64,000 nt of DNA, from contig JBALVT010000003.1 in assembly GCA_036961345.1 (NCBI GenBank), positions 6,139-70,138 of the forward strand, in the 5' to 3' direction. Within the stretch, counting starts at the first letter, position 1, and every line of letters starts with the position of its first letter. The DNA is from Halioglobus sp. (GTDB lineage Bacteria; Pseudomonadota; Gammaproteobacteria; Pseudomonadales; Halieaceae). Of the stretch, positions 1-64,000 are shown one piece after another. Made by a program: the position numbers and the translations under genes. The notes below the pieces were generated by a model that had not been told where the DNA came from, did not search any database, and saw only the letters and a list, made by a program, of their open reading frames with translations.

Positions 1-1588
1 GCATCTGTGTGACCAGGTTTGACATAGCGTCTTTGGCTCGCATGGAATCGCTGTCTACCCGATGTAAAGGGACGCCGGGGAAATGCGCGCGCAAAAATTC
101 ATCAGCCTGCTGGGTTCCGAGCCCCGAAGTTAGTAATGCGCGACCGTGGCAGTCGGGGCAGGCGCCCGGCATCTTTACAGAAGCTGTGCAGTGATGGCAG
201 CGCAGAATGCCCTGACGGCGGTGTACAGTAAGCCGGGCATCGCAGTTGCGGCACTCGGCAAGCCAGCCACAATCGTGGCACTGTAGTGTCGGTGCAAAAC
301 CCCTGCGGTTGAGAAACAACAGCACTTGTTTCCCTCTATTCAAGGTATCAGCCACGGCGTCAAGTAAGGCGGCGGAAAATCCGGCCGTCAATGCCTGTTT
401 GCGGATATCAATTGTCGCCACCTTTGGTAACTGCGCGCCGCCGGCACGCTGTGCCAACAAGTGGTGGTGGTAGCGGCCTAGCTGTACATTGTAAATGCTC
501 TCCAGGGAGGGTGTGGCACTCCCCAAAAGGACTGGGCATTGGGCTTGTTGTGCCCGTTTGACGGCGATGTCACGGGCTGAATACCGAAATCCGTCCTGTT
601 GTTTATAGGAGCTGTCATGTTCTTCGTCGACGATAATCAGGCCGAGTTTATCCAGCGGCGCGAATACGGAGGAGCGGGTGCCGATTACGATGTGCGCGCT
701 GCCATCGCGGGCGGCCTCCCAGCCCTTATACCTTTCCCCTTCGGACAAGCCCGAGTGCAGGTTTATGATATTTGCCTGAAACCGCTCCTCGAAACGACGG
801 GATGTTTGAGGGGTTAGGCCGATTTCAGGTATGAGTACCAAAATCTGCATATTCTGTTCGAGCGCGCGGGCGATCAGCTGCAGGTAAACCTCGGTTTTAC
901 CGCTGCCGGTAACGCCTTCCAGCAAATGGCAGTGGAAGCCGCCCAGTGTTGCCTGAATTGCAGTTACCGCTATGGATTGCTCGGTATTGAGGGTCAGCCC
1001 CGAATGACTTTTCACTTTGCGTGTAGGGGGCTTCAGGGTGCATTGTTCCACCAGGTCTTTGGTGAGTAGCGAACGCATGACGGTCGACGATATGCCTTCG
1101 CCGGTTAGGGTGACTGTGTCGATCTGCGCTGTTTTTTGCAGCGCTGCCAAAGCCTGGGCTTGTTTGGGAGAGCGCGCTAAGGCACCTTCTGGCAGTCCCT
1201 TGCCTTGCGTGGATAAACGCCAGCCTGGCGCTCCCAGAGGCTTGTGCGCCTTGCCCGAGCGCAAAGTCGCGGGAAATGCGCTAGCCATGACTTCGCCTAT
1301 GGGGTGATGATAGTAATTTGCAGCCCATAGGCATATTTCTATCATTTGCGTGCTCATAAGCGGAAAATCATCCAGGATCTGGAGTGCCGCGCGAATTTTA
1401 TTGGCAGGCACCTCTGTTTTTTCCTCTATGGCTAAAACATAGCCGGTGACCTCCCTGCGACCGAAGGGCACCCGAACACGGCAGCCCGGTTTTACCCGGG
1501 ATAACTCCTCTGGGGTCAGGTCAGCAGGTGGAAGATAGTCGAACTGGGCGCGCAATGGAGAGGGTATCGCCAAGCGAAAAATAGACAT
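1..1588 (-). CDS. priA: Primosomal replication protein N' (PriA helicase); C-terminal end lies beyond the left window edge
   Basis: Absent from the ORF track because it runs off the edge. Reverse complement from ATG at 1588 reads MSIFRLAIPSPLRAQFDYLPPADL... Walker A GVTGSGKT is encoded at about 893-916. A zinc-finger region CHDCGW..CRNCD..CHHC..CPDCHG is encoded at about 150-290. Divergent from rpmE. Confidence 0.9.
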   Translation of the reverse strand, partial: MSIFRLAIPSPLRAQFDYLPPADLTPEELSRVKPGCRVRVPFGRREVTGYVLAIEEKTEVPANKIRAALQILDDFPLMSTQMIEICLWAANYYHHPIGEVMASAFPATLRSGKAHKPLGAPGWRLSTQGKGLPEGALARSPKQAQALAALQKTAQIDTVTLTGEGISSTVMRSLLTKDLVEQCTLKPPTRKVKSHSGLTLNTEQSIAVTAIQATLGGFHCHLLEGVTGSGKTEVYLQLIARALEQNMQILVLIPEIGLTPQTSRRFEERFQANIINLHSGLSEGERYKGWEAARDGSAHIVIGTRSSVFAPLDKLGLIIVDEEHDSSYKQQDGFRYSARDIAVKRAQQAQCPVLLGSATPSLESIYNVQLGRYHHHLLAQRAGGAQLPKVATIDIRKQALTAGFSAALLDAVADTLNRGKQVLLFLNRRGFAPTLQCHDCGWLAECRNCDARLTVHRRQGILRCHHCTASVKMPGACPDCHGRALLTSGLGTQQADEFLRAHFPGVPLHRVDSDSMRAKDAMSNLVTQM

Positions 1589-1650
1589 TGCGCCCCTTAT
1601 CAGGCTCAGGTTGATGGAATACCGGCATTGTAACAAATCCTGCCAAGGTA

Positions 1651-1678
1651 TTGCTTATCGTGTACCGTCTGGTAAGAT
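1651..1678 (+). promoter_or_regulatory. Candidate sigma70 promoter for rpmE (TTGCTT-16 nt-TAAGAT)
   Basis: Hexamers read directly from the sequence. This would give a leader of roughly 95 nt before the rpmE ATG at 1778. Pattern match only. Confidence 0.3.
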
Positions 1679-1777
1679 GCCCGCCTATTTTTTGACCGGC
1701 CGATGGCCATCTCCCATTTTCCGATGCGGTGCTCGACAGGGGTCGTGTGGCGGCGTCAACTATCCAGGAGTTTGATA

Positions 1778-2035
1778 ATGAAAGCAGATATACATCCAAA
1801 GTACGAGGACATTACCGCGACTTGTAGTTGTGGCAATAAGGTACAAACACGTTCAACTTTGTGTGAAGACCTGCACATCGACGTATGCTCAGCATGCCAT
1901 CCTTTCTTCACAGGCAAGCAAAAAATGCTGGATACTGGCGGCCGTGTAGATCGCTTCAACAAGCGTTTTGGTAATCGCAGCAGCACAGCGAAAACCGAAA
2001 CCGAAACCGGATCTGAAACCGGCGCCGAAGCTTAA
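1778..2035 (+). CDS. rpmE: 50S ribosomal protein L31 (zinc-binding type, CxxC..CxxC) with an acidic/Thr-rich C-terminal tail
   Basis: [20 protein letters not shown]...[13 protein letters not shown] is the canonical L31 N-terminus. AGGAG at 1766-1770 lies 7 nt upstream of ATG 1778. The ORF-track start at 1703 is an upstream in-frame extension. Confidence 0.93.
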
Positions 2036-2062
2036 TACTAGCTGCAGTAAATTGCGGCCCCC

Positions 2063-2099
2063 AAAAGCGTCTTACCGCTAAGGTACGACGCTTTTTTTA
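2063..2099 (+). terminator. Rho-independent terminator after rpmE
   Basis: Stem AGCGTCTTACC (2066-2076) pairs with GGTACGACGCT (2082-2092) with one mismatch. Loop is GCTAA, followed by T7 at 2093-2099. Confidence 0.6.
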
Positions 2100-2216
2100 T
2101 GCCCTGAGTCCGCCGGAGCATCGAATCAGGCTGTAAAAGCGTTACTTTACTGGCTTGTTGAACGTGACGGTTTTCTATATGCTCTTGGCCCTGTTTTTAC
2201 CTGCCTAAAACGCGAA

Positions 2217-3473
2217 GTGAATGCCATGTCCAAGGATCTTAAGGAAGCAGCATTGCGGTACCACGCTGAGCCCACACCCGGAAAAATCCAGGTAGAGCTC
2301 AGTACCCCCGCTGAAACCCAATACGATCTGTCCCTGGCTTATAGTCCGGGCGTTGCAGAGCCATGCCTTGAAATCGCAAAGGATTTGTCGAATGCCTATC
2401 TGTATACAGGCAAGGGCAACTCGGTTGGTGTCATCAGTAACGGTACAGCTGTACTGGGGCTAGGCAATTTGGGTGCTCTTGCCAGCAAACCGGTGATGGA
2501 GGGCAAGGCTCTTTTGTTTAAACGGTTTGCCGGTATCAATGCGGTGGACATTGAGGTGGATACCGAGGACGCGGATCAATTTATCGCTACGGTGGCCAAT
2601 ATCGCCGATACCTTTGGTGGAATTAATCTCGAAGACATTAAAGCGCCTGAATGTTTTGAAATTGAAGCCAGCTTGATCGAAAAGTGCAACATCCCGATAT
2701 TTCACGACGACCAGCACGGCACGGCTATTGTGACCGCCGCTGGACTTATCAGCGCATTGGAAATTCAAGGAAAAACCCTGGGAAAAGCGGTGATCACCTG
2801 CTTGGGGGCCGGTTCAGCCGCCATTGCGTGTATGCGCTTGCTGGTAAGCATGGGGGCGCGGCGCGAGAACATTTATATGTTGGATCGCAGAGGGGTTATC
2901 TACCCCGGGCGCGAAGGCGTTAATGCCTATAAGGAAGAGTTCTCAAATGACACTGACAAGCGCAGCCTGACTGATGCAGTGGGCGGTGCAGATGTTTTCA
3001 TTGGGCTGTCTGGCGCTGATTTACTGAGTGCTGAGATGTTGCTTACCATGGCCGATAATCCCGTTGTTTTCGCTTGTTCCAATCCTGATCCCGAGATTAA
3101 CCCTGAGCTTGCCAATGCGACTCGTAGCGACCTTATTATGGCCACCGGCCGGTCTGATTACCCCAACCAGGTGAACAATGTGCTTGGGTTTCCCTTTATT
3201 TTCCGGGGTGCGCTGGATGTCAGGGCGAGTAGGATTAACGAGGAGATGAAAATAGCTGCAGTTCACGCATTGTGTGATCTGGCGAAAGAGCCGGTTCCAC
3301 CCGAAGTGCTAGCGGCCTGTGAAATTGAGGCCCTCAGTTTTGGCCCGCAATACATTATTCCAAAGCCCGTAGACAGTCGTTTACTCAGTGCAGTGGCATC
3401 AGCGGTTGCTCGTGCCGCGGTCGACAGCGGTGTCGCGAGCCTGCCCTACCCTGAAAATTATTTAGCGGGCTAG
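2217..3473 (+). CDS. NAD(P)-dependent malic enzyme, short form without a phosphotransacetylase-like domain
   Basis: [28 protein letters not shown] and [11 protein letters not shown] are motifs typical of bacterial malic enzymes. The start is GTG 2217 or ATG 2226. Confidence 0.9.
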
Positions 3474-3477
3474 ATTT

Positions 3478-3495
3478 GTGGGGCGTGAGCCCCGC
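3478..3495. terminator. GC-rich hairpin between convergent malic enzyme and mrcA stops (no U-tract on either strand)
   Basis: GTGGGGC-GTGA-GCCCCGC forms a 7-bp stem including one G-U pair. It sits in the 24-nt gap between the two stop codons. Confidence 0.25.
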
Positions 3496-3497
3496 CG

Positions 3498-5933
3498 CTA
3501 AAAAATCTCGTTGACCAGGTCGTCCGTGCCTTTGTTGTTTGATTCTGGTCCTTCGTGTGCCTCGCCGTAGGACGGAACCCTCTCTTCGCGGAAATACTCG
3601 AAAATGGCATTGCTCTGGTCTGCAGGCGCCAGTAGCCCCGTGTCCGGATCGATACGCACGTTGACGATACCCGCTGGAATCGGGCGCTCGACGTCCGGTG
3701 AATCGCGCAGCGCGGCGCGCATGAAATTGATCCAGATTGGCAGTGCGGCGGTTCCGCCAAACTCACGCTTTCCCAATGGGGTGTAATTGTCAAAACCTAC
3801 CCATGTGGTTGTCACTACATCACGGTTGTAACCCGAAAACCATGCATCCATTGGTCCGTTGGTGGTGCCGGTCTTGCCGGCTAAATCGCCTCTTTCCAAT
3901 ACCAGCGCACGACGCCCTGTGCCCCGGGTAATGACATCTTGCAAAATACTGTCGACAATGAAGTTGACTCTGGCGTCCATAATCCGTGGGGCCTGGTGAG
4001 TGTCCTGCGCGGCGACTTCGCGCTGCTTGAGGATCTGCTCCATGCTGAGCTCTGCGCCTTCTGCGATCTCACCTGTGTCCTGATTGCAGTGTCTGCAAAC
4101 CGTGAGCGGTTGGGCCTCGAATATTTTGTCCCCCGACAGGTTTTCAATGCGTTGAATAAGATACGGCTCGACCTTGTATCCGCCATTGGCCAGTGCCGTA
4201 TACGCTGCAGCCAGTTCCAGTGGTGATACAGCGTGCGTGCCTAGCGCGAGAGATAGGTCGGGGGCGAAGCTTTCGGTATCGAAGCCAAAATTATTAGCAT
4301 AATCAATGACTTGCTGTATTCCCATTTGCTGTAATAGACGAATTGACACCAGATTTCGTGATTTGGTTAATGCCCAGCGCAAGCGGGTCGGGCCATAAAA
4401 TTTTCCACCGTCATTTTCGGGCCGCCATATTCCCTCCAAAGAACTGTCTTCAAAAACCACTGGCGCGTCGTTGATGATACTGGCGGCGCTGAAACCCTCT
4501 TTAAGAGCGGCGCTGTAGATAAACGGTTTGAAGTTGGATCCGGGTTGTCGCTCAGCCTGAGTGGCGCGATTGAATTTGCTTAGTTCAAATCCCATACCGC
4601 CAACAATGCTCAATATTGCCCCGTCATCGGGCGCCAAAGAAACCAGTGCGGCCTGCGCAGCTGGAACCTGACTGAGCCACCAGGCGCCCTCGTCATTTAG
4701 AGATATGCGAATCAAATCACCTATCGACAGAACCTCGGCAGCTGTTTTCGGTGCGCCTCCTCTGGAATTTTCACTTAAGTAGGGGCGTGCCTGGCGTATG
4801 CCATTGTCCCAAAGTAGTTCTGCGGTTCCGCCATCCGCCAATAAGATGGCAGCGCTGTCCTCGCGCACTTCGGTCACAATGGCGGGCTGCAAGTCGGCGA
4901 TAATGGCTGTTTCTGTCAGTACATCTTGCCAGGTTTTTGCTGCATCTTCGGTTGATTCGGGCGGTAATTGCCGTTCAGGGCCCCGATACCCGTGGCGTTT
5001 GTCGTAGGTAATAAGGCCCTCATTGATGACCCCCTGGGCGACTTGTTGCAACCTGGAGCTGATGGTTGTGTAAACATGAAAACCCTCGTTGTAGGCCGCC
5101 ATACCGTATTTCGCCAGCATTTTTTGGCGTGCCATTTCCGCAGCGTAGTGCGCCTCAAAGCTCAGCTGGGCGCCATGGTGGACTGCGGTTACCGGTGTTT
5201 GTATTGCCTCGGCGTGTTCAGCCCCAGAGATGTAACCCAATGACAGCATGCGACCAAGAATCCAGTTTCTGCGTTCTCTTCCGGCTTCGGGTCCGCTGAT
5301 CGGGTTGTTGCGCGAGGGTGCCTTGGGAATGCCCGCTAACATGGCCTGTTGCGGCAGTGTGAGATCAACAATACTCTTTCCATAATAGACTTGCGCTGCA
5401 GCATCAAAGCCATAGGCGCGGTGCCCCAGAAAGACCCGGTTAAAATAGAGTTCGAATATTTCGGGCTTATCCAGAGCGCGCTCTATTTCGATGGCCAACA
5501 GGATTTCATTGAATTTGCGTATGAATGTACGATCAAGCGTTAGAAAGTAATTTCTAGCAACCTGCATGGTCAAGGTGCTGCCGCCCGAGCCTTTTTGTCC
5601 AGTCAATACAAGCTCGGAGACCGCTCTCATCAAACCCATGATATCGATCCCTCCGTGGCGAAAAAAGCCATCGTCTTCGGCTGCCAGAAGCGCGTTTACG
5701 AAGTGCTCCGGGATCTGTTGGAAGGGCAGTGGGCTGCGCTTCTGTTCGCCAAATTGACCGATTAAATCACCCTCGCGTGTGTAGACCCGCATGGGGGTCT
5801 GCAGTTTTACATCGCGTAGTGTTTCGACATTGGGCAAGTTTGGACTCAGGTAGAGATAGACGCCTGCCAAAAGCCATATGGCGCCAAAAAACCCGAGTAG
5901 CGCCATGCGCGTGATAAAGCGGAGGAAAGTCAT
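3498..5933 (-). CDS. mrcA: Penicillin-binding protein 1A (bifunctional transglycosylase/transpeptidase)
   Basis: 811 aa with an N-terminal TM anchor. Glycosyltransferase motifs are present (EDDGFFRHGGID, GGSTLTMQ). A transpeptidase SxxK-type region (PGSNFKP) is present. Divergent from pilM, the classical ponA-pilM arrangement. Confidence 0.93.
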   Translation of the reverse strand: MTFLRFITRMALLGFFGAIWLLAGVYLYLSPNLPNVETLRDVKLQTPMRVYTREGDLIGQFGEQKRSPLPFQQIPEHFVNALLAAEDDGFFRHGGIDIMGLMRAVSELVLTGQKGSGGSTLTMQVARNYFLTLDRTFIRKFNEILLAIEIERALDKPEIFELYFNRVFLGHRAYGFDAAAQVYYGKSIVDLTLPQQAMLAGIPKAPSRNNPISGPEAGRERRNWILGRMLSLGYISGAEHAEAIQTPVTAVHHGAQLSFEAHYAAEMARQKMLAKYGMAAYNEGFHVYTTISSRLQQVAQGVINEGLITYDKRHGYRGPERQLPPESTEDAAKTWQDVLTETAIIADLQPAIVTEVREDSAAILLADGGTAELLWDNGIRQARPYLSENSRGGAPKTAAEVLSIGDLIRISLNDEGAWWLSQVPAAQAALVSLAPDDGAILSIVGGMGFELSKFNRATQAERQPGSNFKPFIYSAALKEGFSAASIINDAPVVFEDSSLEGIWRPENDGGKFYGPTRLRWALTKSRNLVSIRLLQQMGIQQVIDYANNFGFDTESFAPDLSLALGTHAVSPLELAAAYTALANGGYKVEPYLIQRIENLSGDKIFEAQPLTVCRHCNQDTGEIAEGAELSMEQILKQREVAAQDTHQAPRIMDARVNFIVDSILQDVITRGTGRRALVLERGDLAGKTGTTNGPMDAWFSGYNRDVVTTTWVGFDNYTPLGKREFGGTAALPIWINFMRAALRDSPDVERPIPAGIVNVRIDPDTGLLAPADQSNAIFEYFREERVPSYGEAHEGPESNNKGTDDLVNEIF

Positions 5934-6099
5934 AGAATCCTTTACAAACCAGTGGCTTGTATTAAAGTGAGCTCGTTACAGCATTGTTCAAATTGGTAAT
6001 TATATGCTCTTTTTTACTTTTGATTGAAATGTGTCTGTGATATATCTAACAATTAATGTATCGGTGTATAAGAATATCCTAAGTTAGTGATACTGATAG

Positions 6100-7172
<1,073 letters not shown>

Positions 7173-7173
<1 letters not shown>

Positions 7174-7742
7174 TGGCTCAGATTAATTTACTGCCATGGC
7201 GCGACGATCGGCGCCAGGAGCAGAAGAAAGAATTTCTTGCCATTGTTGGCTTTGTTCTCGCACTGGGCGTCGGCCTGTTGGTTATGGCCGACCGGGTTGT
7301 GAATAACCAAATAGATAACCAGAACACCCGCAATCGTCATTTAACCGAGCAAATCGCAGTACTGGATAAAGAGGTCGCCGAAATTCGGGAGTTAGAGCGA
7401 AAACGCAATCAACTGTTGGACCGTATGCGTGTAATCCAGCAATTACAGGGCAATCGGCCAATTATCGTCCGTATTCTGGATCAGCTCGTTAGAACGATGC
7501 CCGACGGAGTCTTTTACACTAACCTCAAAACGACGGGTAAGGTGATTGGTATTACGGGCATTGCCGAGTCCAATAATCGGGTGTCCAGTTTGATGCGTCG
7601 ATTGGATGGGTCCGATTGGCTGGCCAATCCCAACCTCGATAAGGTAAGAGCTGCCGAAGAGTACGGCGACCAGGCCACGACATTTAATCTTAGTGTTCAA
7701 GTTGAGCTGCCCGCCTCGGGTACAAATGGGGGGGAGGGCTAA
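7173..7742 (+). CDS. pilN: Type IV pilus assembly protein PilN
   Basis: MAQINLLPWR is the hallmark PilN start, followed by a single TM. Its ATG overlaps the pilM stop (TAATG). Confidence 0.9.
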
Positions 7743-7745
7743 GTT

Positions 7746-8360
7746 ATGGCATTTGAAGACACAATGAGTGGTTTGCGCGATTTTGATATCAACGACCTGG
7801 ATTTTGACAATGTCGGTGCATGGCCAGGGTTAATCAAGGTTCTTATCTGGCTGATCTTACTCGGAGCAGTTCTGGCTGGAGGCTACTATTACCACGTTGA
7901 AGACTTACAACTTCAATTGGCCAAGGTTGAGGTAGAAGAGGAGCGCTTGAGAAAGGATTTTGAGAAAAAAGCCTTTCAGGCCGCTAATCTTGAGGCTTAC
8001 AAGCGCCAGATGTTGGAGATGGAGGAGTCTTTTGGCGCCTTGGTGAGTCAGCTGCCCAGTGATACTGAAGTGCCGGGCTTGTTGGAGGACATAACCAACA
8101 AAGGCCTGCTAAACGGCTTGGAAATTGAAACCATCGATCTGCTGCCCGAACAGAGTAAAGAATTTTATATAGAGCTTCCTATATCTATCGTTGCCAGAGG
8201 TACTTATCACGACCTGGGCGCGTTTATTAGCGGCATGGCCGGTTTGCCAAGGATCGTAACGCTACACGATTTTGCGATTTCCGCCAGTAACGACGATTCA
8301 GGGTTACTTAATCTGAACCTGGTTGCCAAGACTTATCGCTACAAAGATGAGGAGGCCTGA
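7746..8360 (+). CDS. pilO: Type IV pilus assembly protein PilO
   Basis: Position in the operon; TM followed by a coiled coil; 3-nt gap after pilN. Confidence 0.9.
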   Translation: MAFEDTMSGLRDFDINDLDFDNVGAWPGLIKVLIWLILLGAVLAGGYYYHVEDLQLQLAKVEVEEERLRKDFEKKAFQAANLEAYKRQMLEMEESFGALVSQLPSDTEVPGLLEDITNKGLLNGLEIETIDLLPEQSKEFYIELPISIVARGTYHDLGAFISGMAGLPRIVTLHDFAISASNDDSGLLNLNLVAKTYRYKDEEA

Positions 8361-8362
8361 AT

Positions 8363-8896
8363 ATGAAGTTGGGTTTTCGTAATCTTGGTTTAATGGCTGT
8401 TATTGGTGTGGCACTGGCTGGATGCGGCGGAGGGGATTTATCAGATCTCGACGCATTTATGGCCGAGAAGCGGGCCAAGCCGGGCGGAATTATTACGCCT
8501 ATCCCCACTTTTAAGGCCTATGAGGCGTTTGCCTACAGCGCGACAGCATTGCGTAGCCCTTTTGATCGTCCAATCGAGGTCAGGGAAATCACGCAATTAC
8601 AGGCTGTCAGCGCGGTTAAGCCCGATGATACTCGCGCAAAGGAATTTCTTGAGCAGTTTACATTCGATTCTTTGAGAATGGTTGGTGGTTTAGCCAGAGC
8701 GGGAACCGACTGGGTGTTGGTTCGCGATCCTGACGGCGGTATTCACCGGGTAACCCTGGGTCACTTTCTGGGGCGTAACCATGGGAAAATAGTTGAGATG
8801 ACGGAAACTTACGTGGCTGTTGTGGAAATCGTAACTGATGGTACTGAGGACGGCTGGGTTGAACGTCCTCGCACCATCAAATTAGACGGTGTTTAA
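8363..8896 (+). CDS. pilP: Type IV pilus assembly lipoprotein PilP
   Basis: Lipobox LAGC at residues 19-22. 2-nt gap after pilO. Operon position. Confidence 0.88.
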   Translation: MKLGFRNLGLMAVIGVALAGCGGGDLSDLDAFMAEKRAKPGGIITPIPTFKAYEAFAYSATALRSPFDRPIEVREITQLQAVSAVKPDDTRAKEFLEQFTFDSLRMVGGLARAGTDWVLVRDPDGGIHRVTLGHFLGRNHGKIVEMTETYVAVVEIVTDGTEDGWVERPRTIKLDGV

Positions 8897-8941
8897 ATCG
8901 CATTCATCGGTGATTGCCGTTTTGGAGTAAAAAATTGAATT

Positions 8942-11083
8942 TTGGGGACTGGGGCCGTGAATAGACAAAAACAAGAAAGAAGGCATTGGCTGGGACGCCG
9001 ATCAGTACTGGGGCTAACATTGACGCTATTGGCGGGTGCACTCCAAGCTGCGCCGAGTGTGACCAATATCGAATTTAGCTCGCGTCCGGGTAGTAAGTTC
9101 GAAATTCGTCTGGATTTTGACGAAACGCCGCCAGATCTCAAGGCCTACACCATTGAGAAACCTGCTCGTATAGCCATCGACTTTCCCAATACCAAAAGTG
9201 CTCTCGATGCCAAGCGCTACTCCCTGCCCTACGGCAATGCAACGGGAGTGATCGTACTCGAGTCTGGAGATCGCACCCGCCTGGTGGTCAATCTTGTGAA
9301 GATGGTGCCTTACCAGACACGTGTAGAAGGCACCAGCATATACGTTGTTGTTGGCCAGGACGGCGGTAGCGATTATATGAAGCCGATGACCGATCCTAAT
9401 CGTTTGGCAACGAAAGTCGAGCCGGTAAGAGAGGTTAGATCAGAAATATCAGATCTACAGTTTCAACGAACTGGTGATGGTGAAGGGCGTTTGATGCTCG
9501 ATTTGACAGATCCGACTGTCGACGTGAATGTATTCAGCGAAGGCGGTGATATCAAAGTGCAGTTTGTCGATACGACAGTGCCGGAGCGTCTGATGCGGCG
9601 CTACGATGTTACCGATTTTGCAACACCCGTTAACAGTATCGATGTGAACACGACAGAGCGTGGCGCAACATTGACACTCAAGGCGACCGGCGAGTACGAC
9701 TATCTCGCGTACCAGACTGACGGCCAGTATGTGCTCAGTGTGAAGCCGCTTTCCAAGCGGGAGATAGAGCGACGCAAGGATGAATTCACCTATGTAGGTG
9801 ATCGCATCTCGTTGAATTTTCAGGATATTGAAGTTCGTGCGGTATTGCAGCTTATCGCCGATTTCACTGAATTGAACCTGGTGGCTAGCGACACGGTTTC
9901 AGGGCGTATTACCCTGCGTTTGCAAAACGTTCCCTGGGATCAAGCGCTGGAGCTGGTGCTGAAAACCAAGGGTTTGGATAAACGGCAAAATGGCAATGTA
10001 CTAATGGTGGCACCTGCCGCGGAAATCGCCGAACGAGAACGACAGCAGATAGAGGCCAACCGCTCTATTGCTGAGCTGGCTCCACTGCAGTCTGAGTTTC
10101 TTCGCGTTCGCTATGCATCAGCGACCTCTATTGTCGGTCTATTCCAGGCTGGGTCTGAAGAGGGCGGGAGTCTAATATCTTCGCGCGGATCGGTTATCGT
10201 CGATCCTAGAACAAATTCTCTGATTATCACTGAAACGGCCGCAAAACTGGCCGAAATACGTGATTTGATTGAGCTGGTGGATATTCCCATCAGGCAGGTA
10301 ATGATCGAGGCCCGTATTGTTATCGCACAGTCCGACTTGCAAAAGGAGTTGGGTATTGAGTGGGGTGGCGGTTATCTGGATCCAGACAAAAATGGCAACA
10401 TTCTGTCCGTTTCCGGGGACACTAATAACGTTATCGGTCTGAATGACTCGGTTATCAATGGAACCACACCGTCCATTAATTACCCTGGGTCGTTATTGGT
10501 AGACCTGGGTGTTGCGAGTGCAACCAGTGGTTTTGCCGTAGGTTTCACCAGCAATGATCTCTACCTGACCGCTGAGCTGTCGGCACTGGAAGCCGCCGGT
10601 GACGGCGAGGTTGTGTCACAGCCCAAAGTGATTACCGGTGACAAACAACAGGCGACTATCAAGTCGGGTACCGAAGTGCCTTATCAGGAATCTTCATCCA
10701 GTGGCGAGACCACTACATCATTCAAAGAAGCGGTGCTTAAATTGGATGTAACGCCAAATATCACGCCAGATGACAGAATACTGCTGGATTTGATCATCAA
10801 TCAGGATTCCGTTGGTGACCTGGTGCCGTCAGGTCAAGGTGGTGTCATACCTTCGATTGATACTACGGAGCTGACGACCCAGGTGCTGGTTGGGAATGGC
10901 GAAACAGTTGTACTTGGCGGCGTATTCAAGACCGAGGACATTGAGAGAATCAGCAAGGTGCCCTTCCTTGGAGATATCCCTTATGTCGGTGCTTTCTTTA
11001 GCAATCAGACCAACTCTCATACCAAGACTGAAACCTTGATCTTCATAACGCCCAGGATTTTGGCCGATACGCTGCTCGACTAG
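8942..11083 (+). CDS. pilQ: Type IV pilus secretin PilQ
   Basis: 713 aa. The secretin C-domain is present (VPFLGDIPYVGAFF, TLIFITPRIL), with AMIN-like N-terminal repeats. The start is TTG 8942 or GTG 8957. Confidence 0.92.
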   Translation: MGTGAVNRQKQERRHWLGRRSVLGLTLTLLAGALQAAPSVTNIEFSSRPGSKFEIRLDFDETPPDLKAYTIEKPARIAIDFPNTKSALDAKRYSLPYGNATGVIVLESGDRTRLVVNLVKMVPYQTRVEGTSIYVVVGQDGGSDYMKPMTDPNRLATKVEPVREVRSEISDLQFQRTGDGEGRLMLDLTDPTVDVNVFSEGGDIKVQFVDTTVPERLMRRYDVTDFATPVNSIDVNTTERGATLTLKATGEYDYLAYQTDGQYVLSVKPLSKREIERRKDEFTYVGDRISLNFQDIEVRAVLQLIADFTELNLVASDTVSGRITLRLQNVPWDQALELVLKTKGLDKRQNGNVLMVAPAAEIAERERQQIEANRSIAELAPLQSEFLRVRYASATSIVGLFQAGSEEGGSLISSRGSVIVDPRTNSLIITETAAKLAEIRDLIELVDIPIRQVMIEARIVIAQSDLQKELGIEWGGGYLDPDKNGNILSVSGDTNNVIGLNDSVINGTTPSINYPGSLLVDLGVASATSGFAVGFTSNDLYLTAELSALEAAGDGEVVSQPKVITGDKQQATIKSGTEVPYQESSSSGETTTSFKEAVLKLDVTPNITPDDRILLDLIINQDSVGDLVPSGQGGVIPSIDTTELTTQVLVGNGETVVLGGVFKTEDIERISKVPFLGDIPYVGAFFSNQTNSHTKTETLIFITPRILADTLLD

Positions 11084-11085
11084 CC

Positions 11086-11598
11086 ATGCCTAATCTGCAC
11101 AGAGTTTTTCTCGTCGGCCCCATGGGGGCCGGCAAAACGACCATTGGTAAGTATCTCTCCGCGCAGCTGAATCTGCAATTTGCAGATACCGATACAGAAA
11201 TTGAAGTGCGCACTGGCGCAGATATCCCCTGGATATTTGATGTCGAAGGCGAACAGGGCTTTCGGGACAGAGAGCAACAAGCCGTTGAGGAAATGACCCT
11301 GTGGGACAACGTTTTGTTGGCTACTGGCGGTGGCGTGATTATGCGCCAGGAGAATCGACGAGTACTGGCAGCGAGAGGATTCGTGATTTATCTCCACGCC
11401 ACTGTTGATGAGCAGGTTCGCCGCACCCACAGAGACAGACGCCGCCCGCTTTTGCAAGACGGTGACCCGGAAGAAATTCTCCGGGACTTAATGGTTGTTC
11501 GCGATCCGCTATACCGAGAAATTGCTGACCATGTGATCGATACCGACGGTTGCAGCCCGCGAACTGTCGCCCAGAATCTGGTTCGCGACCTTACCTAG
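11086..11598 (+). CDS. aroK: Shikimate kinase I
   Basis: P-loop GPMGAGKTT and the DTD motif. Starts 2 nt after the pilQ stop, in the canonical pilQ-aroK-aroB order. Confidence 0.93.
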   Translation: MPNLHRVFLVGPMGAGKTTIGKYLSAQLNLQFADTDTEIEVRTGADIPWIFDVEGEQGFRDREQQAVEEMTLWDNVLLATGGGVIMRQENRRVLAARGFVIYLHATVDEQVRRTHRDRRRPLLQDGDPEEILRDLMVVRDPLYREIADHVIDTDGCSPRTVAQNLVRDLT

Positions 11599-11657
11599 AG
11601 ACAAACCCACTGTTCTAGCGGTATGATGTTTCCCCTTTTTTTGCTTGAGGATGAAAC

Positions 11658-12740
11658 GTGTCCCTGCTTATTCACACTCTGCATGTTGATTTGGCTGAGC
11701 GCAGTTACCCGGTTTATATCGGCCGCGATCTCTTTACGGATTCGGATTTGTTGAGCCAGCATGTAGCGGGCTCGCAAGTGGTTATTGTTTCGAACGAGAC
11801 TGTAGCGCCTTTATATCTGGATCGCGTTAGAAATGCCCTACGTCCGGGAGCCTTTGTCAGTGAAGTGATTTTGCCCGATGGCGAGCAGTACAAGTCACTC
11901 GAGACCTTGTCGGGGATCTTCGATCAGGTGATGGCTGATCGGCACAATCGCAGTACCACGTTCATTGCTGTGGGCGGCGGTGTTGTGGGTGATATCACGG
12001 GATTTGCTGCAGCGTGTTATCAGCGCGGTGTTAACTTTATTCAGGTGCCAACGACCTTACTGGCCCAGGTGGATTCATCGGTCGGAGGCAAAACGGCGGT
12101 CAATCACCCCATGGGTAAAAACATGATCGGCGCGTTTTATCAGCCTCAGGCGGTTCTGATTGATACCAATACCCTGCATACACTCCCTGCGCGGGAATTT
12201 TCTGCGGGTTTGGCGGAGGTGGTTAAATACGGCCTTATTGGTGATGAAGGTTTTTACACCTGGCTGCGCCAAAACATGGCCAAGTTACTTGCTCGCGAAG
12301 AAGCGGCGCTCGCTGAGGCGATTGAGCGCAGTTGTGCTTGCAAGGCAACGGTAGTGGCAGCTGACGAGCGTGAGGGCGGCGTGCGTGCCATTCTTAATTT
12401 GGGCCACACTTTTGGTCATGCCATAGAAACGGCTCAGGGTTATGGTCGCTGGTTGCATGGCGAGGCGGTAGCCGTTGGGATGTTACTGGCTTTGAGATTA
12501 TCTGCTCGTAGAGGCTGGATCGCCGATTCCGAGGTGTCGGAATTCAGGCAATTGTTGGTTTCTATGAATTTGCCGGTTGAAGCGCCGTCGGATATGACAC
12601 CCGAAACGTTTATTGAGTTAATGGGCATGGACAAAAAAGTTATCGATGGTCACCTCCGCCTGATACTGCTTAATGCCATCGGCGAGGCCTGCATTGTAGA
12701 TGATGTCGCCGAGTCAGAACTTCTGAAATTGCTGAGCTAA
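11658..12740 (+). CDS. aroB: 3-dehydroquinate synthase
   Basis: ERSYPVYIG, GGGVVGDITGFAAA and NLGHTFGHAIE motifs. GTG start. Confidence 0.93.
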   Translation: MSLLIHTLHVDLAERSYPVYIGRDLFTDSDLLSQHVAGSQVVIVSNETVAPLYLDRVRNALRPGAFVSEVILPDGEQYKSLETLSGIFDQVMADRHNRSTTFIAVGGGVVGDITGFAAACYQRGVNFIQVPTTLLAQVDSSVGGKTAVNHPMGKNMIGAFYQPQAVLIDTNTLHTLPAREFSAGLAEVVKYGLIGDEGFYTWLRQNMAKLLAREEAALAEAIERSCACKATVVAADEREGGVRAILNLGHTFGHAIETAQGYGRWLHGEAVAVGMLLALRLSARRGWIADSEVSEFRQLLVSMNLPVEAPSDMTPETFIELMGMDKKVIDGHLRLILLNAIGEACIVDDVAESELLKLLS

Positions 12741-12895
12741 TCCTGCTCCGGTACACAGCTACCACGCCCGGCGCGGTTTGTTCACGGTGCTACATCCGTG
12801 TAAAATAGCCCCCCCATCTTAGTCCTGACACCGGTTAGGCGTCGGGCGTTTTCGCGTTAACACTTTGTTTTTATTATTATATTTCTGGATACATT

Positions 12896-15800
12896 ATGAG
12901 CGCAGGTCTCTATAGCCCTGAACAATTCCGCGACAATTGCGGATTTGGGCTTATTGCCCACACTTCTGGAGACGTAAGCCATCGCTTGCTGCAAATAGCG
13001 ATCGAATCTCTTACATGCATGACGCATCGTGGGGGAATTGCGGCAGATGGCAAAACCGGGGATGGTTGTGGTTTGTTACTGCAAATGCCGGTCGTGTTTA
13101 TGCGTGCCCTCGCGCGCGAGTGCTTTGCTGCAGAATTGGGTGACAATTTTGGCGTGGGCCAGATATTCCTGAGTCGAGATGTCGAAAAAGCAGCGGCGGG
13201 ACGCAGGGCGCTTGAAGAGGCATTGACTGAACAGGACCTGAAGGTCGTTGGTTGGCGCTCGGTACCCATAGAACATTCAGTGTGTGGCGAAATTGCGCTC
13301 GATACAATGCCGGTAATTGAGCAGGTCTTTTTGGACGCCCCCGGCCTGACGAACCAATCGCTTACCACCAAGCTATTTGTCGCCAGACGTCGGGCAGAGA
13401 TCGCAACGCAGAGTGATGAAGACTTTTATATCTGCAGTCTCTCCGGCCGGGTTATTTCATACAAAGGCCTGGTGATGCCAATTGATCTGCCGCTTTTTTA
13501 CGCAGATTTAGCAGACCCGCGTCTTGAAACAGCGATCTGCGTATTTCACCAGCGTTTTTCAACCAATACCAGCCCCAAGTGGCCACTTGCCCAGCCCTTT
13601 CGTTTGCTGGCTCACAATGGTGAAATTAATACGATTGATGGCAACCGCAACTGGGCCGAAGCACGGACGGCACGATTTGAAACTGAAAAGTTACCGGATA
13701 TTAAGTCGATAGCGCCGCTTGTTAACCGGGCTGGCTCTGATTCATCGAGCCTCGATAATATGTTGGAAGTACTTCTTACCGGTGGATCGGACTTGCCTCG
13801 TTCCCTGCGCATGTTAATTCCTCCGGCCTGGCAAAACATTGAGTCGATTGACCCGGATCTCAAGGCATTTTACGAATACCACTCCATGCACATGGAACCC
13901 TGGGATGGCCCGGCGGGCATTGTGGTGACCGATGGGCGCTATGCTGTTTGCCTGCTGGACAGGAATGGCCTGCGCCCGGCGCGTTGGGTGAAAACCAAAG
14001 ACGGATTTCTTACTATTGCCTCGGAAATAGGCACTTACGCCTACCGGCCGGAAGACGTTGTGGCGAAGGGGCGGATCGGGCCTGGACAAATGCTGGTCGT
14101 GGACACCCAGACAGGTGAGTTGCTGCACAACGAGGATATCGACAATCAGTTGAAGTCCCGTTTTCCCTACAAAAAATGGTTGCGCGAGAATTCTTATCGT
14201 ATAGAGGGCACCTTTGAAACTGAGGAAGCGCCGGGTATTGAGCCGGAGCAGCTCGACGCGTTTATGAAGATGTTTCAGGTGAGCCTTGAGGAGCGTGACC
14301 AGGTGCTTAGGCCGCTGGCCGAATCGGGTAATGAAGCCGTAGGCTCGATGGGGGATGACACCCCAATGGCGGTTTTGTCGTTAAAAGAACGATCGCTCTA
14401 CGATTACTTTCGCCAGAAGTTCGCCCAGGTAACTAACCCGCCAATAGATCCGCTGCGGGAGACTATTGTTATGTCTTTGGAAACCGTGCTGGGCGGAGAG
14501 AAAAATATATTTGAAGATACGCCGGGACATGCCAACAGGATAATTCTTCTCTCGCCAGTATTGTCACAGGGAAAATTCAATACGCTATTAGGGCTTAAGC
14601 GCCCCGGCTACAGTGTTACCGATATCGATTGTACTTATGACCCCCAGCAAAAAAACTTGCGTCAGGCGATTGAAGAACTGGTCCTCCAGGCAGAGCTAGC
14701 GGTTCGCGCAGGCGCCTCAACACTGGTTTTGTCGGACCGTTCGATTAGCAAAGCACTATTGCCTATTCACAGCCTGTTGGCGACGGGTGCAGTGCATCAT
14801 CACCTGATCAGGACAGGTTTGCGCAGCGATGCCAATATTTTAGTGGAAACCGCCAGTGCTCGAGATTCACACCAGGTAGCATGCCTACTGGGTTTTGGCG
14901 CAACGGCGATCTACCCCTATCTGGCCTACAGTGTACTGGAGGATCTAATTCGTAACGGCGAGGTATTGGGTGAGCCCAGCACCTGCTACAAAAATTATCG
15001 CAAAGGAATAAACAAGGGTCTGCTGAAAATCATGTCGAAAATGGGCATTTCAGCAGTAAGTTCCTATCGCGGTGCGCAACTGTTTGAAGCGGTGGGTTTG
15101 GCATCAGAGGTGGTAGAGATTTCATTTCGTGGGGTGGCCTCGCGCATTGAGGGCGCAAACTTTGAAGACCTGGAGAGTGATCAACGTGCTGTTGCCCGTC
15201 GCGCGTGGTCTTATCGCAAGACGCTTGAACAAGGCGGGTTGCTCAAATACGTGCATGGCCAGGAGTATCACGCCTTTAATCCCGATGTGGTTATGACACT
15301 GCAAGAAGCGGTAGCCTCAGGCGATTACAGCATATACAAGCGCTATGCCAAACTCGTGAATGAACGGCCAGTGGCCACCATACGGGATTTGTTGGGCCCG
15401 ATTTTTGCGCCCACACCACTGCCACTCGAAGACGTGGAGCCGGTTGAAAAGATCTTACCCCGGTTTGATTCCGCGGGAATGTCATTGGGTGCACTGAGTC
15501 CTGAAGCACACGAGTCTCTTGCGGAAGCCATGAATTCGATGGGTGCTCGCTCAAACTCTGGCGAAGGGGGAGAAGATCCGGAGCGCTTCGGCACGCCGCG
15601 GATGTCGAAGATCAAGCAAATTGCCTCGGGCCGTTTTGGAGTGACCCCGCACTATCTGGTGAACGCCGAGGTGCTGCAAATTAAGGTAGCCCAGGGTGCA
15701 AAACCGGGCGAGGGAGGCCAGTTACCCGGTGGTAAAGTTAACGACCTGATTGCGAGGCTGCGCTACTCAGTTCCCGGTGTCACATTGATTTCTCCGCCGC

Positions 15801-17338
15801 CACATCATGATATTTATTCGATTGAGGATTTGGCGCAATTAATTTTTGACCTCAAACAGGTCAATCCGAAGGCGTTGGTCTCGGTCAAACTTGTTTCGGA
15901 ACCCGGTGTTGGAACGATTGCCGCTGGTGTCGCCAAAGCCTACGCTGACTTGATAACGATTAGCGGCTATGACGGTGGTACTGCAGCCAGTCCACTGACG
16001 TCCATCCGCTACGCTGGATCACCCTGGGAATTGGGTTTGGCCGAAGTACAGCAGACACTTCGAGGTAACAGTTTGCGCGGAAAGATCCGTCTGCAAACGG
16101 ACGGCGGGTTAAAAACCGGGCTGGATGTTATTAAGGCAGCCATTTTGGGTGCAGAGAGCTTTGGTTTTGGCACTGGGCCGATGGTTGCTCTGGGATGTAA
16201 ATATCTGCGAATTTGCCATTTGAATAATTGTGCAACGGGCGTCGCCACGCAAAATAAGCGTCTGCGAGATGACCATTTCGTTGGTACGGTAGAGATGGTG
16301 GTCAATTTCTTCACTTTCATAGCGCTCGAGACTCGCGAGTGGCTCGCACTGTTGGGTGTGCCTTCCATCGAGGCATTAATAGGGCGCACGGATCTTTTAC
16401 AGCGCCTACCTGGAGGCAGCCCCAAGCAGCAAAGACTGGATCTTGCGCCAATATTATACAAGCATCCTGATGCACTCGGGCAGCCAGAGTTTTGTGAAGT
16501 CGAGTCCAATAATCCTTTTGATGCGGGCGAAAAGGCAGAAGCCATGGTGGCTCTCACATTGCCTGCCATTGAGAACAGTACCGGCGGCGAATACGCATTC
16601 ACGGTGACGAATTGTGATCGTTCTATCGGTGCACGTCTGTCAGGCGAAATTGCGCGGCGTCACGGCAATAATGGTATGGAGTCAAACCCGATTGTGTTGA
16701 GGTTAATCGGTACCGCAGGGCAGAGTTTTGGTGTTTGGAATGCGGGCGGCCTGCACATGTATCTGGAAGGTGACTCCAATGATTATGTCGGCAAAGGTAT
16801 GGCGGGCGGCAAGCTGGTGATATACCCGCCTAAAGCGAGTGAATTCAAATCACAGGAAACCACGATTATTGGTAACACCTGTTTATACGGTGCTACCGGC
16901 GGTGTTCTGTATGCCGCAGGTGTCGCCGGTGAGCGCTTTGCTGTTCGCAACAGTGGTTGTCATGCGGTGGTTGAAGGCGCCGGAGATCACTGCTGTGAGT
17001 ATATGACTGGCGGCACCGTGACAGTCCTAGGTCCTACCGGGGTTAACTTTGGTGCGGGTATGACCGGTGGGTTTGCCTACGTACTGGATCAGGACAGGAG
17101 TTTTATTGATCGCTACAACAGTGAGTTGGTGGAAATACACCGGGTAAGCTCCGAGTACATGGAGGCTTATCGTTTTCATTTGAGGTCAAATATTGAAGAG
17201 TTTTCGCGGGAAACCGGCTCCGAGTGGGGTGCCCATCTAATAGAGAACTTTGAGGACTATGTTGGCAAGTTCTGGCTGGTTAAACCAAAGGCAGCGGATC
17301 TTGATCGTTTGCTGTCACGATTGCGTGATACCGATTAG
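12896..17338 (+). CDS. gltB: Glutamate synthase (NADPH) large subunit
   Basis: 1480 aa. A propeptide precedes the catalytic [11 protein letters not shown] and GXGXG domains are recognisable. Confidence 0.95.
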
Positions 17339-18790
<1,452 letters not shown>

Positions 18791-18810
18791 TACTTGAGGC
18801 AATTAGTTGT

Positions 18811-19881
18811 ATGACTGAACTTAAAAATGATCGTTTTTTGCGGGCTTTGATGCGACAGCCGGTTGATCGCACGCCGGTATGGATGATGCGGCAAGCCGGA
18901 CGCTACCTCCCGGAATATCGTGCCACGCGCCAGCAAGCAGGCTCTTTTCTCGATCTGTGTAAAAATACTGAACTGGCCTGTGAAGTCACCATGCAGCCGC
19001 TCAGAAGATACCCCATGGATGCGGCGATACTGTTTTCAGATATTCTCACCATACCGGATGCCCTGGGCCTTGGATTGTATTTTGAGGAGGGAGAGGGTCC
19101 ACGTTTCAAAAAAACGGTTCGCAGTCAGCAGGATTTCAACGACCTGAATTCATTTGTGGCCGACGATGATCTGTCTTATGTGATGGATGCTGTCACTGCG
19201 ATACGAAGCGAGCTCAATGGCCAGGTGCCATTGATTGGTTTTTCCGGTAGCCCCTGGACTTTGGCAACCTATATGGTCGAAGGAGGATCGTCCAAGGATT
19301 TTCGTTATGTGAAGGCCATGGCCTATGATAAACCGGAACTTATGCATCAGTTGCTGACGCTATTGGCCGATGCGGTTGCCGATTATCTATCCGCACAAGT
19401 TCGTGCCGGGGCTCAGGTATTACAGATATTTGATACCTGGGGTGGTTCTCTCAGTGCCGCTGCTTACAAAGAGTTCTCGCTCAAATATATGCAGCGGATT
19501 ATTTCCAGGTTGCCCTCTGAGGCCGATGGCCGACGGGTTCCGGTTATTGTTTTTACCAAAAACGGCGGGCAGTGGTTGCCCTCTATCGCCGACTGTGGAG
19601 CAACTGCTGTCGGCATTGACTGGACCACGGATATCAATAGTGCAAGGGCGCAAATTGGTGGACGTGTTGCCCTGCAGGGCAACATGGATCCGACAATGTT
19701 GTTTGCCTCGCCTGCACGGATAAGAGATGAAGTAGCGACGATACTGGCCGGTTACGGCCACGGAAGCGGGCATGTGTTTAATCTTGGGCACGGTATTACG
19801 CCTGGGGTAAACCCTGACCATGTAACGGCATTTGTGGATGCCGTGCAGGAGTTATCGCCCCAGTATCATCAGGCTGATTAG
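18811..19881 (+). CDS. hemE: Uroporphyrinogen decarboxylase
   Basis: The [19 protein letters not shown] signature is at the N-terminus. Confidence 0.95.
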
Positions 19882-19883
19882 CC

Positions 19884-20711
19884 TTAACCCACTTTTTGTT
19901 GTTCGGTTTTTGCGGCTTCCTCGTCGCAGCAAAAATCGTGCTCCATTTCCAGGGCGGGTAGCTCTGTCGTGGGGCGCCCAACCACTTTGGCGGGTACCCC
20001 TGCCACAGTGGTGTGCGGGGGAACATCTTCTAATACCACACTCCCAGCACCGACTTTGGCGCCGATGCCCACTTTGATGTTGCCGAGAATTTTTGCGCCT
20101 GCGCTGATTAGCACACCATCGCCAATTTTCGGGTGCCGGTCGCCTTCATCTTTGCCGGTGCCGCCCAGCGTAACCGACTGCAAGATGGACACGTTGTTGC
20201 CGACCTTGGCGGTTTCTCCAATGACCAGGCCGGTGGCATGATCCAGCATAATGCCGTAGCCCATTTGTGCAGCCGGGTGTATGTCGACTCCAAATTCTGA
20301 GGAGACTCTGTTTTGGAAGAACAGTGCGAGTGACTCACGTCCCTGTTTCCATAGCCAGTGTCCGACCCGGTGCGTCTGCAGGGCGTGAAATCCCTTAAAA
20401 TACAAAAATGGCATGGACAGCTCGTTACACGCCGAATCGCGTTCTTCCACCGCCATCAAATCAGCCCGAACCGCCTTGGGTATGCACGGGTCATGTTTGA
20501 ATGCATCGAGAATCACCTCGCGCAATAACAGCGCGGAGACGGTTGCACTGTCTAATTGGCTGGCAAGGTGAAAGCTGAGAGCTTGTTCCAATTTCGAGTG
20601 ATTCAAAATAGTTGCGTGAAGAAAGCTCGCCAAAAGGGGTTCCACCGCCGCTTTTTGCTCGGTTTCTTGCCGTATGCGATCCCATACTGCGTCGGGTTTT
20701 TTAGCTGACAT
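19884..20711 (-). CDS. cysE: Serine O-acetyltransferase (E. coli-type with N-terminal helical domain)
   Basis: The sequence aligns along its length with my memory of E. coli CysE (HPAAQMGYGIMLDHATGLVIGETA, SILQSVTLGGTGK). ATG 20711 (MSAKKPDAVW) is preferred over the ORF-track start at 20765. Confidence 0.9.
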   Translation of the reverse strand: MSAKKPDAVWDRIRQETEQKAAVEPLLASFLHATILNHSKLEQALSFHLASQLDSATVSALLLREVILDAFKHDPCIPKAVRADLMAVEERDSACNELSMPFLYFKGFHALQTHRVGHWLWKQGRESLALFFQNRVSSEFGVDIHPAAQMGYGIMLDHATGLVIGETAKVGNNVSILQSVTLGGTGKDEGDRHPKIGDGVLISAGAKILGNIKVGIGAKVGAGSVVLEDVPPHTTVAGVPAKVVGRPTTELPALEMEHDFCCDEEAAKTEQQKVG

Positions 20712-20761
20712 AGTGATACCTCGTTTTAGACCCAGAACTGTAGCCGATTCCAGGCCGGTAG

Positions 20762-21433
20762 TCACTGCGCAGGTTTTGCATGTTTTACCTGGCCCTCAAA
20801 AGCCCAAAGCCTGTGCCCGCTGGATTGATATTTGCGTTCGAAGAGTGTGATGGGTATTTCGGGCAGTAATTGCCGGACTATTCCAGGGTGTCCTGACAGC
20901 GTCATGGCCACACCAAACTCCTCTACGTAAATCTGCCAGTTAGATCTAAGTTCTACCTGTCCTCCCAGTTGTAGTAAATATACGAACGCCGGGCTGCCGT
21001 GTACGCGGCGTTGCAGGTGGCGAGATTTTGGCCAGGGGTTTGGGTAGAGAATATAGTGATAGTCCGGGAGTAGGTTTTTTTGTAACAATAATCTCCAGAT
21101 ATCTTCGCACTCTGCCTGTAACAAGATGTAATTGGCACACTCTTCGTTCGGGTGTTTGGCCAATCGATGAGAGGATTTATCAATGCCGACTATGAGATGG
21201 TTGGGATGGCGCTGTGCAAGTAGGGCGGTACTGTGCCCTGTACCGCAAAATGAATCCAGCACGATAGGCCGGGAATCTTCAGTTAATAGCGTGAAGAGCC
21301 GATCGAATGCTTGTTGATTGTGCGCCGCGATGGGCTTGCGATAATTACTGTTAACATGACGCTGTAGCAACGCTGGCAATTTGGGGTGAGTATGCGTCTG
21401 GTTGCTGCTTACGGTGGCGGAATCGGCTTGCAA
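20762..21433 (-). CDS. SAM-dependent methyltransferase, TrmB (tRNA m7G46)-like fold
   Basis: The VLDSFCGTGHST SAM-binding motif and a PNPWPK motif resemble the TrmB family. Substrate unknown. Confidence 0.7.
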   Translation of the reverse strand: MQADSATVSSNQTHTHPKLPALLQRHVNSNYRKPIAAHNQQAFDRLFTLLTEDSRPIVLDSFCGTGHSTALLAQRHPNHLIVGIDKSSHRLAKHPNEECANYILLQAECEDIWRLLLQKNLLPDYHYILYPNPWPKSRHLQRRVHGSPAFVYLLQLGGQVELRSNWQIYVEEFGVAMTLSGHPGIVRQLLPEIPITLFERKYQSSGHRLWAFEGQVKHAKPAQ

Positions 21434-21551
21434 TACTCGGTTGCTCCTGTAGAAGTTTCATCACTTCGTGCACTGGATCAATGTTAATGTCGGCGGAGAG
21501 AGCCAAAATCCGGCATAATTATATGATCTAATTGTCAGGCCTGTATCATTT

Positions 21552-22277
21552 ATGCGTAAAGATCTAAGACCCTATTGGCTGAAAAAATTGTACCTACGAT
21601 ATCGCCATTGGTACACAGAGTATTTCCTGCGGCCCGAGTGTGAATATCTTGGGCCACACCATACCGTTATGAAGCCAAGGTATGTACGGATTTCTGGACC
21701 CAATATTCGCATAGGTCGAAGTTTTACTGCGATTGGTGAGCCTATGCATCAGGTGGAGATAGGTGTTTGGGGTCGCAGCCCCGGCGAAGGTCGAATTCAA
21801 ATAGGGGATTGCGTCCTCATGAGCCCCGGATCACGCTTGAGCGCCAGTGATGAAATTATCCTTGGCGATGGTGTAATGTTGGCCAACGGCGCCTATGTCA
21901 CGGATTCTGACTGGCATACTATCTACGATAGAACCGTGAGAGATGAACGGGTAACCCCGGTGCATATTGGTGAAAACGTTTGGTTGGGCGACCATGCAAC
22001 CGTCCTCAAAGGCGTCACAATAGGAAAAAACAGTGTAGTGGCGGCACGGGCGGTGGTAACGCGGGATGTCCCTGAAAATGTAGTTGTTGCGGGCAATCCC
22101 GCCAAAGTGGTCAAAGAACTGGATCCCAGCCGGGAGTTCATTACTCGAATGGAGTATTTCGCCGATCCAGCTGGCATGGCACGATTTTTCGATGCGATCG
22201 ATCGCGAGGTGTTAACCGGCAACACCTTTTGGCGTTGGCTTTTGTCGGTTGTGCGCCCCACGTATCGCGGTGGTTAG
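21552..22277 (+). CDS. Left-handed beta-helix (hexapeptide repeat) acyl/acetyltransferase
   Basis: Hexapeptide repeats (IGENVWLGDHATVLKGVTIGKNSVVAARAVV) and a C-terminal VVAGNPAKVV. Confidence 0.8.
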   Translation: MRKDLRPYWLKKLYLRYRHWYTEYFLRPECEYLGPHHTVMKPRYVRISGPNIRIGRSFTAIGEPMHQVEIGVWGRSPGEGRIQIGDCVLMSPGSRLSASDEIILGDGVMLANGAYVTDSDWHTIYDRTVRDERVTPVHIGENVWLGDHATVLKGVTIGKNSVVAARAVVTRDVPENVVVAGNPAKVVKELDPSREFITRMEYFADPAGMARFFDAIDREVLTGNTFWRWLLSVVRPTYRGG

Positions 22278-22283
22278 TAGGGC

Positions 22284-23267
22284 TCACAAGAGTTGCAGGG
22301 GTTCTTCCTGCAATGCCGAAAGCTGTTCGCGCAACTCCAGTATGTGATCTGCCCAATAGCGCTCGGTGTTAAACCAGGTGAAGCTTCTCGGGAAGGCAGG
22401 ATCTTCCCAGCGTTTCGCGAGCCAGGCCGCATAGTTGATGATTCGCATGGTGCGCAGTGACTCCAACCAACGCAATTGACGGGGCTCGAAGTCGCAAAAC
22501 TCGCTATAACCCTCAATAACCTCTGATAGCTGCTGTTGCCGGCGGTGTCGTTCCCCACTGAGAAACATCCATAGATCCTGCACTGCAGGCGCCATCATAC
22601 AATCGTCCAGGTCGACGAAGTGTGCAGTTTCGTCACGCCACAAAATATTTCCTACGTGGCAGTCTCCATGTACCCGTATTAGGTCGCTGTCTTTCACTTC
22701 TGAATAAATACTACTAACGCTCTGTAGAAGATCTCTGGCCAGACTACTGTATGCAGGGATCAGGTCACGTGGAATAAATTCTCCCTCGAGCAAAAAGTCG
22801 ATATTTTCCGTCATCATTCTGTCAACGCCTATCGATAGGCGATCTGTGAACTTGCCCGCTCTGCCGACCGCGTGAATGCGCCCCAGAGTCCGGCCAAGAA
22901 CAAACAGGTTGTTGAGATTGTCCAGTTCAGGGGGATAGCCTCCGCGCCGTTTAAAAAGTGTGAATAAAAATCCCGCGTGTTCGTGTAGCGAGCAGCCATT
23001 ACTGTCTATAAGCGGTGCAACAACGGAGATGTCGGCATCTACCAGCTCCTGGCTGAAGCGATGCTCCTCGTTGATTTGCTCGCGAGTCCATCTGCCGGGG
23101 CGATAGAATTTGGCGATGACGGGGTCGCCCTCTTCGAGTCCCACCTGATAGACCCGGTTTTCGTAGCTATTGAGTGCCAAAAGGCGTGCGTCGCTGATAT
23201 AGCCTGCCGATTCGACGGCATCGATCACAAGGTCGGGGGTGAGTAGGTCGTAGGGATGGTTACTCAA
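22284..23267 (-). CDS. srkA: Stress-response Ser/Thr protein kinase SrkA (YihE/RdoA family)
   Basis: LNSYENRVYQV..KFYRPGRW and HGDCHVGNILW motifs resemble E. coli YihE. The TTG start overlaps the modC stop as TTGA. Confidence 0.85.
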   Translation of the reverse strand: MSNHPYDLLTPDLVIDAVESAGYISDARLLALNSYENRVYQVGLEEGDPVIAKFYRPGRWTREQINEEHRFSQELVDADISVVAPLIDSNGCSLHEHAGFLFTLFKRRGGYPPELDNLNNLFVLGRTLGRIHAVGRAGKFTDRLSIGVDRMMTENIDFLLEGEFIPRDLIPAYSSLARDLLQSVSSIYSEVKDSDLIRVHGDCHVGNILWRDETAHFVDLDDCMMAPAVQDLWMFLSGERHRRQQQLSEVIEGYSEFCDFEPRQLRWLESLRTMRIINYAAWLAKRWEDPAFPRSFTWFNTERYWADHILELREQLSALQEEPLQLL

Positions 23268-24358
23268 GAATTGTTCTCCGTGGTTTCGCTTAGCAGCGCA
23301 ACGCTTTTAACCTGTGCGTAAAGAGAGTCGCCGACTTGCAAGTTGAGTTCAGCAACCGATTTTCGGGTGATTCTGGCCAGCAAAAACTGCTGCCCGAAGG
23401 CGAGTTTCAAAAGTACTCGTGAGCCAGTAGTTTCTTCGATCTGGATAAGTTCTACCGGGAGTATATTCAGGATACTGCTGGCCTGGGGACGCTGCCGACA
23501 AATACTGACATCTCTTGCCGGGATTCGAAGTCGGTATTGTGCGTCAATTATTTCGGGCAGCTGTGCGACAAACAAGGGTGTTCCTTCTACGTCGAGTTCA
23601 GACAGTCCGTATTCACTGTCGTGATTTTTTAGTGTGCCCAGCAATATTGTCGCCGCCTGTTCGTCATGAGACAGCCGTGTGTCCAGTCGGGCACACAGGT
23701 CTACCACTGAACCCTGGGCTTGAACTTTTCCTTCCTCAAGTAAGATCAGCTTATCCGCCAGATGACTGACCTCTTCCATGTCGTGGCTGACATAGAGCAT
23801 CGGTAGGTCGATCATTTGGCGCAGTCGCTGTAAATAATGCAGGCATTGGGCCCGGGCACCATGGTCCAGGTTGGCCAGTGGTTCATCCAGCAATAGTAGC
23901 GTTGGGGAACTCAGTAGCGCGCGGGCAATTGCAACCCGTTGTTTTTGTCCCGCTGAAAGTTGTGTTGCGGGACGCGTGAGTAAACTGTCCAATTCCAGCC
24001 AGTCGACAACCTTCGCAAAGCTGATATTACTTTCGCGGTGCCTGCGGCTCACCGCATAGTTTAAATTCTCCCTGACATTCAGGTGTGGAAATAGCCGTGC
24101 ATCCTGAAAGACAAAGCCAATATTTCTTTGCCAAGGCGGTACAAAACACTGATCTGATTGCCAGATATCGCCTCGATTTACAATGCGGCTGCCTGCATCG
24201 GCGGCCTGTAATCCAGCGATGCAATTTAGTAGTGTGGTTTTGCCGCTCCCGCTTTTGCCGTAGATAGCGGTGACACCCGTCTCCGCTATTTTGCAATGTA
24301 CTTCAAGTCGAAAAGAAGATTGCGCGGTGAGTTTCAAATCAAGATCAAGCCCGGTCAT
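23264..24358 (-). CDS. modC: Molybdate ABC transporter ATP-binding protein with C-terminal Mop/TOBE domain
   Basis: Walker A GKSGSGKTT, signature LSAGQKQRV, Walker B LLLLDEP. ATG 24358 forms an ATGA overlap with the modB stop. The ORF-track start at 24373 is also possible. Confidence 0.9.
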   Translation of the reverse strand: MTGLDLDLKLTAQSSFRLEVHCKIAETGVTAIYGKSGSGKTTLLNCIAGLQAADAGSRIVNRGDIWQSDQCFVPPWQRNIGFVFQDARLFPHLNVRENLNYAVSRRHRESNISFAKVVDWLELDSLLTRPATQLSAGQKQRVAIARALLSSPTLLLLDEPLANLDHGARAQCLHYLQRLRQMIDLPMLYVSHDMEEVSHLADKLILLEEGKVQAQGSVVDLCARLDTRLSHDEQAATILLGTLKNHDSEYGLSELDVEGTPLFVAQLPEIIDAQYRLRIPARDVSICRQRPQASSILNILPVELIQIEETTGSRVLLKLAFGQQFLLARITRKSVAELNLQVGDSLYAQVKSVALLSETTENNS

Positions 24359-25035
24359 GTATTGGACCGCCACAATCCCTGCGGATTACTTCGGTAAAGC
24401 AAGAATAGCAATACAATCGAAAACAACATTAACCCACCGGCAAGTCGATGTGCTTGAGCAAACTGCAGAGACTCCACCTGATCATAAAGTGCAATGGATA
24501 GCACGCGTGTTTCTCCGGGTATATTTCCTCCGATCATGAGCACAACACCAAATTCGCCGATGGTATGGGCAAAGCCCAAACTGGCTGCGGTGATAAAACT
24601 ACGTTTGCACAGGGGTAAAACAACCGTTCGAAACTGATCTATGGGCGTAGCGCCAAGTGTCGCTGCAGCCTGCAATAGGTGTGCCGGAACCTGCGCAAAT
24701 GCACTTTGTAGCGGTTGGACAACAAAGGGTAAAGAATAGATGAACGAGCCTATGACGAGGGCGTTAAAGCTAAATGCCAATTGTGAGCCGGTGAGCTGTT
24801 GCCAGAGTTGGCCGATTATCGTGTGCGGCGCGAACATCAGAAGCAGGTAAAACCCCAGCACTGTCGGAGGCAGGATCAGGGGTAAGGCAACCAGGGATTC
24901 AATAAATGCACTTAAGTTGGTTCTTCTCCGAGAAAGCCACCAGGCAAGCGGTGTTCCAACGGCGAGTAGAAATACCAGTGTGACCGCTGCCAGTCGTAAT
25001 GTTAGCCAAATGGCCTGAACCTCCGCTGGTGTCAC
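24355..25035 (-). CDS. modB: Molybdate ABC transporter permease
   Basis: Multi-TM permease lying between modA and modC. GTG start in a GTGA overlap with the modA stop. Confidence 0.9.
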   Translation of the reverse strand: MTPAEVQAIWLTLRLAAVTLVFLLAVGTPLAWWLSRRRTNLSAFIESLVALPLILPPTVLGFYLLLMFAPHTIIGQLWQQLTGSQLAFSFNALVIGSFIYSLPFVVQPLQSAFAQVPAHLLQAAATLGATPIDQFRTVVLPLCKRSFITAASLGFAHTIGEFGVVLMIGGNIPGETRVLSIALYDQVESLQFAQAHRLAGGLMLFSIVLLFLLYRSNPQGLWRSNT

Positions 25036-25739
25036 TGGCAGGGCCCATAGCCGGAGTCGGCTATCAAGGCTCGAACATGGCTACTCTTTAGGAACGCTAC
25101 ATATTCCAGCGCGGCAGGTTTTTCTTTCGCTGGGGTTAACAGCAGGGCTTGCTGTTCGATCGGGGTATACCAGTCCTGGGGGATTACTATTCCCTGGCCT
25201 GGAGTTAAAGACTGGGCGACCAGGCTCATATCCACCGATCCGGTCACCAAATACTGGTAGGCATGCACCACGTTGTTTGCTTGAACTAATGTGCGGTCTT
25301 TTCCCGAGGCAAACTCTTTTCTGTGGATGACTTGCTGCGCTGCTTTGCCATAGGGGGCAGTCCGCGGATTGGCCATCGCCAGGCTGAGTTTGCTATCGCC
25401 AAGATCCTTGAGTGAGCCAGTGCCGCCGGTGAGAATTAGTTGCCCGCGGGCGTAACAAAACCTTTGCCCTGCTACGCCATAGCCCTGGGTCTGCAACAGT
25501 GAGGGAGAATGGCTATCTGCCGAGAGGAAAATGTCGAATGGCGCCCCGTGTGTTATTTGACTGTGCAGAACTCCGGTAGAAGCACTGCTGAGGTTCACCC
25601 GGTGCCCTGTTTGTACCTCAAAAACTTCACTGATTGATGTAGCGGTTTGTTTGAAATTTGCCGCGACTGCTACCGTCACTTCGCCGGCGAGGGTGGGCGG
25701 TGCCAAAAACAATAAAAATATGAAAATAAGGCCGTGCAT
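25032..25739 (-). CDS. modA: Molybdate-binding periplasmic protein
   Basis: Signal peptide followed by VAVAANF..SASTGVL, a ModA-like pattern. Operon context. Confidence 0.88.
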   Translation of the reverse strand: MHGLIFIFLLFLAPPTLAGEVTVAVAANFKQTATSISEVFEVQTGHRVNLSSASTGVLHSQITHGAPFDIFLSADSHSPSLLQTQGYGVAGQRFCYARGQLILTGGTGSLKDLGDSKLSLAMANPRTAPYGKAAQQVIHRKEFASGKDRTLVQANNVVHAYQYLVTGSVDMSLVAQSLTPGQGIVIPQDWYTPIEQQALLLTPAKEKPAALEYVAFLKSSHVRALIADSGYGPCQ

Positions 25740-25796
25740 GCCGGGTGCTCCTGGGTCAGCATGCGCAGTATGAGCGATGGCGAGTTTAAATGCATG

Positions 25797-26516
25797 TCAG
25801 ATCGCCGGGGCGGGAGTTCTTGCGAGACACCATACCTCAACAGAGCTCGCACCCGCTCCAAGCAGTGCGCTCGCAAGTTCGGCTGCGGTGCTTCCTGTGG
25901 TCATGACGTCGTCCACTATTGCTATTTTGCGGCCCCGGCAGGGTAAGCGGATATTAAACGCGCCGATCAGGTTGCGCTCCCTGGCAGTTACCTTGAGGGC
26001 GGCTTGTGACCTGGTAATACGGCTGCGGCGTGCAAGGTTAGTCTTCAGCGTTACGTTTTTAAGGTCGGGGCATTGGGCACGCAATTGATGACATAGAAGC
26101 TCACTTTGGTTAAACCCGCGCTGACACAGGCGCAACCAATGCAGCGGCACGGGTACGATCATGTCGACTGCTGCGCTGGCCGGAAATCGTTCTAACCAGA
26201 GCATCGCCAATAGCGGGGTCAAACGCCGTTCCTTGTTGAATTTCCAGCGGTGTATCAGGTAGGCCATTTGTTCGTCGTATACCCAGGGTGCTATGACCCG
26301 ACTGTAAGGAGGCTTCTCGATGACGCAGTTAGCACAGATTCTTGCCGGCGCATCTGTGGCAGCATGAGTCAGTGGCAGGGCGCAGCCGGTGCAGCAGATC
26401 GTATTCGGTGTCAGCCCGGACAGGCACTGGGGACAAACAGGGTAGCCATTACTGCAACGCGTACTGCACAGGATGCAATTATTAGGGAAAATGGCGTCCA
26501 AAATTCTGTTAACCAT
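25797..26516 (-). CDS. comF: ComF/GntX family phosphoribosyltransferase-domain protein
   Basis: N-terminal Cys4 zinc motifs (CILCS..CPQC..CTGC). C-terminal PRTase loop IAIVDDVMTTGST. Divergent from bioB as in pseudomonads. Confidence 0.8.
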   Translation of the reverse strand: MVNRILDAIFPNNCILCSTRCSNGYPVCPQCLSGLTPNTICCTGCALPLTHAATDAPARICANCVIEKPPYSRVIAPWVYDEQMAYLIHRWKFNKERRLTPLLAMLWLERFPASAAVDMIVPVPLHWLRLCQRGFNQSELLCHQLRAQCPDLKNVTLKTNLARRSRITRSQAALKVTARERNLIGAFNIRLPCRGRKIAIVDDVMTTGSTAAELASALLGAGASSVEVWCLARTPAPAI

Positions 26517-26531
26517 GATGACTGCAAAAGG

Positions 26532-26559
26532 TTGACAGCTTGGACGGCGAGGTTATCAT
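26532..26559 (+). promoter_or_regulatory. Candidate sigma70 promoter for bioB (TTGACA-16 nt-TATCAT)
   Basis: Consensus -35 at 26532-26537 and a near-consensus -10 at 26554-26559. It lies inside the ORF-track 5' extension of bioB, which argues for the ATG 26594 start. Confidence 0.4.
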
Positions 26560-26593
26560 GGCGTCTCGCTTAAAAAATGTACAGGTTAGAGTC

Positions 26594-27658
26594 ATGAAAC
26601 ACGGTTCCTCTTCGTTAAGTCACGCTGAATTTTCCCCTGGGCAGGCCGAGATACGTCACGACTGGTCTCGGGGAGAAATCGATGCCCTGTTCGCTCTGCC
26701 CTTTAACGATTTACTGTTTCAGGCTCAAACAATGCATCGTAAGTATTTTGACCCGAATCAGGTACAAGTGAGCACATTACTTTCAATCAAAACCGGCGCC
26801 TGCCCGGAAGACTGCGCCTATTGCCCGCAGAGCAATCGCTACGACACCGGCCTTGAGACCGAGAAATTGATGGAGGTTGAGAAGGTGCTGGAGCAGGCGA
26901 GGGCCGCCAAAAACTCTGGAGCCAGTCGTTTTTGCATGGGCGCTGCCTGGCGATCGCCCAAGCAACGCGATATGCCTTACGTGGTAGCCATGGTTAAGGG
27001 TGTTAAAGAGCTGGGTCTTGAAAGCTGTATGACTCTGGGCATGCTCACAGGTAATCAGGCCGAAGAACTTGCCGATGCGGGCCTCGACTACTACAACCAC
27101 AATCTGGATACCTCGCCAGAGTATTACGGCGATATAATTACCACGAGAACTTATAAAGATCGCCTGGATACATTAGGCCATGTGCGTGATGCCGGAATGA
27201 AGGTGTGCAGTGGCGGTATCGTGGGCATGGGTGAACAGCAAAGTGATCGTGCTGGCTTGTTGCAGCAACTGGTGAATTTGCCCGAGCACCCCGACAGCGT
27301 GCCCATTAACATGCTCGTTCGGGTGGAGGGCACGCCTTTGAGCGAAGCAGCTGATCTGGATCCTTTTGATTTTCTCAGGATGATTGCGGTCGCCAGAATT
27401 TTGATGCCTGCCTCACATGTTCGTCTTTCCGCCGGCCGCGAGGAAATGAACGAGCAGATGCACGCACTGGCCTATTTTGCCGGTGCCAATTCAATCTTCT
27501 ATGGTGAAAAATTGCTGACCACGCCGAATCCACAGGCCAACTCGGATATGGAACTGTTTGGCCGTCTGGGCATATCTCCAGAGCAGCGTCACGTGGAGGC
27601 GGCTCCGCAAAATCCAACACCGCAGTTTTATGACGCTGCCGCACATTCCACCCACTAG
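26594..27658 (+). CDS. bioB: Biotin synthase (radical SAM)
   Basis: The [11 protein letters not shown] radical SAM motif. [22 protein letters not shown] matches the typical BioB N-terminus. Confidence 0.93.
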
Positions 27659-28150
27659 CACTAGTGCACAAATAGGCGGGATTTTCTGTGCGCCTACAGG
27701 GTGCTTAAACAGCACCCCGCATCATCATTTGTAAGAGGCGCTTGCTGGATTTGCCGGTAGGCTCCGGGCCTCTGTTGGTTCTCCAGACTCCATCTTTTTG
27801 GATATTCCCGCGGAGCTGAATAGAGCCGATACAGTAGAATTCTTTAGTCGGCCTCCCACCGGCTATGACCGACTATTACTTGTACCTCCATTGGGCGTAA
27901 TGCCGTCTTTGATCCTCAGTTTTCCAAGACTGCCTGCTATAAAGGGCTTAAGTAGATAGTAAGTACTCACTTATTATGGATTCCTGGGGCCACATATAAC
28001 TTTAAGGACCCCGGTTCTCCAGTTTATGATCGAAAAGATATTTGACTTTGGGTCGTTTTCCCGCAAAATGTATTCACTGAACACATAGACATTTCCATAC
28101 GCTGCCAAATGGTAGCTCGTGGCGGTCAGGACCATCCAGAGGTTAGAACT

Positions 28151-29944
28151 ATGCCCCATTATAAAGCGCCACTTCGCGATATCAGTTTCGTTATGAACGA
28201 GCTTCTGCAATCCGAAAAACTCTATCAGACTCTGCCCGGCAATGAAGAAGCCACCGAGGATTTGATGAATGCCATTGTCGAGGAAGGAGCGAAGTTTAGT
28301 GAAAATGTACTGGCTCCCCTCAATCAGTCAGGCGATGAGGAAGGCTGCAAGTGGAGTGAAGATGGTGTGAAAACCCCCGAGGGTTTTGCCGCGGCATACC
28401 AGCAGTATGTGGAGGGTGGCTGGCCCGCTCTTTCGGCTGAAATTGAACACGGCGGTCAGGGTATGCCCGGACTACTCGGCATCATTATGACCGAGCTGAC
28501 GGGCACCGCAAACTGGTCCTGGGGCATGTATCCGGGTCTCAGCCACGGTGCTATTCGAACTGTTGAAGAGCATGGAAGTGACGAACAAAAATCCCAGTAC
28601 CTGACAAAGCTCATCGACGGTAATTGGACCGGCACCATGTGTCTTACCGAAGCTCAATGCGGAACTGACCTCGGACTGCTTCGCACCAAGGCAGAGCCGC
28701 GTGCTGATGGTAGTTACGCTATCACGGGCACCAAGATATTTATCAGTGCCGGCGAGCACGACATGGCTGAGAACATTGTTCATATTGTATTGGCCAGGCT
28801 GCCGGATGCCCCAGAGGGAACCAAAGGTATCTCTTTGTTTATTGTGCCAAAGTTTATGCCCAATTCTGACGGCAGTGCGGGCGAGCGCAATGAGGTGCAA
28901 TGTGCTTCTATCGAACACAAAATGGGTATTAAAGGTTCAGCAACTTGTGTCATGAACTTCGACGAGGCTAATGGGTATCTGATCGGCGAACCCAACAAGG
29001 GCCTGGCCTGTATGTTTACCTTCATGAACACTGCTCGCCTTGGTACTGCGGTACAGGGGCTTGCTCATGGAGAGCTTTCTTATCAGGGCGCCCTGGAATA
29101 TGCCAGAGACCGGCTGGCCATGCGCAGTCTCACGGGCCCGAAAAATCCTGATGGTCCTGCGGATCCGATTATCGTTCATCCAGATGTTCGACGTATGCTG
29201 CTTACGCAAAAAGCGTTTGCCGAGGGCAGCCGTGCCTTTATTTATTTTCTCGCGCAGCTCGGTGATGTTGTCGAGGCGGGTTCAGAGGAGGATTCGAAGC
29301 ATGCCGATGACCTGATGGCCTTTTTAACGCCAATCGCGAAGGCTTTCGTGACCGAAACTGGTTACGAGTCGGCAAACCTCGGCGTGCAGGTGTTTGGCGG
29401 TCACGGTTTTATTAGTGAATGGGGTATGGAGCAGATTGTGCGGGATGGCAGAATTTCCATGCTCTATGAGGGAACGACCGGTATCCAGGCTATGGATCTG
29501 ATCGGCCGCAAGGTATTGGGAAGTGGCGGCAAATTGCTTTTGAGCTTCACCGGTTACATCGATGAACTTTGTGAGCAAAACGCGGGAGAAGAAAACGCTG
29601 AATTTGTTGACGTTTTGAAAGCCTATAAAGATGAATGGCTGGAACTGTCTATGAAGATTGGTGAAGCCGCCATGGAGAATCCGGATGCAGCGGGTTCAGC
29701 TGCGGTGGACTACATAATGTATAGCGGTTATGTCACGCTTGCCTATTTCTGGGCTCGTATGGCAGTTCTAGCCAAGGCGAAAATTGCTGAGGCAGACGGC
29801 GACGTGTCGTTCTATGAAGCGAAGTTAATGACGGCGCGTTTTTACTTTGAACGGTTGCTGCCGCGTACCCTGTCTCTGAAGCAGACTATGCTGTCAAATC
29901 CTGACAATCTAATGGCGATGCCAGAGGCCATGTTCGACTTCTAA
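28151..29944 (+). CDS. Large (about 600 aa) acyl-CoA dehydrogenase with C-terminal extension domain
   Basis: MPHYKAPLRDISFVMNELL start. ACAD motifs (TMCLTEAQCGTDL, YEGTTGIQAMDL). ATG 28151 is preferred over 28109. Confidence 0.9.
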   Translation: MPHYKAPLRDISFVMNELLQSEKLYQTLPGNEEATEDLMNAIVEEGAKFSENVLAPLNQSGDEEGCKWSEDGVKTPEGFAAAYQQYVEGGWPALSAEIEHGGQGMPGLLGIIMTELTGTANWSWGMYPGLSHGAIRTVEEHGSDEQKSQYLTKLIDGNWTGTMCLTEAQCGTDLGLLRTKAEPRADGSYAITGTKIFISAGEHDMAENIVHIVLARLPDAPEGTKGISLFIVPKFMPNSDGSAGERNEVQCASIEHKMGIKGSATCVMNFDEANGYLIGEPNKGLACMFTFMNTARLGTAVQGLAHGELSYQGALEYARDRLAMRSLTGPKNPDGPADPIIVHPDVRRMLLTQKAFAEGSRAFIYFLAQLGDVVEAGSEEDSKHADDLMAFLTPIAKAFVTETGYESANLGVQVFGGHGFISEWGMEQIVRDGRISMLYEGTTGIQAMDLIGRKVLGSGGKLLLSFTGYIDELCEQNAGEENAEFVDVLKAYKDEWLELSMKIGEAAMENPDAAGSAAVDYIMYSGYVTLAYFWARMAVLAKAKIAEADGDVSFYEAKLMTARFYFERLLPRTLSLKQTMLSNPDNLMAMPEAMFDF

Positions 29945-29966
29945 GCTGGGGTGTTATAGATGGAAA

Positions 29967-29995
29967 GTTACGCATTTGCGTGACTTTCCTTTCTC
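29967..29995 (+). terminator. Rho-independent terminator after the acyl-CoA dehydrogenase
   Basis: GTTACGCA/TGCGTGAC stem (one G-U pair, short loop) followed by the T-rich run TTTCCTTTCTC. Confidence 0.5.
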
Positions 29996-30038
29996 AAGCG
30001 AAGAAAATGTGGTTCTACTTCTAACTGGCTTCACCGTC

Positions 30039-30254
30039 ATGACCAACTCCGACTCTGAAAATCAAGAATCCGGTTCCGGCAGCCGTCTTTATGCCGACGA
30101 TCAAGCCAAGGTAGATGCTTTTACCAAGCGCGGTGTTAATTCGGTTGATCGCAAGCCATTCCGGCCCTTTCGATTGCTGCTCATCTTGATAGCAGTGGTT
30201 TTTACACTCAGTATTTTCAGTCAATTTTTGGCCCGTTGGGCCGGTGTTTACTAA
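30039..30254 (+). CDS. Small single-pass membrane protein (possibly DUF3094-like)
   Basis: 71 aa. Hydrophilic N-terminus, RKPFRPFR, then the [21 protein letters not shown]. The family guess is from memory only. Confidence 0.5.
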
Positions 30255-30287
30255 TCGACCAGCACTGAATTTGGCCGACAGCCGATA

Positions 30288-30316
30288 TTGGTTAGGTACT
30301 TTCAATTTGATATAGT
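30288..30316 (+). promoter_or_regulatory. Candidate sigma70 promoter for tRNA-Pro (TTGGTT-17 nt-TATAGT)
   Basis: The -10 ends 17 nt before the mature tRNA 5' end. Pattern match only. Confidence 0.4.
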
Positions 30317-30333
30317 GATCACATCCGTTGCAT

Positions 30334-30410
<77 letters not shown>

Positions 30411-30474
30411 ATAATAGCCGGTGCTTACCGGTCAAATTAGGTGACAGATCACCCCGAAACACCACCCACCAGAG

Positions 30475-30501
30475 AAATAGAAATAAAGTTTCTTTCTATT
30501 T
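30475..30501. promoter_or_regulatory. Perfect 9-bp AT-rich inverted repeat (AAATAGAAA-N9-TTTCTATTT) upstream of the quinohemoprotein gene
   Basis: Read directly from the sequence. It lies 57 nt upstream of ATG 30558. It could be an operator or a weak tRNA terminator. Confidence 0.25.
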
Positions 30502-30557
30502 GCATGGATCCCCTTTACCTTTTAGTGAATGTGGTTTCATTAGGGTAGGGATACTGA

Positions 30558-32471
30558 ATGAAAAATCTGGTTTGTGCACTTGCCGCCATACTTCTATCCG
30601 CTGGGCTACTCGGCGCCTGTAGCAATCGCGCACGAGATGGTGATGTCGTAAATCCACCAACTGATTCCATTATGACAATCGTAGCTGCACGCGGCGACGG
30701 TGACGGAGCAGAGGCCGTTTTTCGTGAGCACTGTGCTTCCTGCCATATGGGAAATAGTCGCAGTAGCCACAGCCCAAGCGTTTGGCATTTGTCCAGCATG
30801 CCACCGCGTTCGATTCTGGCTGCCATGCAATCGGGGAAAATGCGTGAGCAGGCCGCAGCTTTAACACAGTCGCAGAAAGTTAGCGTCGCTACCTGGCTTA
30901 CCGGTGTGGTCCCCGGTGAAGAAGATATTCCAAAGTCTGCCTATTGTGCGTCTAAACGCGGCAATCCGGATTCTACGATCTACTCTTCAGGGTGGGGTGG
31001 TAATGCCCCGGCAACTGGGTACTACCAGGCTTCGCAGACCTCGATTTCAGGTGAGACGGTGTCTGGTCTTCGGCTCGACTGGGTGTTTGCAGTTCCCGGT
31101 TCCGGCGAGATGCGTTCCAAGCCTGCTGTGGTGGGAGATCGTCTCTTCTTTGGCAGTGAATTTGGTGGGGTCTATGCCATTGATCGCCAAACTGGTTGTA
31201 CACACTGGGTTTACAAGGCCAATGCTGCTATACGCGGTGCATTAAATGTTCAGGTTGATGACGAGGGTAGTCTGCGCATCTTTTTCGCAGATATGCGGGG
31301 CACGGTCCATGCGCTAGACGGCCAGACCGGAGAAGCTTTGTGGACACACGATGCAGCCTCACATTATCAGGCAAACGTTACCGGCTCAGTGGCCTATCAC
31401 AACAATCGATTGTTTGTTCCTTTCTCCAGCACAGAAATCGCATCTACCCGCGACGGCGCCTATGAATGTTGCCATACCTCTGGCGAGGTTGTGGCGTTGG
31501 ATGCAAAAGAAGGGGCGGTGATATGGCGGTTCCGCACGATAGAGGAACCGGCTGCGGAGTATGGCAAAAACAACGGCGGTGCGCCGAGTTTTGGGCCTTC
31601 GGGCGCGCCAGTCTGGTCCAGTCCTACGGTGGATGCCAAGCGTGGCCTCATCTATTTTGGGACGGGAGAGAACTTTACGCGCCCTGCCACTAAAACCAGC
31701 GACGCCATCTTTGCCCTTGAGATGAGTACTGGCGCAGTGGCCTGGAGCTATCAGGCCACCGCAAATGATGTGTGGAATCTGGATTGCGGCACGGATAACA
31801 ATACCCACTGCCCCGATGCTGGTCCCGATCTGGATTTCGGCATGGCCCCCATGTTGGTGACTCGTCCCGATGGTCGCGACGTTTTAATTGTGGGGCAAAA
31901 GTCGGGATCGGTGCATGCGCTTGATCCGGATCAGCACGGGCAGTTACTGTGGAGCACGCGAGTGGGTCGTGGTGGTGCTTTGGGCGGAATTCATTGGGGT
32001 ATGTCGTCCGACGGTAAGCTTGCGTATGCGCCCCTCGCTGATTTTCCCGCTCTGGTGGTCGTCGAACAAGTGCCTTTTCATCCATCAAGCCCCGGTGTTG
32101 CGGCATTGGATGTGAGCACCGGAGAATTGGTTTGGCGCCACGACAACCCGGCTCCTGCTTGTGTAGAAGATGACTTCAGTTGTCTGACGGGTAACTCTGC
32201 AGCGACCACTGCGGTTCCCGGTGCTGTGTTTACTGGCTCGATGGACGGAATGATCAGGGCGATCTCTACCCGCGATGGCTCCAGGTTATGGGAGTTCGAC
32301 ACTGCTCGCGAGTTTGCTACAGTCAATATGGTCAAGGGGCATGGAGGCTCAGTAGAAGGGCCGGGCCCGGTTGTAGCGAACGACAGTCTCTATGTTCTTT
32401 CAGGTTACACAACCAACTTGGGTAACGCCGGTAATCTGCTGCTGGCCTTTAAACTCGATAGCGCTCGATAG
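30558..32471 (+). CDS. Lipoprotein quinohemoprotein: N-terminal c-type cytochrome domain fused to a PQQ-type beta-propeller (polyvinyl-alcohol-dehydrogenase-like architecture)
   Basis: Lipobox LLGAC. Heme motif CASCH with downstream Met candidates. Repeated W-containing propeller blades (WVFAVPG, WVYKAN, WTHDA, WRFRT, WSYQA, WRHDN, WEFDT). Confidence 0.8.
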
Positions 32472-32592
32472 CGAATAGGAATACACAGAGTTTTATAATG
32501 TGGATATTAGAGGGGCTGAAGCAACGCTAGATCTGTAGGGCTACAGCTGGTTATAGGGTTATTGCGTGGGGCATATTGCAGCTTGTCCAAAA

Positions 32593-33876
32593 TCACCCCA
32601 ATCGATCACGCAAACTATAAAACAGCATACCGGCAACTAAACCCGGCCATCTTAGCAAAGTGCCGCCGGGAAATTGCGACGTGGGAACGTTAGCCATCAC
32701 ATCAAACCGTTCGGCTGTGCCGCTGATGACCTCTGCCAACAATTTCCCCGCCAGTGTCGCGGTGGGTACACCGTGGCCAGAAAAACCATGTGCATAGAAT
32801 ATTTTGGATGAAAGCTGGCCAAAGTCCGGCATTCGATTCATGGTGATCGCCAGAGTGCCACCCCAGCCGTAGTCGATAGGCGTAGACACTAGTTCCGGAT
32901 ATATGCGCAGCATATATTTTTGCACGAATCGGCCAATATCGGCGGGAAAGCGTCGGGAGTAGTTCTCGCCACCGCCAAAAAATAATCGATGGTCTTCGGA
33001 AAGCTTCCAATAGTTGATTACAAATAACGAATCTGACATGGACGTGTCATCCCTGATCAGTTTTCGCGCGACCGATTCGGGTAGTGGTGCAGTTGCCAGC
33101 ATATAATTGTTGATTGGCATGATCTTGCCGGCAGTCCTGGGCTCAAGTTTCTCAAGGTAGCCGTTGCAGCCGAGCACTAAATAGCGTGCCTTTACTTGGC
33201 CCAGACTGGTTTTTACCGTTACCTGATCAGCCTCTGAATAAGATAAAACCTGGCTGTGTTCGAAAATTTCAGCGCCTAGATCGGCCGCGGCGCGGGCCAG
33301 ACCTACGGCGTATTTTAGAGGGTGTAGATGCCTGGCGCCGGTGTCGAGAACGCCGCCGTGAAATCCCTGCCCGCTGGTTAGATGGCCAATATTTTCAGGT
33401 TCTATATAGCTAAGATGTTGATAGTTATAATTTTTTTGTAAGTGTTCAACTTCTTCACGCTGGTCGGCTATCTCACTGGCCTTGGAAGCTACATGCAGGT
33501 TCCCCTGTTTGAGCTCGCACTCGATATTGAAGCGGGTGATTAGATCCTCAACCAGGTCGACAGCCTCCAGCCCGAGTTTCCACAGCGCCTGCGCCTGCTC
33601 CATCCCCACCATTTTTTCGAGCTGGTGCTGGTCTGCTCTTTGTCCTGTTCCGACATGACCGCCGTTGCGGCCAGATGCGCCCCAGCCCACACGATTGGCC
33701 TCCAACACGATGACGCTGTAGCCAAGTTCTCGCAAATGGATCGCACTGCTAAGCCCGGTATAGCCACCGCCGATGATGCAGACATCGGCACTATGCTCTC
33801 CCCTCAGGGGAGGAAACTGCAGCGTGATATCGGCCGACTTGGCGTACCACGAGTTAATATGTTCCTGATTTTGCAT
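32593..33876 (-). CDS. FAD-dependent oxidoreductase (gamma-glutamylpolyamine oxidase PuuB/PauB-like)
   Basis: DVCIIGGGYTGLSSA dinucleotide fold; 427 aa. Divergent from a glutamine-synthetase-like gene. Confidence 0.82.
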   Translation of the reverse strand: MQNQEHINSWYAKSADITLQFPPLRGEHSADVCIIGGGYTGLSSAIHLRELGYSVIVLEANRVGWGASGRNGGHVGTGQRADQHQLEKMVGMEQAQALWKLGLEAVDLVEDLITRFNIECELKQGNLHVASKASEIADQREEVEHLQKNYNYQHLSYIEPENIGHLTSGQGFHGGVLDTGARHLHPLKYAVGLARAAADLGAEIFEHSQVLSYSEADQVTVKTSLGQVKARYLVLGCNGYLEKLEPRTAGKIMPINNYMLATAPLPESVARKLIRDDTSMSDSLFVINYWKLSEDHRLFFGGGENYSRRFPADIGRFVQKYMLRIYPELVSTPIDYGWGGTLAITMNRMPDFGQLSSKIFYAHGFSGHGVPTATLAGKLLAEVISGTAERFDVMANVPTSQFPGGTLLRWPGLVAGMLFYSLRDRLG

Positions 33877-34001
33877 GTTGCTACTATACCTTTACCTGGT
33901 CTTATCCAGGCATACCACCATAGGGTTAGAGCACTGAAAAAGCCTTGAATCAGTGTTCAAAGTACTGCGATACTCGGGTCTTTAGGCTCTATGGAAGACT
34001 T

Positions 34002-35354
34002 ATGAAGTCCGACGCGCAGACCATTCAGGATTGGCTCACAGAACACAATATTACTGAAGTTGAGTGTACTGTCCCTGACATAACGGGTAATGCCAGAGGC
34101 AAGTTTATCCCAGCTCATCAGTTTCTGACACAGGGTGACACTCGTTTACCCGAGAGCATTTTGATTCAGTCTGTTACTGGAGAGTATGCAGATGACCATT
34201 GGGATTTTGTCGCCCCCACAGATTCCGACATGATTCTCAAGCCCGACACCACTACCATGCGCCTCGTGCCCTGGGCTCGAGAACCAACTGCGCAAATTAT
34301 TCACGATTGCTACGACATGACAAGTGGTGAGCCCCACCCCTTGTCCACCCGAAACGTGCTACGAAAGATACTCGACTTGTACACCGCTGACGGGCTGCGT
34401 CCCGTGGTTGCTCCGGAAGTTGAATTTTATCTTGTACTTAAAAATATCGATCCAGACAATGAGCTTGAGCCTCCGATTGGTCGCTCCGGACGCGCTGAGA
34501 CGTCCCGGCTTTCCTATAGTATGGATGCGGTCGCTGAATTCGAGGATTTCGTGGAGGATATGTACGATTATGCCGAGGCGCAGCAGCTCAGTGTGGATAC
34601 ACTGATTCATGAAAATGGTGCTGCGCAGATGGAGATCAATTTCCTTCATGGTGACGCCATGAGTCTGGCTGATCAGGTGTTTGCCTTTAAGCGCACGGTT
34701 CGTGAAACGGCACATAAACACAATATTTATGCGACGTTCATGGCCAAACCCATGCAAAAAGAACCTGGCAGCGCCATGCACATACACCAAAGTATTGTAC
34801 GTGCTGATACAGGAGAAAATATTTTTGCCGACGAAAACGGCGAGCATACGACGGAATTTATGAGTTATATCGCCGGGCTGCAAAAATACACACCGGAACT
34901 CATTAGTTTGTATGCGCCCAATGTAAATTCTTATCGGCGTCTGGCCCCTGATATTGCTGCGCCTATCAATCTCAACTGGGGTTATGACAACCGAACCACT
35001 GCTTTTCGTGTGCCAAATAGCAACAAGGCTGGGACCAGAGTGGAAAATCGTTTTCCCGGTGCTGATGTAAATCCCTATCTCGCATTTGCGGCGACGCTTG
35101 CCAGTGGCTATCTGGGTATGAAAAAAGGTCTTAAACCCTCAGACCCGCATCAGGGAACGGCCAACGAGGACGATATCGAAGTGGCGAGAACCCTGGAGGA
35201 GGGGTTGCGTCACCTGCAGGACACTCCCGAACTGGTTGAGATTTTTGGCAGTCTATTTTTGCGCGCTTATAGTGCGGTGAAGCTGGACGAATTCGAAGAA
35301 TTTAATCGGGTGATTAGTTCCTGGGAGCGCGAACACCTGCTGCTGCAAGTGTAG
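34002..35354 (+). CDS. Glutamine synthetase family protein (gamma-glutamylpolyamine synthetase PuuA/PauA-like)
   Basis: GS beta-grasp and catalytic domain motifs (DITGNARGKFIP, ENGAAQMEINF, GSAMHIHQS, NSYRRL). ATG 34002 is preferred over 33945. Confidence 0.86.
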   Translation: MKSDAQTIQDWLTEHNITEVECTVPDITGNARGKFIPAHQFLTQGDTRLPESILIQSVTGEYADDHWDFVAPTDSDMILKPDTTTMRLVPWAREPTAQIIHDCYDMTSGEPHPLSTRNVLRKILDLYTADGLRPVVAPEVEFYLVLKNIDPDNELEPPIGRSGRAETSRLSYSMDAVAEFEDFVEDMYDYAEAQQLSVDTLIHENGAAQMEINFLHGDAMSLADQVFAFKRTVRETAHKHNIYATFMAKPMQKEPGSAMHIHQSIVRADTGENIFADENGEHTTEFMSYIAGLQKYTPELISLYAPNVNSYRRLAPDIAAPINLNWGYDNRTTAFRVPNSNKAGTRVENRFPGADVNPYLAFAATLASGYLGMKKGLKPSDPHQGTANEDDIEVARTLEEGLRHLQDTPELVEIFGSLFLRAYSAVKLDEFEEFNRVISSWEREHLLLQV

Positions 35355-35370
35355 ACGAGGTCGTCCGCCA

Positions 35371-36216
35371 ATGACTTCCAGCACAAGCATTTTCGGTAGT
35401 ACAAATCGCTATCGAGTATTTACCTGGGTTAAATACCTCACCTATGCGCTGCTGAGCGTCAATATTTATCTTTTTCTTCAGCAAGAGTTAACGGCGCTTG
35501 AATACACCTTTGCTGACGGCATTGAGCCCGGTCAAATTATTCAGAGCTTCTCCGCTACAATCGACACCGGTTCCTGGGTTTTGTTGTTGCTGCTCTTTGA
35601 GCTCGAAACATCTGTACTGAATGACAGTCAGATTCGAGGTGTAACGAAATGGATGCTGCATGGCGTTCGCGGTATTTGCTATATTGCAATTGCTTACGCG
35701 TTCACAGGCTATTATGCGGAGCTCGTTGCGCTGTATAACCTGATTCCCATGCCTTCCTTTGATCCGTGTTCTGCGATTGCCCAAAACCTGTCGATACTCG
35801 TGACTCTTGATGAATATTCGCCGCTGGATGCTTCCAATTGTGCATCCATGAGTTCGCTAGTCTATCGTTTAGAGGGATTTGAAATTATCGCCGACGACCA
35901 AGCGCTGCAGGTGGCGCGAGGACTTGCCTGGGCAGATATTCTTAACGCTGGCGCCTGGATTCTGGTTGTCATCGTATTGGAGGTAGAAGTTCGCTTGCAG
36001 CTGCGCGGAAATTTGTCAGATAAAATTATGGATGGCACAAAGTTTGTTAAACTAGCGCTTTACGGCACTCTATTTTGCGCGGCGTTATACTGGGGTTACG
36101 CGGGTGCATTCCTGGATTTTTGGGATGCCTGCCTGTGGTTGTTTGCGTTTATATTCATTGAATTGAATGTATTTGAGTGGCAAAACGAAACTTCCCGGGA
36201 AGGAGCACCAATCTAA
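35371..36216 (+). CDS. Unknown polytopic membrane protein (about 6 TM) with a thrice-repeated W-hydrophobic-E-x-E/N helix motif
   Basis: Hydrophobic segments at about residues 16-36, 67-83, 101-121, 193-207, 225-247 and 253-268. 16 nt after the GS-like stop; its stop is 1 nt before the mtnA ATG. Confidence 0.7.
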   Translation: MTSSTSIFGSTNRYRVFTWVKYLTYALLSVNIYLFLQQELTALEYTFADGIEPGQIIQSFSATIDTGSWVLLLLLFELETSVLNDSQIRGVTKWMLHGVRGICYIAIAYAFTGYYAELVALYNLIPMPSFDPCSAIAQNLSILVTLDEYSPLDASNCASMSSLVYRLEGFEIIADDQALQVARGLAWADILNAGAWILVVIVLEVEVRLQLRGNLSDKIMDGTKFVKLALYGTLFCAALYWGYAGAFLDFWDACLWLFAFIFIELNVFEWQNETSREGAPI

Positions 36217-36217
36217 A

Positions 36218-37315
36218 ATGTTTTCCTCTGATGATCTGTCCAGTTTGCGCCGCAATAGTGAAACCGGGCTGATAGAAGTTATTGACCAGACCTTGCTTCC
36301 TCACCAGCTGCAATGGTGTTCCCTGAACACCCTGGAGTTGTATTGCCATGCCATTGAAGTTATGCAGGTTCGGGGTGCGCCGCTGATTGGTATTACGGCC
36401 GCTTGCGGTTTGGCACACGCGATAAGCCATGATGCATCTCAGGCTGGTATTGATGAAGCGGCAGAAAAATTACTGGCCACCCGCCCAACGGCGGTTAATT
36501 TGCGCTGGGCACTTGAGCAGGTGTGCTCAGCGGTGGCCGGCTTGCCAGAAACCGAGCGCAGTGCCGCTGCCTGGGGCCGGGCGATGTCCATTCGCGAGGA
36601 AGATATCGCTAATTGTTCGCGCATTGGCGATTGTGGTTTGGAGCAACTGCAGCGCCTTGCCGCAGGAAAAGAAGGGAAGACGCTTAATATTATGACCCAC
36701 TGTAATGCCGGCTGGCTGGCTACCATACAGTGGGGAACAGCTCTGGCGCCAATCTACAAAGCCCACGGTGCCGGCCTGAAAGTACATGTTTGGGTATCTG
36801 AAACCAGACCGCGCAATCAGGGGATGAATCTCACTGCCTGGGAGTTACAGCGTGCCGGGGTACCTTGCACAGTGGTCGCAGATAATAGCTGTGGCCACCT
36901 TATGCAAAGTGGGCAGGTCGACTGCGTTATCGTTGGAACAGATCGCACCGCCGCCAATGGAGATGTTTGCAACAAAATAGGTACCTACCTGAAAGCCCTG
37001 GCAGCAAAGGCCAGTGGCGTACCTTTTTATGTTGGTTTACCTGCTGCGACAGTGGATTGGACCTGCCCGGATGGCGCGCAAATCCCTATTGAGGAACGCG
37101 GTGGAGAGGAGTTGTTAGCTGTTGGGGGTATGGATGAAGCTAATCACTACACCACAATTTCTTTGGCGGGCGCAGGCACTCAGGCAGCGAATCCGGCCTT
37201 TGATGTGACACCGGCGGCGCTGGTTAGCAAGTTACTAACTGAATACGGTGCGTTCTCAGCAGATAGCGAAGGTATGGCTGCATTGCGAAAAGTGCTGCCC
37301 CAGCATTTAGCCTGA
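36218..37315 (+). CDS. mtnA: S-methyl-5-thioribose-1-phosphate isomerase
   Basis: eIF-2B-related family motifs (IEVIDQTLLPHQ, VRGAPLIGITAA, VGTDRTAANGDVCNKIGTY). ATG 36218 is preferred over the ORF-track start 36167, which overlaps the upstream gene. Confidence 0.9.
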   Translation: MFSSDDLSSLRRNSETGLIEVIDQTLLPHQLQWCSLNTLELYCHAIEVMQVRGAPLIGITAACGLAHAISHDASQAGIDEAAEKLLATRPTAVNLRWALEQVCSAVAGLPETERSAAAWGRAMSIREEDIANCSRIGDCGLEQLQRLAAGKEGKTLNIMTHCNAGWLATIQWGTALAPIYKAHGAGLKVHVWVSETRPRNQGMNLTAWELQRAGVPCTVVADNSCGHLMQSGQVDCVIVGTDRTAANGDVCNKIGTYLKALAAKASGVPFYVGLPAATVDWTCPDGAQIPIEERGGEELLAVGGMDEANHYTTISLAGAGTQAANPAFDVTPAALVSKLLTEYGAFSADSEGMAALRKVLPQHLA

Positions 37316-37317
37316 AT

Positions 37318-37515
37318 TTATTCACCGGCCTCCACATAATCGATTCTCGGATATGGGCGTTTGAACATTTGCTCGTGATTACAAATGACACAGCGGTGCT
37401 CTATGCCCTCGGGTGTTGGGTCGGTATTGGGCGAAGGTGACATCATGCCTTTGCCGCAGGCATCACATTCGTAATCGACTTCAAATGTTCGGACCTCTTG
37501 TTTCACTTCAGGCAT
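37318..37515 (-). CDS. 65-aa four-cysteine (CxxC-N21-CxxC) zinc-ribbon-like protein of unknown function
   Basis: AGGAGG at 37529-37524 lies 8 nt upstream of the ATG. 46 nt downstream of the radical SAM gene. The Cys pairs are YECDACG and HRCVICN. Confidence 0.65.
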   Translation of the reverse strand: MPEVKQEVRTFEVDYECDACGKGMMSPSPNTDPTPEGIEHRCVICNHEQMFKRPYPRIDYVEAGE

Positions 37516-37561
37516 ATCAGTTTCCTCCTGATGATTGAAGTTGAGTAACTAAAACCAAAGT

Positions 37562-39469
37562 CTATGCTAACGCGATAAACTGTAATTCTGAAGAGGGTGT
37601 CGCTACTTCTTTGTCGCTTTCCAGAATGCTTCCTCGCAGCCAGCTGCCGCCGTCGGCATCGTGCAGAATATCGCCAACGCCACCCGGGTGTTTAATCGTA
37701 AGTTGCACGGGCTTGACTATGGATTCATCGTACACCGGCAGCTCCATGGCTGCCAGCGAGCCGTGTGAGGTGAGCGCATCGAAGTCGAATCGTTCCCGGA
37801 GTATGTGTTCCTCTCCGACCCTGGGGCACAGTGATTGATCGAGCTTCAAAATGTTCAAAGCTTCGCTTGGGTCCAGACCCTGCTGTTCGTGTGCCATGGA
37901 TATCACGCCTGAAATGGTGTCGTAAAGCGTCCCCAATTGCGTAAGGGCGGTAAGGTACACCTGATCTCGGTCTTCGTAGATGGCCATTCTGTTTTCCAAT
38001 TCAAGACCCGGTAGCTGGCTCCGGAATTGCTCAATAATTGCCTGCAAAATCTCTCTGAGAAGCGGTGATACCGATATTTCTCCTCGCAGCGCCAATAAAC
38101 GCGTGGTCAGCGGCATAACATGCCCGTGTACCAGTAGAATGTGGGCACTGATAAGAAAATATCCTTCTTCGCCCTCCTGGCGTGTGAAACTGTGGCAGCC
38201 GACAACGTATTCTCCCTTGGCCTTACCGTATCCGGCGACGGGTATCGCCTCAATACGGTATTCCTCGCGCCGCCTGTAGAATTCTGTCCCTGGAAGCAGG
38301 GTATAGCCAAAAATATTTATATTGGGAAAAGTAGCCAGTAATCGATCGAGATTGCGCTCAAAATCGGCCAGATTGTCACCAGGCAAACCCCAAATCAGTT
38401 CAGCGGCAATGGGCACGCCCTGCTCCGACATGCGCTTGGCGATGGGTTCGTACTGGTTGGAGCTCATGTTTTGCCTGTTACTGAGTCGAAGAGCCTCTGG
38501 AGTAAGAGTCTGCAAGGCCAGCTGATAGTGCGGCAGGAGGCCATTGCGGTGCAGCAGAAGGGCGATTTCCTGTACCTGGCGGCTGTGTTTTTTTGACCAG
38601 GAGGTGGCAAATGAAAGTGGCAACCCTTTGCGGTCTTTTAGGTCCACTATAAGCTTGGCCTTATCGATATCCTGCTTTAAGGCACCGAAGTTGGAGTCGG
38701 CAAGCCATATATCCTTGATACCGGCGTCGGTAATCTTCTCCCAGTCTGCGGTTATGCGAGCCATGGACCACTGATACATCTTGCTACCGATGGCGCCCGT
38801 TCCCCATTCGCAGAATGCGCACTTGAAGGGGCAGCCGCGACTGGTCTCATAAGAGATTGAGTCGTACAGTGGGGCGCCTTTTTCATCGGTTAATTGCAAA
38901 ATGTCTAATGGGGAAGGGAAAGTATCCAGGTCTTTGCAGCGCGCTCTGGAAGCTGTTTCGAAAATCTCGCCATCAACGAGATAGGCCAGTCCGTCAATCG
39001 TATTCCAGTGCTTGGGGCCAGCACTGTCCAATACTTGCTGGAAGCTGATTTCGGCCTCTCCCAAGAAAATTAAATCGATGGGATCTATGCCCAGATAATC
39101 TTCCGCCTGTTGAACATGTGGCCCTCCAGCCATAATCAGCAGTTCGGGCAGCATCGCCTTGAGATTTCTCGCCAGTTCCAGAAACTCTGCGGCATTCCAG
39201 GTGTAGAAACTGAATCCTACTATGGGCTGTTCGCCAGCCTGCAACGCCTCTAGTGCGCGTGGCAACTCCTGTCGCTCCCAGTTAGACAGCCAGTCGGGAA
39301 TTTCCAGGCCATCCTGGAAATGTTCCAGTTTGATATCGGTGCGACATGAGGTGGTTCCGTATTTACGGAAGTAGGCCGTCAGCGCAGCGGTTGTCGTCGG
39401 TGGTGCTTTAAATTGGTCTGAGTCCATGCTGATCAGCCATACAGGGCGATTCAAGTGGTGCGGCTCCAA
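37562..39469 (-). CDS. B12-binding-domain radical SAM protein (class B), unknown substrate
   Basis: RGCPFKCAFCEW (CX3CX2C, encoded 38833-38810) follows an N-terminal Rossmann-like B12-binding region (PIVGFSFYTWN..LIMAGGPH). A long unique C-terminal region of about 230 aa. The start is TTG 39469 or ATG 39427. Confidence 0.85.
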   Translation of the reverse strand: MEPHHLNRPVWLISMDSDQFKAPPTTTAALTAYFRKYGTTSCRTDIKLEHFQDGLEIPDWLSNWERQELPRALEALQAGEQPIVGFSFYTWNAAEFLELARNLKAMLPELLIMAGGPHVQQAEDYLGIDPIDLIFLGEAEISFQQVLDSAGPKHWNTIDGLAYLVDGEIFETASRARCKDLDTFPSPLDILQLTDEKGAPLYDSISYETSRGCPFKCAFCEWGTGAIGSKMYQWSMARITADWEKITDAGIKDIWLADSNFGALKQDIDKAKLIVDLKDRKGLPLSFATSWSKKHSRQVQEIALLLHRNGLLPHYQLALQTLTPEALRLSNRQNMSSNQYEPIAKRMSEQGVPIAAELIWGLPGDNLADFERNLDRLLATFPNINIFGYTLLPGTEFYRRREEYRIEAIPVAGYGKAKGEYVVGCHSFTRQEGEEGYFLISAHILLVHGHVMPLTTRLLALRGEISVSPLLREILQAIIEQFRSQLPGLELENRMAIYEDRDQVYLTALTQLGTLYDTISGVISMAHEQQGLDPSEALNILKLDQSLCPRVGEEHILRERFDFDALTSHGSLAAMELPVYDESIVKPVQLTIKHPGGVGDILHDADGGSWLRGSILESDKEVATPSSELQFIALA

Positions 39470-39625
39470 AGGTGTATTGAGAGGGCAATGTAGCGGATTG
39501 TTCGGCTTTTGCCCATACCCTGGACGGCCAGGAGCCTGGTGTTTTATTTGCGGTTGCTTCCGGGGCCTGAATAGCTAAGCTGTGACTACCAAAAGGCGTA
39601 GTGAAAAGCCCCTGGGAGACCTGCT

Positions 39626-40471
39626 TTGGATACAGAATTGCTAAAAACATTTCTCGAAGTGCATAAAACGAGACATTTCGGGCGCGCGGCCGAGAATCTG
39701 TATATTACTCAGGCCGCTGTGAGCGCCCGCATTAAGCAGTTGGAAGAAATTTTTGGTGCCCCCCTTTTTATACGCAAGCGCAATAACATACAACTTAGTA
39801 GCGAAGGCGAGCGCTTGATTCCCCATGCTGAGACTATGCTTCTTGCGCTCTCCAGAGCTCGACTGGATGTCGCAGTGCCCCATGTCGCCAGTCGTCGGCT
39901 GCAAATAGGCGTCCGGACCGGAATTTGGGGGGATGTACTTCAGGATAAACTACACAAACTGCAGAGCGGCTTGCCGGATCTGGCGCTACAAGTGGAGAGC
40001 CTGGAGCCGGATAGTCTGACGAGAAGGCTATTGGATCGCACACTCGATATAGCGATTGTTTACGAATTACCCAGTGTCCTTGAGTTCAGCTGTGTGCCCA
40101 TAGGCGAATTCACCTTAAAACTCTATAGCTCGGTGAAAGGCGAGAATCTGAAGTCTGCGCTGGCGGGAAACTATATCTATTTGGACTGGGGGGGTGGGTT
40201 CGCTCGCTTTCATGAGCGGCGTTTTGGCGATCAGCCCACGCCGGTGCTAAACACAAATATCAATGAATTGGCGCGTGATTATCTGGTGGCGAATGGCGGT
40301 GCCTGTTTTTTGCCGGAAAGTTTACAGAAATGCCTTGCCGTAGAGGGGCTTACGCTGGTGAATGATTCTCCCGACTTTGTGCGTCAACTCAATATTGCTT
40401 ATCACTCAGGCTCTGGCCACAGAGAACTGATTGAGCAGGTGATCGCTTTTTTTGTCGACGTGAAAGTCTAA
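39626..40471 (+). CDS. LysR-family transcriptional regulator
   Basis: N-terminal wHTH LKTFLEVHKTRHFGRAAENLYITQAAVSARIKQLEE. TTG start. Divergent from the radical SAM gene with a 156-nt shared control region. Confidence 0.88.
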   Translation: MDTELLKTFLEVHKTRHFGRAAENLYITQAAVSARIKQLEEIFGAPLFIRKRNNIQLSSEGERLIPHAETMLLALSRARLDVAVPHVASRRLQIGVRTGIWGDVLQDKLHKLQSGLPDLALQVESLEPDSLTRRLLDRTLDIAIVYELPSVLEFSCVPIGEFTLKLYSSVKGENLKSALAGNYIYLDWGGGFARFHERRFGDQPTPVLNTNINELARDYLVANGGACFLPESLQKCLAVEGLTLVNDSPDFVRQLNIAYHSGSGHRELIEQVIAFFVDVKV

Positions 40472-40565
40472 TTTTTGAGGATAGTTTGCCCTCCGCATGC
40501 CCTTGTCGCTGCGACGCTCGGCAATAAGTTTACCCACTATCCGATTTCAGACGCCGAGGCTGGGT

Positions 40566-40787
40566 CTAAAAATCGTCAAGATCGATGTCGTAGTAGCCGA
40601 TTTCATCCCGCAAGCGTTTTTCTTCCAGTCGTTGCTCGGCACGGCGACGTTTGTCAGCCAGGCACTGCTTTTCGCTCGATACGGGGATTAAGTCATCAAA
40701 CTCTTCGTCTATTAGTTCTCCCAGTGCCGGCTCGAAAATATCATCGAGAGACTCTGAAACCGCAGGTTCCTGATTTTGTTCGCCCAT
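40566..40787 (-). CDS. Small highly acidic protein (PA3496-family-like, putative envelope-integrity mini-protein)
   Basis: 73 aa. GGAGGTG RBS upstream. The C-terminal KRRRAEQRLEEKRLRDEIGYYDIDLDDF resembles that family as I remember it. Confidence 0.6.
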   Translation of the reverse strand: MGEQNQEPAVSESLDDIFEPALGELIDEEFDDLIPVSSEKQCLADKRRRAEQRLEEKRLRDEIGYYDIDLDDF

Positions 40788-41100
40788 AAACCACCTCCAG
40801 ATAATTTATAACAAGGTGCCTCGTGGCAAATATCACTCAGGACATTTGTTGAGTAAATCAAAATATTATTGGATTGATAACAAAAATATTTTGTTAAGGC
40901 CGTATTTGGCGTAAAACTCATTGTTGATGGGCGGGCCGCCACCATCCCTGGCTTCCCTGCGATTCCACTCTACATCCTTGTAGGTTTCATCCCTGAACTT
41001 TATTACCGCAAACGGCCCGCCCGAATGATTATTAGCAATACTCGTGCCAGTATTCATTTGCCCTGAATAGGGCGTATCCACCGCCGGGGGGTGTCTTGAG

Positions 41101-41120
41101 GGTGTGTCCGGGTGTGTCCG
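41101..41120. repeat. Perfect tandem duplication of the 10-mer GGTGTGTCCG
   Basis: Read directly from the sequence, in the spacer just downstream of the second shikimate kinase gene. On the transcribed (minus) strand it is part of a C-rich tract. Confidence 0.6.
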
Positions 41121-41159
41121 GACGCGTCACGGTCGGCTTCCAGCGTCCGCCCCTATTGC

Positions 41160-41672
41160 CTAGCGGTCTTGCAGAAGGTCCAGGATCTTTGCGGCGATTT
41201 CGTCTGCGCTGCCAGAATCAGAGCTCACTGTGTACGCAGCATATTGTCGATAAAGAGGCGTACGTTCATTGAAAACCTCAGCAAAGTTTTGGGCTGGCGA
41301 CGACGCTATGCCGCGAAGAGGTGCGAGGGCAATGCGTCTTTCAAGTGTCTGAAGACTGGCTTCAAGATAAACCACCGGTCCGGCGGAGGATAGGCGCTGC
41401 ATGGCTGAATCGCTGTAGACCACACTGCCACCAGTAGAAATGACCGATTGATCCAGAGGGATATCCATTAGTACCTGTTCTTCAATTTCCCTGAGTCGCG
41501 CGTGGCCGTGCTCCTCGAGGATTTCTTGCAAAGTTGCACCCGCGTGAACCTGAATATCGAGATCTGTGTCTCTAAAGCGCAGTCCGCTAATCTTGGCAAG
41601 TAGAACGCCCACAGTACTCTTGCCGCTGCCCGGCATGCCGATCAGGCTAATAGTGTCTATCTCACGGGTCAC
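41160..41672 (-). CDS. Shikimate kinase paralogue (AroL/AroK-like)
   Basis: P-loop GMPGSGKST, DTD motif, GGS motif; 170 aa. This is the second shikimate-kinase-like gene in the window. Confidence 0.82.
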   Translation of the reverse strand: MTREIDTISLIGMPGSGKSTVGVLLAKISGLRFRDTDLDIQVHAGATLQEILEEHGHARLREIEEQVLMDIPLDQSVISTGGSVVYSDSAMQRLSSAGPVVYLEASLQTLERRIALAPLRGIASSPAQNFAEVFNERTPLYRQYAAYTVSSDSGSADEIAAKILDLLQDR

Positions 41673-41818
41673 TGTGAATTCCTCGGTACGGGTGGCAAAG
41701 GCGCAGAATATCTGTAAACAGGGCGCGGTGTCATGTACGAATTCGTCTTGCGCCTATAGCGATGGCTCTATACAGTTGCAATTTTTAATGTGCCAAGACG
41801 TACACTCGAGGAATTTAA

Positions 41819-42931
41819 ATGTCACTTCTCACCACGCCGCTGGACGCACTGCATCGGGAGCTGGGTGCCAAAATGGTGCCTTTCGCTGGTTACGACATGC
41901 CGGTGCAGTATCCTACGGGAATTATTAAGGAACACCTCCATACCCGTGAGAATGCCGGACTGTTCGATGTTTCCCATATGGGGCAGGTGATTATTGAGGG
42001 AGCAGATGTCGCCTCTGCGCTTGAGTCGATTGTTCCTTGTGATGTTCATGGACTGGCTATCAATGGCCAAACCTATGCGTTGTTTACCAACGAAAGCGGT
42101 GGAGTCCTGGATGATCTCATCATTACCCGCTGGGGGCAGGAGCAGTTTTTCCTGGTGGTGAATGCAGCGTGCAAGGAGCAGGACATTGCGCATATTCGCG
42201 CTAATCTAGGTGCGGATCATTCGATGACAGTGATGGCGGATCAGGCGCTGCTCGCCCTTCAGGGCCCCGCAGCGCGTGAAGTCATGCGGCAGCTTTGCCC
42301 ACAGGCGGCAGAACTTGTATTCATGAGTGGCGCTCGGGCACAGCTGGAAGGAGTGGATGCCTACATTACCTGTTCCGGCTATACCGGCGAAGATGGTTTT
42401 GAAATATCGGTCGGCGCGTTACATGCCGAAGCGATTGCGCGACGGCTTCTGGCTTTTAGTGAGGTAGAACCTATCGGCCTTGGGGCGAGAGATTCTCTCA
42501 GGCTGGAGGCGGGCCTTTGTCTTTACGGACACGAACTCGATGCCACAATCAACCCGGTTCAGGCTGGTTTGCTGTGGTCGGTTAACAAGATTCGCCGCCC
42601 AGATGGTGAGCGTCCCGGTGGTTTTCCAGGTGCCGAGCCTATCTTTGAATCTATAGCCCAGAGTACCCCACAGCGACGCGTTGGACTGAGTGTGGAAGGT
42701 AAACGCCCGGTCAGGGAGGGCCAAAAAGTGCTAACTGGCGATGGAGAGATCATAGGGGAGATCTGTTCCGCAGGATTTGGCGCTTCCCTTGGTCAGCCAA
42801 TTGCCATGGCCTATATCAAAAGGGAACATGGCGAGGCTGGAACGCATTTGACGGTGGATGTTCGAGGCAAAATGGTAGCTGTAACGGTAACACCCATGCC
42901 GTTTATTGCTCAGCGCTATTTCCGGGGTTGA
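41819..42931 (+). CDS. gcvT: Glycine cleavage system aminomethyltransferase T
   Basis: TPLDALHRELGAKMVPFAGYDMPVQY N-terminus and a GYTGEDGFEIS motif. Confidence 0.92.
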   Translation: MSLLTTPLDALHRELGAKMVPFAGYDMPVQYPTGIIKEHLHTRENAGLFDVSHMGQVIIEGADVASALESIVPCDVHGLAINGQTYALFTNESGGVLDDLIITRWGQEQFFLVVNAACKEQDIAHIRANLGADHSMTVMADQALLALQGPAAREVMRQLCPQAAELVFMSGARAQLEGVDAYITCSGYTGEDGFEISVGALHAEAIARRLLAFSEVEPIGLGARDSLRLEAGLCLYGHELDATINPVQAGLLWSVNKIRRPDGERPGGFPGAEPIFESIAQSTPQRRVGLSVEGKRPVREGQKVLTGDGEIIGEICSAGFGASLGQPIAMAYIKREHGEAGTHLTVDVRGKMVAVTVTPMPFIAQRYFRG

Positions 42932-43988
42932 GTTTGCCTGGCAGTGCGGGTTGACGGAATTTTCGCCATCTTTGCAACATCGAGTTGATGGCTTTCCTGG
43001 TGCTGTCAGTGATCGCAGCAAAGGGAATTTTTCGGATCAGCCAAATTAGCGCGCTGAGCACCAGTAAGCCAATAAGCCAGGGTACTAATGTTCGAAAGTT
43101 CAGCGGTGGGCCAGCGTTACTTTCGCGTTGGGACGTTCCCGTCGTCCCAACAAAAATGTCTACGCTTGGCAGCGTTAACATCTGTACTTCACTGGTGCTT
43201 GTGTCCCACCAATAGAAATCTTTGGCTGGAAGCCGGTATTCGCCAGCTGCTTCGGCAATGTAAATGATGTGTTCTGTGCGGCTGGCGGTGATGGTGCCGC
43301 GGTTACTGTTGTTGTTTAGCACCGGCGGCTCGGCATACGCTGTGAGCCCTTCAATAGCATGCTCCTTGAATGACGGGAGCATCATCGCCATCACTTCCCC
43401 TGCGCGAAAATCTATTTGTCTTTCAATGGCATCTCCCACTTCAAGGTCGTCCAGAGTGCGGTCAAACGATTGTGAAACCTTATAGCTGGGCGCGGCGACC
43501 CAGTGCTCGGCGCGCGATAGGGCCTGGGGCCGTGAGACGGAAAATTCCAGTGTGGGTGTCTGTACCTCCCCTTCTATGATTTCTCCACTGTCGCCACTCA
43601 CTTTTACGCGTGCAGTAATCGCAGGTATCGTAAACTGGCCATCGGTCTGTGCGTAGATCTCAAGAGACCAGCGCTGCACTACCCAACTTTGACCCCTGCG
43701 CTGCTCACTGGAATTACTCGCGAAATCGTCGGTTTGTAAGATCACCAAACCGGGAATTTCCGGTATCTTTATTCGTGTTCCACCGGTAAACCAGCGGTCT
43801 GTGGCAATCTCGATATTCAGTTTGATTTGCTGCCCGGGAACAATTTTTTGTGCCGGTAGTAGCCAGCTTCGCAGCTGCAGTCGATTTGTGTCTAACAGTT
43901 CCTCAACCGTGGTTGCCGCAGCGGCGAAACTCATTGAAAATATACAAAGCAGCGCGAAGAAATGCATTTTCGGCGCGGGCGATTTCAT
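42903..43988 (-). CDS. BatD-family protein (short form) with signal peptide and C-terminal TM anchor
   Basis: Last gene of the MoxR/Bat array, with a 4-nt overlap with the upstream gene. Its 3' end overlaps gcvT by 29 nt. Confidence 0.72.
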   Translation of the reverse strand: MKSPAPKMHFFALLCIFSMSFAAAATTVEELLDTNRLQLRSWLLPAQKIVPGQQIKLNIEIATDRWFTGGTRIKIPEIPGLVILQTDDFASNSSEQRRGQSWVVQRWSLEIYAQTDGQFTIPAITARVKVSGDSGEIIEGEVQTPTLEFSVSRPQALSRAEHWVAAPSYKVSQSFDRTLDDLEVGDAIERQIDFRAGEVMAMMLPSFKEHAIEGLTAYAEPPVLNNNSNRGTITASRTEHIIYIAEAAGEYRLPAKDFYWWDTSTSEVQMLTLPSVDIFVGTTGTSQRESNAGPPLNFRTLVPWLIGLLVLSALIWLIRKIPFAAITDSTRKAINSMLQRWRKFRQPALPGKLNPGNSAEQ

Positions 43989-45631
43989 CTGCCTTCCCTG
44001 TTCGATGTTTCGCGTCGCTGAAGTTGCATGTTGAATTTAATGGCTAAAAAGTCTGAGGGGTTTTGCTGAACGCTACGCAACCACATTTCGCTGGTCGCCG
44101 GATCCTGCAAAATATCTTCCGCGCTCAACTGCGCTATTTCGGCTTTTTCGAAACTGATTTCATCGGCCCCATCTGCAGGGATGGCATCATCTCCACCGAG
44201 TTCTTTGTCCTCGGAGCTGACCCCCGCTTCTTCTTGTTGGCTCTCGCTCAAGCGGTTGGTTTCCTCGATGATTTCATTGACTTTACTCCGGTTTTCCTGG
44301 GCACCGGGATAATCCGGTGAACGCGCAAGCAGACGATCGTAGCGACTGCGCGCTCGCACATAATCTCGAGCGTGTGCGCGCGCATTAGCCTCATTAAACA
44401 GCGCCTCATCGCTATCGCTGCGAGAATAGTATTCTGCTGCTCGCATGAAGTCTTCGCCGTAGTAGTAGGCAAGAGCCTTCCAGCTGGGGTTCGCAAAGCG
44501 ACTTGCAGCTTCAAGGTATCTGCCGCGCTGCATTAATACTCGACCTTGCTGGTCTGGGGTAGCCCACAGGTCCGCGAACCAATGATTCGGAGATTCCGAG
44601 CTTGCGCTACCAGAGCCAACTTCCTGTGCGAGTACCGGTAGGGGGGTGCTTGTTAACAGTAGCGGCAGCATCAGCCACACCCATGTCAGTGTCCAGCCTT
44701 TACGGAACCACAGCAAAAAAAATGCCATGGCCGGAAACACCAGGGGGTACCCGCCGTCTAGCCAGGGCAGCGCACTGTTTTCCATGATGACAAAATGATT
44801 GTTTATTTGCCGATTGATGCGTTTCACATCGGTGTTATTCACGGTCTGCTCAACGTAACTGCCACCACTATCAGACGCCAGTTGTTTCAGCGCGTCATGC
44901 TCCAGAGGAATGGTCCCGTCGTCAGTACTGCCGGTGCCCACGCCCAGCACTAACAGTTGATGAGGGCTGGTGGCAAAGTACTCTTTGTAGGCCTTGTGGC
45001 TATCTGCCCCGAGGCCGTCGCCGATTAATACCAGAGTGGCCGCAGCGCTGCTCTGGCGCAATATTTCGTCTACTTCGGGTAAGGCATATTCGGGGAACTT
45101 CCCAGATCTTGGCATTATCCCGGGTTCAATGGCCGCCAGGTACTGCTGCAATATAGCCTGGTCAGCGGTGAGAGCCAGTACCGTGTGTGCACTTCCGGAA
45201 TAGACAATAAGTGCTGCGCGTTTGTCTGGTCGCAGCGCCAGAAGGTCGCCAATTTTTTGTTTTGCTCGCTGCAGGCGGCTCGGCTGCACATCTCTTTGGC
45301 TCATTGTGGCGGATACGTCCAGCATTATCACCAGCGCTGCATCATCCTGACTTAACGGCGAGGGTTGTTGTCGCCATGTTGGGCCCATTAAAATGATTAG
45401 GAACAGCACCAGAATTACGCCTGTAAAGCTCTGGGGGTTTATCCATGGGGATTTAAAACGTGTGACTCGAAGGTGTTCCAGCAGATGGGGTGCGATGATA
45501 CCGCCGAACATGTCGCCTTTGGAATCGCGTTGCCGCATAAACAACCAAAGTGCGAAGTAGGGCAGAAAGACCCCGGCCCAAAGAGGACGAAGGAAATGAA
45601 AATATTCGAAGCTGGCAGCATCAGGCAACAT
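43985..45631 (-). CDS. VWA-domain plus TPR-repeat membrane protein (BatB/BatC fusion type)
   Basis: N-terminal TMs. MIDAS-like LDVSATMS. C-terminal TPR-like helices (YLEAASRF..ALAYYYGEDFMRAAEYY). Confidence 0.8.
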   Translation of the reverse strand: MLPDAASFEYFHFLRPLWAGVFLPYFALWLFMRQRDSKGDMFGGIIAPHLLEHLRVTRFKSPWINPQSFTGVILVLFLIILMGPTWRQQPSPLSQDDAALVIMLDVSATMSQRDVQPSRLQRAKQKIGDLLALRPDKRAALIVYSGSAHTVLALTADQAILQQYLAAIEPGIMPRSGKFPEYALPEVDEILRQSSAAATLVLIGDGLGADSHKAYKEYFATSPHQLLVLGVGTGSTDDGTIPLEHDALKQLASDSGGSYVEQTVNNTDVKRINRQINNHFVIMENSALPWLDGGYPLVFPAMAFFLLWFRKGWTLTWVWLMLPLLLTSTPLPVLAQEVGSGSASSESPNHWFADLWATPDQQGRVLMQRGRYLEAASRFANPSWKALAYYYGEDFMRAAEYYSRSDSDEALFNEANARAHARDYVRARSRYDRLLARSPDYPGAQENRSKVNEIIEETNRLSESQQEEAGVSSEDKELGGDDAIPADGADEISFEKAEIAQLSAEDILQDPATSEMWLRSVQQNPSDFLAIKFNMQLQRRETSNREGR

Positions 45632-46613
45632 TGGAGTCTCTCCGTTTGCGTCTGCTTTGCCAGAGCCTCAGGCTGTGATACAGCAAAAAAAGTACCAGGG
45701 CGACTGCTATGGGCATGAAATGTAAACTTTGTCTGGGCCTAAAGCTGAGTGTTTCGTAAAGTTCGGGCTCAAGTTCGGCAATGGTTTTGTAGGCTTCCCT
45801 AAGCTGTTCCTGATCCAACGCCTGGAAGGTTTTGCCGCCGGTCACTTCTGCTACACGGCTGATGGTGTCAATATCCAGTGCTTCTTCGCCTACCGTCGTG
45901 GGATCGCCGATCGCAATTGTGTAAATGCGAATACCGTTGGCGGCCGCTACCTTAGCGGCGTCTACGGGGGGCACAACACTGCCGGTATCATTGCCGTCGG
46001 TGAGAACCAGCAATACCCGATTGTCGGAATCGTTTTCCTTGAACAGCTTTATTGCCAAGCCGATTGCATCACCAAATACGGTGCTCTGGCCCGCCATGCC
46101 GATTTCAGTTTCCTGAAGCAATTGCGTCCAAATAAGATGATCATCTGTGAAGGGAGTCTGTAGATAGGCCGCATTGCCAAATACGACCAGGCCCAGACGG
46201 TCCGATTTACGTTGCTCGGCAAGATCAGCCAAAACGAATTTAACTGCTTCCAGGCGGTCCACCACGCGTCCGTCTGGCAATTTGAAATCCTTTGCTTGCA
46301 TCGACCCCGAAAGGTCAACCGCGATCATCAGGTCGCGACCAGATTTTTTTTGTTCGATGGGTTGGCCGATAAACTGCGGCTTAGCTGCGGCCAATACCAG
46401 AGCGATCCACATAAATGTGACGAGGATGCGTTGCGCGGTATCGCGCTTGAGAATCATTGCGCCGGTTTCTGGCCGCCGTTCGCTAAGATCTACCAACTTA
46501 TCAAAAAAGGGGACTTTGACAGAGTCACGGCTCTCTTTATAGGCGGGCAATAACAGCATAAAAAATGGCAATAAAAGCAGCGCCAGCGCCCAGGGATATT
46601 CCAGCTCAAACAT
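45621..46613 (-). CDS. VWA-domain membrane protein BatA
   Basis: MFELEYPWALALLLLPF start and MIDAS DLSGSM. ATG 46613 is preferred; it overlaps the upstream stop by 8 nt. Confidence 0.85.
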   Translation of the reverse strand: MFELEYPWALALLLLPFFMLLLPAYKESRDSVKVPFFDKLVDLSERRPETGAMILKRDTAQRILVTFMWIALVLAAAKPQFIGQPIEQKKSGRDLMIAVDLSGSMQAKDFKLPDGRVVDRLEAVKFVLADLAEQRKSDRLGLVVFGNAAYLQTPFTDDHLIWTQLLQETEIGMAGQSTVFGDAIGLAIKLFKENDSDNRVLLVLTDGNDTGSVVPPVDAAKVAAANGIRIYTIAIGDPTTVGEEALDIDTISRVAEVTGGKTFQALDQEQLREAYKTIAELEPELYETLSFRPRQSLHFMPIAVALVLFLLYHSLRLWQSRRKRRDSNVA

Positions 46614-47112
46614 TATGCAGGTCCCGATGCTCCACAATCCACTGCGCTGAAGCCTCCAAAAGGCCGTCAGTAGCGGTCTTGTCTATGTCCATGCGCTGAT
46701 AACTGCCCTTGGCCAGCAAAGCCATCTGGCTGCTGGTAAAGACTGGCGCAGCGCACTGATCATTGAGGAAATCTGCCCAGGGAGCGCCCGACAGTTTTGC
46801 CACGGTTTCACGTGAGTATGCCACCAACGCTGTGAGCTTCAGGAGGCGGTTTAGCTCCATTATTAGCTTGTCGCCTTCGGTAATTTGTTCAATCTTCCTC
46901 AGGCGCTCTGCGGCCTCTCTGCGATAGCGGTTTTGATACCAAGAGCGTAGCTTTCTGAAGATAGTTCGGGCGGAAAAAGAGGCCGCCATTATTGCCGTTA
47001 TCTGCCAACCCAGGGTTTGTGGCAGCCAGTCGATAGCGCCCGGCGGCACAACTTCTACAAAATCCCCCAGTGCATAATTTCCGAACACTTCCGGCAGCGG
47101 TGGTGCACTCAT
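46606..47112 (-). CDS. DUF4381-like small membrane protein of MoxR/Bat operons
   Basis: Position between the DUF58 and BatA genes. Single TM. 4-nt overlap with the upstream gene. Confidence 0.65.
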   Translation of the reverse strand: MSAPPLPEVFGNYALGDFVEVVPPGAIDWLPQTLGWQITAIMAASFSARTIFRKLRSWYQNRYRREAAERLRKIEQITEGDKLIMELNRLLKLTALVAYSRETVAKLSGAPWADFLNDQCAAPVFTSSQMALLAKGSYQRMDIDKTATDGLLEASAQWIVEHRDLHNV

Positions 47113-48074
47113 TGCGGAGGCCTTTGCCCGCCGAGTTTCTGCCTAAGCTGGTCGGTTACCGGCGTTATGGTGTCGACGGGTAACACGGGAATATGATGTC
47201 GGTTGAGTTCTCCCTGAACTTGCGCAATAGAGCTTTGAAAACTTGCCTCAAACTTTTCACCCAGTTCATGTTGAGCCGGGTCAATTTCCAGTTGGAAATG
47301 ACCATCGCTCACAACGAGGCTCTGCGCTTGAGATATATCGCTCTCCAAAGGGTCATATACCATGGAGCAAACTATGTCATTGTGTCGATTGACGCGTTTT
47401 ATAATTTTGAGACACTCTTCGTTCCAGCCATAAAAATCCGAGATAATCACAACCAGATAGTCGTGGCCGGCCCGACGTTCAAGTAGCTGTAACGCGTTTA
47501 AGAGTGCACCGGGATTGCTGATATGTCCGGGTGCCACCGACAAATCGTTGTTCATATCTGATAAATCACCCAGCCAGGTTAAAAGTTGACGTTCGCTTCG
47601 CCTGGCGCGGATTTCCACTTCACGTTTATCATTAAATAAAATGGCGCCAACCCGGTCTCCCACTGCGATTGTCCGCCAGGCTGTAAGAGCGGCCAGTTCC
47701 GCGGCAACGACAGATTTCATTTTTTTCTCGCTGCCAAAAAACATCGGTAGGCGCTGGTCGACCATGACAATTACAGGGCGATCACGCTCCTCGGTATATA
47801 CCCTCACATGCGGTTTGCCGGTGCGATTGGTGACGCGCCAGTCCATATTGCGAATATCATCCCCGGGGCGGTAGTGTCTTAATTCGTCGAAATCCAGACC
47901 TCTGCCGCGAAGCCGGGAACGCCGTCTACCGCTTAGCAGTGAGCGAACGGGTTGGCTGGGCAGATAGCTAAAGCCTCGCGCGTTGTAGCGCAGTCGAACC
48001 AATGCTGTCAGATTGGTGTAGACATCGTCGCTGTGTGTGTGAGGTTTTGGCATCTGCCGCTCAGCCAACGGCAA
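47109..48074 (-). CDS. DUF58-family protein (degenerate VWA)
   Basis: RHYRPGDDIRNMDWRVTNRTGKPHVRVYTEERD is the DUF58 hallmark. Follows moxR. Confidence 0.85.
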   Translation of the reverse strand: MPLAERQMPKPHTHSDDVYTNLTALVRLRYNARGFSYLPSQPVRSLLSGRRRSRLRGRGLDFDELRHYRPGDDIRNMDWRVTNRTGKPHVRVYTEERDRPVIVMVDQRLPMFFGSEKKMKSVVAAELAALTAWRTIAVGDRVGAILFNDKREVEIRARRSERQLLTWLGDLSDMNNDLSVAPGHISNPGALLNALQLLERRAGHDYLVVIISDFYGWNEECLKIIKRVNRHNDIVCSMVYDPLESDISQAQSLVVSDGHFQLEIDPAQHELGEKFEASFQSSIAQVQGELNRHHIPVLPVDTITPVTDQLRQKLGGQRPPQ

Positions 48075-49050
48075 CCTGGTTTATAATTTCGTCAATCACC
48101 ATATCAGCGCTGACATGATCTGCCAGTGCGTCATAGCTAAGTATCAGGCGGTGCCGAAGTATTGAGTGGGCTACCGCTCTGACATCATCCGGATCTACAT
48201 GATCCCGTCCAGCTAGCCAGGCATTGGCTCGGCTTGCACGGTGCAGCGCTATACTGGCGCGCGGGCTGGAACCGGTGTCTATCCAGTTTTTCAGTTTCTC
48301 TCCATAGTGTTGTGGAGCGCGAGTTGCGATAACCAGATCCACAATATAGTGTTCCACTGCTTCGGCAACGTGCATTTTCTGGATTTCTTCCTGTGCGGAA
48401 AAAATGTTATCTTGAGAAATCATCTCGAAAGCTTTTTGCTCGTGGCCTTCTTCTTTTTGCAGCAGCCGGATAATGGCAAGCTCAGCTTCGGCATCCGGGT
48501 AGTCAACTGATATTTTCATGAGAAAGCGATCCATCTGTGCTTCCGGCAACGGGTAGGTGCCTTCCTGCTCTATCGGGTTCTGGGTGGCAAGAACCATAAA
48601 AAGTGGCGGTAGTGGGTAGGTTTTCCCCGCAACTGTGACGGTGCGTTCCTCCATTGCTTCAAGCAGGGCAGACTGAACTTTTGCCGGTGCCCTATTGATT
48701 TCATCCGCCAGTACCAGTTCATTAAAAATGGGGCCCGGTTGAAATGTCAGCTCCGATTTTCCCTGGTTGTCCTGATAAATTTCGTTGCCCGTTACATCCG
48801 AGGGTAGTAGGTCAGGGGTGAACTGAATTCGACCCAGATTTGCTTTGAGCACCCGCGAAAGCGTCTTGATAGAGCGCGTTTTGGCGGTACCAGGTAAGCC
48901 TTCTAGCAAAACATTGCCGTTGCAAAGCAGCGCGATGGTCAAGGTGTGAACAACCTCCTGTTGGCCAATTACGGACTGGGCCATCTGGCTCATCATGGTA
49001 TTAACTGCACTGAGATGTTGGCTTGACACTGGAAGCTCCAAATACGTCAT
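48061..49050 (-). CDS. MoxR-family AAA+ ATPase
   Basis: Walker A GLPGTAKT, Walker B LADEINRA, and the ATQNPIEQEGTYPLPEAQ(M)DRF motif. Confidence 0.92.
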   Translation of the reverse strand: MTYLELPVSSQHLSAVNTMMSQMAQSVIGQQEVVHTLTIALLCNGNVLLEGLPGTAKTRSIKTLSRVLKANLGRIQFTPDLLPSDVTGNEIYQDNQGKSELTFQPGPIFNELVLADEINRAPAKVQSALLEAMEERTVTVAGKTYPLPPLFMVLATQNPIEQEGTYPLPEAQMDRFLMKISVDYPDAEAELAIIRLLQKEEGHEQKAFEMISQDNIFSAQEEIQKMHVAEAVEHYIVDLVIATRAPQHYGEKLKNWIDTGSSPRASIALHRASRANAWLAGRDHVDPDDVRAVAHSILRHRLILSYDALADHVSADMVIDEIINQVAVG

Positions 49051-49082
49051 AAAAGAGGAATCTGCTGGATCGTAATGTAACG

Positions 49083-50105
49083 CTAATCAGTGAACTGATC
49101 CATTAGCTGCAGAATTTTTTCAAGATTCTCAATGAACAGGGGCACCAGTTTCGGGTCAAACTGCTTGCCCGATTGGTTTTGTATGTGCGCGATGCTGTCC
49201 TCTACTGTCCAGGCTTCCTTATACGGGCGTTTGGAGGTCAATGCGTCAAATACATCTGCAATGGCAACGATGCGTCCCACCAGTGGGATTGCCTCTCCAC
49301 TCAACCCCATCGGATAGCCACTGCCATCCCAGCATTCGTGGTGTGACGCTGCTACCTGGCTGGCCATTTTGAGAAGCTCGGAATCGTCATCGCCAATAAT
49401 CGTAGTGCCCATTTGTGTATGGGTATGCATGATTGCCCATTCTTCATCATTCAGAGCTTCAGTTTTTTGTAAGATCCGATCGGGTATTCCGATTTTACCA
49501 ATATCATGCATGGGCGATGCGTCCAGCAACATGTCCGCCATGCTCTCGCTCATTCCCGCCGCCAACCCAAGTACTCTGGAATAATGGCTCATGCGAATAA
49601 CGTGCATACCGGTATTGTCATCCTTGTACTCCGCGGCGCGCCCCAGACGCTGAATTATTTTCAGACGCGTGTCATTGATCGTGCGAGTTTGTTCCCGTAC
49701 CTGGCGGCCCAGTTCCCGGTTCTGGTCGTGCAACGCAATATGGGTTTTAACGCGTGCTTGCACAACAGGTGGGCTTATTGGCTTGGTTATGTAGTCGACC
49801 GCGCCCAGCCCGAAACCATGGATTTCGTCCTCTGTGCTGATCTTGGCGGTGACAAAAATAACCGGGATATCGCAGGTGGTTGGGTCTTCCTTCAATTTTT
49901 TACAGACTTCAAAACCGTCGATACCCGGCATCATAATATCCAGCAGTATCAAGTCAGGTGCGATTGGGAGCCGAGCAATCTTCAGTCCCTGTTCACCGTT
50001 TCGAGCCGCTTTAACTTTGTAATCGTCCTTGAGGATTGCCACCAGCAAATCGATATTTTCCGGTGTGTCGTCCACAACCAGGACGGTTGCTTGGTCGTCG
50101 TTCAT
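49083..50105 (-). CDS. Two-component response regulator with HD-GYP c-di-GMP phosphodiesterase domain (RpfG type)
   Basis: REC domain (VLVVDD..LILLDIMMPGIDG) plus an HD-GYP domain (HDIGK..HHECWDGSGYP). Confidence 0.9.
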   Translation of the reverse strand: MNDDQATVLVVDDTPENIDLLVAILKDDYKVKAARNGEQGLKIARLPIAPDLILLDIMMPGIDGFEVCKKLKEDPTTCDIPVIFVTAKISTEDEIHGFGLGAVDYITKPISPPVVQARVKTHIALHDQNRELGRQVREQTRTINDTRLKIIQRLGRAAEYKDDNTGMHVIRMSHYSRVLGLAAGMSESMADMLLDASPMHDIGKIGIPDRILQKTEALNDEEWAIMHTHTQMGTTIIGDDDSELLKMASQVAASHHECWDGSGYPMGLSGEAIPLVGRIVAIADVFDALTSKRPYKEAWTVEDSIAHIQNQSGKQFDPKLVPLFIENLEKILQLMDQFTD

Positions 50106-50172
50106 TCACTGCCTCGTTAATAGATCCGTCTGACGGAATGTGCGGATATGCATTGCCACTGGCCTTATCAGA

Positions 50173-53100
50173 TTAGTCGAGTTTTTGCATCATGTCGCCT
50201 ACGGTTTGTAGTGACACCTCGTAGTCGTAATCCCCTATGCTCTTTACCAGATTTTTGAAATCGCTCAGCAGCAGTGGCGCTGATAATTCTGCGCTGTGCT
50301 CTTCAAGAAAGTCGCCGACGGAGGCATCGTATTCGTTGAGCATATCCGTCAGTTGGCTTAGTAACTCACGGGACCGACTGCGGTCGAAATTATCCTCGAT
50401 CGGCGGCTCCTTTTTCTTCTCTAAAGAAGGTCCAATTTGTGCGCGCAGGCCAGCTATCTCAGTCTGAAGTTTCTGGAGTGTATCGTGGTTCGGTGTACTA
50501 CTTGAGAGTTCTTCTTCGGCCTGTGCGGCGATAGCTTCCAGCGCGGTCGCGCCGATATTGCCTGCCAGGCCTTTTACAGTGTGTGCCAGCCGGGTTGCCG
50601 GCTCTGATTCATTTGACGACATAGAAGTCGCTAATTGTTGTTCGAAGTTGTCGTATTTTTCATAGAATTTTTGTAATAATTTTATATATAGCGCTTGATT
50701 GCCATTCAATCGTTCCAGGCTGGCAGTTACATCAACCCCAGCAAGTACAGGAATGCTTTCAGTGCAGGAATCGGTCACAGCGGGAGCTGCGGTCTCGGTG
50801 CTCCGTAGCATAGGTTCTATCCATTGGGCCATCGTAACGAACATTTTTGATACATTAATGGGTTTGGGAATGTGATCGTTCATTCCCGATGCCAATGCCT
50901 TTTCCCTGTCCCCAGCCATAGCATTGGCAGTCATCGCTAGAATGGGTAAATCGGTAAAACGTTTATCCTCGCGCAGTTTTCGTGTGGCGCTATAGCCATC
51001 AAGTACAGGCATTTGGCAATCCATCAATACACCATCGAAAGTATGGTTTTGCATGGTATCGATTGCCTCCTGGCCGTTATTGGCGATCGTGACATGCAGC
51101 CCGTGGCTCTGGAGTATCTCCTCGGCCAGTTCCTGATTGAGTTCATTGTCTTCCACCAGCAATATTCGCGCACCGTTAAGTTTAGCCAGGGCCTCTGAAA
51201 ATGCGCTGTCGTTTGCGCTGGTTGCGGTGGCTAGAGTAACCGCACTACCGATGGAGGAGAAAATTGTCTCCAGCATTGTTGAGGGTGTTACCGGTTTGGT
51301 GAGTATCGTGTGAACAGCGATAGTATCCGCCTGGGCGACCAACTCTTCCTTGCCATGTGCTGTTAGCATTATGACAGTGGGCGCAGGGTGTATTTTTTTG
51401 GAGGTCTGCAGTAAGCGGGTTGTTTCGATTCCGTCCAAACCGGGCATTTTCCAGTCCATAATCACCAGTGATATTGCCTCTTCTGGCGAGTTTTTTTCGA
51501 GTAATTTGATGGCATCGCGACCACTGGATACAGCTTGTATGTGTATACCGAAACTTGTGAACATCGAACACATAATATCTCGGGCGTGGGCATTGTCATC
51601 AACGACTAGCGCCCTAATCGAAGATAGCTCGGTCAAGTCGTACTTTGCCGCTTGTGTGTCGCCCTCCTGAAGCCCGAAGTGGGCCGTGAATGAAAATACC
51701 GAACCTTTGCCGGGTTCGCTACTTACCCAAATCTCTCCGCCCATTAATCGGGTCAGGTTTTGACAGATAGCAAGGCCCAGGCCGGTGCCGCCATAGGTTC
51801 GGGTGGTTGAAGTATCCGCCTGACTGAACGGCTGGAACAGCCTTGTTTGCTGTTCTTTGTTCATGCCTATGCCGGTATCGCTAACGTCGAATCGGAGGCA
51901 GACATTGTTGGGCTGTTGTTCCAGCAGGCTTATCTTGACCACGACGTCGCCTGATTCGGTAAACTTCACGGCATTGTTGCCCAGGTTAACCAGAATTTGA
52001 CCCAGTCGCAGAGGATCGCCCGTTAAGTCTGTAGGTATGCTCGGCGCGATATCAAACAGTAACTCCAGGCCTGCTTCTTCTGCTTTCAGGCCAACCAGGT
52101 TGGACAAATTGACCAGTACATCTTCCAGCTGGAAGTCGATTTTTTCCATGGTGAGTTTACCGGCCTCAATCTTGGAAAAGTCGAGAATGTCGTTGATTAT
52201 GCCCAGCAATGCTTCCGCCGAGCGATTCACCTTGTCGATATAATTGCGTTGTTTATTGTTCAGGTCAGTTTGTAGTGCGAGATAGGACATGCCGATTATT
52301 GCATTCATGGGTGTGCGGATTTCGTGAGACATGTTGGCCAGAAAATCGCTTTTGGTTTTGTTGGCCTCCTCGGCCAGATGTTTAGCTCCCTCCAGCAGTC
52401 GCATTGCTTCTGCCCTCTCGGTGAAATCGAGAAGCGAAACACGAACCTCCTCCAGTTTGTCATCGTTGAACATTGGGACGGCCGAAACAGAGGTAAAGAC
52501 AGCTGATTGATCTTTTCGCTGTATGGCCAGTTGCACGTCCATGCACGGTTCACCGCGAGTGATTCGCGCGGCCATCTCAGTATTGTTGGCGGTCAGAAGA
52601 TCGTGCCAGTTTATGTTTTCGAATTCCTCCCGTCGGTAACCGGTGAGCTGAGAAAAGGCCAGATTGTGTTTGAGGATTTCGCCACTTTCGGTGATTGAAA
52701 CATAGGCAACAGGTGCATTCTCGTACAAATCCCAAAGCCTGCTTTCTCTCGCTTCCAGGTCCTCTGTGCGCCTTTGCACACGGAGTTCCAGGCCTTCGTT
52801 GACTTTTAGTAGCTGGGCGTTGGCGCGGTGGCTGATCCAGAATACGCCTACTGCAAGGAACAAACATAGGGGCACAGTTGAACCCATCACACCCAGAATG
52901 ATATTTCGAGAGCCCTCATAACCCTTCATGGCCTCGGCCTGGCTGATCTCGGTGATCAGGCCGATACCAAGGCGTTCATTCCAGGTCCATACACCGAAGA
53001 CTTCTACTCCTCGATAGTTTTTGTACCCCGAAAAGTTCTCTCCCGATAGGTGAGATTTGACGGCGGCGGCACTTTCGGTAAGAGTGCTTTTTTCCGATGT

Positions 53101-54033
53101 GGGGGTTTTAGCCTCGTAGTTTTTCGGTGGCCATACCAGTTCAACATTGAGAATGGCTGTCTCGCCGGGGTTGAGTATTCCGGATTCGATCAATTGCTTT
53201 TCAAATCGGCTTGGAGAAATCATGAAACCCCTGTCGTCACTAAAATAGGTTTCGCCACTGGTGCCTACGCGTCCGCCAGCGGTCAGTTTGCCAAATTCCA
53301 GAGCAGGGTCCATGCGCATGGCCAGAATCGCGACGACCGATCCTTTATCGTTATGTATGGGTGCGGCTATAAACATGGAGGCATGATAATCCTCGGTACC
53401 GGTGATGCCATAGATGGGGACGTCCGAGCGTATGCTTGGTATCAAGACTACTTCGCCCGCAAACACCCGACCCAGAAGCTCCGGATACTCTTCGGCTATA
53501 AGGTTAATCTGGGCAAGATTGCTGTTACGCATAGACCCGATGTTGACGTGATCGGGGGAAATGACAAAAAAACCTCTGTGCTCCAGACCACTTCCGCCCT
53601 CGGTGATAATTTCACGAATACGTCGAAGTTCACGACTTCTTTCAAGAATTTGTGATGTGGGTTGTTTGCTCAACAGTCTTGTGACCTGCGTGCGAAATAC
53701 CGGCTCCGAGGCAATGGAAATAATTCGCGACTCCCAGCCTCCCAGCCAGGTGCTAAGTGCAGCATTGGTCGTTGTTGAAACCGCCTGTAGTGACTCGCCA
53801 GTCTGTTTACGCGTTTGCTCCCGTGACTCGGTTAAAGCTGCAATGGCGATCAGGGCGATCGTGGCGAGTACCAGCACCAACGCGGCCCCAGCTAACAGGC
53901 GTAATTGTGGTGTATTGAGCATGTCGCTCTGAGTGGAGACAAGGGCAGGTTTTTTAGCTCTTAGCAGCACCAGGACTGTTATCAACAAGCCCAGTAATAG
54001 TGCTGCGGTGGCGGCGGTTGCCATGTCGGACAT
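50173..54033 (-). CDS. Hybrid sensor histidine kinase: periplasmic Cache-like sensor, PAS, HisKA/HATPase, two REC domains and a C-terminal Hpt
   Basis: 1286 aa. H-box [11 protein letters not shown] and G-box [11 protein letters not shown] Asp sites [12 protein letters not shown] and [12 protein letters not shown]. Hpt [12 protein letters not shown]. Confidence 0.9.
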
Positions 54034-54161
54034 TGCGCTCTCCAGTTGGGCTGCGCGGAAAACTCACCCCCGCCGCTTTATTTTTGTAGATCCAGGTCTA
54101 TTCTAGCTTATGGGGGAGACAGAGTGTTAAACGGAGTGCGTGAGATGCTTATGCGTTGCGC

Positions 54162-54722
54162 TTAGCAGGCCCAGTCACGAAAATCGCGAAACTGTTTGGA
54201 CAAATAAGCCATTTGATCCGTTAGGATGCGGTCCTTCGCGAGGAAATGCCACTCCCAGGTATTGGGCCTGAAAGGCACGCCCAGCAGTGGCATCTTGGCT
54301 TCTTCGGGTGTCTTGTCATCTTTGCGCCAGTTGCAGCGCCCGCATGCTGCTACCACGTTTTCCCATCGATCTGCCCCGCCGCGGGAGGTGGGTTGAACAT
54401 GGTCCCGGGTGAGCTCTGAACGCGGAAATTGGCGACCGCAATAAAGGCAGCGGTGGTCGTCTCGTCTGAAAAGTGTCTTGTTTGTTAAGGTGAGCGTGAA
54501 GCCGCTGACAATTCTGCCGTGGACGGCGATAATCGGTTGGATGTCAATTCGTGATTGCATGCCCGTCAAGCGTTGTACTCCGCCAAACATAGGCGGAAGC
54601 GTTTCCCCTATGCCATAGCAGACATCGCCTCGGGCGTAGGCCGTTACGGCTTCATGCGCGGATATCCACCCTCGAGGCTGGCCCGCAAGATCCAGTTTCA
54701 GGACATTTTGCATGGTTTCCAC
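54162..54722 (-). CDS. HNH endonuclease-domain protein
   Basis: CLYCG..DHVQPTSRGG..WENVVAACGRCNWRK is an HNH/zinc-finger motif in the C-terminal half. The N-terminal 90 aa are of unknown fold. Confidence 0.8.
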   Translation of the reverse strand: METMQNVLKLDLAGQPRGWISAHEAVTAYARGDVCYGIGETLPPMFGGVQRLTGMQSRIDIQPIIAVHGRIVSGFTLTLTNKTLFRRDDHRCLYCGRQFPRSELTRDHVQPTSRGGADRWENVVAACGRCNWRKDDKTPEEAKMPLLGVPFRPNTWEWHFLAKDRILTDQMAYLSKQFRDFRDWAC

Positions 54723-54808
54723 TCATCATCTAAGGCCAACGCTACTGCAAAATCGACCTCTTAACAAATGTGAATTTTCCCGCTCTGTTATGCCTGGCTC
54801 CTGTTTGA

Positions 54809-55420
54809 TCAAACAGCGGTCCAGGAGTGGCATAATAGTTCCTCGTCACCGGCCAGAACCTTTCCTTCAAAATGGTCCCCTGCCAATACCCGGCCGACTC
54901 CTGCAGGTGTTCCTGTCATGACAATATCGCCATCTTCCAGGGTCGTAAACTTCGACAGTTCACCTAAGATGGTACCCGGCTTATACATCATGAGTGGTGT
55001 GCCGCCAGTCTGCCTGAGTTCTCCATTTACGCTAAGTGCCAGTGTAAGAATCTCTAGATTTTTGGGAACGGGCACAAACTTGCTAAAGAGAGCAGCACCG
55101 TCGAAAGCTTTGGCGCGCTCCCAGGGTAGCCCTTTTTCTTTTAGTTTGGATTGAAGTTCACGTTTGGTCAGGTCGAGGCCAAAACCCACCGCGCTTAGTT
55201 CGCCGTGCTGAACGACAAAGCAAAGCTCACTTTCGTAGTGAATAGACTCCCCTAAATGAGAGTGCAAGGTTGTGCCGATGGCCGAATTTGGCTTGTTGAA
55301 CACCACCATGTCATCCGGTATTTCGTTCCCCAATTCTTCGATGTGGGCCACATAGTTTCGACCGATACAAACAATTTTACCGGGTGTGATAAGAGCGTTT
55401 TGTAGCTCGATGGTATGCAT
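54809..55420 (-). CDS. Fumarylacetoacetate hydrolase family protein
   Basis: 203 aa with the FAH fold pattern (KIVCIGRNYVAH, YESELCFVV, GDIVMTGTPAGVG). Confidence 0.88.
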   Translation of the reverse strand: MHTIELQNALITPGKIVCIGRNYVAHIEELGNEIPDDMVVFNKPNSAIGTTLHSHLGESIHYESELCFVVQHGELSAVGFGLDLTKRELQSKLKEKGLPWERAKAFDGAALFSKFVPVPKNLEILTLALSVNGELRQTGGTPLMMYKPGTILGELSKFTTLEDGDIVMTGTPAGVGRVLAGDHFEGKVLAGDEELLCHSWTAV

Positions 55421-55542
55421 GTTGCCTCGTATAGACTGTTGTTGGAAAAGGGTATACCGTCTGTCTCTATAGCTGTTTTACCTTAACACATAGAGGCAGC
55501 TTTGAATGTTTCGCTGCATGTTAAAGGGTCAGGTTCAGTAAA

Positions 55543-56544
55543 ATGAAATTCTCCGCGACAGGTGCTTTCCAGAGCCTTTTTATATCAACCCTGCTAAGCC
55601 TGTTATGGGTTGGAGCAGCCAATGCACAGTGGCTGAAGGCCTCACGTACGCTAATGGGGACCCAGGTCAGTGTAGAAATATGGTCAGAGGATATCGTGAC
55701 GGGACGCGACGCCATTGAAAAGGTTTTTGCCGAGATCGAACGGCTGGATTTAATGATGAACCCCTGGAATGTTGAGAGTGAACTGGCGCGTATCAATCGC
55801 GAAGCCGCTTTACATCCAGTGACGACCACAGCCGAGATTATTACCGTGATTGACAAGGCGCTCTATTATTCCCGTCTTAGCGATGGGGCTTTTGATATCA
55901 GTTTCGCCTCTGTTGGCCAGTATTATGACTATAGAGAGGGTAAATCGCCGGATGCCAAGAAGCTGGCGTCTGAGCGGGAAAATATAGATTTTCGGACTAT
56001 AGAGCTGGACGTTGCTGATTCGACTATTCGCTATACCAAGCCCGGATTGCAAATTGATTTGGGCGGGATTGCAAAAGGTTATGCGGTGGATCGAGGCATA
56101 GGCATTTTGCAGGAACTGGGGATAGAGTCTGCGGTGATCGCTGCCGGAGGAGACAGCCGAATACTGGGCAGCATGGCGGACAGGCCGCGAATTATAGGCA
56201 TTCGGCACCCTCGTAAAAAAAATGAACACGCCGTACTCATGCCCCTGGTCGATACCGCCATTTCCACCTCTGGCGATTACGAGCGCTATTTTGTGAAGGA
56301 TGGAATACGCTTTCATCATATTCTTGAGCCCTCGACGGGGGAGGCGTCCCGTGGCGTACAAAGCGCCAGCGTAATCGCAGCGTATGCGCTGGATACGGAC
56401 GCGCTATCAACCACAGTTTTTGTATTAGGCGTGGAGCGCGGGCTTGAGCTTGTCAATCGCCTGGAGGGCGTGGACGCCATCGTAATCGATGGCGAGGGTA
56501 AACTGCACTATTCCCAGGAGCTATTGCTTAGTACCAGGCCGTGA
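55543..56544 (+). CDS. apbE: FAD:protein FMN transferase (ApbE family), secreted
   Basis: Signal peptide. MGTQVSVEIW, DLGGIAKGYAVD and TSGDYERYF motifs. Confidence 0.88.
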   Translation: MKFSATGAFQSLFISTLLSLLWVGAANAQWLKASRTLMGTQVSVEIWSEDIVTGRDAIEKVFAEIERLDLMMNPWNVESELARINREAALHPVTTTAEIITVIDKALYYSRLSDGAFDISFASVGQYYDYREGKSPDAKKLASERENIDFRTIELDVADSTIRYTKPGLQIDLGGIAKGYAVDRGIGILQELGIESAVIAAGGDSRILGSMADRPRIIGIRHPRKKNEHAVLMPLVDTAISTSGDYERYFVKDGIRFHHILEPSTGEASRGVQSASVIAAYALDTDALSTTVFVLGVERGLELVNRLEGVDAIVIDGEGKLHYSQELLLSTRP

Positions 56545-57673
56545 AGAGTATTTTAAATACATCAGCTTCGAAGTCGTAGAGTTTTTCTTCTCCGACCGGA
56601 GAGTTCACATCTGTCAGATCGCTAAAATTATCATAATCAAACCAGATTCGATCCCACTGTAATGAAATGCCTGCTTTGTCCAACCATCGGTTGCTAACGT
56701 CGCGTGAATAACTCAAGTGAAGTGAAAGGGTGTGGTCGGTGAATTCGCTGAGTTCTTTGTCCCTTGCGCGGTAGTCCTTATCGTCCTGGGAGGAAACGAT
56801 GAACAGATCGCTGTAGAAATCAGCAGCGCCTTGCTGGTAATACCGGTACTTTAGATCGCCGGTCCAGTTTTCAAAAAACACATGGGTGTAAATTATCTGC
56901 GCGGTATGGGCGTCAATTCCCCAATCATCAGTGAAGTAGCGATAACTGCCGCCCGCGCTGGCATGCCAGGGTAGACGATAGCGGAATCGGATTGCCGCCG
57001 CATCGCTGGTGCGGGTTTTGGGGTAAACCTCCTGGGCAAGTTGGTACCCAGCCTCGGGGTCTAGCGGGTCGCTTAAGTAGCGATAACTGCGGTATGGATT
57101 GTTCAGAAAGCCTTCATCGGTAATAAGCTCGTAATTGAAACCCAGAATGAGCTCGGGGGTGACGATCTGACTCACACCCAGACGATAACTATCACGGCTT
57201 ATTTCTTCGGCAAATTCGTCGTTCCCGTTTTGAAAAACCTCATCTTCACCTCGGGCATAGCCCAGGGAAACGTTAGTTAAATCACCGAAGAAGTCCTGAC
57301 TAATATTGAAGTAGTAGGTTTGCGCCTGATAGTCGCTTTCATCGCTGTCCGTGTAGCCGGCGCTTAATATACTCTTGTCATACAGATAATTAGCGCCAAT
57401 GGAATATTCTGTGCGCTCTTCTTTGTAGGCTGAAGCGCCGCTGGTAACCACATCTATCGAGGCGCTACTGATGTTGTCTACGTAGTAGTTTCCACTGATT
57501 GAGACAGTTTCCTTGAAATTTTTTCTGACCAATATCGAAGGCCCGTCGACAGTAACGCCGCCACCATCGTATCGGTGATACATTGCGTCTGCTCGCTCTT
57601 CTGGCAATACGGCACCGTGTGCCGCAGCCGCACAATATAAAACGAGGACGAAGGCTAATCTAATTGCAACCAC
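56528..57673 (-). CDS. DUF3570-like predicted outer-membrane beta-barrel protein
   Basis: Alternating beta-strand pattern and a C-terminal ...ILFTAWY beta-signal. The probable GTG start at 57673 or 57679 overlaps the DUF4266 stop; the ORF-track ATG starts would overlap it by 70 nt or more. The 3' end overlaps apbE by 17 nt. Confidence 0.75.
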   Translation of the reverse strand: MVAIRLAFVLVLYCAAAAHGAVLPEERADAMYHRYDGGGVTVDGPSILVRKNFKETVSISGNYYVDNISSASIDVVTSGASAYKEERTEYSIGANYLYDKSILSAGYTDSDESDYQAQTYYFNISQDFFGDLTNVSLGYARGEDEVFQNGNDEFAEEISRDSYRLGVSQIVTPELILGFNYELITDEGFLNNPYRSYRYLSDPLDPEAGYQLAQEVYPKTRTSDAAAIRFRYRLPWHASAGGSYRYFTDDWGIDAHTAQIIYTHVFFENWTGDLKYRYYQQGAADFYSDLFIVSSQDDKDYRARDKELSEFTDHTLSLHLSYSRDVSNRWLDKAGISLQWDRIWFDYDNFSDLTDVNSPVGEEKLYDFEADVFKILFTAWY

Positions 57674-57884
57674 AGCCACCGCCTCCACCGCCCTCTGCAC
57701 CACGTGCACCCTCGCGTGCCTGATACACATGGTGGCCATATCCTTCGGCAATTGGATCTCTTTCAAAGCTCATGATTGGGTCCGCCATATTCTGTCGCTC
57801 GTAGGGCTTCACCCATGGTTCGACACCACAGGCGCTAACAAGCGGCATTAGCAATAGTAGCGACAATAACCTTAGCGTCTTCAT
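57660..57884 (-). CDS. DUF4266-like small lipoprotein ending in Gly6-Cys-Gly-Cys-Asn
   Basis: Lipobox LVSAC. 74 aa. C-terminus GAEGGGGGGCGCN. Starts 4 nt after the TlpA stop. Confidence 0.75.
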   Translation of the reverse strand: MKTLRLLSLLLLMPLVSACGVEPWVKPYERQNMADPIMSFERDPIAEGYGHHVYQAREGARGAEGGGGGGCGCN

Positions 57885-57888
57885 CGGC

Positions 57889-58371
57889 TTATTCCTTGAT
57901 TAGTGTACGCACCTGTTTTTCATATTCGTGTTCATAGCCTGGTTTGTAACCGCGGTGCATAAAGCGAATGTCACCGTTGCGGTCTACCAGAACGGTAACT
58001 GGCATTGCATCGACGTCATACAGTTCACTCACCAGATTGGAGTCGTCAAAGAGGATTGGGAAAGAGACGGGGATATCGCGCAGAATTTTGTCGGCCATCT
58101 TGCGATCCTGCTCCACGTTGACGCCGAAAACTGTAAATCCCATAGGTTGATATTTCTGATGGATGGCGTCCAAATGCGGCATCTCCTGTCTACAGGGGCC
58201 GCACCAGGAGGCCCAGAAATTTATTAGTACCACCTGTCCGCGGTATTCGCTGAGCCGAATGTTTTCACCGCCGGCGCTTTTTAATGTGAAGTTTTCGGCT
58301 GGCCCAGTGTCGGTGACCGCCAGGGTCGATGATGCGTATACCAGCATGAATAGAAGTAGAATGTTTTTCAT
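57889..58371 (-). CDS. TlpA-family periplasmic thiol:disulfide oxidoreductase
   Basis: Signal peptide and the WASWCGPC active site. Confidence 0.88.
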   Translation of the reverse strand: MKNILLLFMLVYASSTLAVTDTGPAENFTLKSAGGENIRLSEYRGQVVLINFWASWCGPCRQEMPHLDAIHQKYQPMGFTVFGVNVEQDRKMADKILRDIPVSFPILFDDSNLVSELYDVDAMPVTVLVDRNGDIRFMHRGYKPGYEHEYEKQVRTLIKE

Positions 58372-58396
58372 TGTTAGCCCCGGGGTGTCTCTTGTT

Positions 58397-59041
58397 TTAG
58401 AAAAAGAAAGTAATGCCTGTGGTCAGTTCAATATTGTTAGTCGTCTCATCTTTGCCAAAGGTATCCCGGTCAAAAATGTGGTCGCGTACATCAATCCGCC
58501 AGGCTATCGTGTCATTGAGGAGCAATCGATAGCCCGCTCCAACTGAAATAGTAAACCAGCTATCGCCCAGGAATTCGGTGCTGCCCACGCCGCCGATAAA
58601 GTACAGATCAGACTTCAGGGCTGTATTGCCAAAGACAAAAACTTCACCGGGTAGTGCGTTCCAGCCCAGATTTAGGTCGTAGTAGGTATAATCCCGATCG
58701 CTGTCTTTAAACAAGGGGGCTCCCCCACTGAGCTTTTCGTAACTGGTTAGATCTCCCTCGGAGCTCCCAATGCTTGCCTCAAAAAAGAAGTCCTCTGTGA
58801 TGTGCCAGGCTCCGCGCAACCCATAAACAACCTCGCTTTCGAAATCCTGGATACTGAGAATGCCGACAAAAGGGCCCACTTCGAAATTTTCAGTATCGAT
58901 CTTGGCAGTGGTGATCTCTCGCCGATCAATCTCGGGGTCGATAACCTGTAGAGGCTCTGGCTGTTCATCGGCATAGCTATAGCCGGACAGTGTAGTGTAA
59001 AAAGCGACCGCTAGTAGAAGGCGCTTATTCCAATTTTCCAT
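58397..59041 (-). CDS. Small outer-membrane beta-barrel protein
   Basis: Signal peptide ([17 protein letters not shown]). Alternating strands. C-terminal ...TTGITFFF. Confidence 0.7.
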
Positions 59042-59796
59042 TCGTCGACCTCATCGTCATCGTCGCGATCAGTCATGATCACGTAGTGTTTATATTGCAA
59101 ACGCAGTAGTAGGCGCTTGCTCAAATGTATCCGTATGCCAGCACCTACGCTGGCGGTTGAGTCTGTACGATCCTCAGTTTCTACCAGGGATGATCGGGGA
59201 TTGGTTTCGCGTACTCCCCCGCCAATGGTTAGAAATGGCGAATAGCGTTTATCGGGAAACATCTGGTGAACGATACTGGCGGTCACCATTTTCCCATCGG
59301 AAAAATCACCAAAATTCTCGGTCGCTGCCACTTCCAGGGATAAGTTTCGCGTAAAGTGCCAGCCTACATAGCCGGTAATCGCATCGGAGCTGTCGTAGTC
59401 TCCCGCCATGATGCCAAATTCCCAGGTACGATTGGCGAAGCTTTCCAGGTCTGGACTCTTGAAATTTAGCGGTTCACCGTCTGAGTTAAGGGTCGCTCCG
59501 ATGTCGTCCACGTGAACCCAGCCCTCAATCCCACGTTGATTACGAATTTTAATCCAGTCGGTGCGACGCTTGAGTAACTCAATGGTTTCACCACGCTCTG
59601 CAATATAGAAAACGGGGTAGCCGCGCCCGGGCTGCGTACGCATTTCGATATAGGGCTGAGCTACGACGGACTGCATGGCCGCTTCCGGTTCGTCCGCCTG
59701 GGATATCGTGCTGCCCAGGCAAAGCAACAACACCAGCACCAGGTTGCCAAGAGTTTGGGCGTGGCGCGTACTATGGTTGTTTTTGTATGCCTGCAT
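59011..59796 (-). CDS. SH3b-like domain fused to an outer-membrane beta-barrel
   Basis: Signal peptide, then an SH3-like segment ([46 protein letters not shown]). The barrel ends ...WKIGISAFY. The start is ATG 59796 or TTG 59826; the latter overlaps the upstream stop. Confidence 0.7.
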
Positions 59797-59818
59797 GCCC
59801 ACTTGTATACCGTTATTT

Positions 59819-62626
59819 TTATTCAATCAGGCGAGCATCGAATGGATTGTTATAGTACTGGGCACCGATATCCAGCCACTCGGATATAAGCCGCAATTCA
59901 CTGGCGCTCAACAGGCCCCGATGATCCACCGTATTGGTGGTTGCGGGCACTGGTATGCCGCCGTCTTCCGTGCAATTGTCCGGTAGCGCAGGTACGGCGT
60001 CGGGCCCGCAAGCTCCACCCTCAAAACAATTTAAAAAGCCGTCACTTTGGTTGGCAAAGCCGGCACGCATTCTTGTGCCCACTGACAGTGTTAGCGTTGT
60101 GCTGAGTATATTGCCCTGCTCATCCACTTCACTGCAAACTCGCTGGCGTTCGGCCAGGGCTCCGGCTGTCGTAATCCATTGCGCCGAGTCGATATCCAAT
60201 AGCTCACGATAAGAGCGGTAGTGGTCGGGGTCAATAGCGGAAGGAGAATTGGTGAGGTCAAGTTGGCCAGCCGCCACACTGGTATCGCCCGCAGTTGCAT
60301 GGCAGCCTACGCATGTGTCGATCATATTGCCGCTGCCATCGTCTACTGCGCTGCGTACTCGCTGCCAAATGGGCTGTATGTGGTCGATATAATTAATCAC
60401 GATACGGCTGGGTTCTCCAGGGTCCAAATTGTTTACAATAATCGGTTTGTCCGCTGGAATATCCGTCCAGTCAGGATCGTATTCCCGATCGAGAATGTCC
60501 GGGTCCCGGGTCAGGGTTGGTGCGCTCCATTCATCGGTATAAGAAGGGGCCAGCGTCAATTGCCTGTCCGGTGCCGTTTCGTTGCCCATGGGCCTGTGAA
60601 AGTCCCATACCTGGGCCATTGTCTGTCCCACTTCGGTGGCGAAAAGGTCGGTTGAGTCGGTTCCACTAAAACCAGTAACACCGTTTGGTAGCGCCGTGGC
60701 GCCGGGGTTGGACGCCGTGGGTTGCGAATTGTATCTGCCATGCGGTAAGGGGTTGCCCCCGGAGTGACAGCCGGTGCAGTGCATCACCTCTCCGGGGCCC
60801 AGTTGCAACCAGTAGTTGTGACGTGGACCAATTCTGCGGCCCTGGACATCCAGAACACTGAAGCTGAACGGCCTGTCGGCGGATACGTTCACGGTGACTG
60901 AACCATCTGGCTCTATCGGTGCGTAACCGGTGATCTCGCGAAACGAAAAAGCGGTCGTTACACCAAAGGCAAACTCTGGGATTTCAAACACGTCAGGGTC
61001 GGGAATAGGTACCGGCTGGAATATTCTCAGAAACCGTGCAGGGCGTGCGGCGAAGGCGGGGTTGCCAGGTTGTGCGTGCTGGGCAATGCCGGCCGGTGAG
61101 TTATCCATGCCGTCCAGGTCGTAAACGCTGTCTATCAATAGCTGGCCCATATTTGCCGCGGCCAGATCGGCGTTAAAACTCAATGGCAGTGGCAAAATCT
61201 CGGGGAATTCGCGCGGCTCAGCGGCGATCACCTCGGTAATAATAAATCCTTCCTGACCGACGACAACCGGTAACTGTGTGTCGTTGGCGGGGTCGTAAAT
61301 CCAGGCGCCATACAGGGGAGGGGCTACGACGGTGTTGTCGGCTTGTAGTTTGCAGGGCTGGAAATCGCCGGCCTGAGCGGCTTGATCGGGGTCGGTAAGG
61401 TTTGCGTCTTCGGCTATTACACGACAATCAGCCCAGGTCACCAGCAGGCGTCCGGTGCCATCGCGCAGCGGGTAAACTGAACCAAATTGACCCCCCTGCG
61501 AGAGCAGTCCGTCGGTTCGTATTTCGGTATTGGTTAGCGACACATGTCCGGGTCCGGCTGCGCCCTGATTTTCCCAGGTAGGCTGGTCCCGCTCTGTAAA
61601 ATTTTCTGTGTCGATAATAATAAGCTCGCCGCCGAAAGTAGTTGAGCTAAAAGGTTTGGCGACACTAATCAGTCGCCCGTCGTCCAGTTCTCTGGGCGCC
61701 ATGAATTCGATCGCGCTGTCGTTGGTGCCGGTATTTTGGCTGTGAAAGCCATACAGCGGTGATAATTCCAATCCTGAGGGGCTCACCCGGAACAGACTGA
61801 TGTGATTGCTGGCGGTGTTGTTCCAGCGGCTGAACACAATTTCCCCTGAGGAAAGCACAGCGGCGTCCAGGTCGTGGCTTAAATTGAAAGAAATCTGTTT
61901 GAATTCGGCATCGCGTAATTGCGGATCATAAATATGCAACACTGCAGCTGGGTCATTACCGCTTTCGGTAAGCGCGGCGAATATCTGGCTGCGGCTCTCG
62001 TCAAGTTGCCTGGCCTGGCTGGCAACCTGTCGTGTGGAGCTAAACAAAATTCGATCGTCTGTTAGAAAGTGTGGTGCTATATCGTGGCCACCACCTGTTT
62101 CCACGCCTTCATTTCGTTTGATACGCGATGGGATGAGGTATTGGGGTTCCAGAGACTCCAGGTTCAGGGTCCATAGATTCCAGGTTGTGCGTTCGAGGTT
62201 GTCATCTATAGGCTGGGGTACCGCGCGAACGGCAAAAATCAGAGTGCTGCCGTCAAAAGAGCTGTCCACGCCTTTGATGTCTATGGCGATTTCTTCAGCG
62301 GCAATACCTTCTTCTTCAGCAACTACCTGGGCTATCAGCCTGGTAATGTCAGTTTCATCCGCGCTGGCAGCAGAACGATCTCTCACAAACAGCTGCGCAC
62401 CGGGTGCAAATTCCAGCGGATTCCTCAGGTCGGTGGGCTCTTCAGGCAGGGGGCGTTTGATATAGGCGATGGGTATTTCCAATACCACGGGATCTTCGCC
62501 CTGGCTGTCTTTGGAAATGCTCACGCCACCGCCACCGCCACCGGTGCAGCCAACGGCAAATACGATCGGAATTAGCGGAGCAAGGGTGCCAAATAATGCT
62601 CCCGAAATTTGCCCAATTTTCTTCAT
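59819..62626 (-). CDS. 935-aa lipoprotein: Gly6 linker, beta-propeller-like N-terminal half, two CXXCH heme-binding motifs in the C-terminal half
   Basis: Lipobox AVGC followed by TGGGGGG. TolB/PD40-like strand motifs ([26 protein letters not shown]). CTGCH at residues 617-621 (nt 60778-60764). CVGCH at residues 772-776 (nt 60313-60299). Confidence 0.8.
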
Positions 62627-62915
62627 TTTCCAGTTATTACCTGTGGTTATTATACTAAAAACAGCGAGACCGATAAAATAAATCCTTTAGAATCAGGTAG
62701 ATAGAAATATTTTTTGATTTGATCATCTATTCTGGCCCTATTGTGATACCGTTTGCAATATAAAAAGTACAAACAGTTAGGGAATATAAACACCTCCAGC
62801 AGCCATATGATGCACGACAAATTTGGGGGATTTTTAATCGCGGGACCCGCTTATCCGCGTTAACGAGGTTTGACAAATCAGCTGACACTGATTCGCCACT
62901 TTTGAGGCCTGGTTG

Positions 62916-64000
62916 ATGGATTGGGGCAAGCATTTTTTAAACATTTTTTTGGTATTTGCATTGTTTTCCGAGCTCGGTTACGCCGGGCCTCGTGAGCAGG
63001 CTATACGCATTCACGATCGCTTGACCGGCGTGCCGGCCAGCGATGCGATGTTGGATGTGATGGAAAGCGCCATCGGCGGAAGCGGGGGTGCAGTGACAGC
63101 TGCTCTGTATGCCATCGACGGTGCGCCCGATCTACAGGCCACCGGAGATTTCTACACGGTTACCTTGAAGAACTGGGCAACCCCCTGGAGCAATGAAGCC
63201 CAGGACAGTTTTGCGCCACTGAACGATTACAGTGCAACCGTCATTGGCATGGCGCGAGACGAAATAGATTTTAGGCAATTGCTGTCGGCGGATATTATGT
63301 ACCGTGGAGCGATCGCAGGGATACCTGCCTATTCTGGCAGTAACAATGATCACTATGAATTCCTGGAAGCATCCGGGCGAAATCTGGGCGATCCCGATGT
63401 CCTGGTAAGAGATCTTCAGAGCAGCGTCACCAGCCTTCCCCAATCCGCAGTTGCGGGTGTTATGACCACGCGAGCTGCGGCGCGTTCCTTCTTTGTTGAT
63501 GGTACCAACCGTGCGATGTTCCGTTTCACGCTATTGAATCACCTGTGCATGGACCTGGAACAACTCAAGGACGGCAGCAGGCCACCCGATCGAATCAGGC
63601 AAGATGTGTCGCGCAGTCCTGGCGGTGATAGCGCGTTATTTCTGAATCAATGTGTTACCTGCCACAGCGGTATGGACCCAATGGCCCAGGCATTTGCCTA
63701 TTATGATTTCCCGTATCCGGCAGAGGAGGAATTTCCCAATCTTGAGTTGGACGCTCGTAAGGACATGGGAAATATTGTGTACACCGAGGGAGTGGTGCAA
63801 GCCAAGTATTCGATTAACTCAGCAACCTTTGCCACTGGTTATGTCACGCCGAATAACCATTGGACCAATTACTGGCGCCTGGGGGATAACAGCGGGCGCG
63901 TTGGCTGGCACGGGGACGCTGCAAATACGGGTGCCTTTGATTTGGCCGTAAACCCGGCCTACTCCGAGGGAGACGGCGCGGCTTCGCTGGGTTCTGAACT
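62916..64000 (+). CDS. Secreted protein with a CXXCH-x3-DP motif; C-terminal end lies beyond the right window edge
   Basis: Not in the ORF track because it has no stop in the window. I translated it by hand from ATG 62916: MDWGKHFLNIFLVFALFSELGYAGP... It stays open to nt 64000. CVTCHSGMDP is encoded from 63651. Confidence 0.7.
   Translation, partial: MDWGKHFLNIFLVFALFSELGYAGPREQAIRIHDRLTGVPASDAMLDVMESAIGGSGGAVTAALYAIDGAPDLQATGDFYTVTLKNWATPWSNEAQDSFAPLNDYSATVIGMARDEIDFRQLLSADIMYRGAIAGIPAYSGSNNDHYEFLEASGRNLGDPDVLVRDLQSSVTSLPQSAVAGVMTTRAAARSFFVDGTNRAMFRFTLLNHLCMDLEQLKDGSRPPDRIRQDVSRSPGGDSALFLNQCVTCHSGMDPMAQAFAYYDFPYPAEEEFPNLELDARKDMGNIVYTEGVVQAKYSINSATFATGYVTPNNHWTNYWRLGDNSGRVGWHGDAANTGAFDLAVNPAYSEGDGAASLGSE

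What the first reader, a model, noticed from the sequence alone, without database searches (positions are those of the whole stretch)
55543..58371. Conserved-looking but uncharacterised envelope quartet: TlpA thioredoxin, DUF4266 lipoprotein, DUF3570 barrel, converging on ApbE
Seen in sequence:
- Three minus-strand genes are packed with a 4-nt gap (TlpA to DUF4266) and a start/stop overlap (DUF4266 to DUF3570). The barrel gene overlaps the 3' end of apbE by 17 nt.
- All four products are exported (signal peptides or lipobox).
- TlpA carries WCGPC. The barrel ends in an OMP-type ...FTAWY.
- The barrel contains DVVTSGASAY (nt 57445-57431). This matches the short [ST]GA[ST] consensus at which ApbE enzymes attach FMN.

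Established knowledge: ApbE flavinylates extracytoplasmic proteins such as NqrB/C and RnfG, and TlpA proteins are periplasmic reductants. As far as I know, DUF3570 and DUF4266 have no assigned function.

Inference: this is a thiol- and flavin-linked redox module of the outer envelope. The 4-residue motif could occur by chance; my rough expectation across these exported proteins is about 0.1-0.2.
Basis: partly seen in the sequence, partly recalled or inferred. Interest (0 to 1): 0.72.

Follow-up and report, generated by a model that had tools for sequence, protein, structure and literature searches.

The report
Known flavin-tagged outer-membrane barrel system
The four genes are a real, conserved envelope redox module, but it was described in 2021, when the barrel protein of a relative was shown to be flavin-tagged by ApbE; the new lead here is that the module sits in one tight gene string behind a hydrazine-synthase-like two-haem lipoprotein.

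Summary
Observation confirmed. ApbE, DUF3570, DUF4266 and a TlpA/ResA-like redoxin lie at the stated coordinates, with the stated gaps, overlaps and motifs.

The interpretation (a thiol- and flavin-linked envelope module) is supported, but it is not new. Méheust et al. (eLife 2021, PMC8238504) described this ApbE + DUF3570 + thioredoxin-like + DUF4266 cluster. They showed that the Chlorobium luteolum DUF3570 is flavinylated by its own ApbE at two motifs.

What I add:
- **Two sites.** The window protein has two adjacent ApbE-type sites, DNISSAS (Ser74) and DVVTSGAS (Ser83). The first is at least as conserved.
- **Barrel.** AlphaFold gives about 16 strands. Both sites lie in the β3–β4 loop, which standard topology puts on the outer or lumenal side.
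- **DUF4266 tail.** The Gly-rich C-terminus ending GCGCN is essentially invariant.
- **Larger block.** The quartet is the end of a six-gene string: HzsA-like two-haem lipoprotein, SH3-barrel, small barrel, redoxin, DUF4266, DUF3570. A divergent haem-protein gene lies upstream. The block holds down to 32% DUF3570 identity.
- **Joint loss.** Two relatives without the acceptor serines also lack ApbE, the HzsA-like gene and the CGC tail.
- **No DsbD** in the window.

Verdict: a new member of a known kind. The system's function is still unknown. Interest is moderate.

The parts
55543..56544 (+). ApbE, FAD:protein FMN transferase. It has a Sec signal peptide and converges on the barrel gene.
   Evidence: PF02424, E=8e-74. 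NCBIfam ApbE match, 104 bits, well below the model's 498-bit cut-off. An ApbE gene lies within 8-10 kb of DUF3570 in 25 of 38 related loci, usually convergent.
56528..57679 (-). DUF3570 outer-membrane beta-barrel, about 16 strands. The start is GTG 57673 or 57679. The C-terminus ends in ...FTAWY.
   Evidence: PF12094, E=2e-36. AlphaFold pLDDT 86, pTM 0.81. Foldseek hits are outer-membrane barrels only: FadL, OmpG, PelB, AlgE, OprD. Some homologues also match Porin_4 or are named porin.
57458..57478 (-). ApbE-type site 1, D68-N-I-S-S-A-S74. The predicted FMN acceptor is Ser74.
   Evidence: In 69 diverse representatives: D68 in 59, [ST]71 in 59, A73 in 62, [ST]74 in 66. It fits D-x-x-[S/T]-G-A-[S/T] with Gly replaced by Ser. 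A Gly-to-Ala change still allows about 50% flavinylation in a model substrate (PMC12052999).
57431..57454 (-). ApbE-type site 2, D76-V-V-T-S-G-A-S83. The predicted FMN acceptor is Ser83.
   Evidence: [ST]GA[ST] in all 120 close homologues. In 69 representatives: D76 in 64, A82 in 56, [ST]83 in 62. G81 is an insertion present in 9 of 69. The site lies in loop 72-86, which contains a short helix at 75-80.
57660..57884 (-). DUF4266 lipoprotein. Lipobox LVSAC with Gly at +2. It has a Gly-rich tail.
   Evidence: PF14086, E=3e-22. Adjacent to DUF3570 in 37 of 40 loci. Alignment.
57666..57674 (-). C-terminal Cys-Gly-Cys of DUF4266 (…GGGGGGCGCN).
   Evidence: GCGCN is present in 35 of the 37 DUF4266 C-termini tabulated. 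The exceptions are a frameshifted locus (L029) and L038, which ends …RCGC. It is absent from the DUF4266-like protein of L043, whose barrel lacks both acceptor serines. The CXC motif was noted by Méheust et al..
57889..58371 (-). Periplasmic TlpA/ResA-like thiol:disulfide oxidoreductase. WCGPC is at 58192-58206.
   Evidence: AhpC-TSA/Redoxin E~1e-27. ResA 107 bits and TlpA 82 bits, both below cut-off. WCxPC is conserved in related loci.
58397..59041 (-). Small outer-membrane beta-barrel protein (OMP_myx_plus). It ends ...ITFFF.
   Evidence: TIGR04565, E=1e-49. Present in 36 of 38 related loci.
59011..59826 (-). Protein with an N-terminal SH3 domain and a C-terminal small outer-membrane barrel. 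It ends ...ISAFY.
   Evidence: SH3_3 E=2e-9 and OMP_b-brl E=4e-8. Present in 35 of 37 related loci.
59819..62626 (-). HzsA-like two-haem lipoprotein, first gene of the string. Invariant lipobox Cys27, followed by a Gly-rich linker (TGGGGGG). CTGCH is at 60778-60764 and CVGCH at 60313-60299.
   Evidence: PF18582, E=9e-14. AlphaFold pLDDT 85.7. The top Foldseek hit is hydrazine synthase alpha, 5c2v_A, E=8e-24 over the whole length; the next hits are propellers at about 1e-8. Both CxxCH motifs are conserved. Present in 31 of 33 related loci.
62627..62915 (.). AT-rich divergent intergenic region. It presumably holds the promoters of both arms.
   Evidence: Read from the sequence. No consensus promoter above chance. 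No conserved Fur, FNR or sigma-54 site. No Rfam match.
62916..64000 (+). Divergent conserved gene, about 400-430 aa, cut by the window end. It has a signal peptide and one CxxCH (CVTCH, 63651-63665). No family match.
   Evidence: Found divergent from the HzsA-like gene in 29 of 32 related loci. In longer loci it is followed by a LamG_3 protein, a ~540-aa protein, a ~180-aa protein and TPR proteins.

Best explanation
This is a bona fide instance of the published ApbE/DUF3570/DUF4266/thioredoxin-like flavinylation system.

**Proposed mechanism.**
1. Periplasmic ApbE transfers FMN from FAD onto Ser74 and/or Ser83. These serines lie in two tandem heptads in the β3–β4 loop of a ~16-strand outer-membrane barrel. 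The transfer probably happens on the unfolded chain, before the barrel is inserted.
2. A TlpA-like reductase is kept reduced by a DsbD/CcdA protein encoded outside this window.
3. TlpA exchanges electrons with the flexible CGC tail of the outer-membrane lipoprotein DUF4266.
4. That tail exchanges electrons with the barrel-bound flavin(s).
5. In this gammaproteobacterial lineage the module lies in one tight co-directional gene string with an HzsA-like two-haem lipoprotein and two small barrels. That lipoprotein is the most likely redox partner. Flavin would convert two-electron thiol chemistry into one-electron haem chemistry.

**Shown here:** family membership, conservation of the sites, tails and haem motifs, synteny, and predicted folds.

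**Shown only in the literature, for a homologue:** covalent flavinylation.

**Inferred:** the route and direction of electron flow, the identity of the partner, the topology, and the physiological substrate.
For: - All four families are confirmed.
- The cluster and the flavinylation of C. luteolum DUF3570 at two motifs are published (PMC8238504).
- Both sites are conserved and are the only conserved motif positions in the family.
- They fit the 7-residue ApbE motif (PMC12052999).
- The predicted barrel has the sites in a loop, and its structural neighbours are outer-membrane barrels only.
- The published substrate was modified without a signal peptide and recovered from the insoluble pellet. 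ApbE therefore does not need the folded barrel.
- In 37 tabulated related loci the GCGCN tail is present in 35, TlpA WCxPC in all 35 with a TlpA gene, and two CxxCH in 29 of 32 HzsA-like genes.
- Where flank is available: DUF4266 37/40, TlpA 37/40, HzsA-like 31/33, ApbE 25/38.
- The same block is found starting from HzsA-like homologues at 45% identity and from DUF3570 at 32-43% identity.
- Two motif-less DUF3570 loci lack ApbE, the HzsA-like gene and the CGC tail together.
- The six genes from 62626 to 56528 are co-directional with gaps of at most 25 nt.
Against: - No flavinylation data exist for this protein or its clade.
- Site 1 has Ser in place of the motif's Gly, and site 2 has its Asp one residue further away than the motif.
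- ApbE is the least constant neighbour (25 of 38).
- No DsbD/CcdA is present in the 64-kb window, so the electron source is unseen.
- The redoxin here is of the AhpC-TSA/Redoxin type, not the Thioredoxin_7 (PF13899) type reported for most published clusters.
- The topology is deduced from the order of secondary-structure elements, not from coordinates, and the loop has lower confidence (pLDDT 64-73).
- If the loop is truly extracellular, periplasmic thiol partners could reach it only through the lumen.
- The two motif-less loci may reflect a single evolutionary event.
- My locus sample is biased towards gammaproteobacterial relatives.
Confidence: 0.72

Rival explanations
1. The TlpA-like protein is a ResA/CcmG-type apocytochrome reductase. 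It would be dedicated to maturing the locus's own c-type haem proteins (the HzsA-like protein and the divergent CxxCH protein). It would not donate electrons to the flavin. On this view DUF4266 and DUF3570 do something separate.
For: The best NCBIfam hit is ResA, 107 bits. Two or three CxxCH sites are encoded in the same locus.
Against: The redoxin–DUF3570 pair persists in loci that lack the HzsA-like and divergent haem genes (L034, L043). Published clusters pair a thioredoxin-like protein with DUF3570/DUF4266 and DsbD and mention no cytochromes. The ResA score is below the family cut-off of 170.
Confidence: 0.13
2. This is a metal-handling module. The CGC tail of DUF4266 would bind Cu, Fe or another metal. 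TlpA would keep the cysteines reduced, as TlpA does for ScoI and CoxB. The barrel would be the outer-membrane passage, with flavin acting as a metal reductase.
For: CXC tails can bind metals (general knowledge). [quoted passage not shown]
Against: The window and the related loci contain no metal transporter, Sco, or copper-chaperone genes. No Fur box is conserved in the divergent intergenic region. In the only motif-less locus that keeps a DUF4266-like gene (L043), the CGC tail is lost, which points to thiol–flavin coupling.
Confidence: 0.1
3. DUF3570 is an ordinary porin, and the SGAS match is a chance occurrence next to an unrelated ApbE gene.
For: A four-residue motif is expected 0.04 times per barrel by chance. 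ApbE is on the opposite strand and is absent nearby in 13 of 38 loci.
Against: The acceptor Ser is conserved at both sites across 30-50% identity. A homologue has been flavinylated experimentally.
Confidence: 0.02

Closest known systems
ApbE–DUF3570–thioredoxin-like–DUF4266 clusters ('DsbD systems', Méheust et al., eLife 2021, PMC8238504)
   Same: The same four families. Two adjacent flavinylation motifs in DUF3570. A C-terminal CXC in DUF4266. All products exported. The window belongs to the published class of 316 clusters that do not co-localise with DsbD.
   Different: The redoxin here is of the AhpC-TSA/Redoxin (TlpA/ResA-like) type, not PF13899. ApbE is convergent. The module is the tail of a six-gene string headed by an HzsA-like two-haem lipoprotein and two small barrels, which the paper does not mention (no 'hydrazine', 'HZS' or 'SH3' in its text). 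The paper also never describes DUF3570 as an outer-membrane barrel.
Classical ApbE substrates (NqrB/NqrC, RnfD/RnfG, FMN-bind domains, DUF2271)
   Same: FMN is attached as a phosphoester to the last Ser/Thr of D-x-x-[S/T]-G-A-[S/T] by a periplasmic ApbE.
   Different: Those substrates are soluble periplasmic domains or inner-membrane subunits. Here the acceptor is a loop of a predicted outer-membrane beta-barrel, with two sites 9 residues apart. The Gly is often replaced.
MtrCAB-type porin–cytochrome conduits
   Same: An outer-membrane barrel encoded with redox proteins and lipoproteins. It could in principle pass electrons across or along the outer membrane.
   Different: There is no homology. 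The cofactor is attached to the barrel itself and is a flavin, not a decahaem protein threaded through the barrel. Trans-membrane electron transfer here is pure inference.
Hydrazine synthase alpha subunit (Kuenenia stuttgartiensis, PDB 5C2V chain A)
   Same: The upstream 935-aa protein shares the whole architecture: N-terminal propeller, middle domain with CxxCH, and C-terminal domain with a second CxxCH. Foldseek E=8e-24. Sequence match to the middle domain.
   Different: About 15% identity. It is a lipoprotein. No beta or gamma subunit genes are seen. The host is a Halioglobus MAG (Halieaceae), not an anammox planctomycete. No activity is known.
TlpA / ResA / CcmG periplasmic thiol:disulfide reductases
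   Same: Thioredoxin fold, WCxPC active site, signal peptide. Such proteins depend on DsbD/CcdA (general knowledge).
   Different: Scores are below every equivalog cut-off. The presumed client is the CGC tail of DUF4266, not an apocytochrome or Sco.

Membership tests
DUF3570-based ApbE flavinylation system (Méheust 2021) | A DUF3570 (PF12094) protein with an export signal | tested here: met
   PF12094, 126 bits against a cut-off of 25. The signal peptide was read from the sequence.
DUF3570-based ApbE flavinylation system (Méheust 2021) | An extracytosolic ApbE encoded in the cluster | tested here: met
   PF02424, 249 bits. It has a signal peptide and overlaps the barrel's 3' end by 17 nt.
DUF3570-based ApbE flavinylation system (Méheust 2021) | Two conserved [S/T]GA[S/T] motifs in DUF3570 | tested here: inconclusive
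   Site 2 is strict (SGAS). Site 1 is SSAS (Gly replaced by Ser) but keeps D, S, A and S of the 7-residue motif. I infer that these are the two published sites because they are the only conserved motif columns. I could not fetch the C. luteolum sequence to check.
DUF3570-based ApbE flavinylation system (Méheust 2021) | A DUF4266 protein with a C-terminal CXC | tested here: met
   PF14086, 80 bits. It ends ...GCGCN.
DUF3570-based ApbE flavinylation system (Méheust 2021) | A thioredoxin-like protein in the cluster | tested here: met
   A redoxin with WCGPC. It belongs to a different Pfam family (PF00578/PF08534) from the PF13899 reported for 183 clusters.
DUF3570-based ApbE flavinylation system (Méheust 2021) | DsbD (PF02683) co-localised. 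This is optional: 227 clusters have it and 316 do not. | tested here: not met
   No DsbD/CcdA among any sizeable ORF of the 64-kb window.
DUF3570-based ApbE flavinylation system (Méheust 2021) | Covalent FMN on the barrel protein | not testable with these tools
   Shown only for the C. luteolum homologue.
Outer-membrane beta-barrel protein | A closed antiparallel barrel, a C-terminal aromatic residue, short turns on one side and long loops on the other | tested here: met
   AlphaFold strand pattern. Foldseek hits are outer-membrane barrels only. The protein ends ...FTAWY, and W382 and Y383 are nearly invariant.
Hydrazine synthase alpha (HzsA) | Propeller plus a middle haem domain plus a C-terminal haem domain | tested here: met
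   Foldseek match to 5c2v_A, E=8e-24, TM 0.61 on the target. Two conserved CxxCH motifs.
Hydrazine synthase alpha (HzsA) | NCBIfam equivalog score, and partner beta and gamma subunits | tested here: not met
   39.6 bits against a cut-off of 800. None of the sizeable window ORFs scanned matched a hydrazine synthase beta or gamma family. It is therefore 'HzsA-related', not HzsA.
TlpA / ResA equivalogs | Score above the curated cut-off | tested here: not met
   ResA 107.5 against 170. TlpA 82 against 230. This shows superfamily membership only.

The most novel reading that the evidence does not exclude
DUF3570 is a flavin-bearing outer-membrane barrel that acts as an electron relay through or along the outer membrane (a 'porin-flavoprotein').

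- Its two FMNs would sit on the β3–β4 loop, on the lumenal or outer side.
- They would be fed from the periplasm by the Gly-rich CGC tail of the lipoprotein DUF4266, which TlpA would reduce.
- They would pass single electrons to, or take them from, an HzsA-like two-haem lipoprotein held at the outer membrane with two small barrels.

The joint loss of the acceptor serines, the CGC tail, ApbE and the HzsA-like gene in motif-less relatives would then mark one functional unit. I found neither the HzsA-like link nor the barrel topology in the papers I could search.
Probability: 0.2. Interest if true: 0.8.

Novelty: new member of a known kind. Interest (0 to 1): 0.38.

Why it matters
The core claim is already in the literature, so the finding does not open a new category. 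However, the physiological role of DUF3570 systems is still unknown. The published analysis gives no terminal partner and does not treat DUF3570 as an outer-membrane protein.

This window and about 40 related loci give three concrete leads:
- a conserved HzsA-like two-haem lipoprotein as a candidate partner;
- a barrel topology that puts the flavin sites on the non-periplasmic side;
- joint loss of the flavin sites, the CGC tail, ApbE and the HzsA-like gene.

These leads can be tested directly in cultivable Halieaceae (Halioglobus, Pseudohalioglobus) or Dasania. If they hold, they would show a flavin-based counterpart to porin–cytochrome conduits. They would also give a first function for HzsA-related proteins outside anammox bacteria.

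Tried and rejected
- **Metagenome scan.** I used exact look-ups of 12 proteins instead: ten distant DUF3570 relatives and two HzsA-like homologues.
- **Paper supplement.** Supplementary file 1 of the eLife paper is stored truncated. It held no PF12094, PF14086 or PF18582 rows, so I could not reuse the published cluster tables.
- **Promoters and terminators.** The scan of 55.3-63 kb found no more sites than shuffled sequence.
- **Regulatory boxes.** A search for Fur, FNR or sigma-54 boxes in 31 orthologous divergent intergenic regions found nothing consistent.
- **RNA families.** Rfam, including the FMN riboswitch, gave nothing in 54-64 kb.
- **Divergent arm.** NCBIfam and the PDB sequence search gave nothing for the divergent-arm proteins. 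Pfam gave nothing for the window's partial divergent gene.
- **Uninformative loci.** L035, L040 and L044 were too short or showed a lone gene. L039 has a different arrangement (DUF3570, three unknown genes, DUF4266) that I did not pursue.
- **Coordinates.** I could not obtain model coordinates, so the position of the flavin loop (lumen or surface) rests on the order of strands and the lengths of loops.
- **Unused search.** I ran no further search on retrieving the C. luteolum sequence. Equating its two sites with sites 1 and 2 is by elimination.


Full report
**1. What is in the sequence**

- ApbE: 55543-56544 (+), PF02424, E=8e-74.
- DUF3570: 56528-57766 (-) as the maximal ORF, PF12094, E=2e-36.
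- DUF4266: 57660-57884 (-), PF14086, E=3e-22.
- Thioredoxin-fold reductase: 57889-58371 (-), AhpC-TSA/Redoxin E~1e-27. ResA and TlpA are the best NCBIfam hits, but both are below their cut-offs.

The spacing is mostly as described.
- The 4-nt gap and the 17-nt overlap with apbE are exact.
- The DUF4266/DUF3570 junction is a 14-20 nt overlap. The likely barrel start is GTG 57673, which has GGAGG 8 nt upstream and gives the 381 aa seen in many homologues. GTG 57679 is the alternative.
- WCGPC, ...FTAWY and TSGAS are at the stated positions.

Signal peptides and the lipobox are visible in the sequence, but no predictor was run. A 100%-identical copy of the neighbouring 935-aa protein comes from a Halioglobus sp. 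MAG. The closest DUF3570 homologues are from Halieaceae.

**2. It is already known**

A full-text search for DUF3570 returns Méheust et al., eLife 2021 (PMC8238504).
- The paper reports gene clusters with ApbE, DUF3570, a thioredoxin-like protein and DUF4266.
- 227 of them include DsbD, and a further 316 do not co-localise with DsbD.
- It notes the conserved C-terminal CXC of DUF4266.
- It identifies two conserved [S/T]GA[S/T] motifs in DUF3570.
- It shows that C. luteolum DUF3570 becomes flavinylated when co-expressed with its own ApbE. Both serines must be changed to alanine to abolish the signal.

The only other paper that mentions the pair is Haft's 2023 preprint. It notes DUF4266/DUF3570/TlpA next to some JDVT-CTERM proteins. 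A 2024 structural follow-up from the same group modelled other ApbE substrates and does not mention DUF3570.

**3. The flavinylation sites**

Residue numbers here are counted from GTG 57679. The window protein has two adjacent sites:
- site 1, D68-N-I-S-S-A-S74;
- site 2, D76-V-V-T-S-G-A-S83.

The full ApbE motif is D-x-x-[S/T]-G-A-[S/T], with FMN attached to the last residue. In a model substrate, Gly-to-Ala leaves about 50% flavinylation and Asp-to-Ala has a minor effect (PMC12052999).

In 120 close homologues, site 2 is always [ST]GA[ST] and site 1 is always [ST]SAS.

In 69 full-length representatives at about 30-50% identity:

| Position | Residue | Conserved in |
|---|---|---|
| 68 | Asp | 59 of 69 |
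| 71 | Ser/Thr | 59 of 69 |
| 73 | Ala | 62 of 69 |
| 74 | Ser/Thr (acceptor, site 1) | 66 of 69 |
| 76 | Asp | 64 of 69 |
| 82 | Ala | 56 of 69 |
| 83 | Ser/Thr (acceptor, site 2) | 62 of 69 |

- Gly81 is an insertion present in only 9 of 69. In most of the family both sites are therefore exact D-x-x-[ST]-x-A-[ST] heptads.
- Strict four-residue matches cluster only at acceptor columns 74 (20 sequences) and 83 (7 sequences).
- Three representatives have strict motifs at both columns, 9 residues apart.
- By elimination, these are the two published sites.
Conservation makes it irrelevant.

**4. The barrel and where the sites sit**

AlphaFold2 with 70 sequences gives pLDDT 86 and pTM 0.81.
- The strand pattern is consistent with a 16-strand barrel.
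- Connections on one side are 2-7 residues long.
- All long loops (72-86, 188-224, 285-312, 354-366) are on the other side.
- The mature N-terminus is only about six residues before β1, and the chain ends in an aromatic residue. The standard rule for outer-membrane proteins therefore puts the long loops outside.
- Both acceptor serines lie in the β3–β4 loop, which contains a short helix at 75-80 and has lower confidence (pLDDT 64-73). This loop is on the extracellular or lumenal side.

This is an inference from secondary-structure order, because I had no coordinates. Foldseek finds only outer-membrane barrels (FadL, OmpG, PelB, AlgE, OprD; TM 0.4-0.5), with no specific relative. The eLife paper never calls DUF3570 an outer-membrane protein. 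It does report that the signal-peptide-less protein was flavinylated while insoluble. That fits modification of the unfolded chain before insertion.

**5. The unit is larger than a quartet**

Three more co-directional genes lie directly upstream, with overlaps or gaps of at most 25 nt.
- A small OMP_myx_plus barrel, 58397-59041 (TIGR04565, E=1e-49).
- An SH3 + small-barrel protein, 59011-59826.
- A 935-aa lipoprotein, 59819-62626, with the hydrazine-synthase-alpha middle domain and two CxxCH motifs.

The AlphaFold model of the 935-aa protein has pLDDT 85.7. It matches hydrazine synthase alpha (5C2V chain A) over its whole length at E=8e-24. The next hits are propellers at about 1e-8. It scores far below the HzsA equivalog cut-off, and no beta or gamma subunit genes are present. 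It is therefore HzsA-related, not HzsA.

A divergent gene starts at 62916. It has a signal peptide, one CxxCH and no family match.

Co-occurrence was counted in 31 genome loci found by pattern scan, plus loci fetched for distant DUF3570 and HzsA-like proteins. Only loci with enough flank were counted.

| Neighbour of DUF3570 | Loci with it / loci with enough flank |
|---|---|
| DUF4266 | 37/40 |
| TlpA-like redoxin | 37/40 |
| Small barrel (OMP_myx_plus) | 36/38 |
| SH3-barrel | 35/37 |
| HzsA-like | 31/33 |
| Divergent haem gene | 29/32 |
| ApbE | 25/38 |

- The block holds down to 32% DUF3570 identity and 45% HzsA-like identity.
- In longer loci the divergent arm continues with a LamG_3 protein of about 900 aa, a ~540-aa protein, a ~180-aa protein and two TPR proteins.
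- In the 37 loci tabulated, the GCGCN tail is present in 35, WCxPC in all 35 that have a TlpA gene, and two CxxCH in 29 of the 32 HzsA-like genes.
- The sample is biased towards gammaproteobacterial relatives of the query.
- I found no paper linking HzsA-related proteins to DUF3570.

**6. Co-variation**

Two DUF3570 relatives have lost both acceptor serines.
- L034 lacks DUF4266, ApbE and the HzsA-like gene.
- L043 keeps a DUF4266-like gene, but that gene has lost the CGC tail. L043 also lacks ApbE and the HzsA-like gene.

Both loci keep the redoxin, the two small barrels and the big barrel. The two loci look related (both have Ysc84 downstream and TPR genes upstream), so this may be a single evolutionary event. 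Even so, it ties the flavin sites, the CGC tail, ApbE and the HzsA-like protein together.

**7. Mechanism**

*Shown:* family membership, conserved sites, synteny and predicted folds.

*Shown in the literature, for a homologue only:* flavinylation by ApbE.

*Inferred:*
- ApbE modifies Ser74 and/or Ser83 in the periplasm, before the barrel assembles.
- A DsbD/CcdA protein keeps the TlpA-like protein reduced. None is encoded in the window.
- TlpA exchanges with the CGC tail of the outer-membrane lipoprotein DUF4266.
- That tail reaches the flavin.
- The flavin couples two-electron thiol chemistry to the one-electron haems of the HzsA-like lipoprotein.
- The direction of flow and the substrate are unknown.

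*Rivals:*
- The redoxin matures the locus's cytochromes, as ResA does. Against this, the redoxin–barrel pair persists without the cytochromes.
- A metal-handling role. This is hinted at by VIT1 in 25 published clusters, but nothing here supports it.
- A chance motif in a plain porin. Conservation refutes this.

**8. Verdict**

The remaining interest lies in three leads:
- the unreported link to an HzsA-like two-haem lipoprotein and the extended locus;
- the outer-membrane topology of the flavin sites;
- the pattern of joint loss.

Together these make the still-unknown function testable.

Noticed in passing
window 59819-62626 (-): A 935-aa lipoprotein whose predicted fold matches hydrazine synthase alpha (5C2V_A) over its full length, with two conserved CxxCH motifs. 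The host is a Halioglobus MAG (Halieaceae), not an anammox planctomycete. Sources name homologues 'HzsA-related' or 'PD40 domain-containing'. I found no functional literature.
   Followed up: yes
window 62916-64000 (+), cut by the window end: A divergent gene for a secreted ~400-430-aa protein with one CxxCH and no Pfam, NCBIfam or PDB match. It is conserved opposite the HzsA-like gene in 29 of 32 loci. In longer loci it is followed by a LamG_3 protein (~900 aa), a ~540-aa protein, a ~180-aa protein and two large TPR proteins.
   Followed up: partly
window 57666-57700 (-), C-terminus of DUF4266: The tail ...GGGGGGCGCN resembles the GCGC signature that Haft describes for MYXO-CTERM sorting signals, but it has no transmembrane segment or Arg cluster after it. 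Haft also noted DUF4266/DUF3570/TlpA next to some JDVT-CTERM proteins.
   Followed up: no
L034 and L043 (distant DUF3570 loci): These DUF3570 variants have lost both acceptor serines. They keep the redoxin and the two small barrels but lack ApbE and the HzsA-like gene. L034 has no DUF4266, and the L043 DUF4266-like protein has no CGC tail. A Ysc84-family gene follows DUF3570 here, and follows ApbE in L032/L033 and L037.
   Followed up: partly
L039:548-4217: A different arrangement in a distant relative: DUF3570, then three genes with no Pfam match (330, 165 and 267 aa), then DUF4266.
   Followed up: no
window 54162-55420 (-): A stand-alone HNH endonuclease (186 aa) lies next to a fumarylacetoacetate-hydrolase-family gene. 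The same pair follows ApbE in the two closest genome loci (L001, L002).
   Followed up: no
window 42903-49050 (-): A MoxR AAA+ / DUF58 / DUF4381 / VWA / VWA / BatD string (Bat-type 'aerotolerance' operon). It is followed by a response regulator with an HD domain (49083-50105) and a 1286-aa hybrid histidine kinase (50173-54033).
   Followed up: no
window 11086-11598 (+) and 41160-41672 (-): Two shikimate kinase genes lie in one 64-kb window. The first sits between the pilMNOPQ genes and the 3-dehydroquinate synthase gene. The second stands alone.
   Followed up: no
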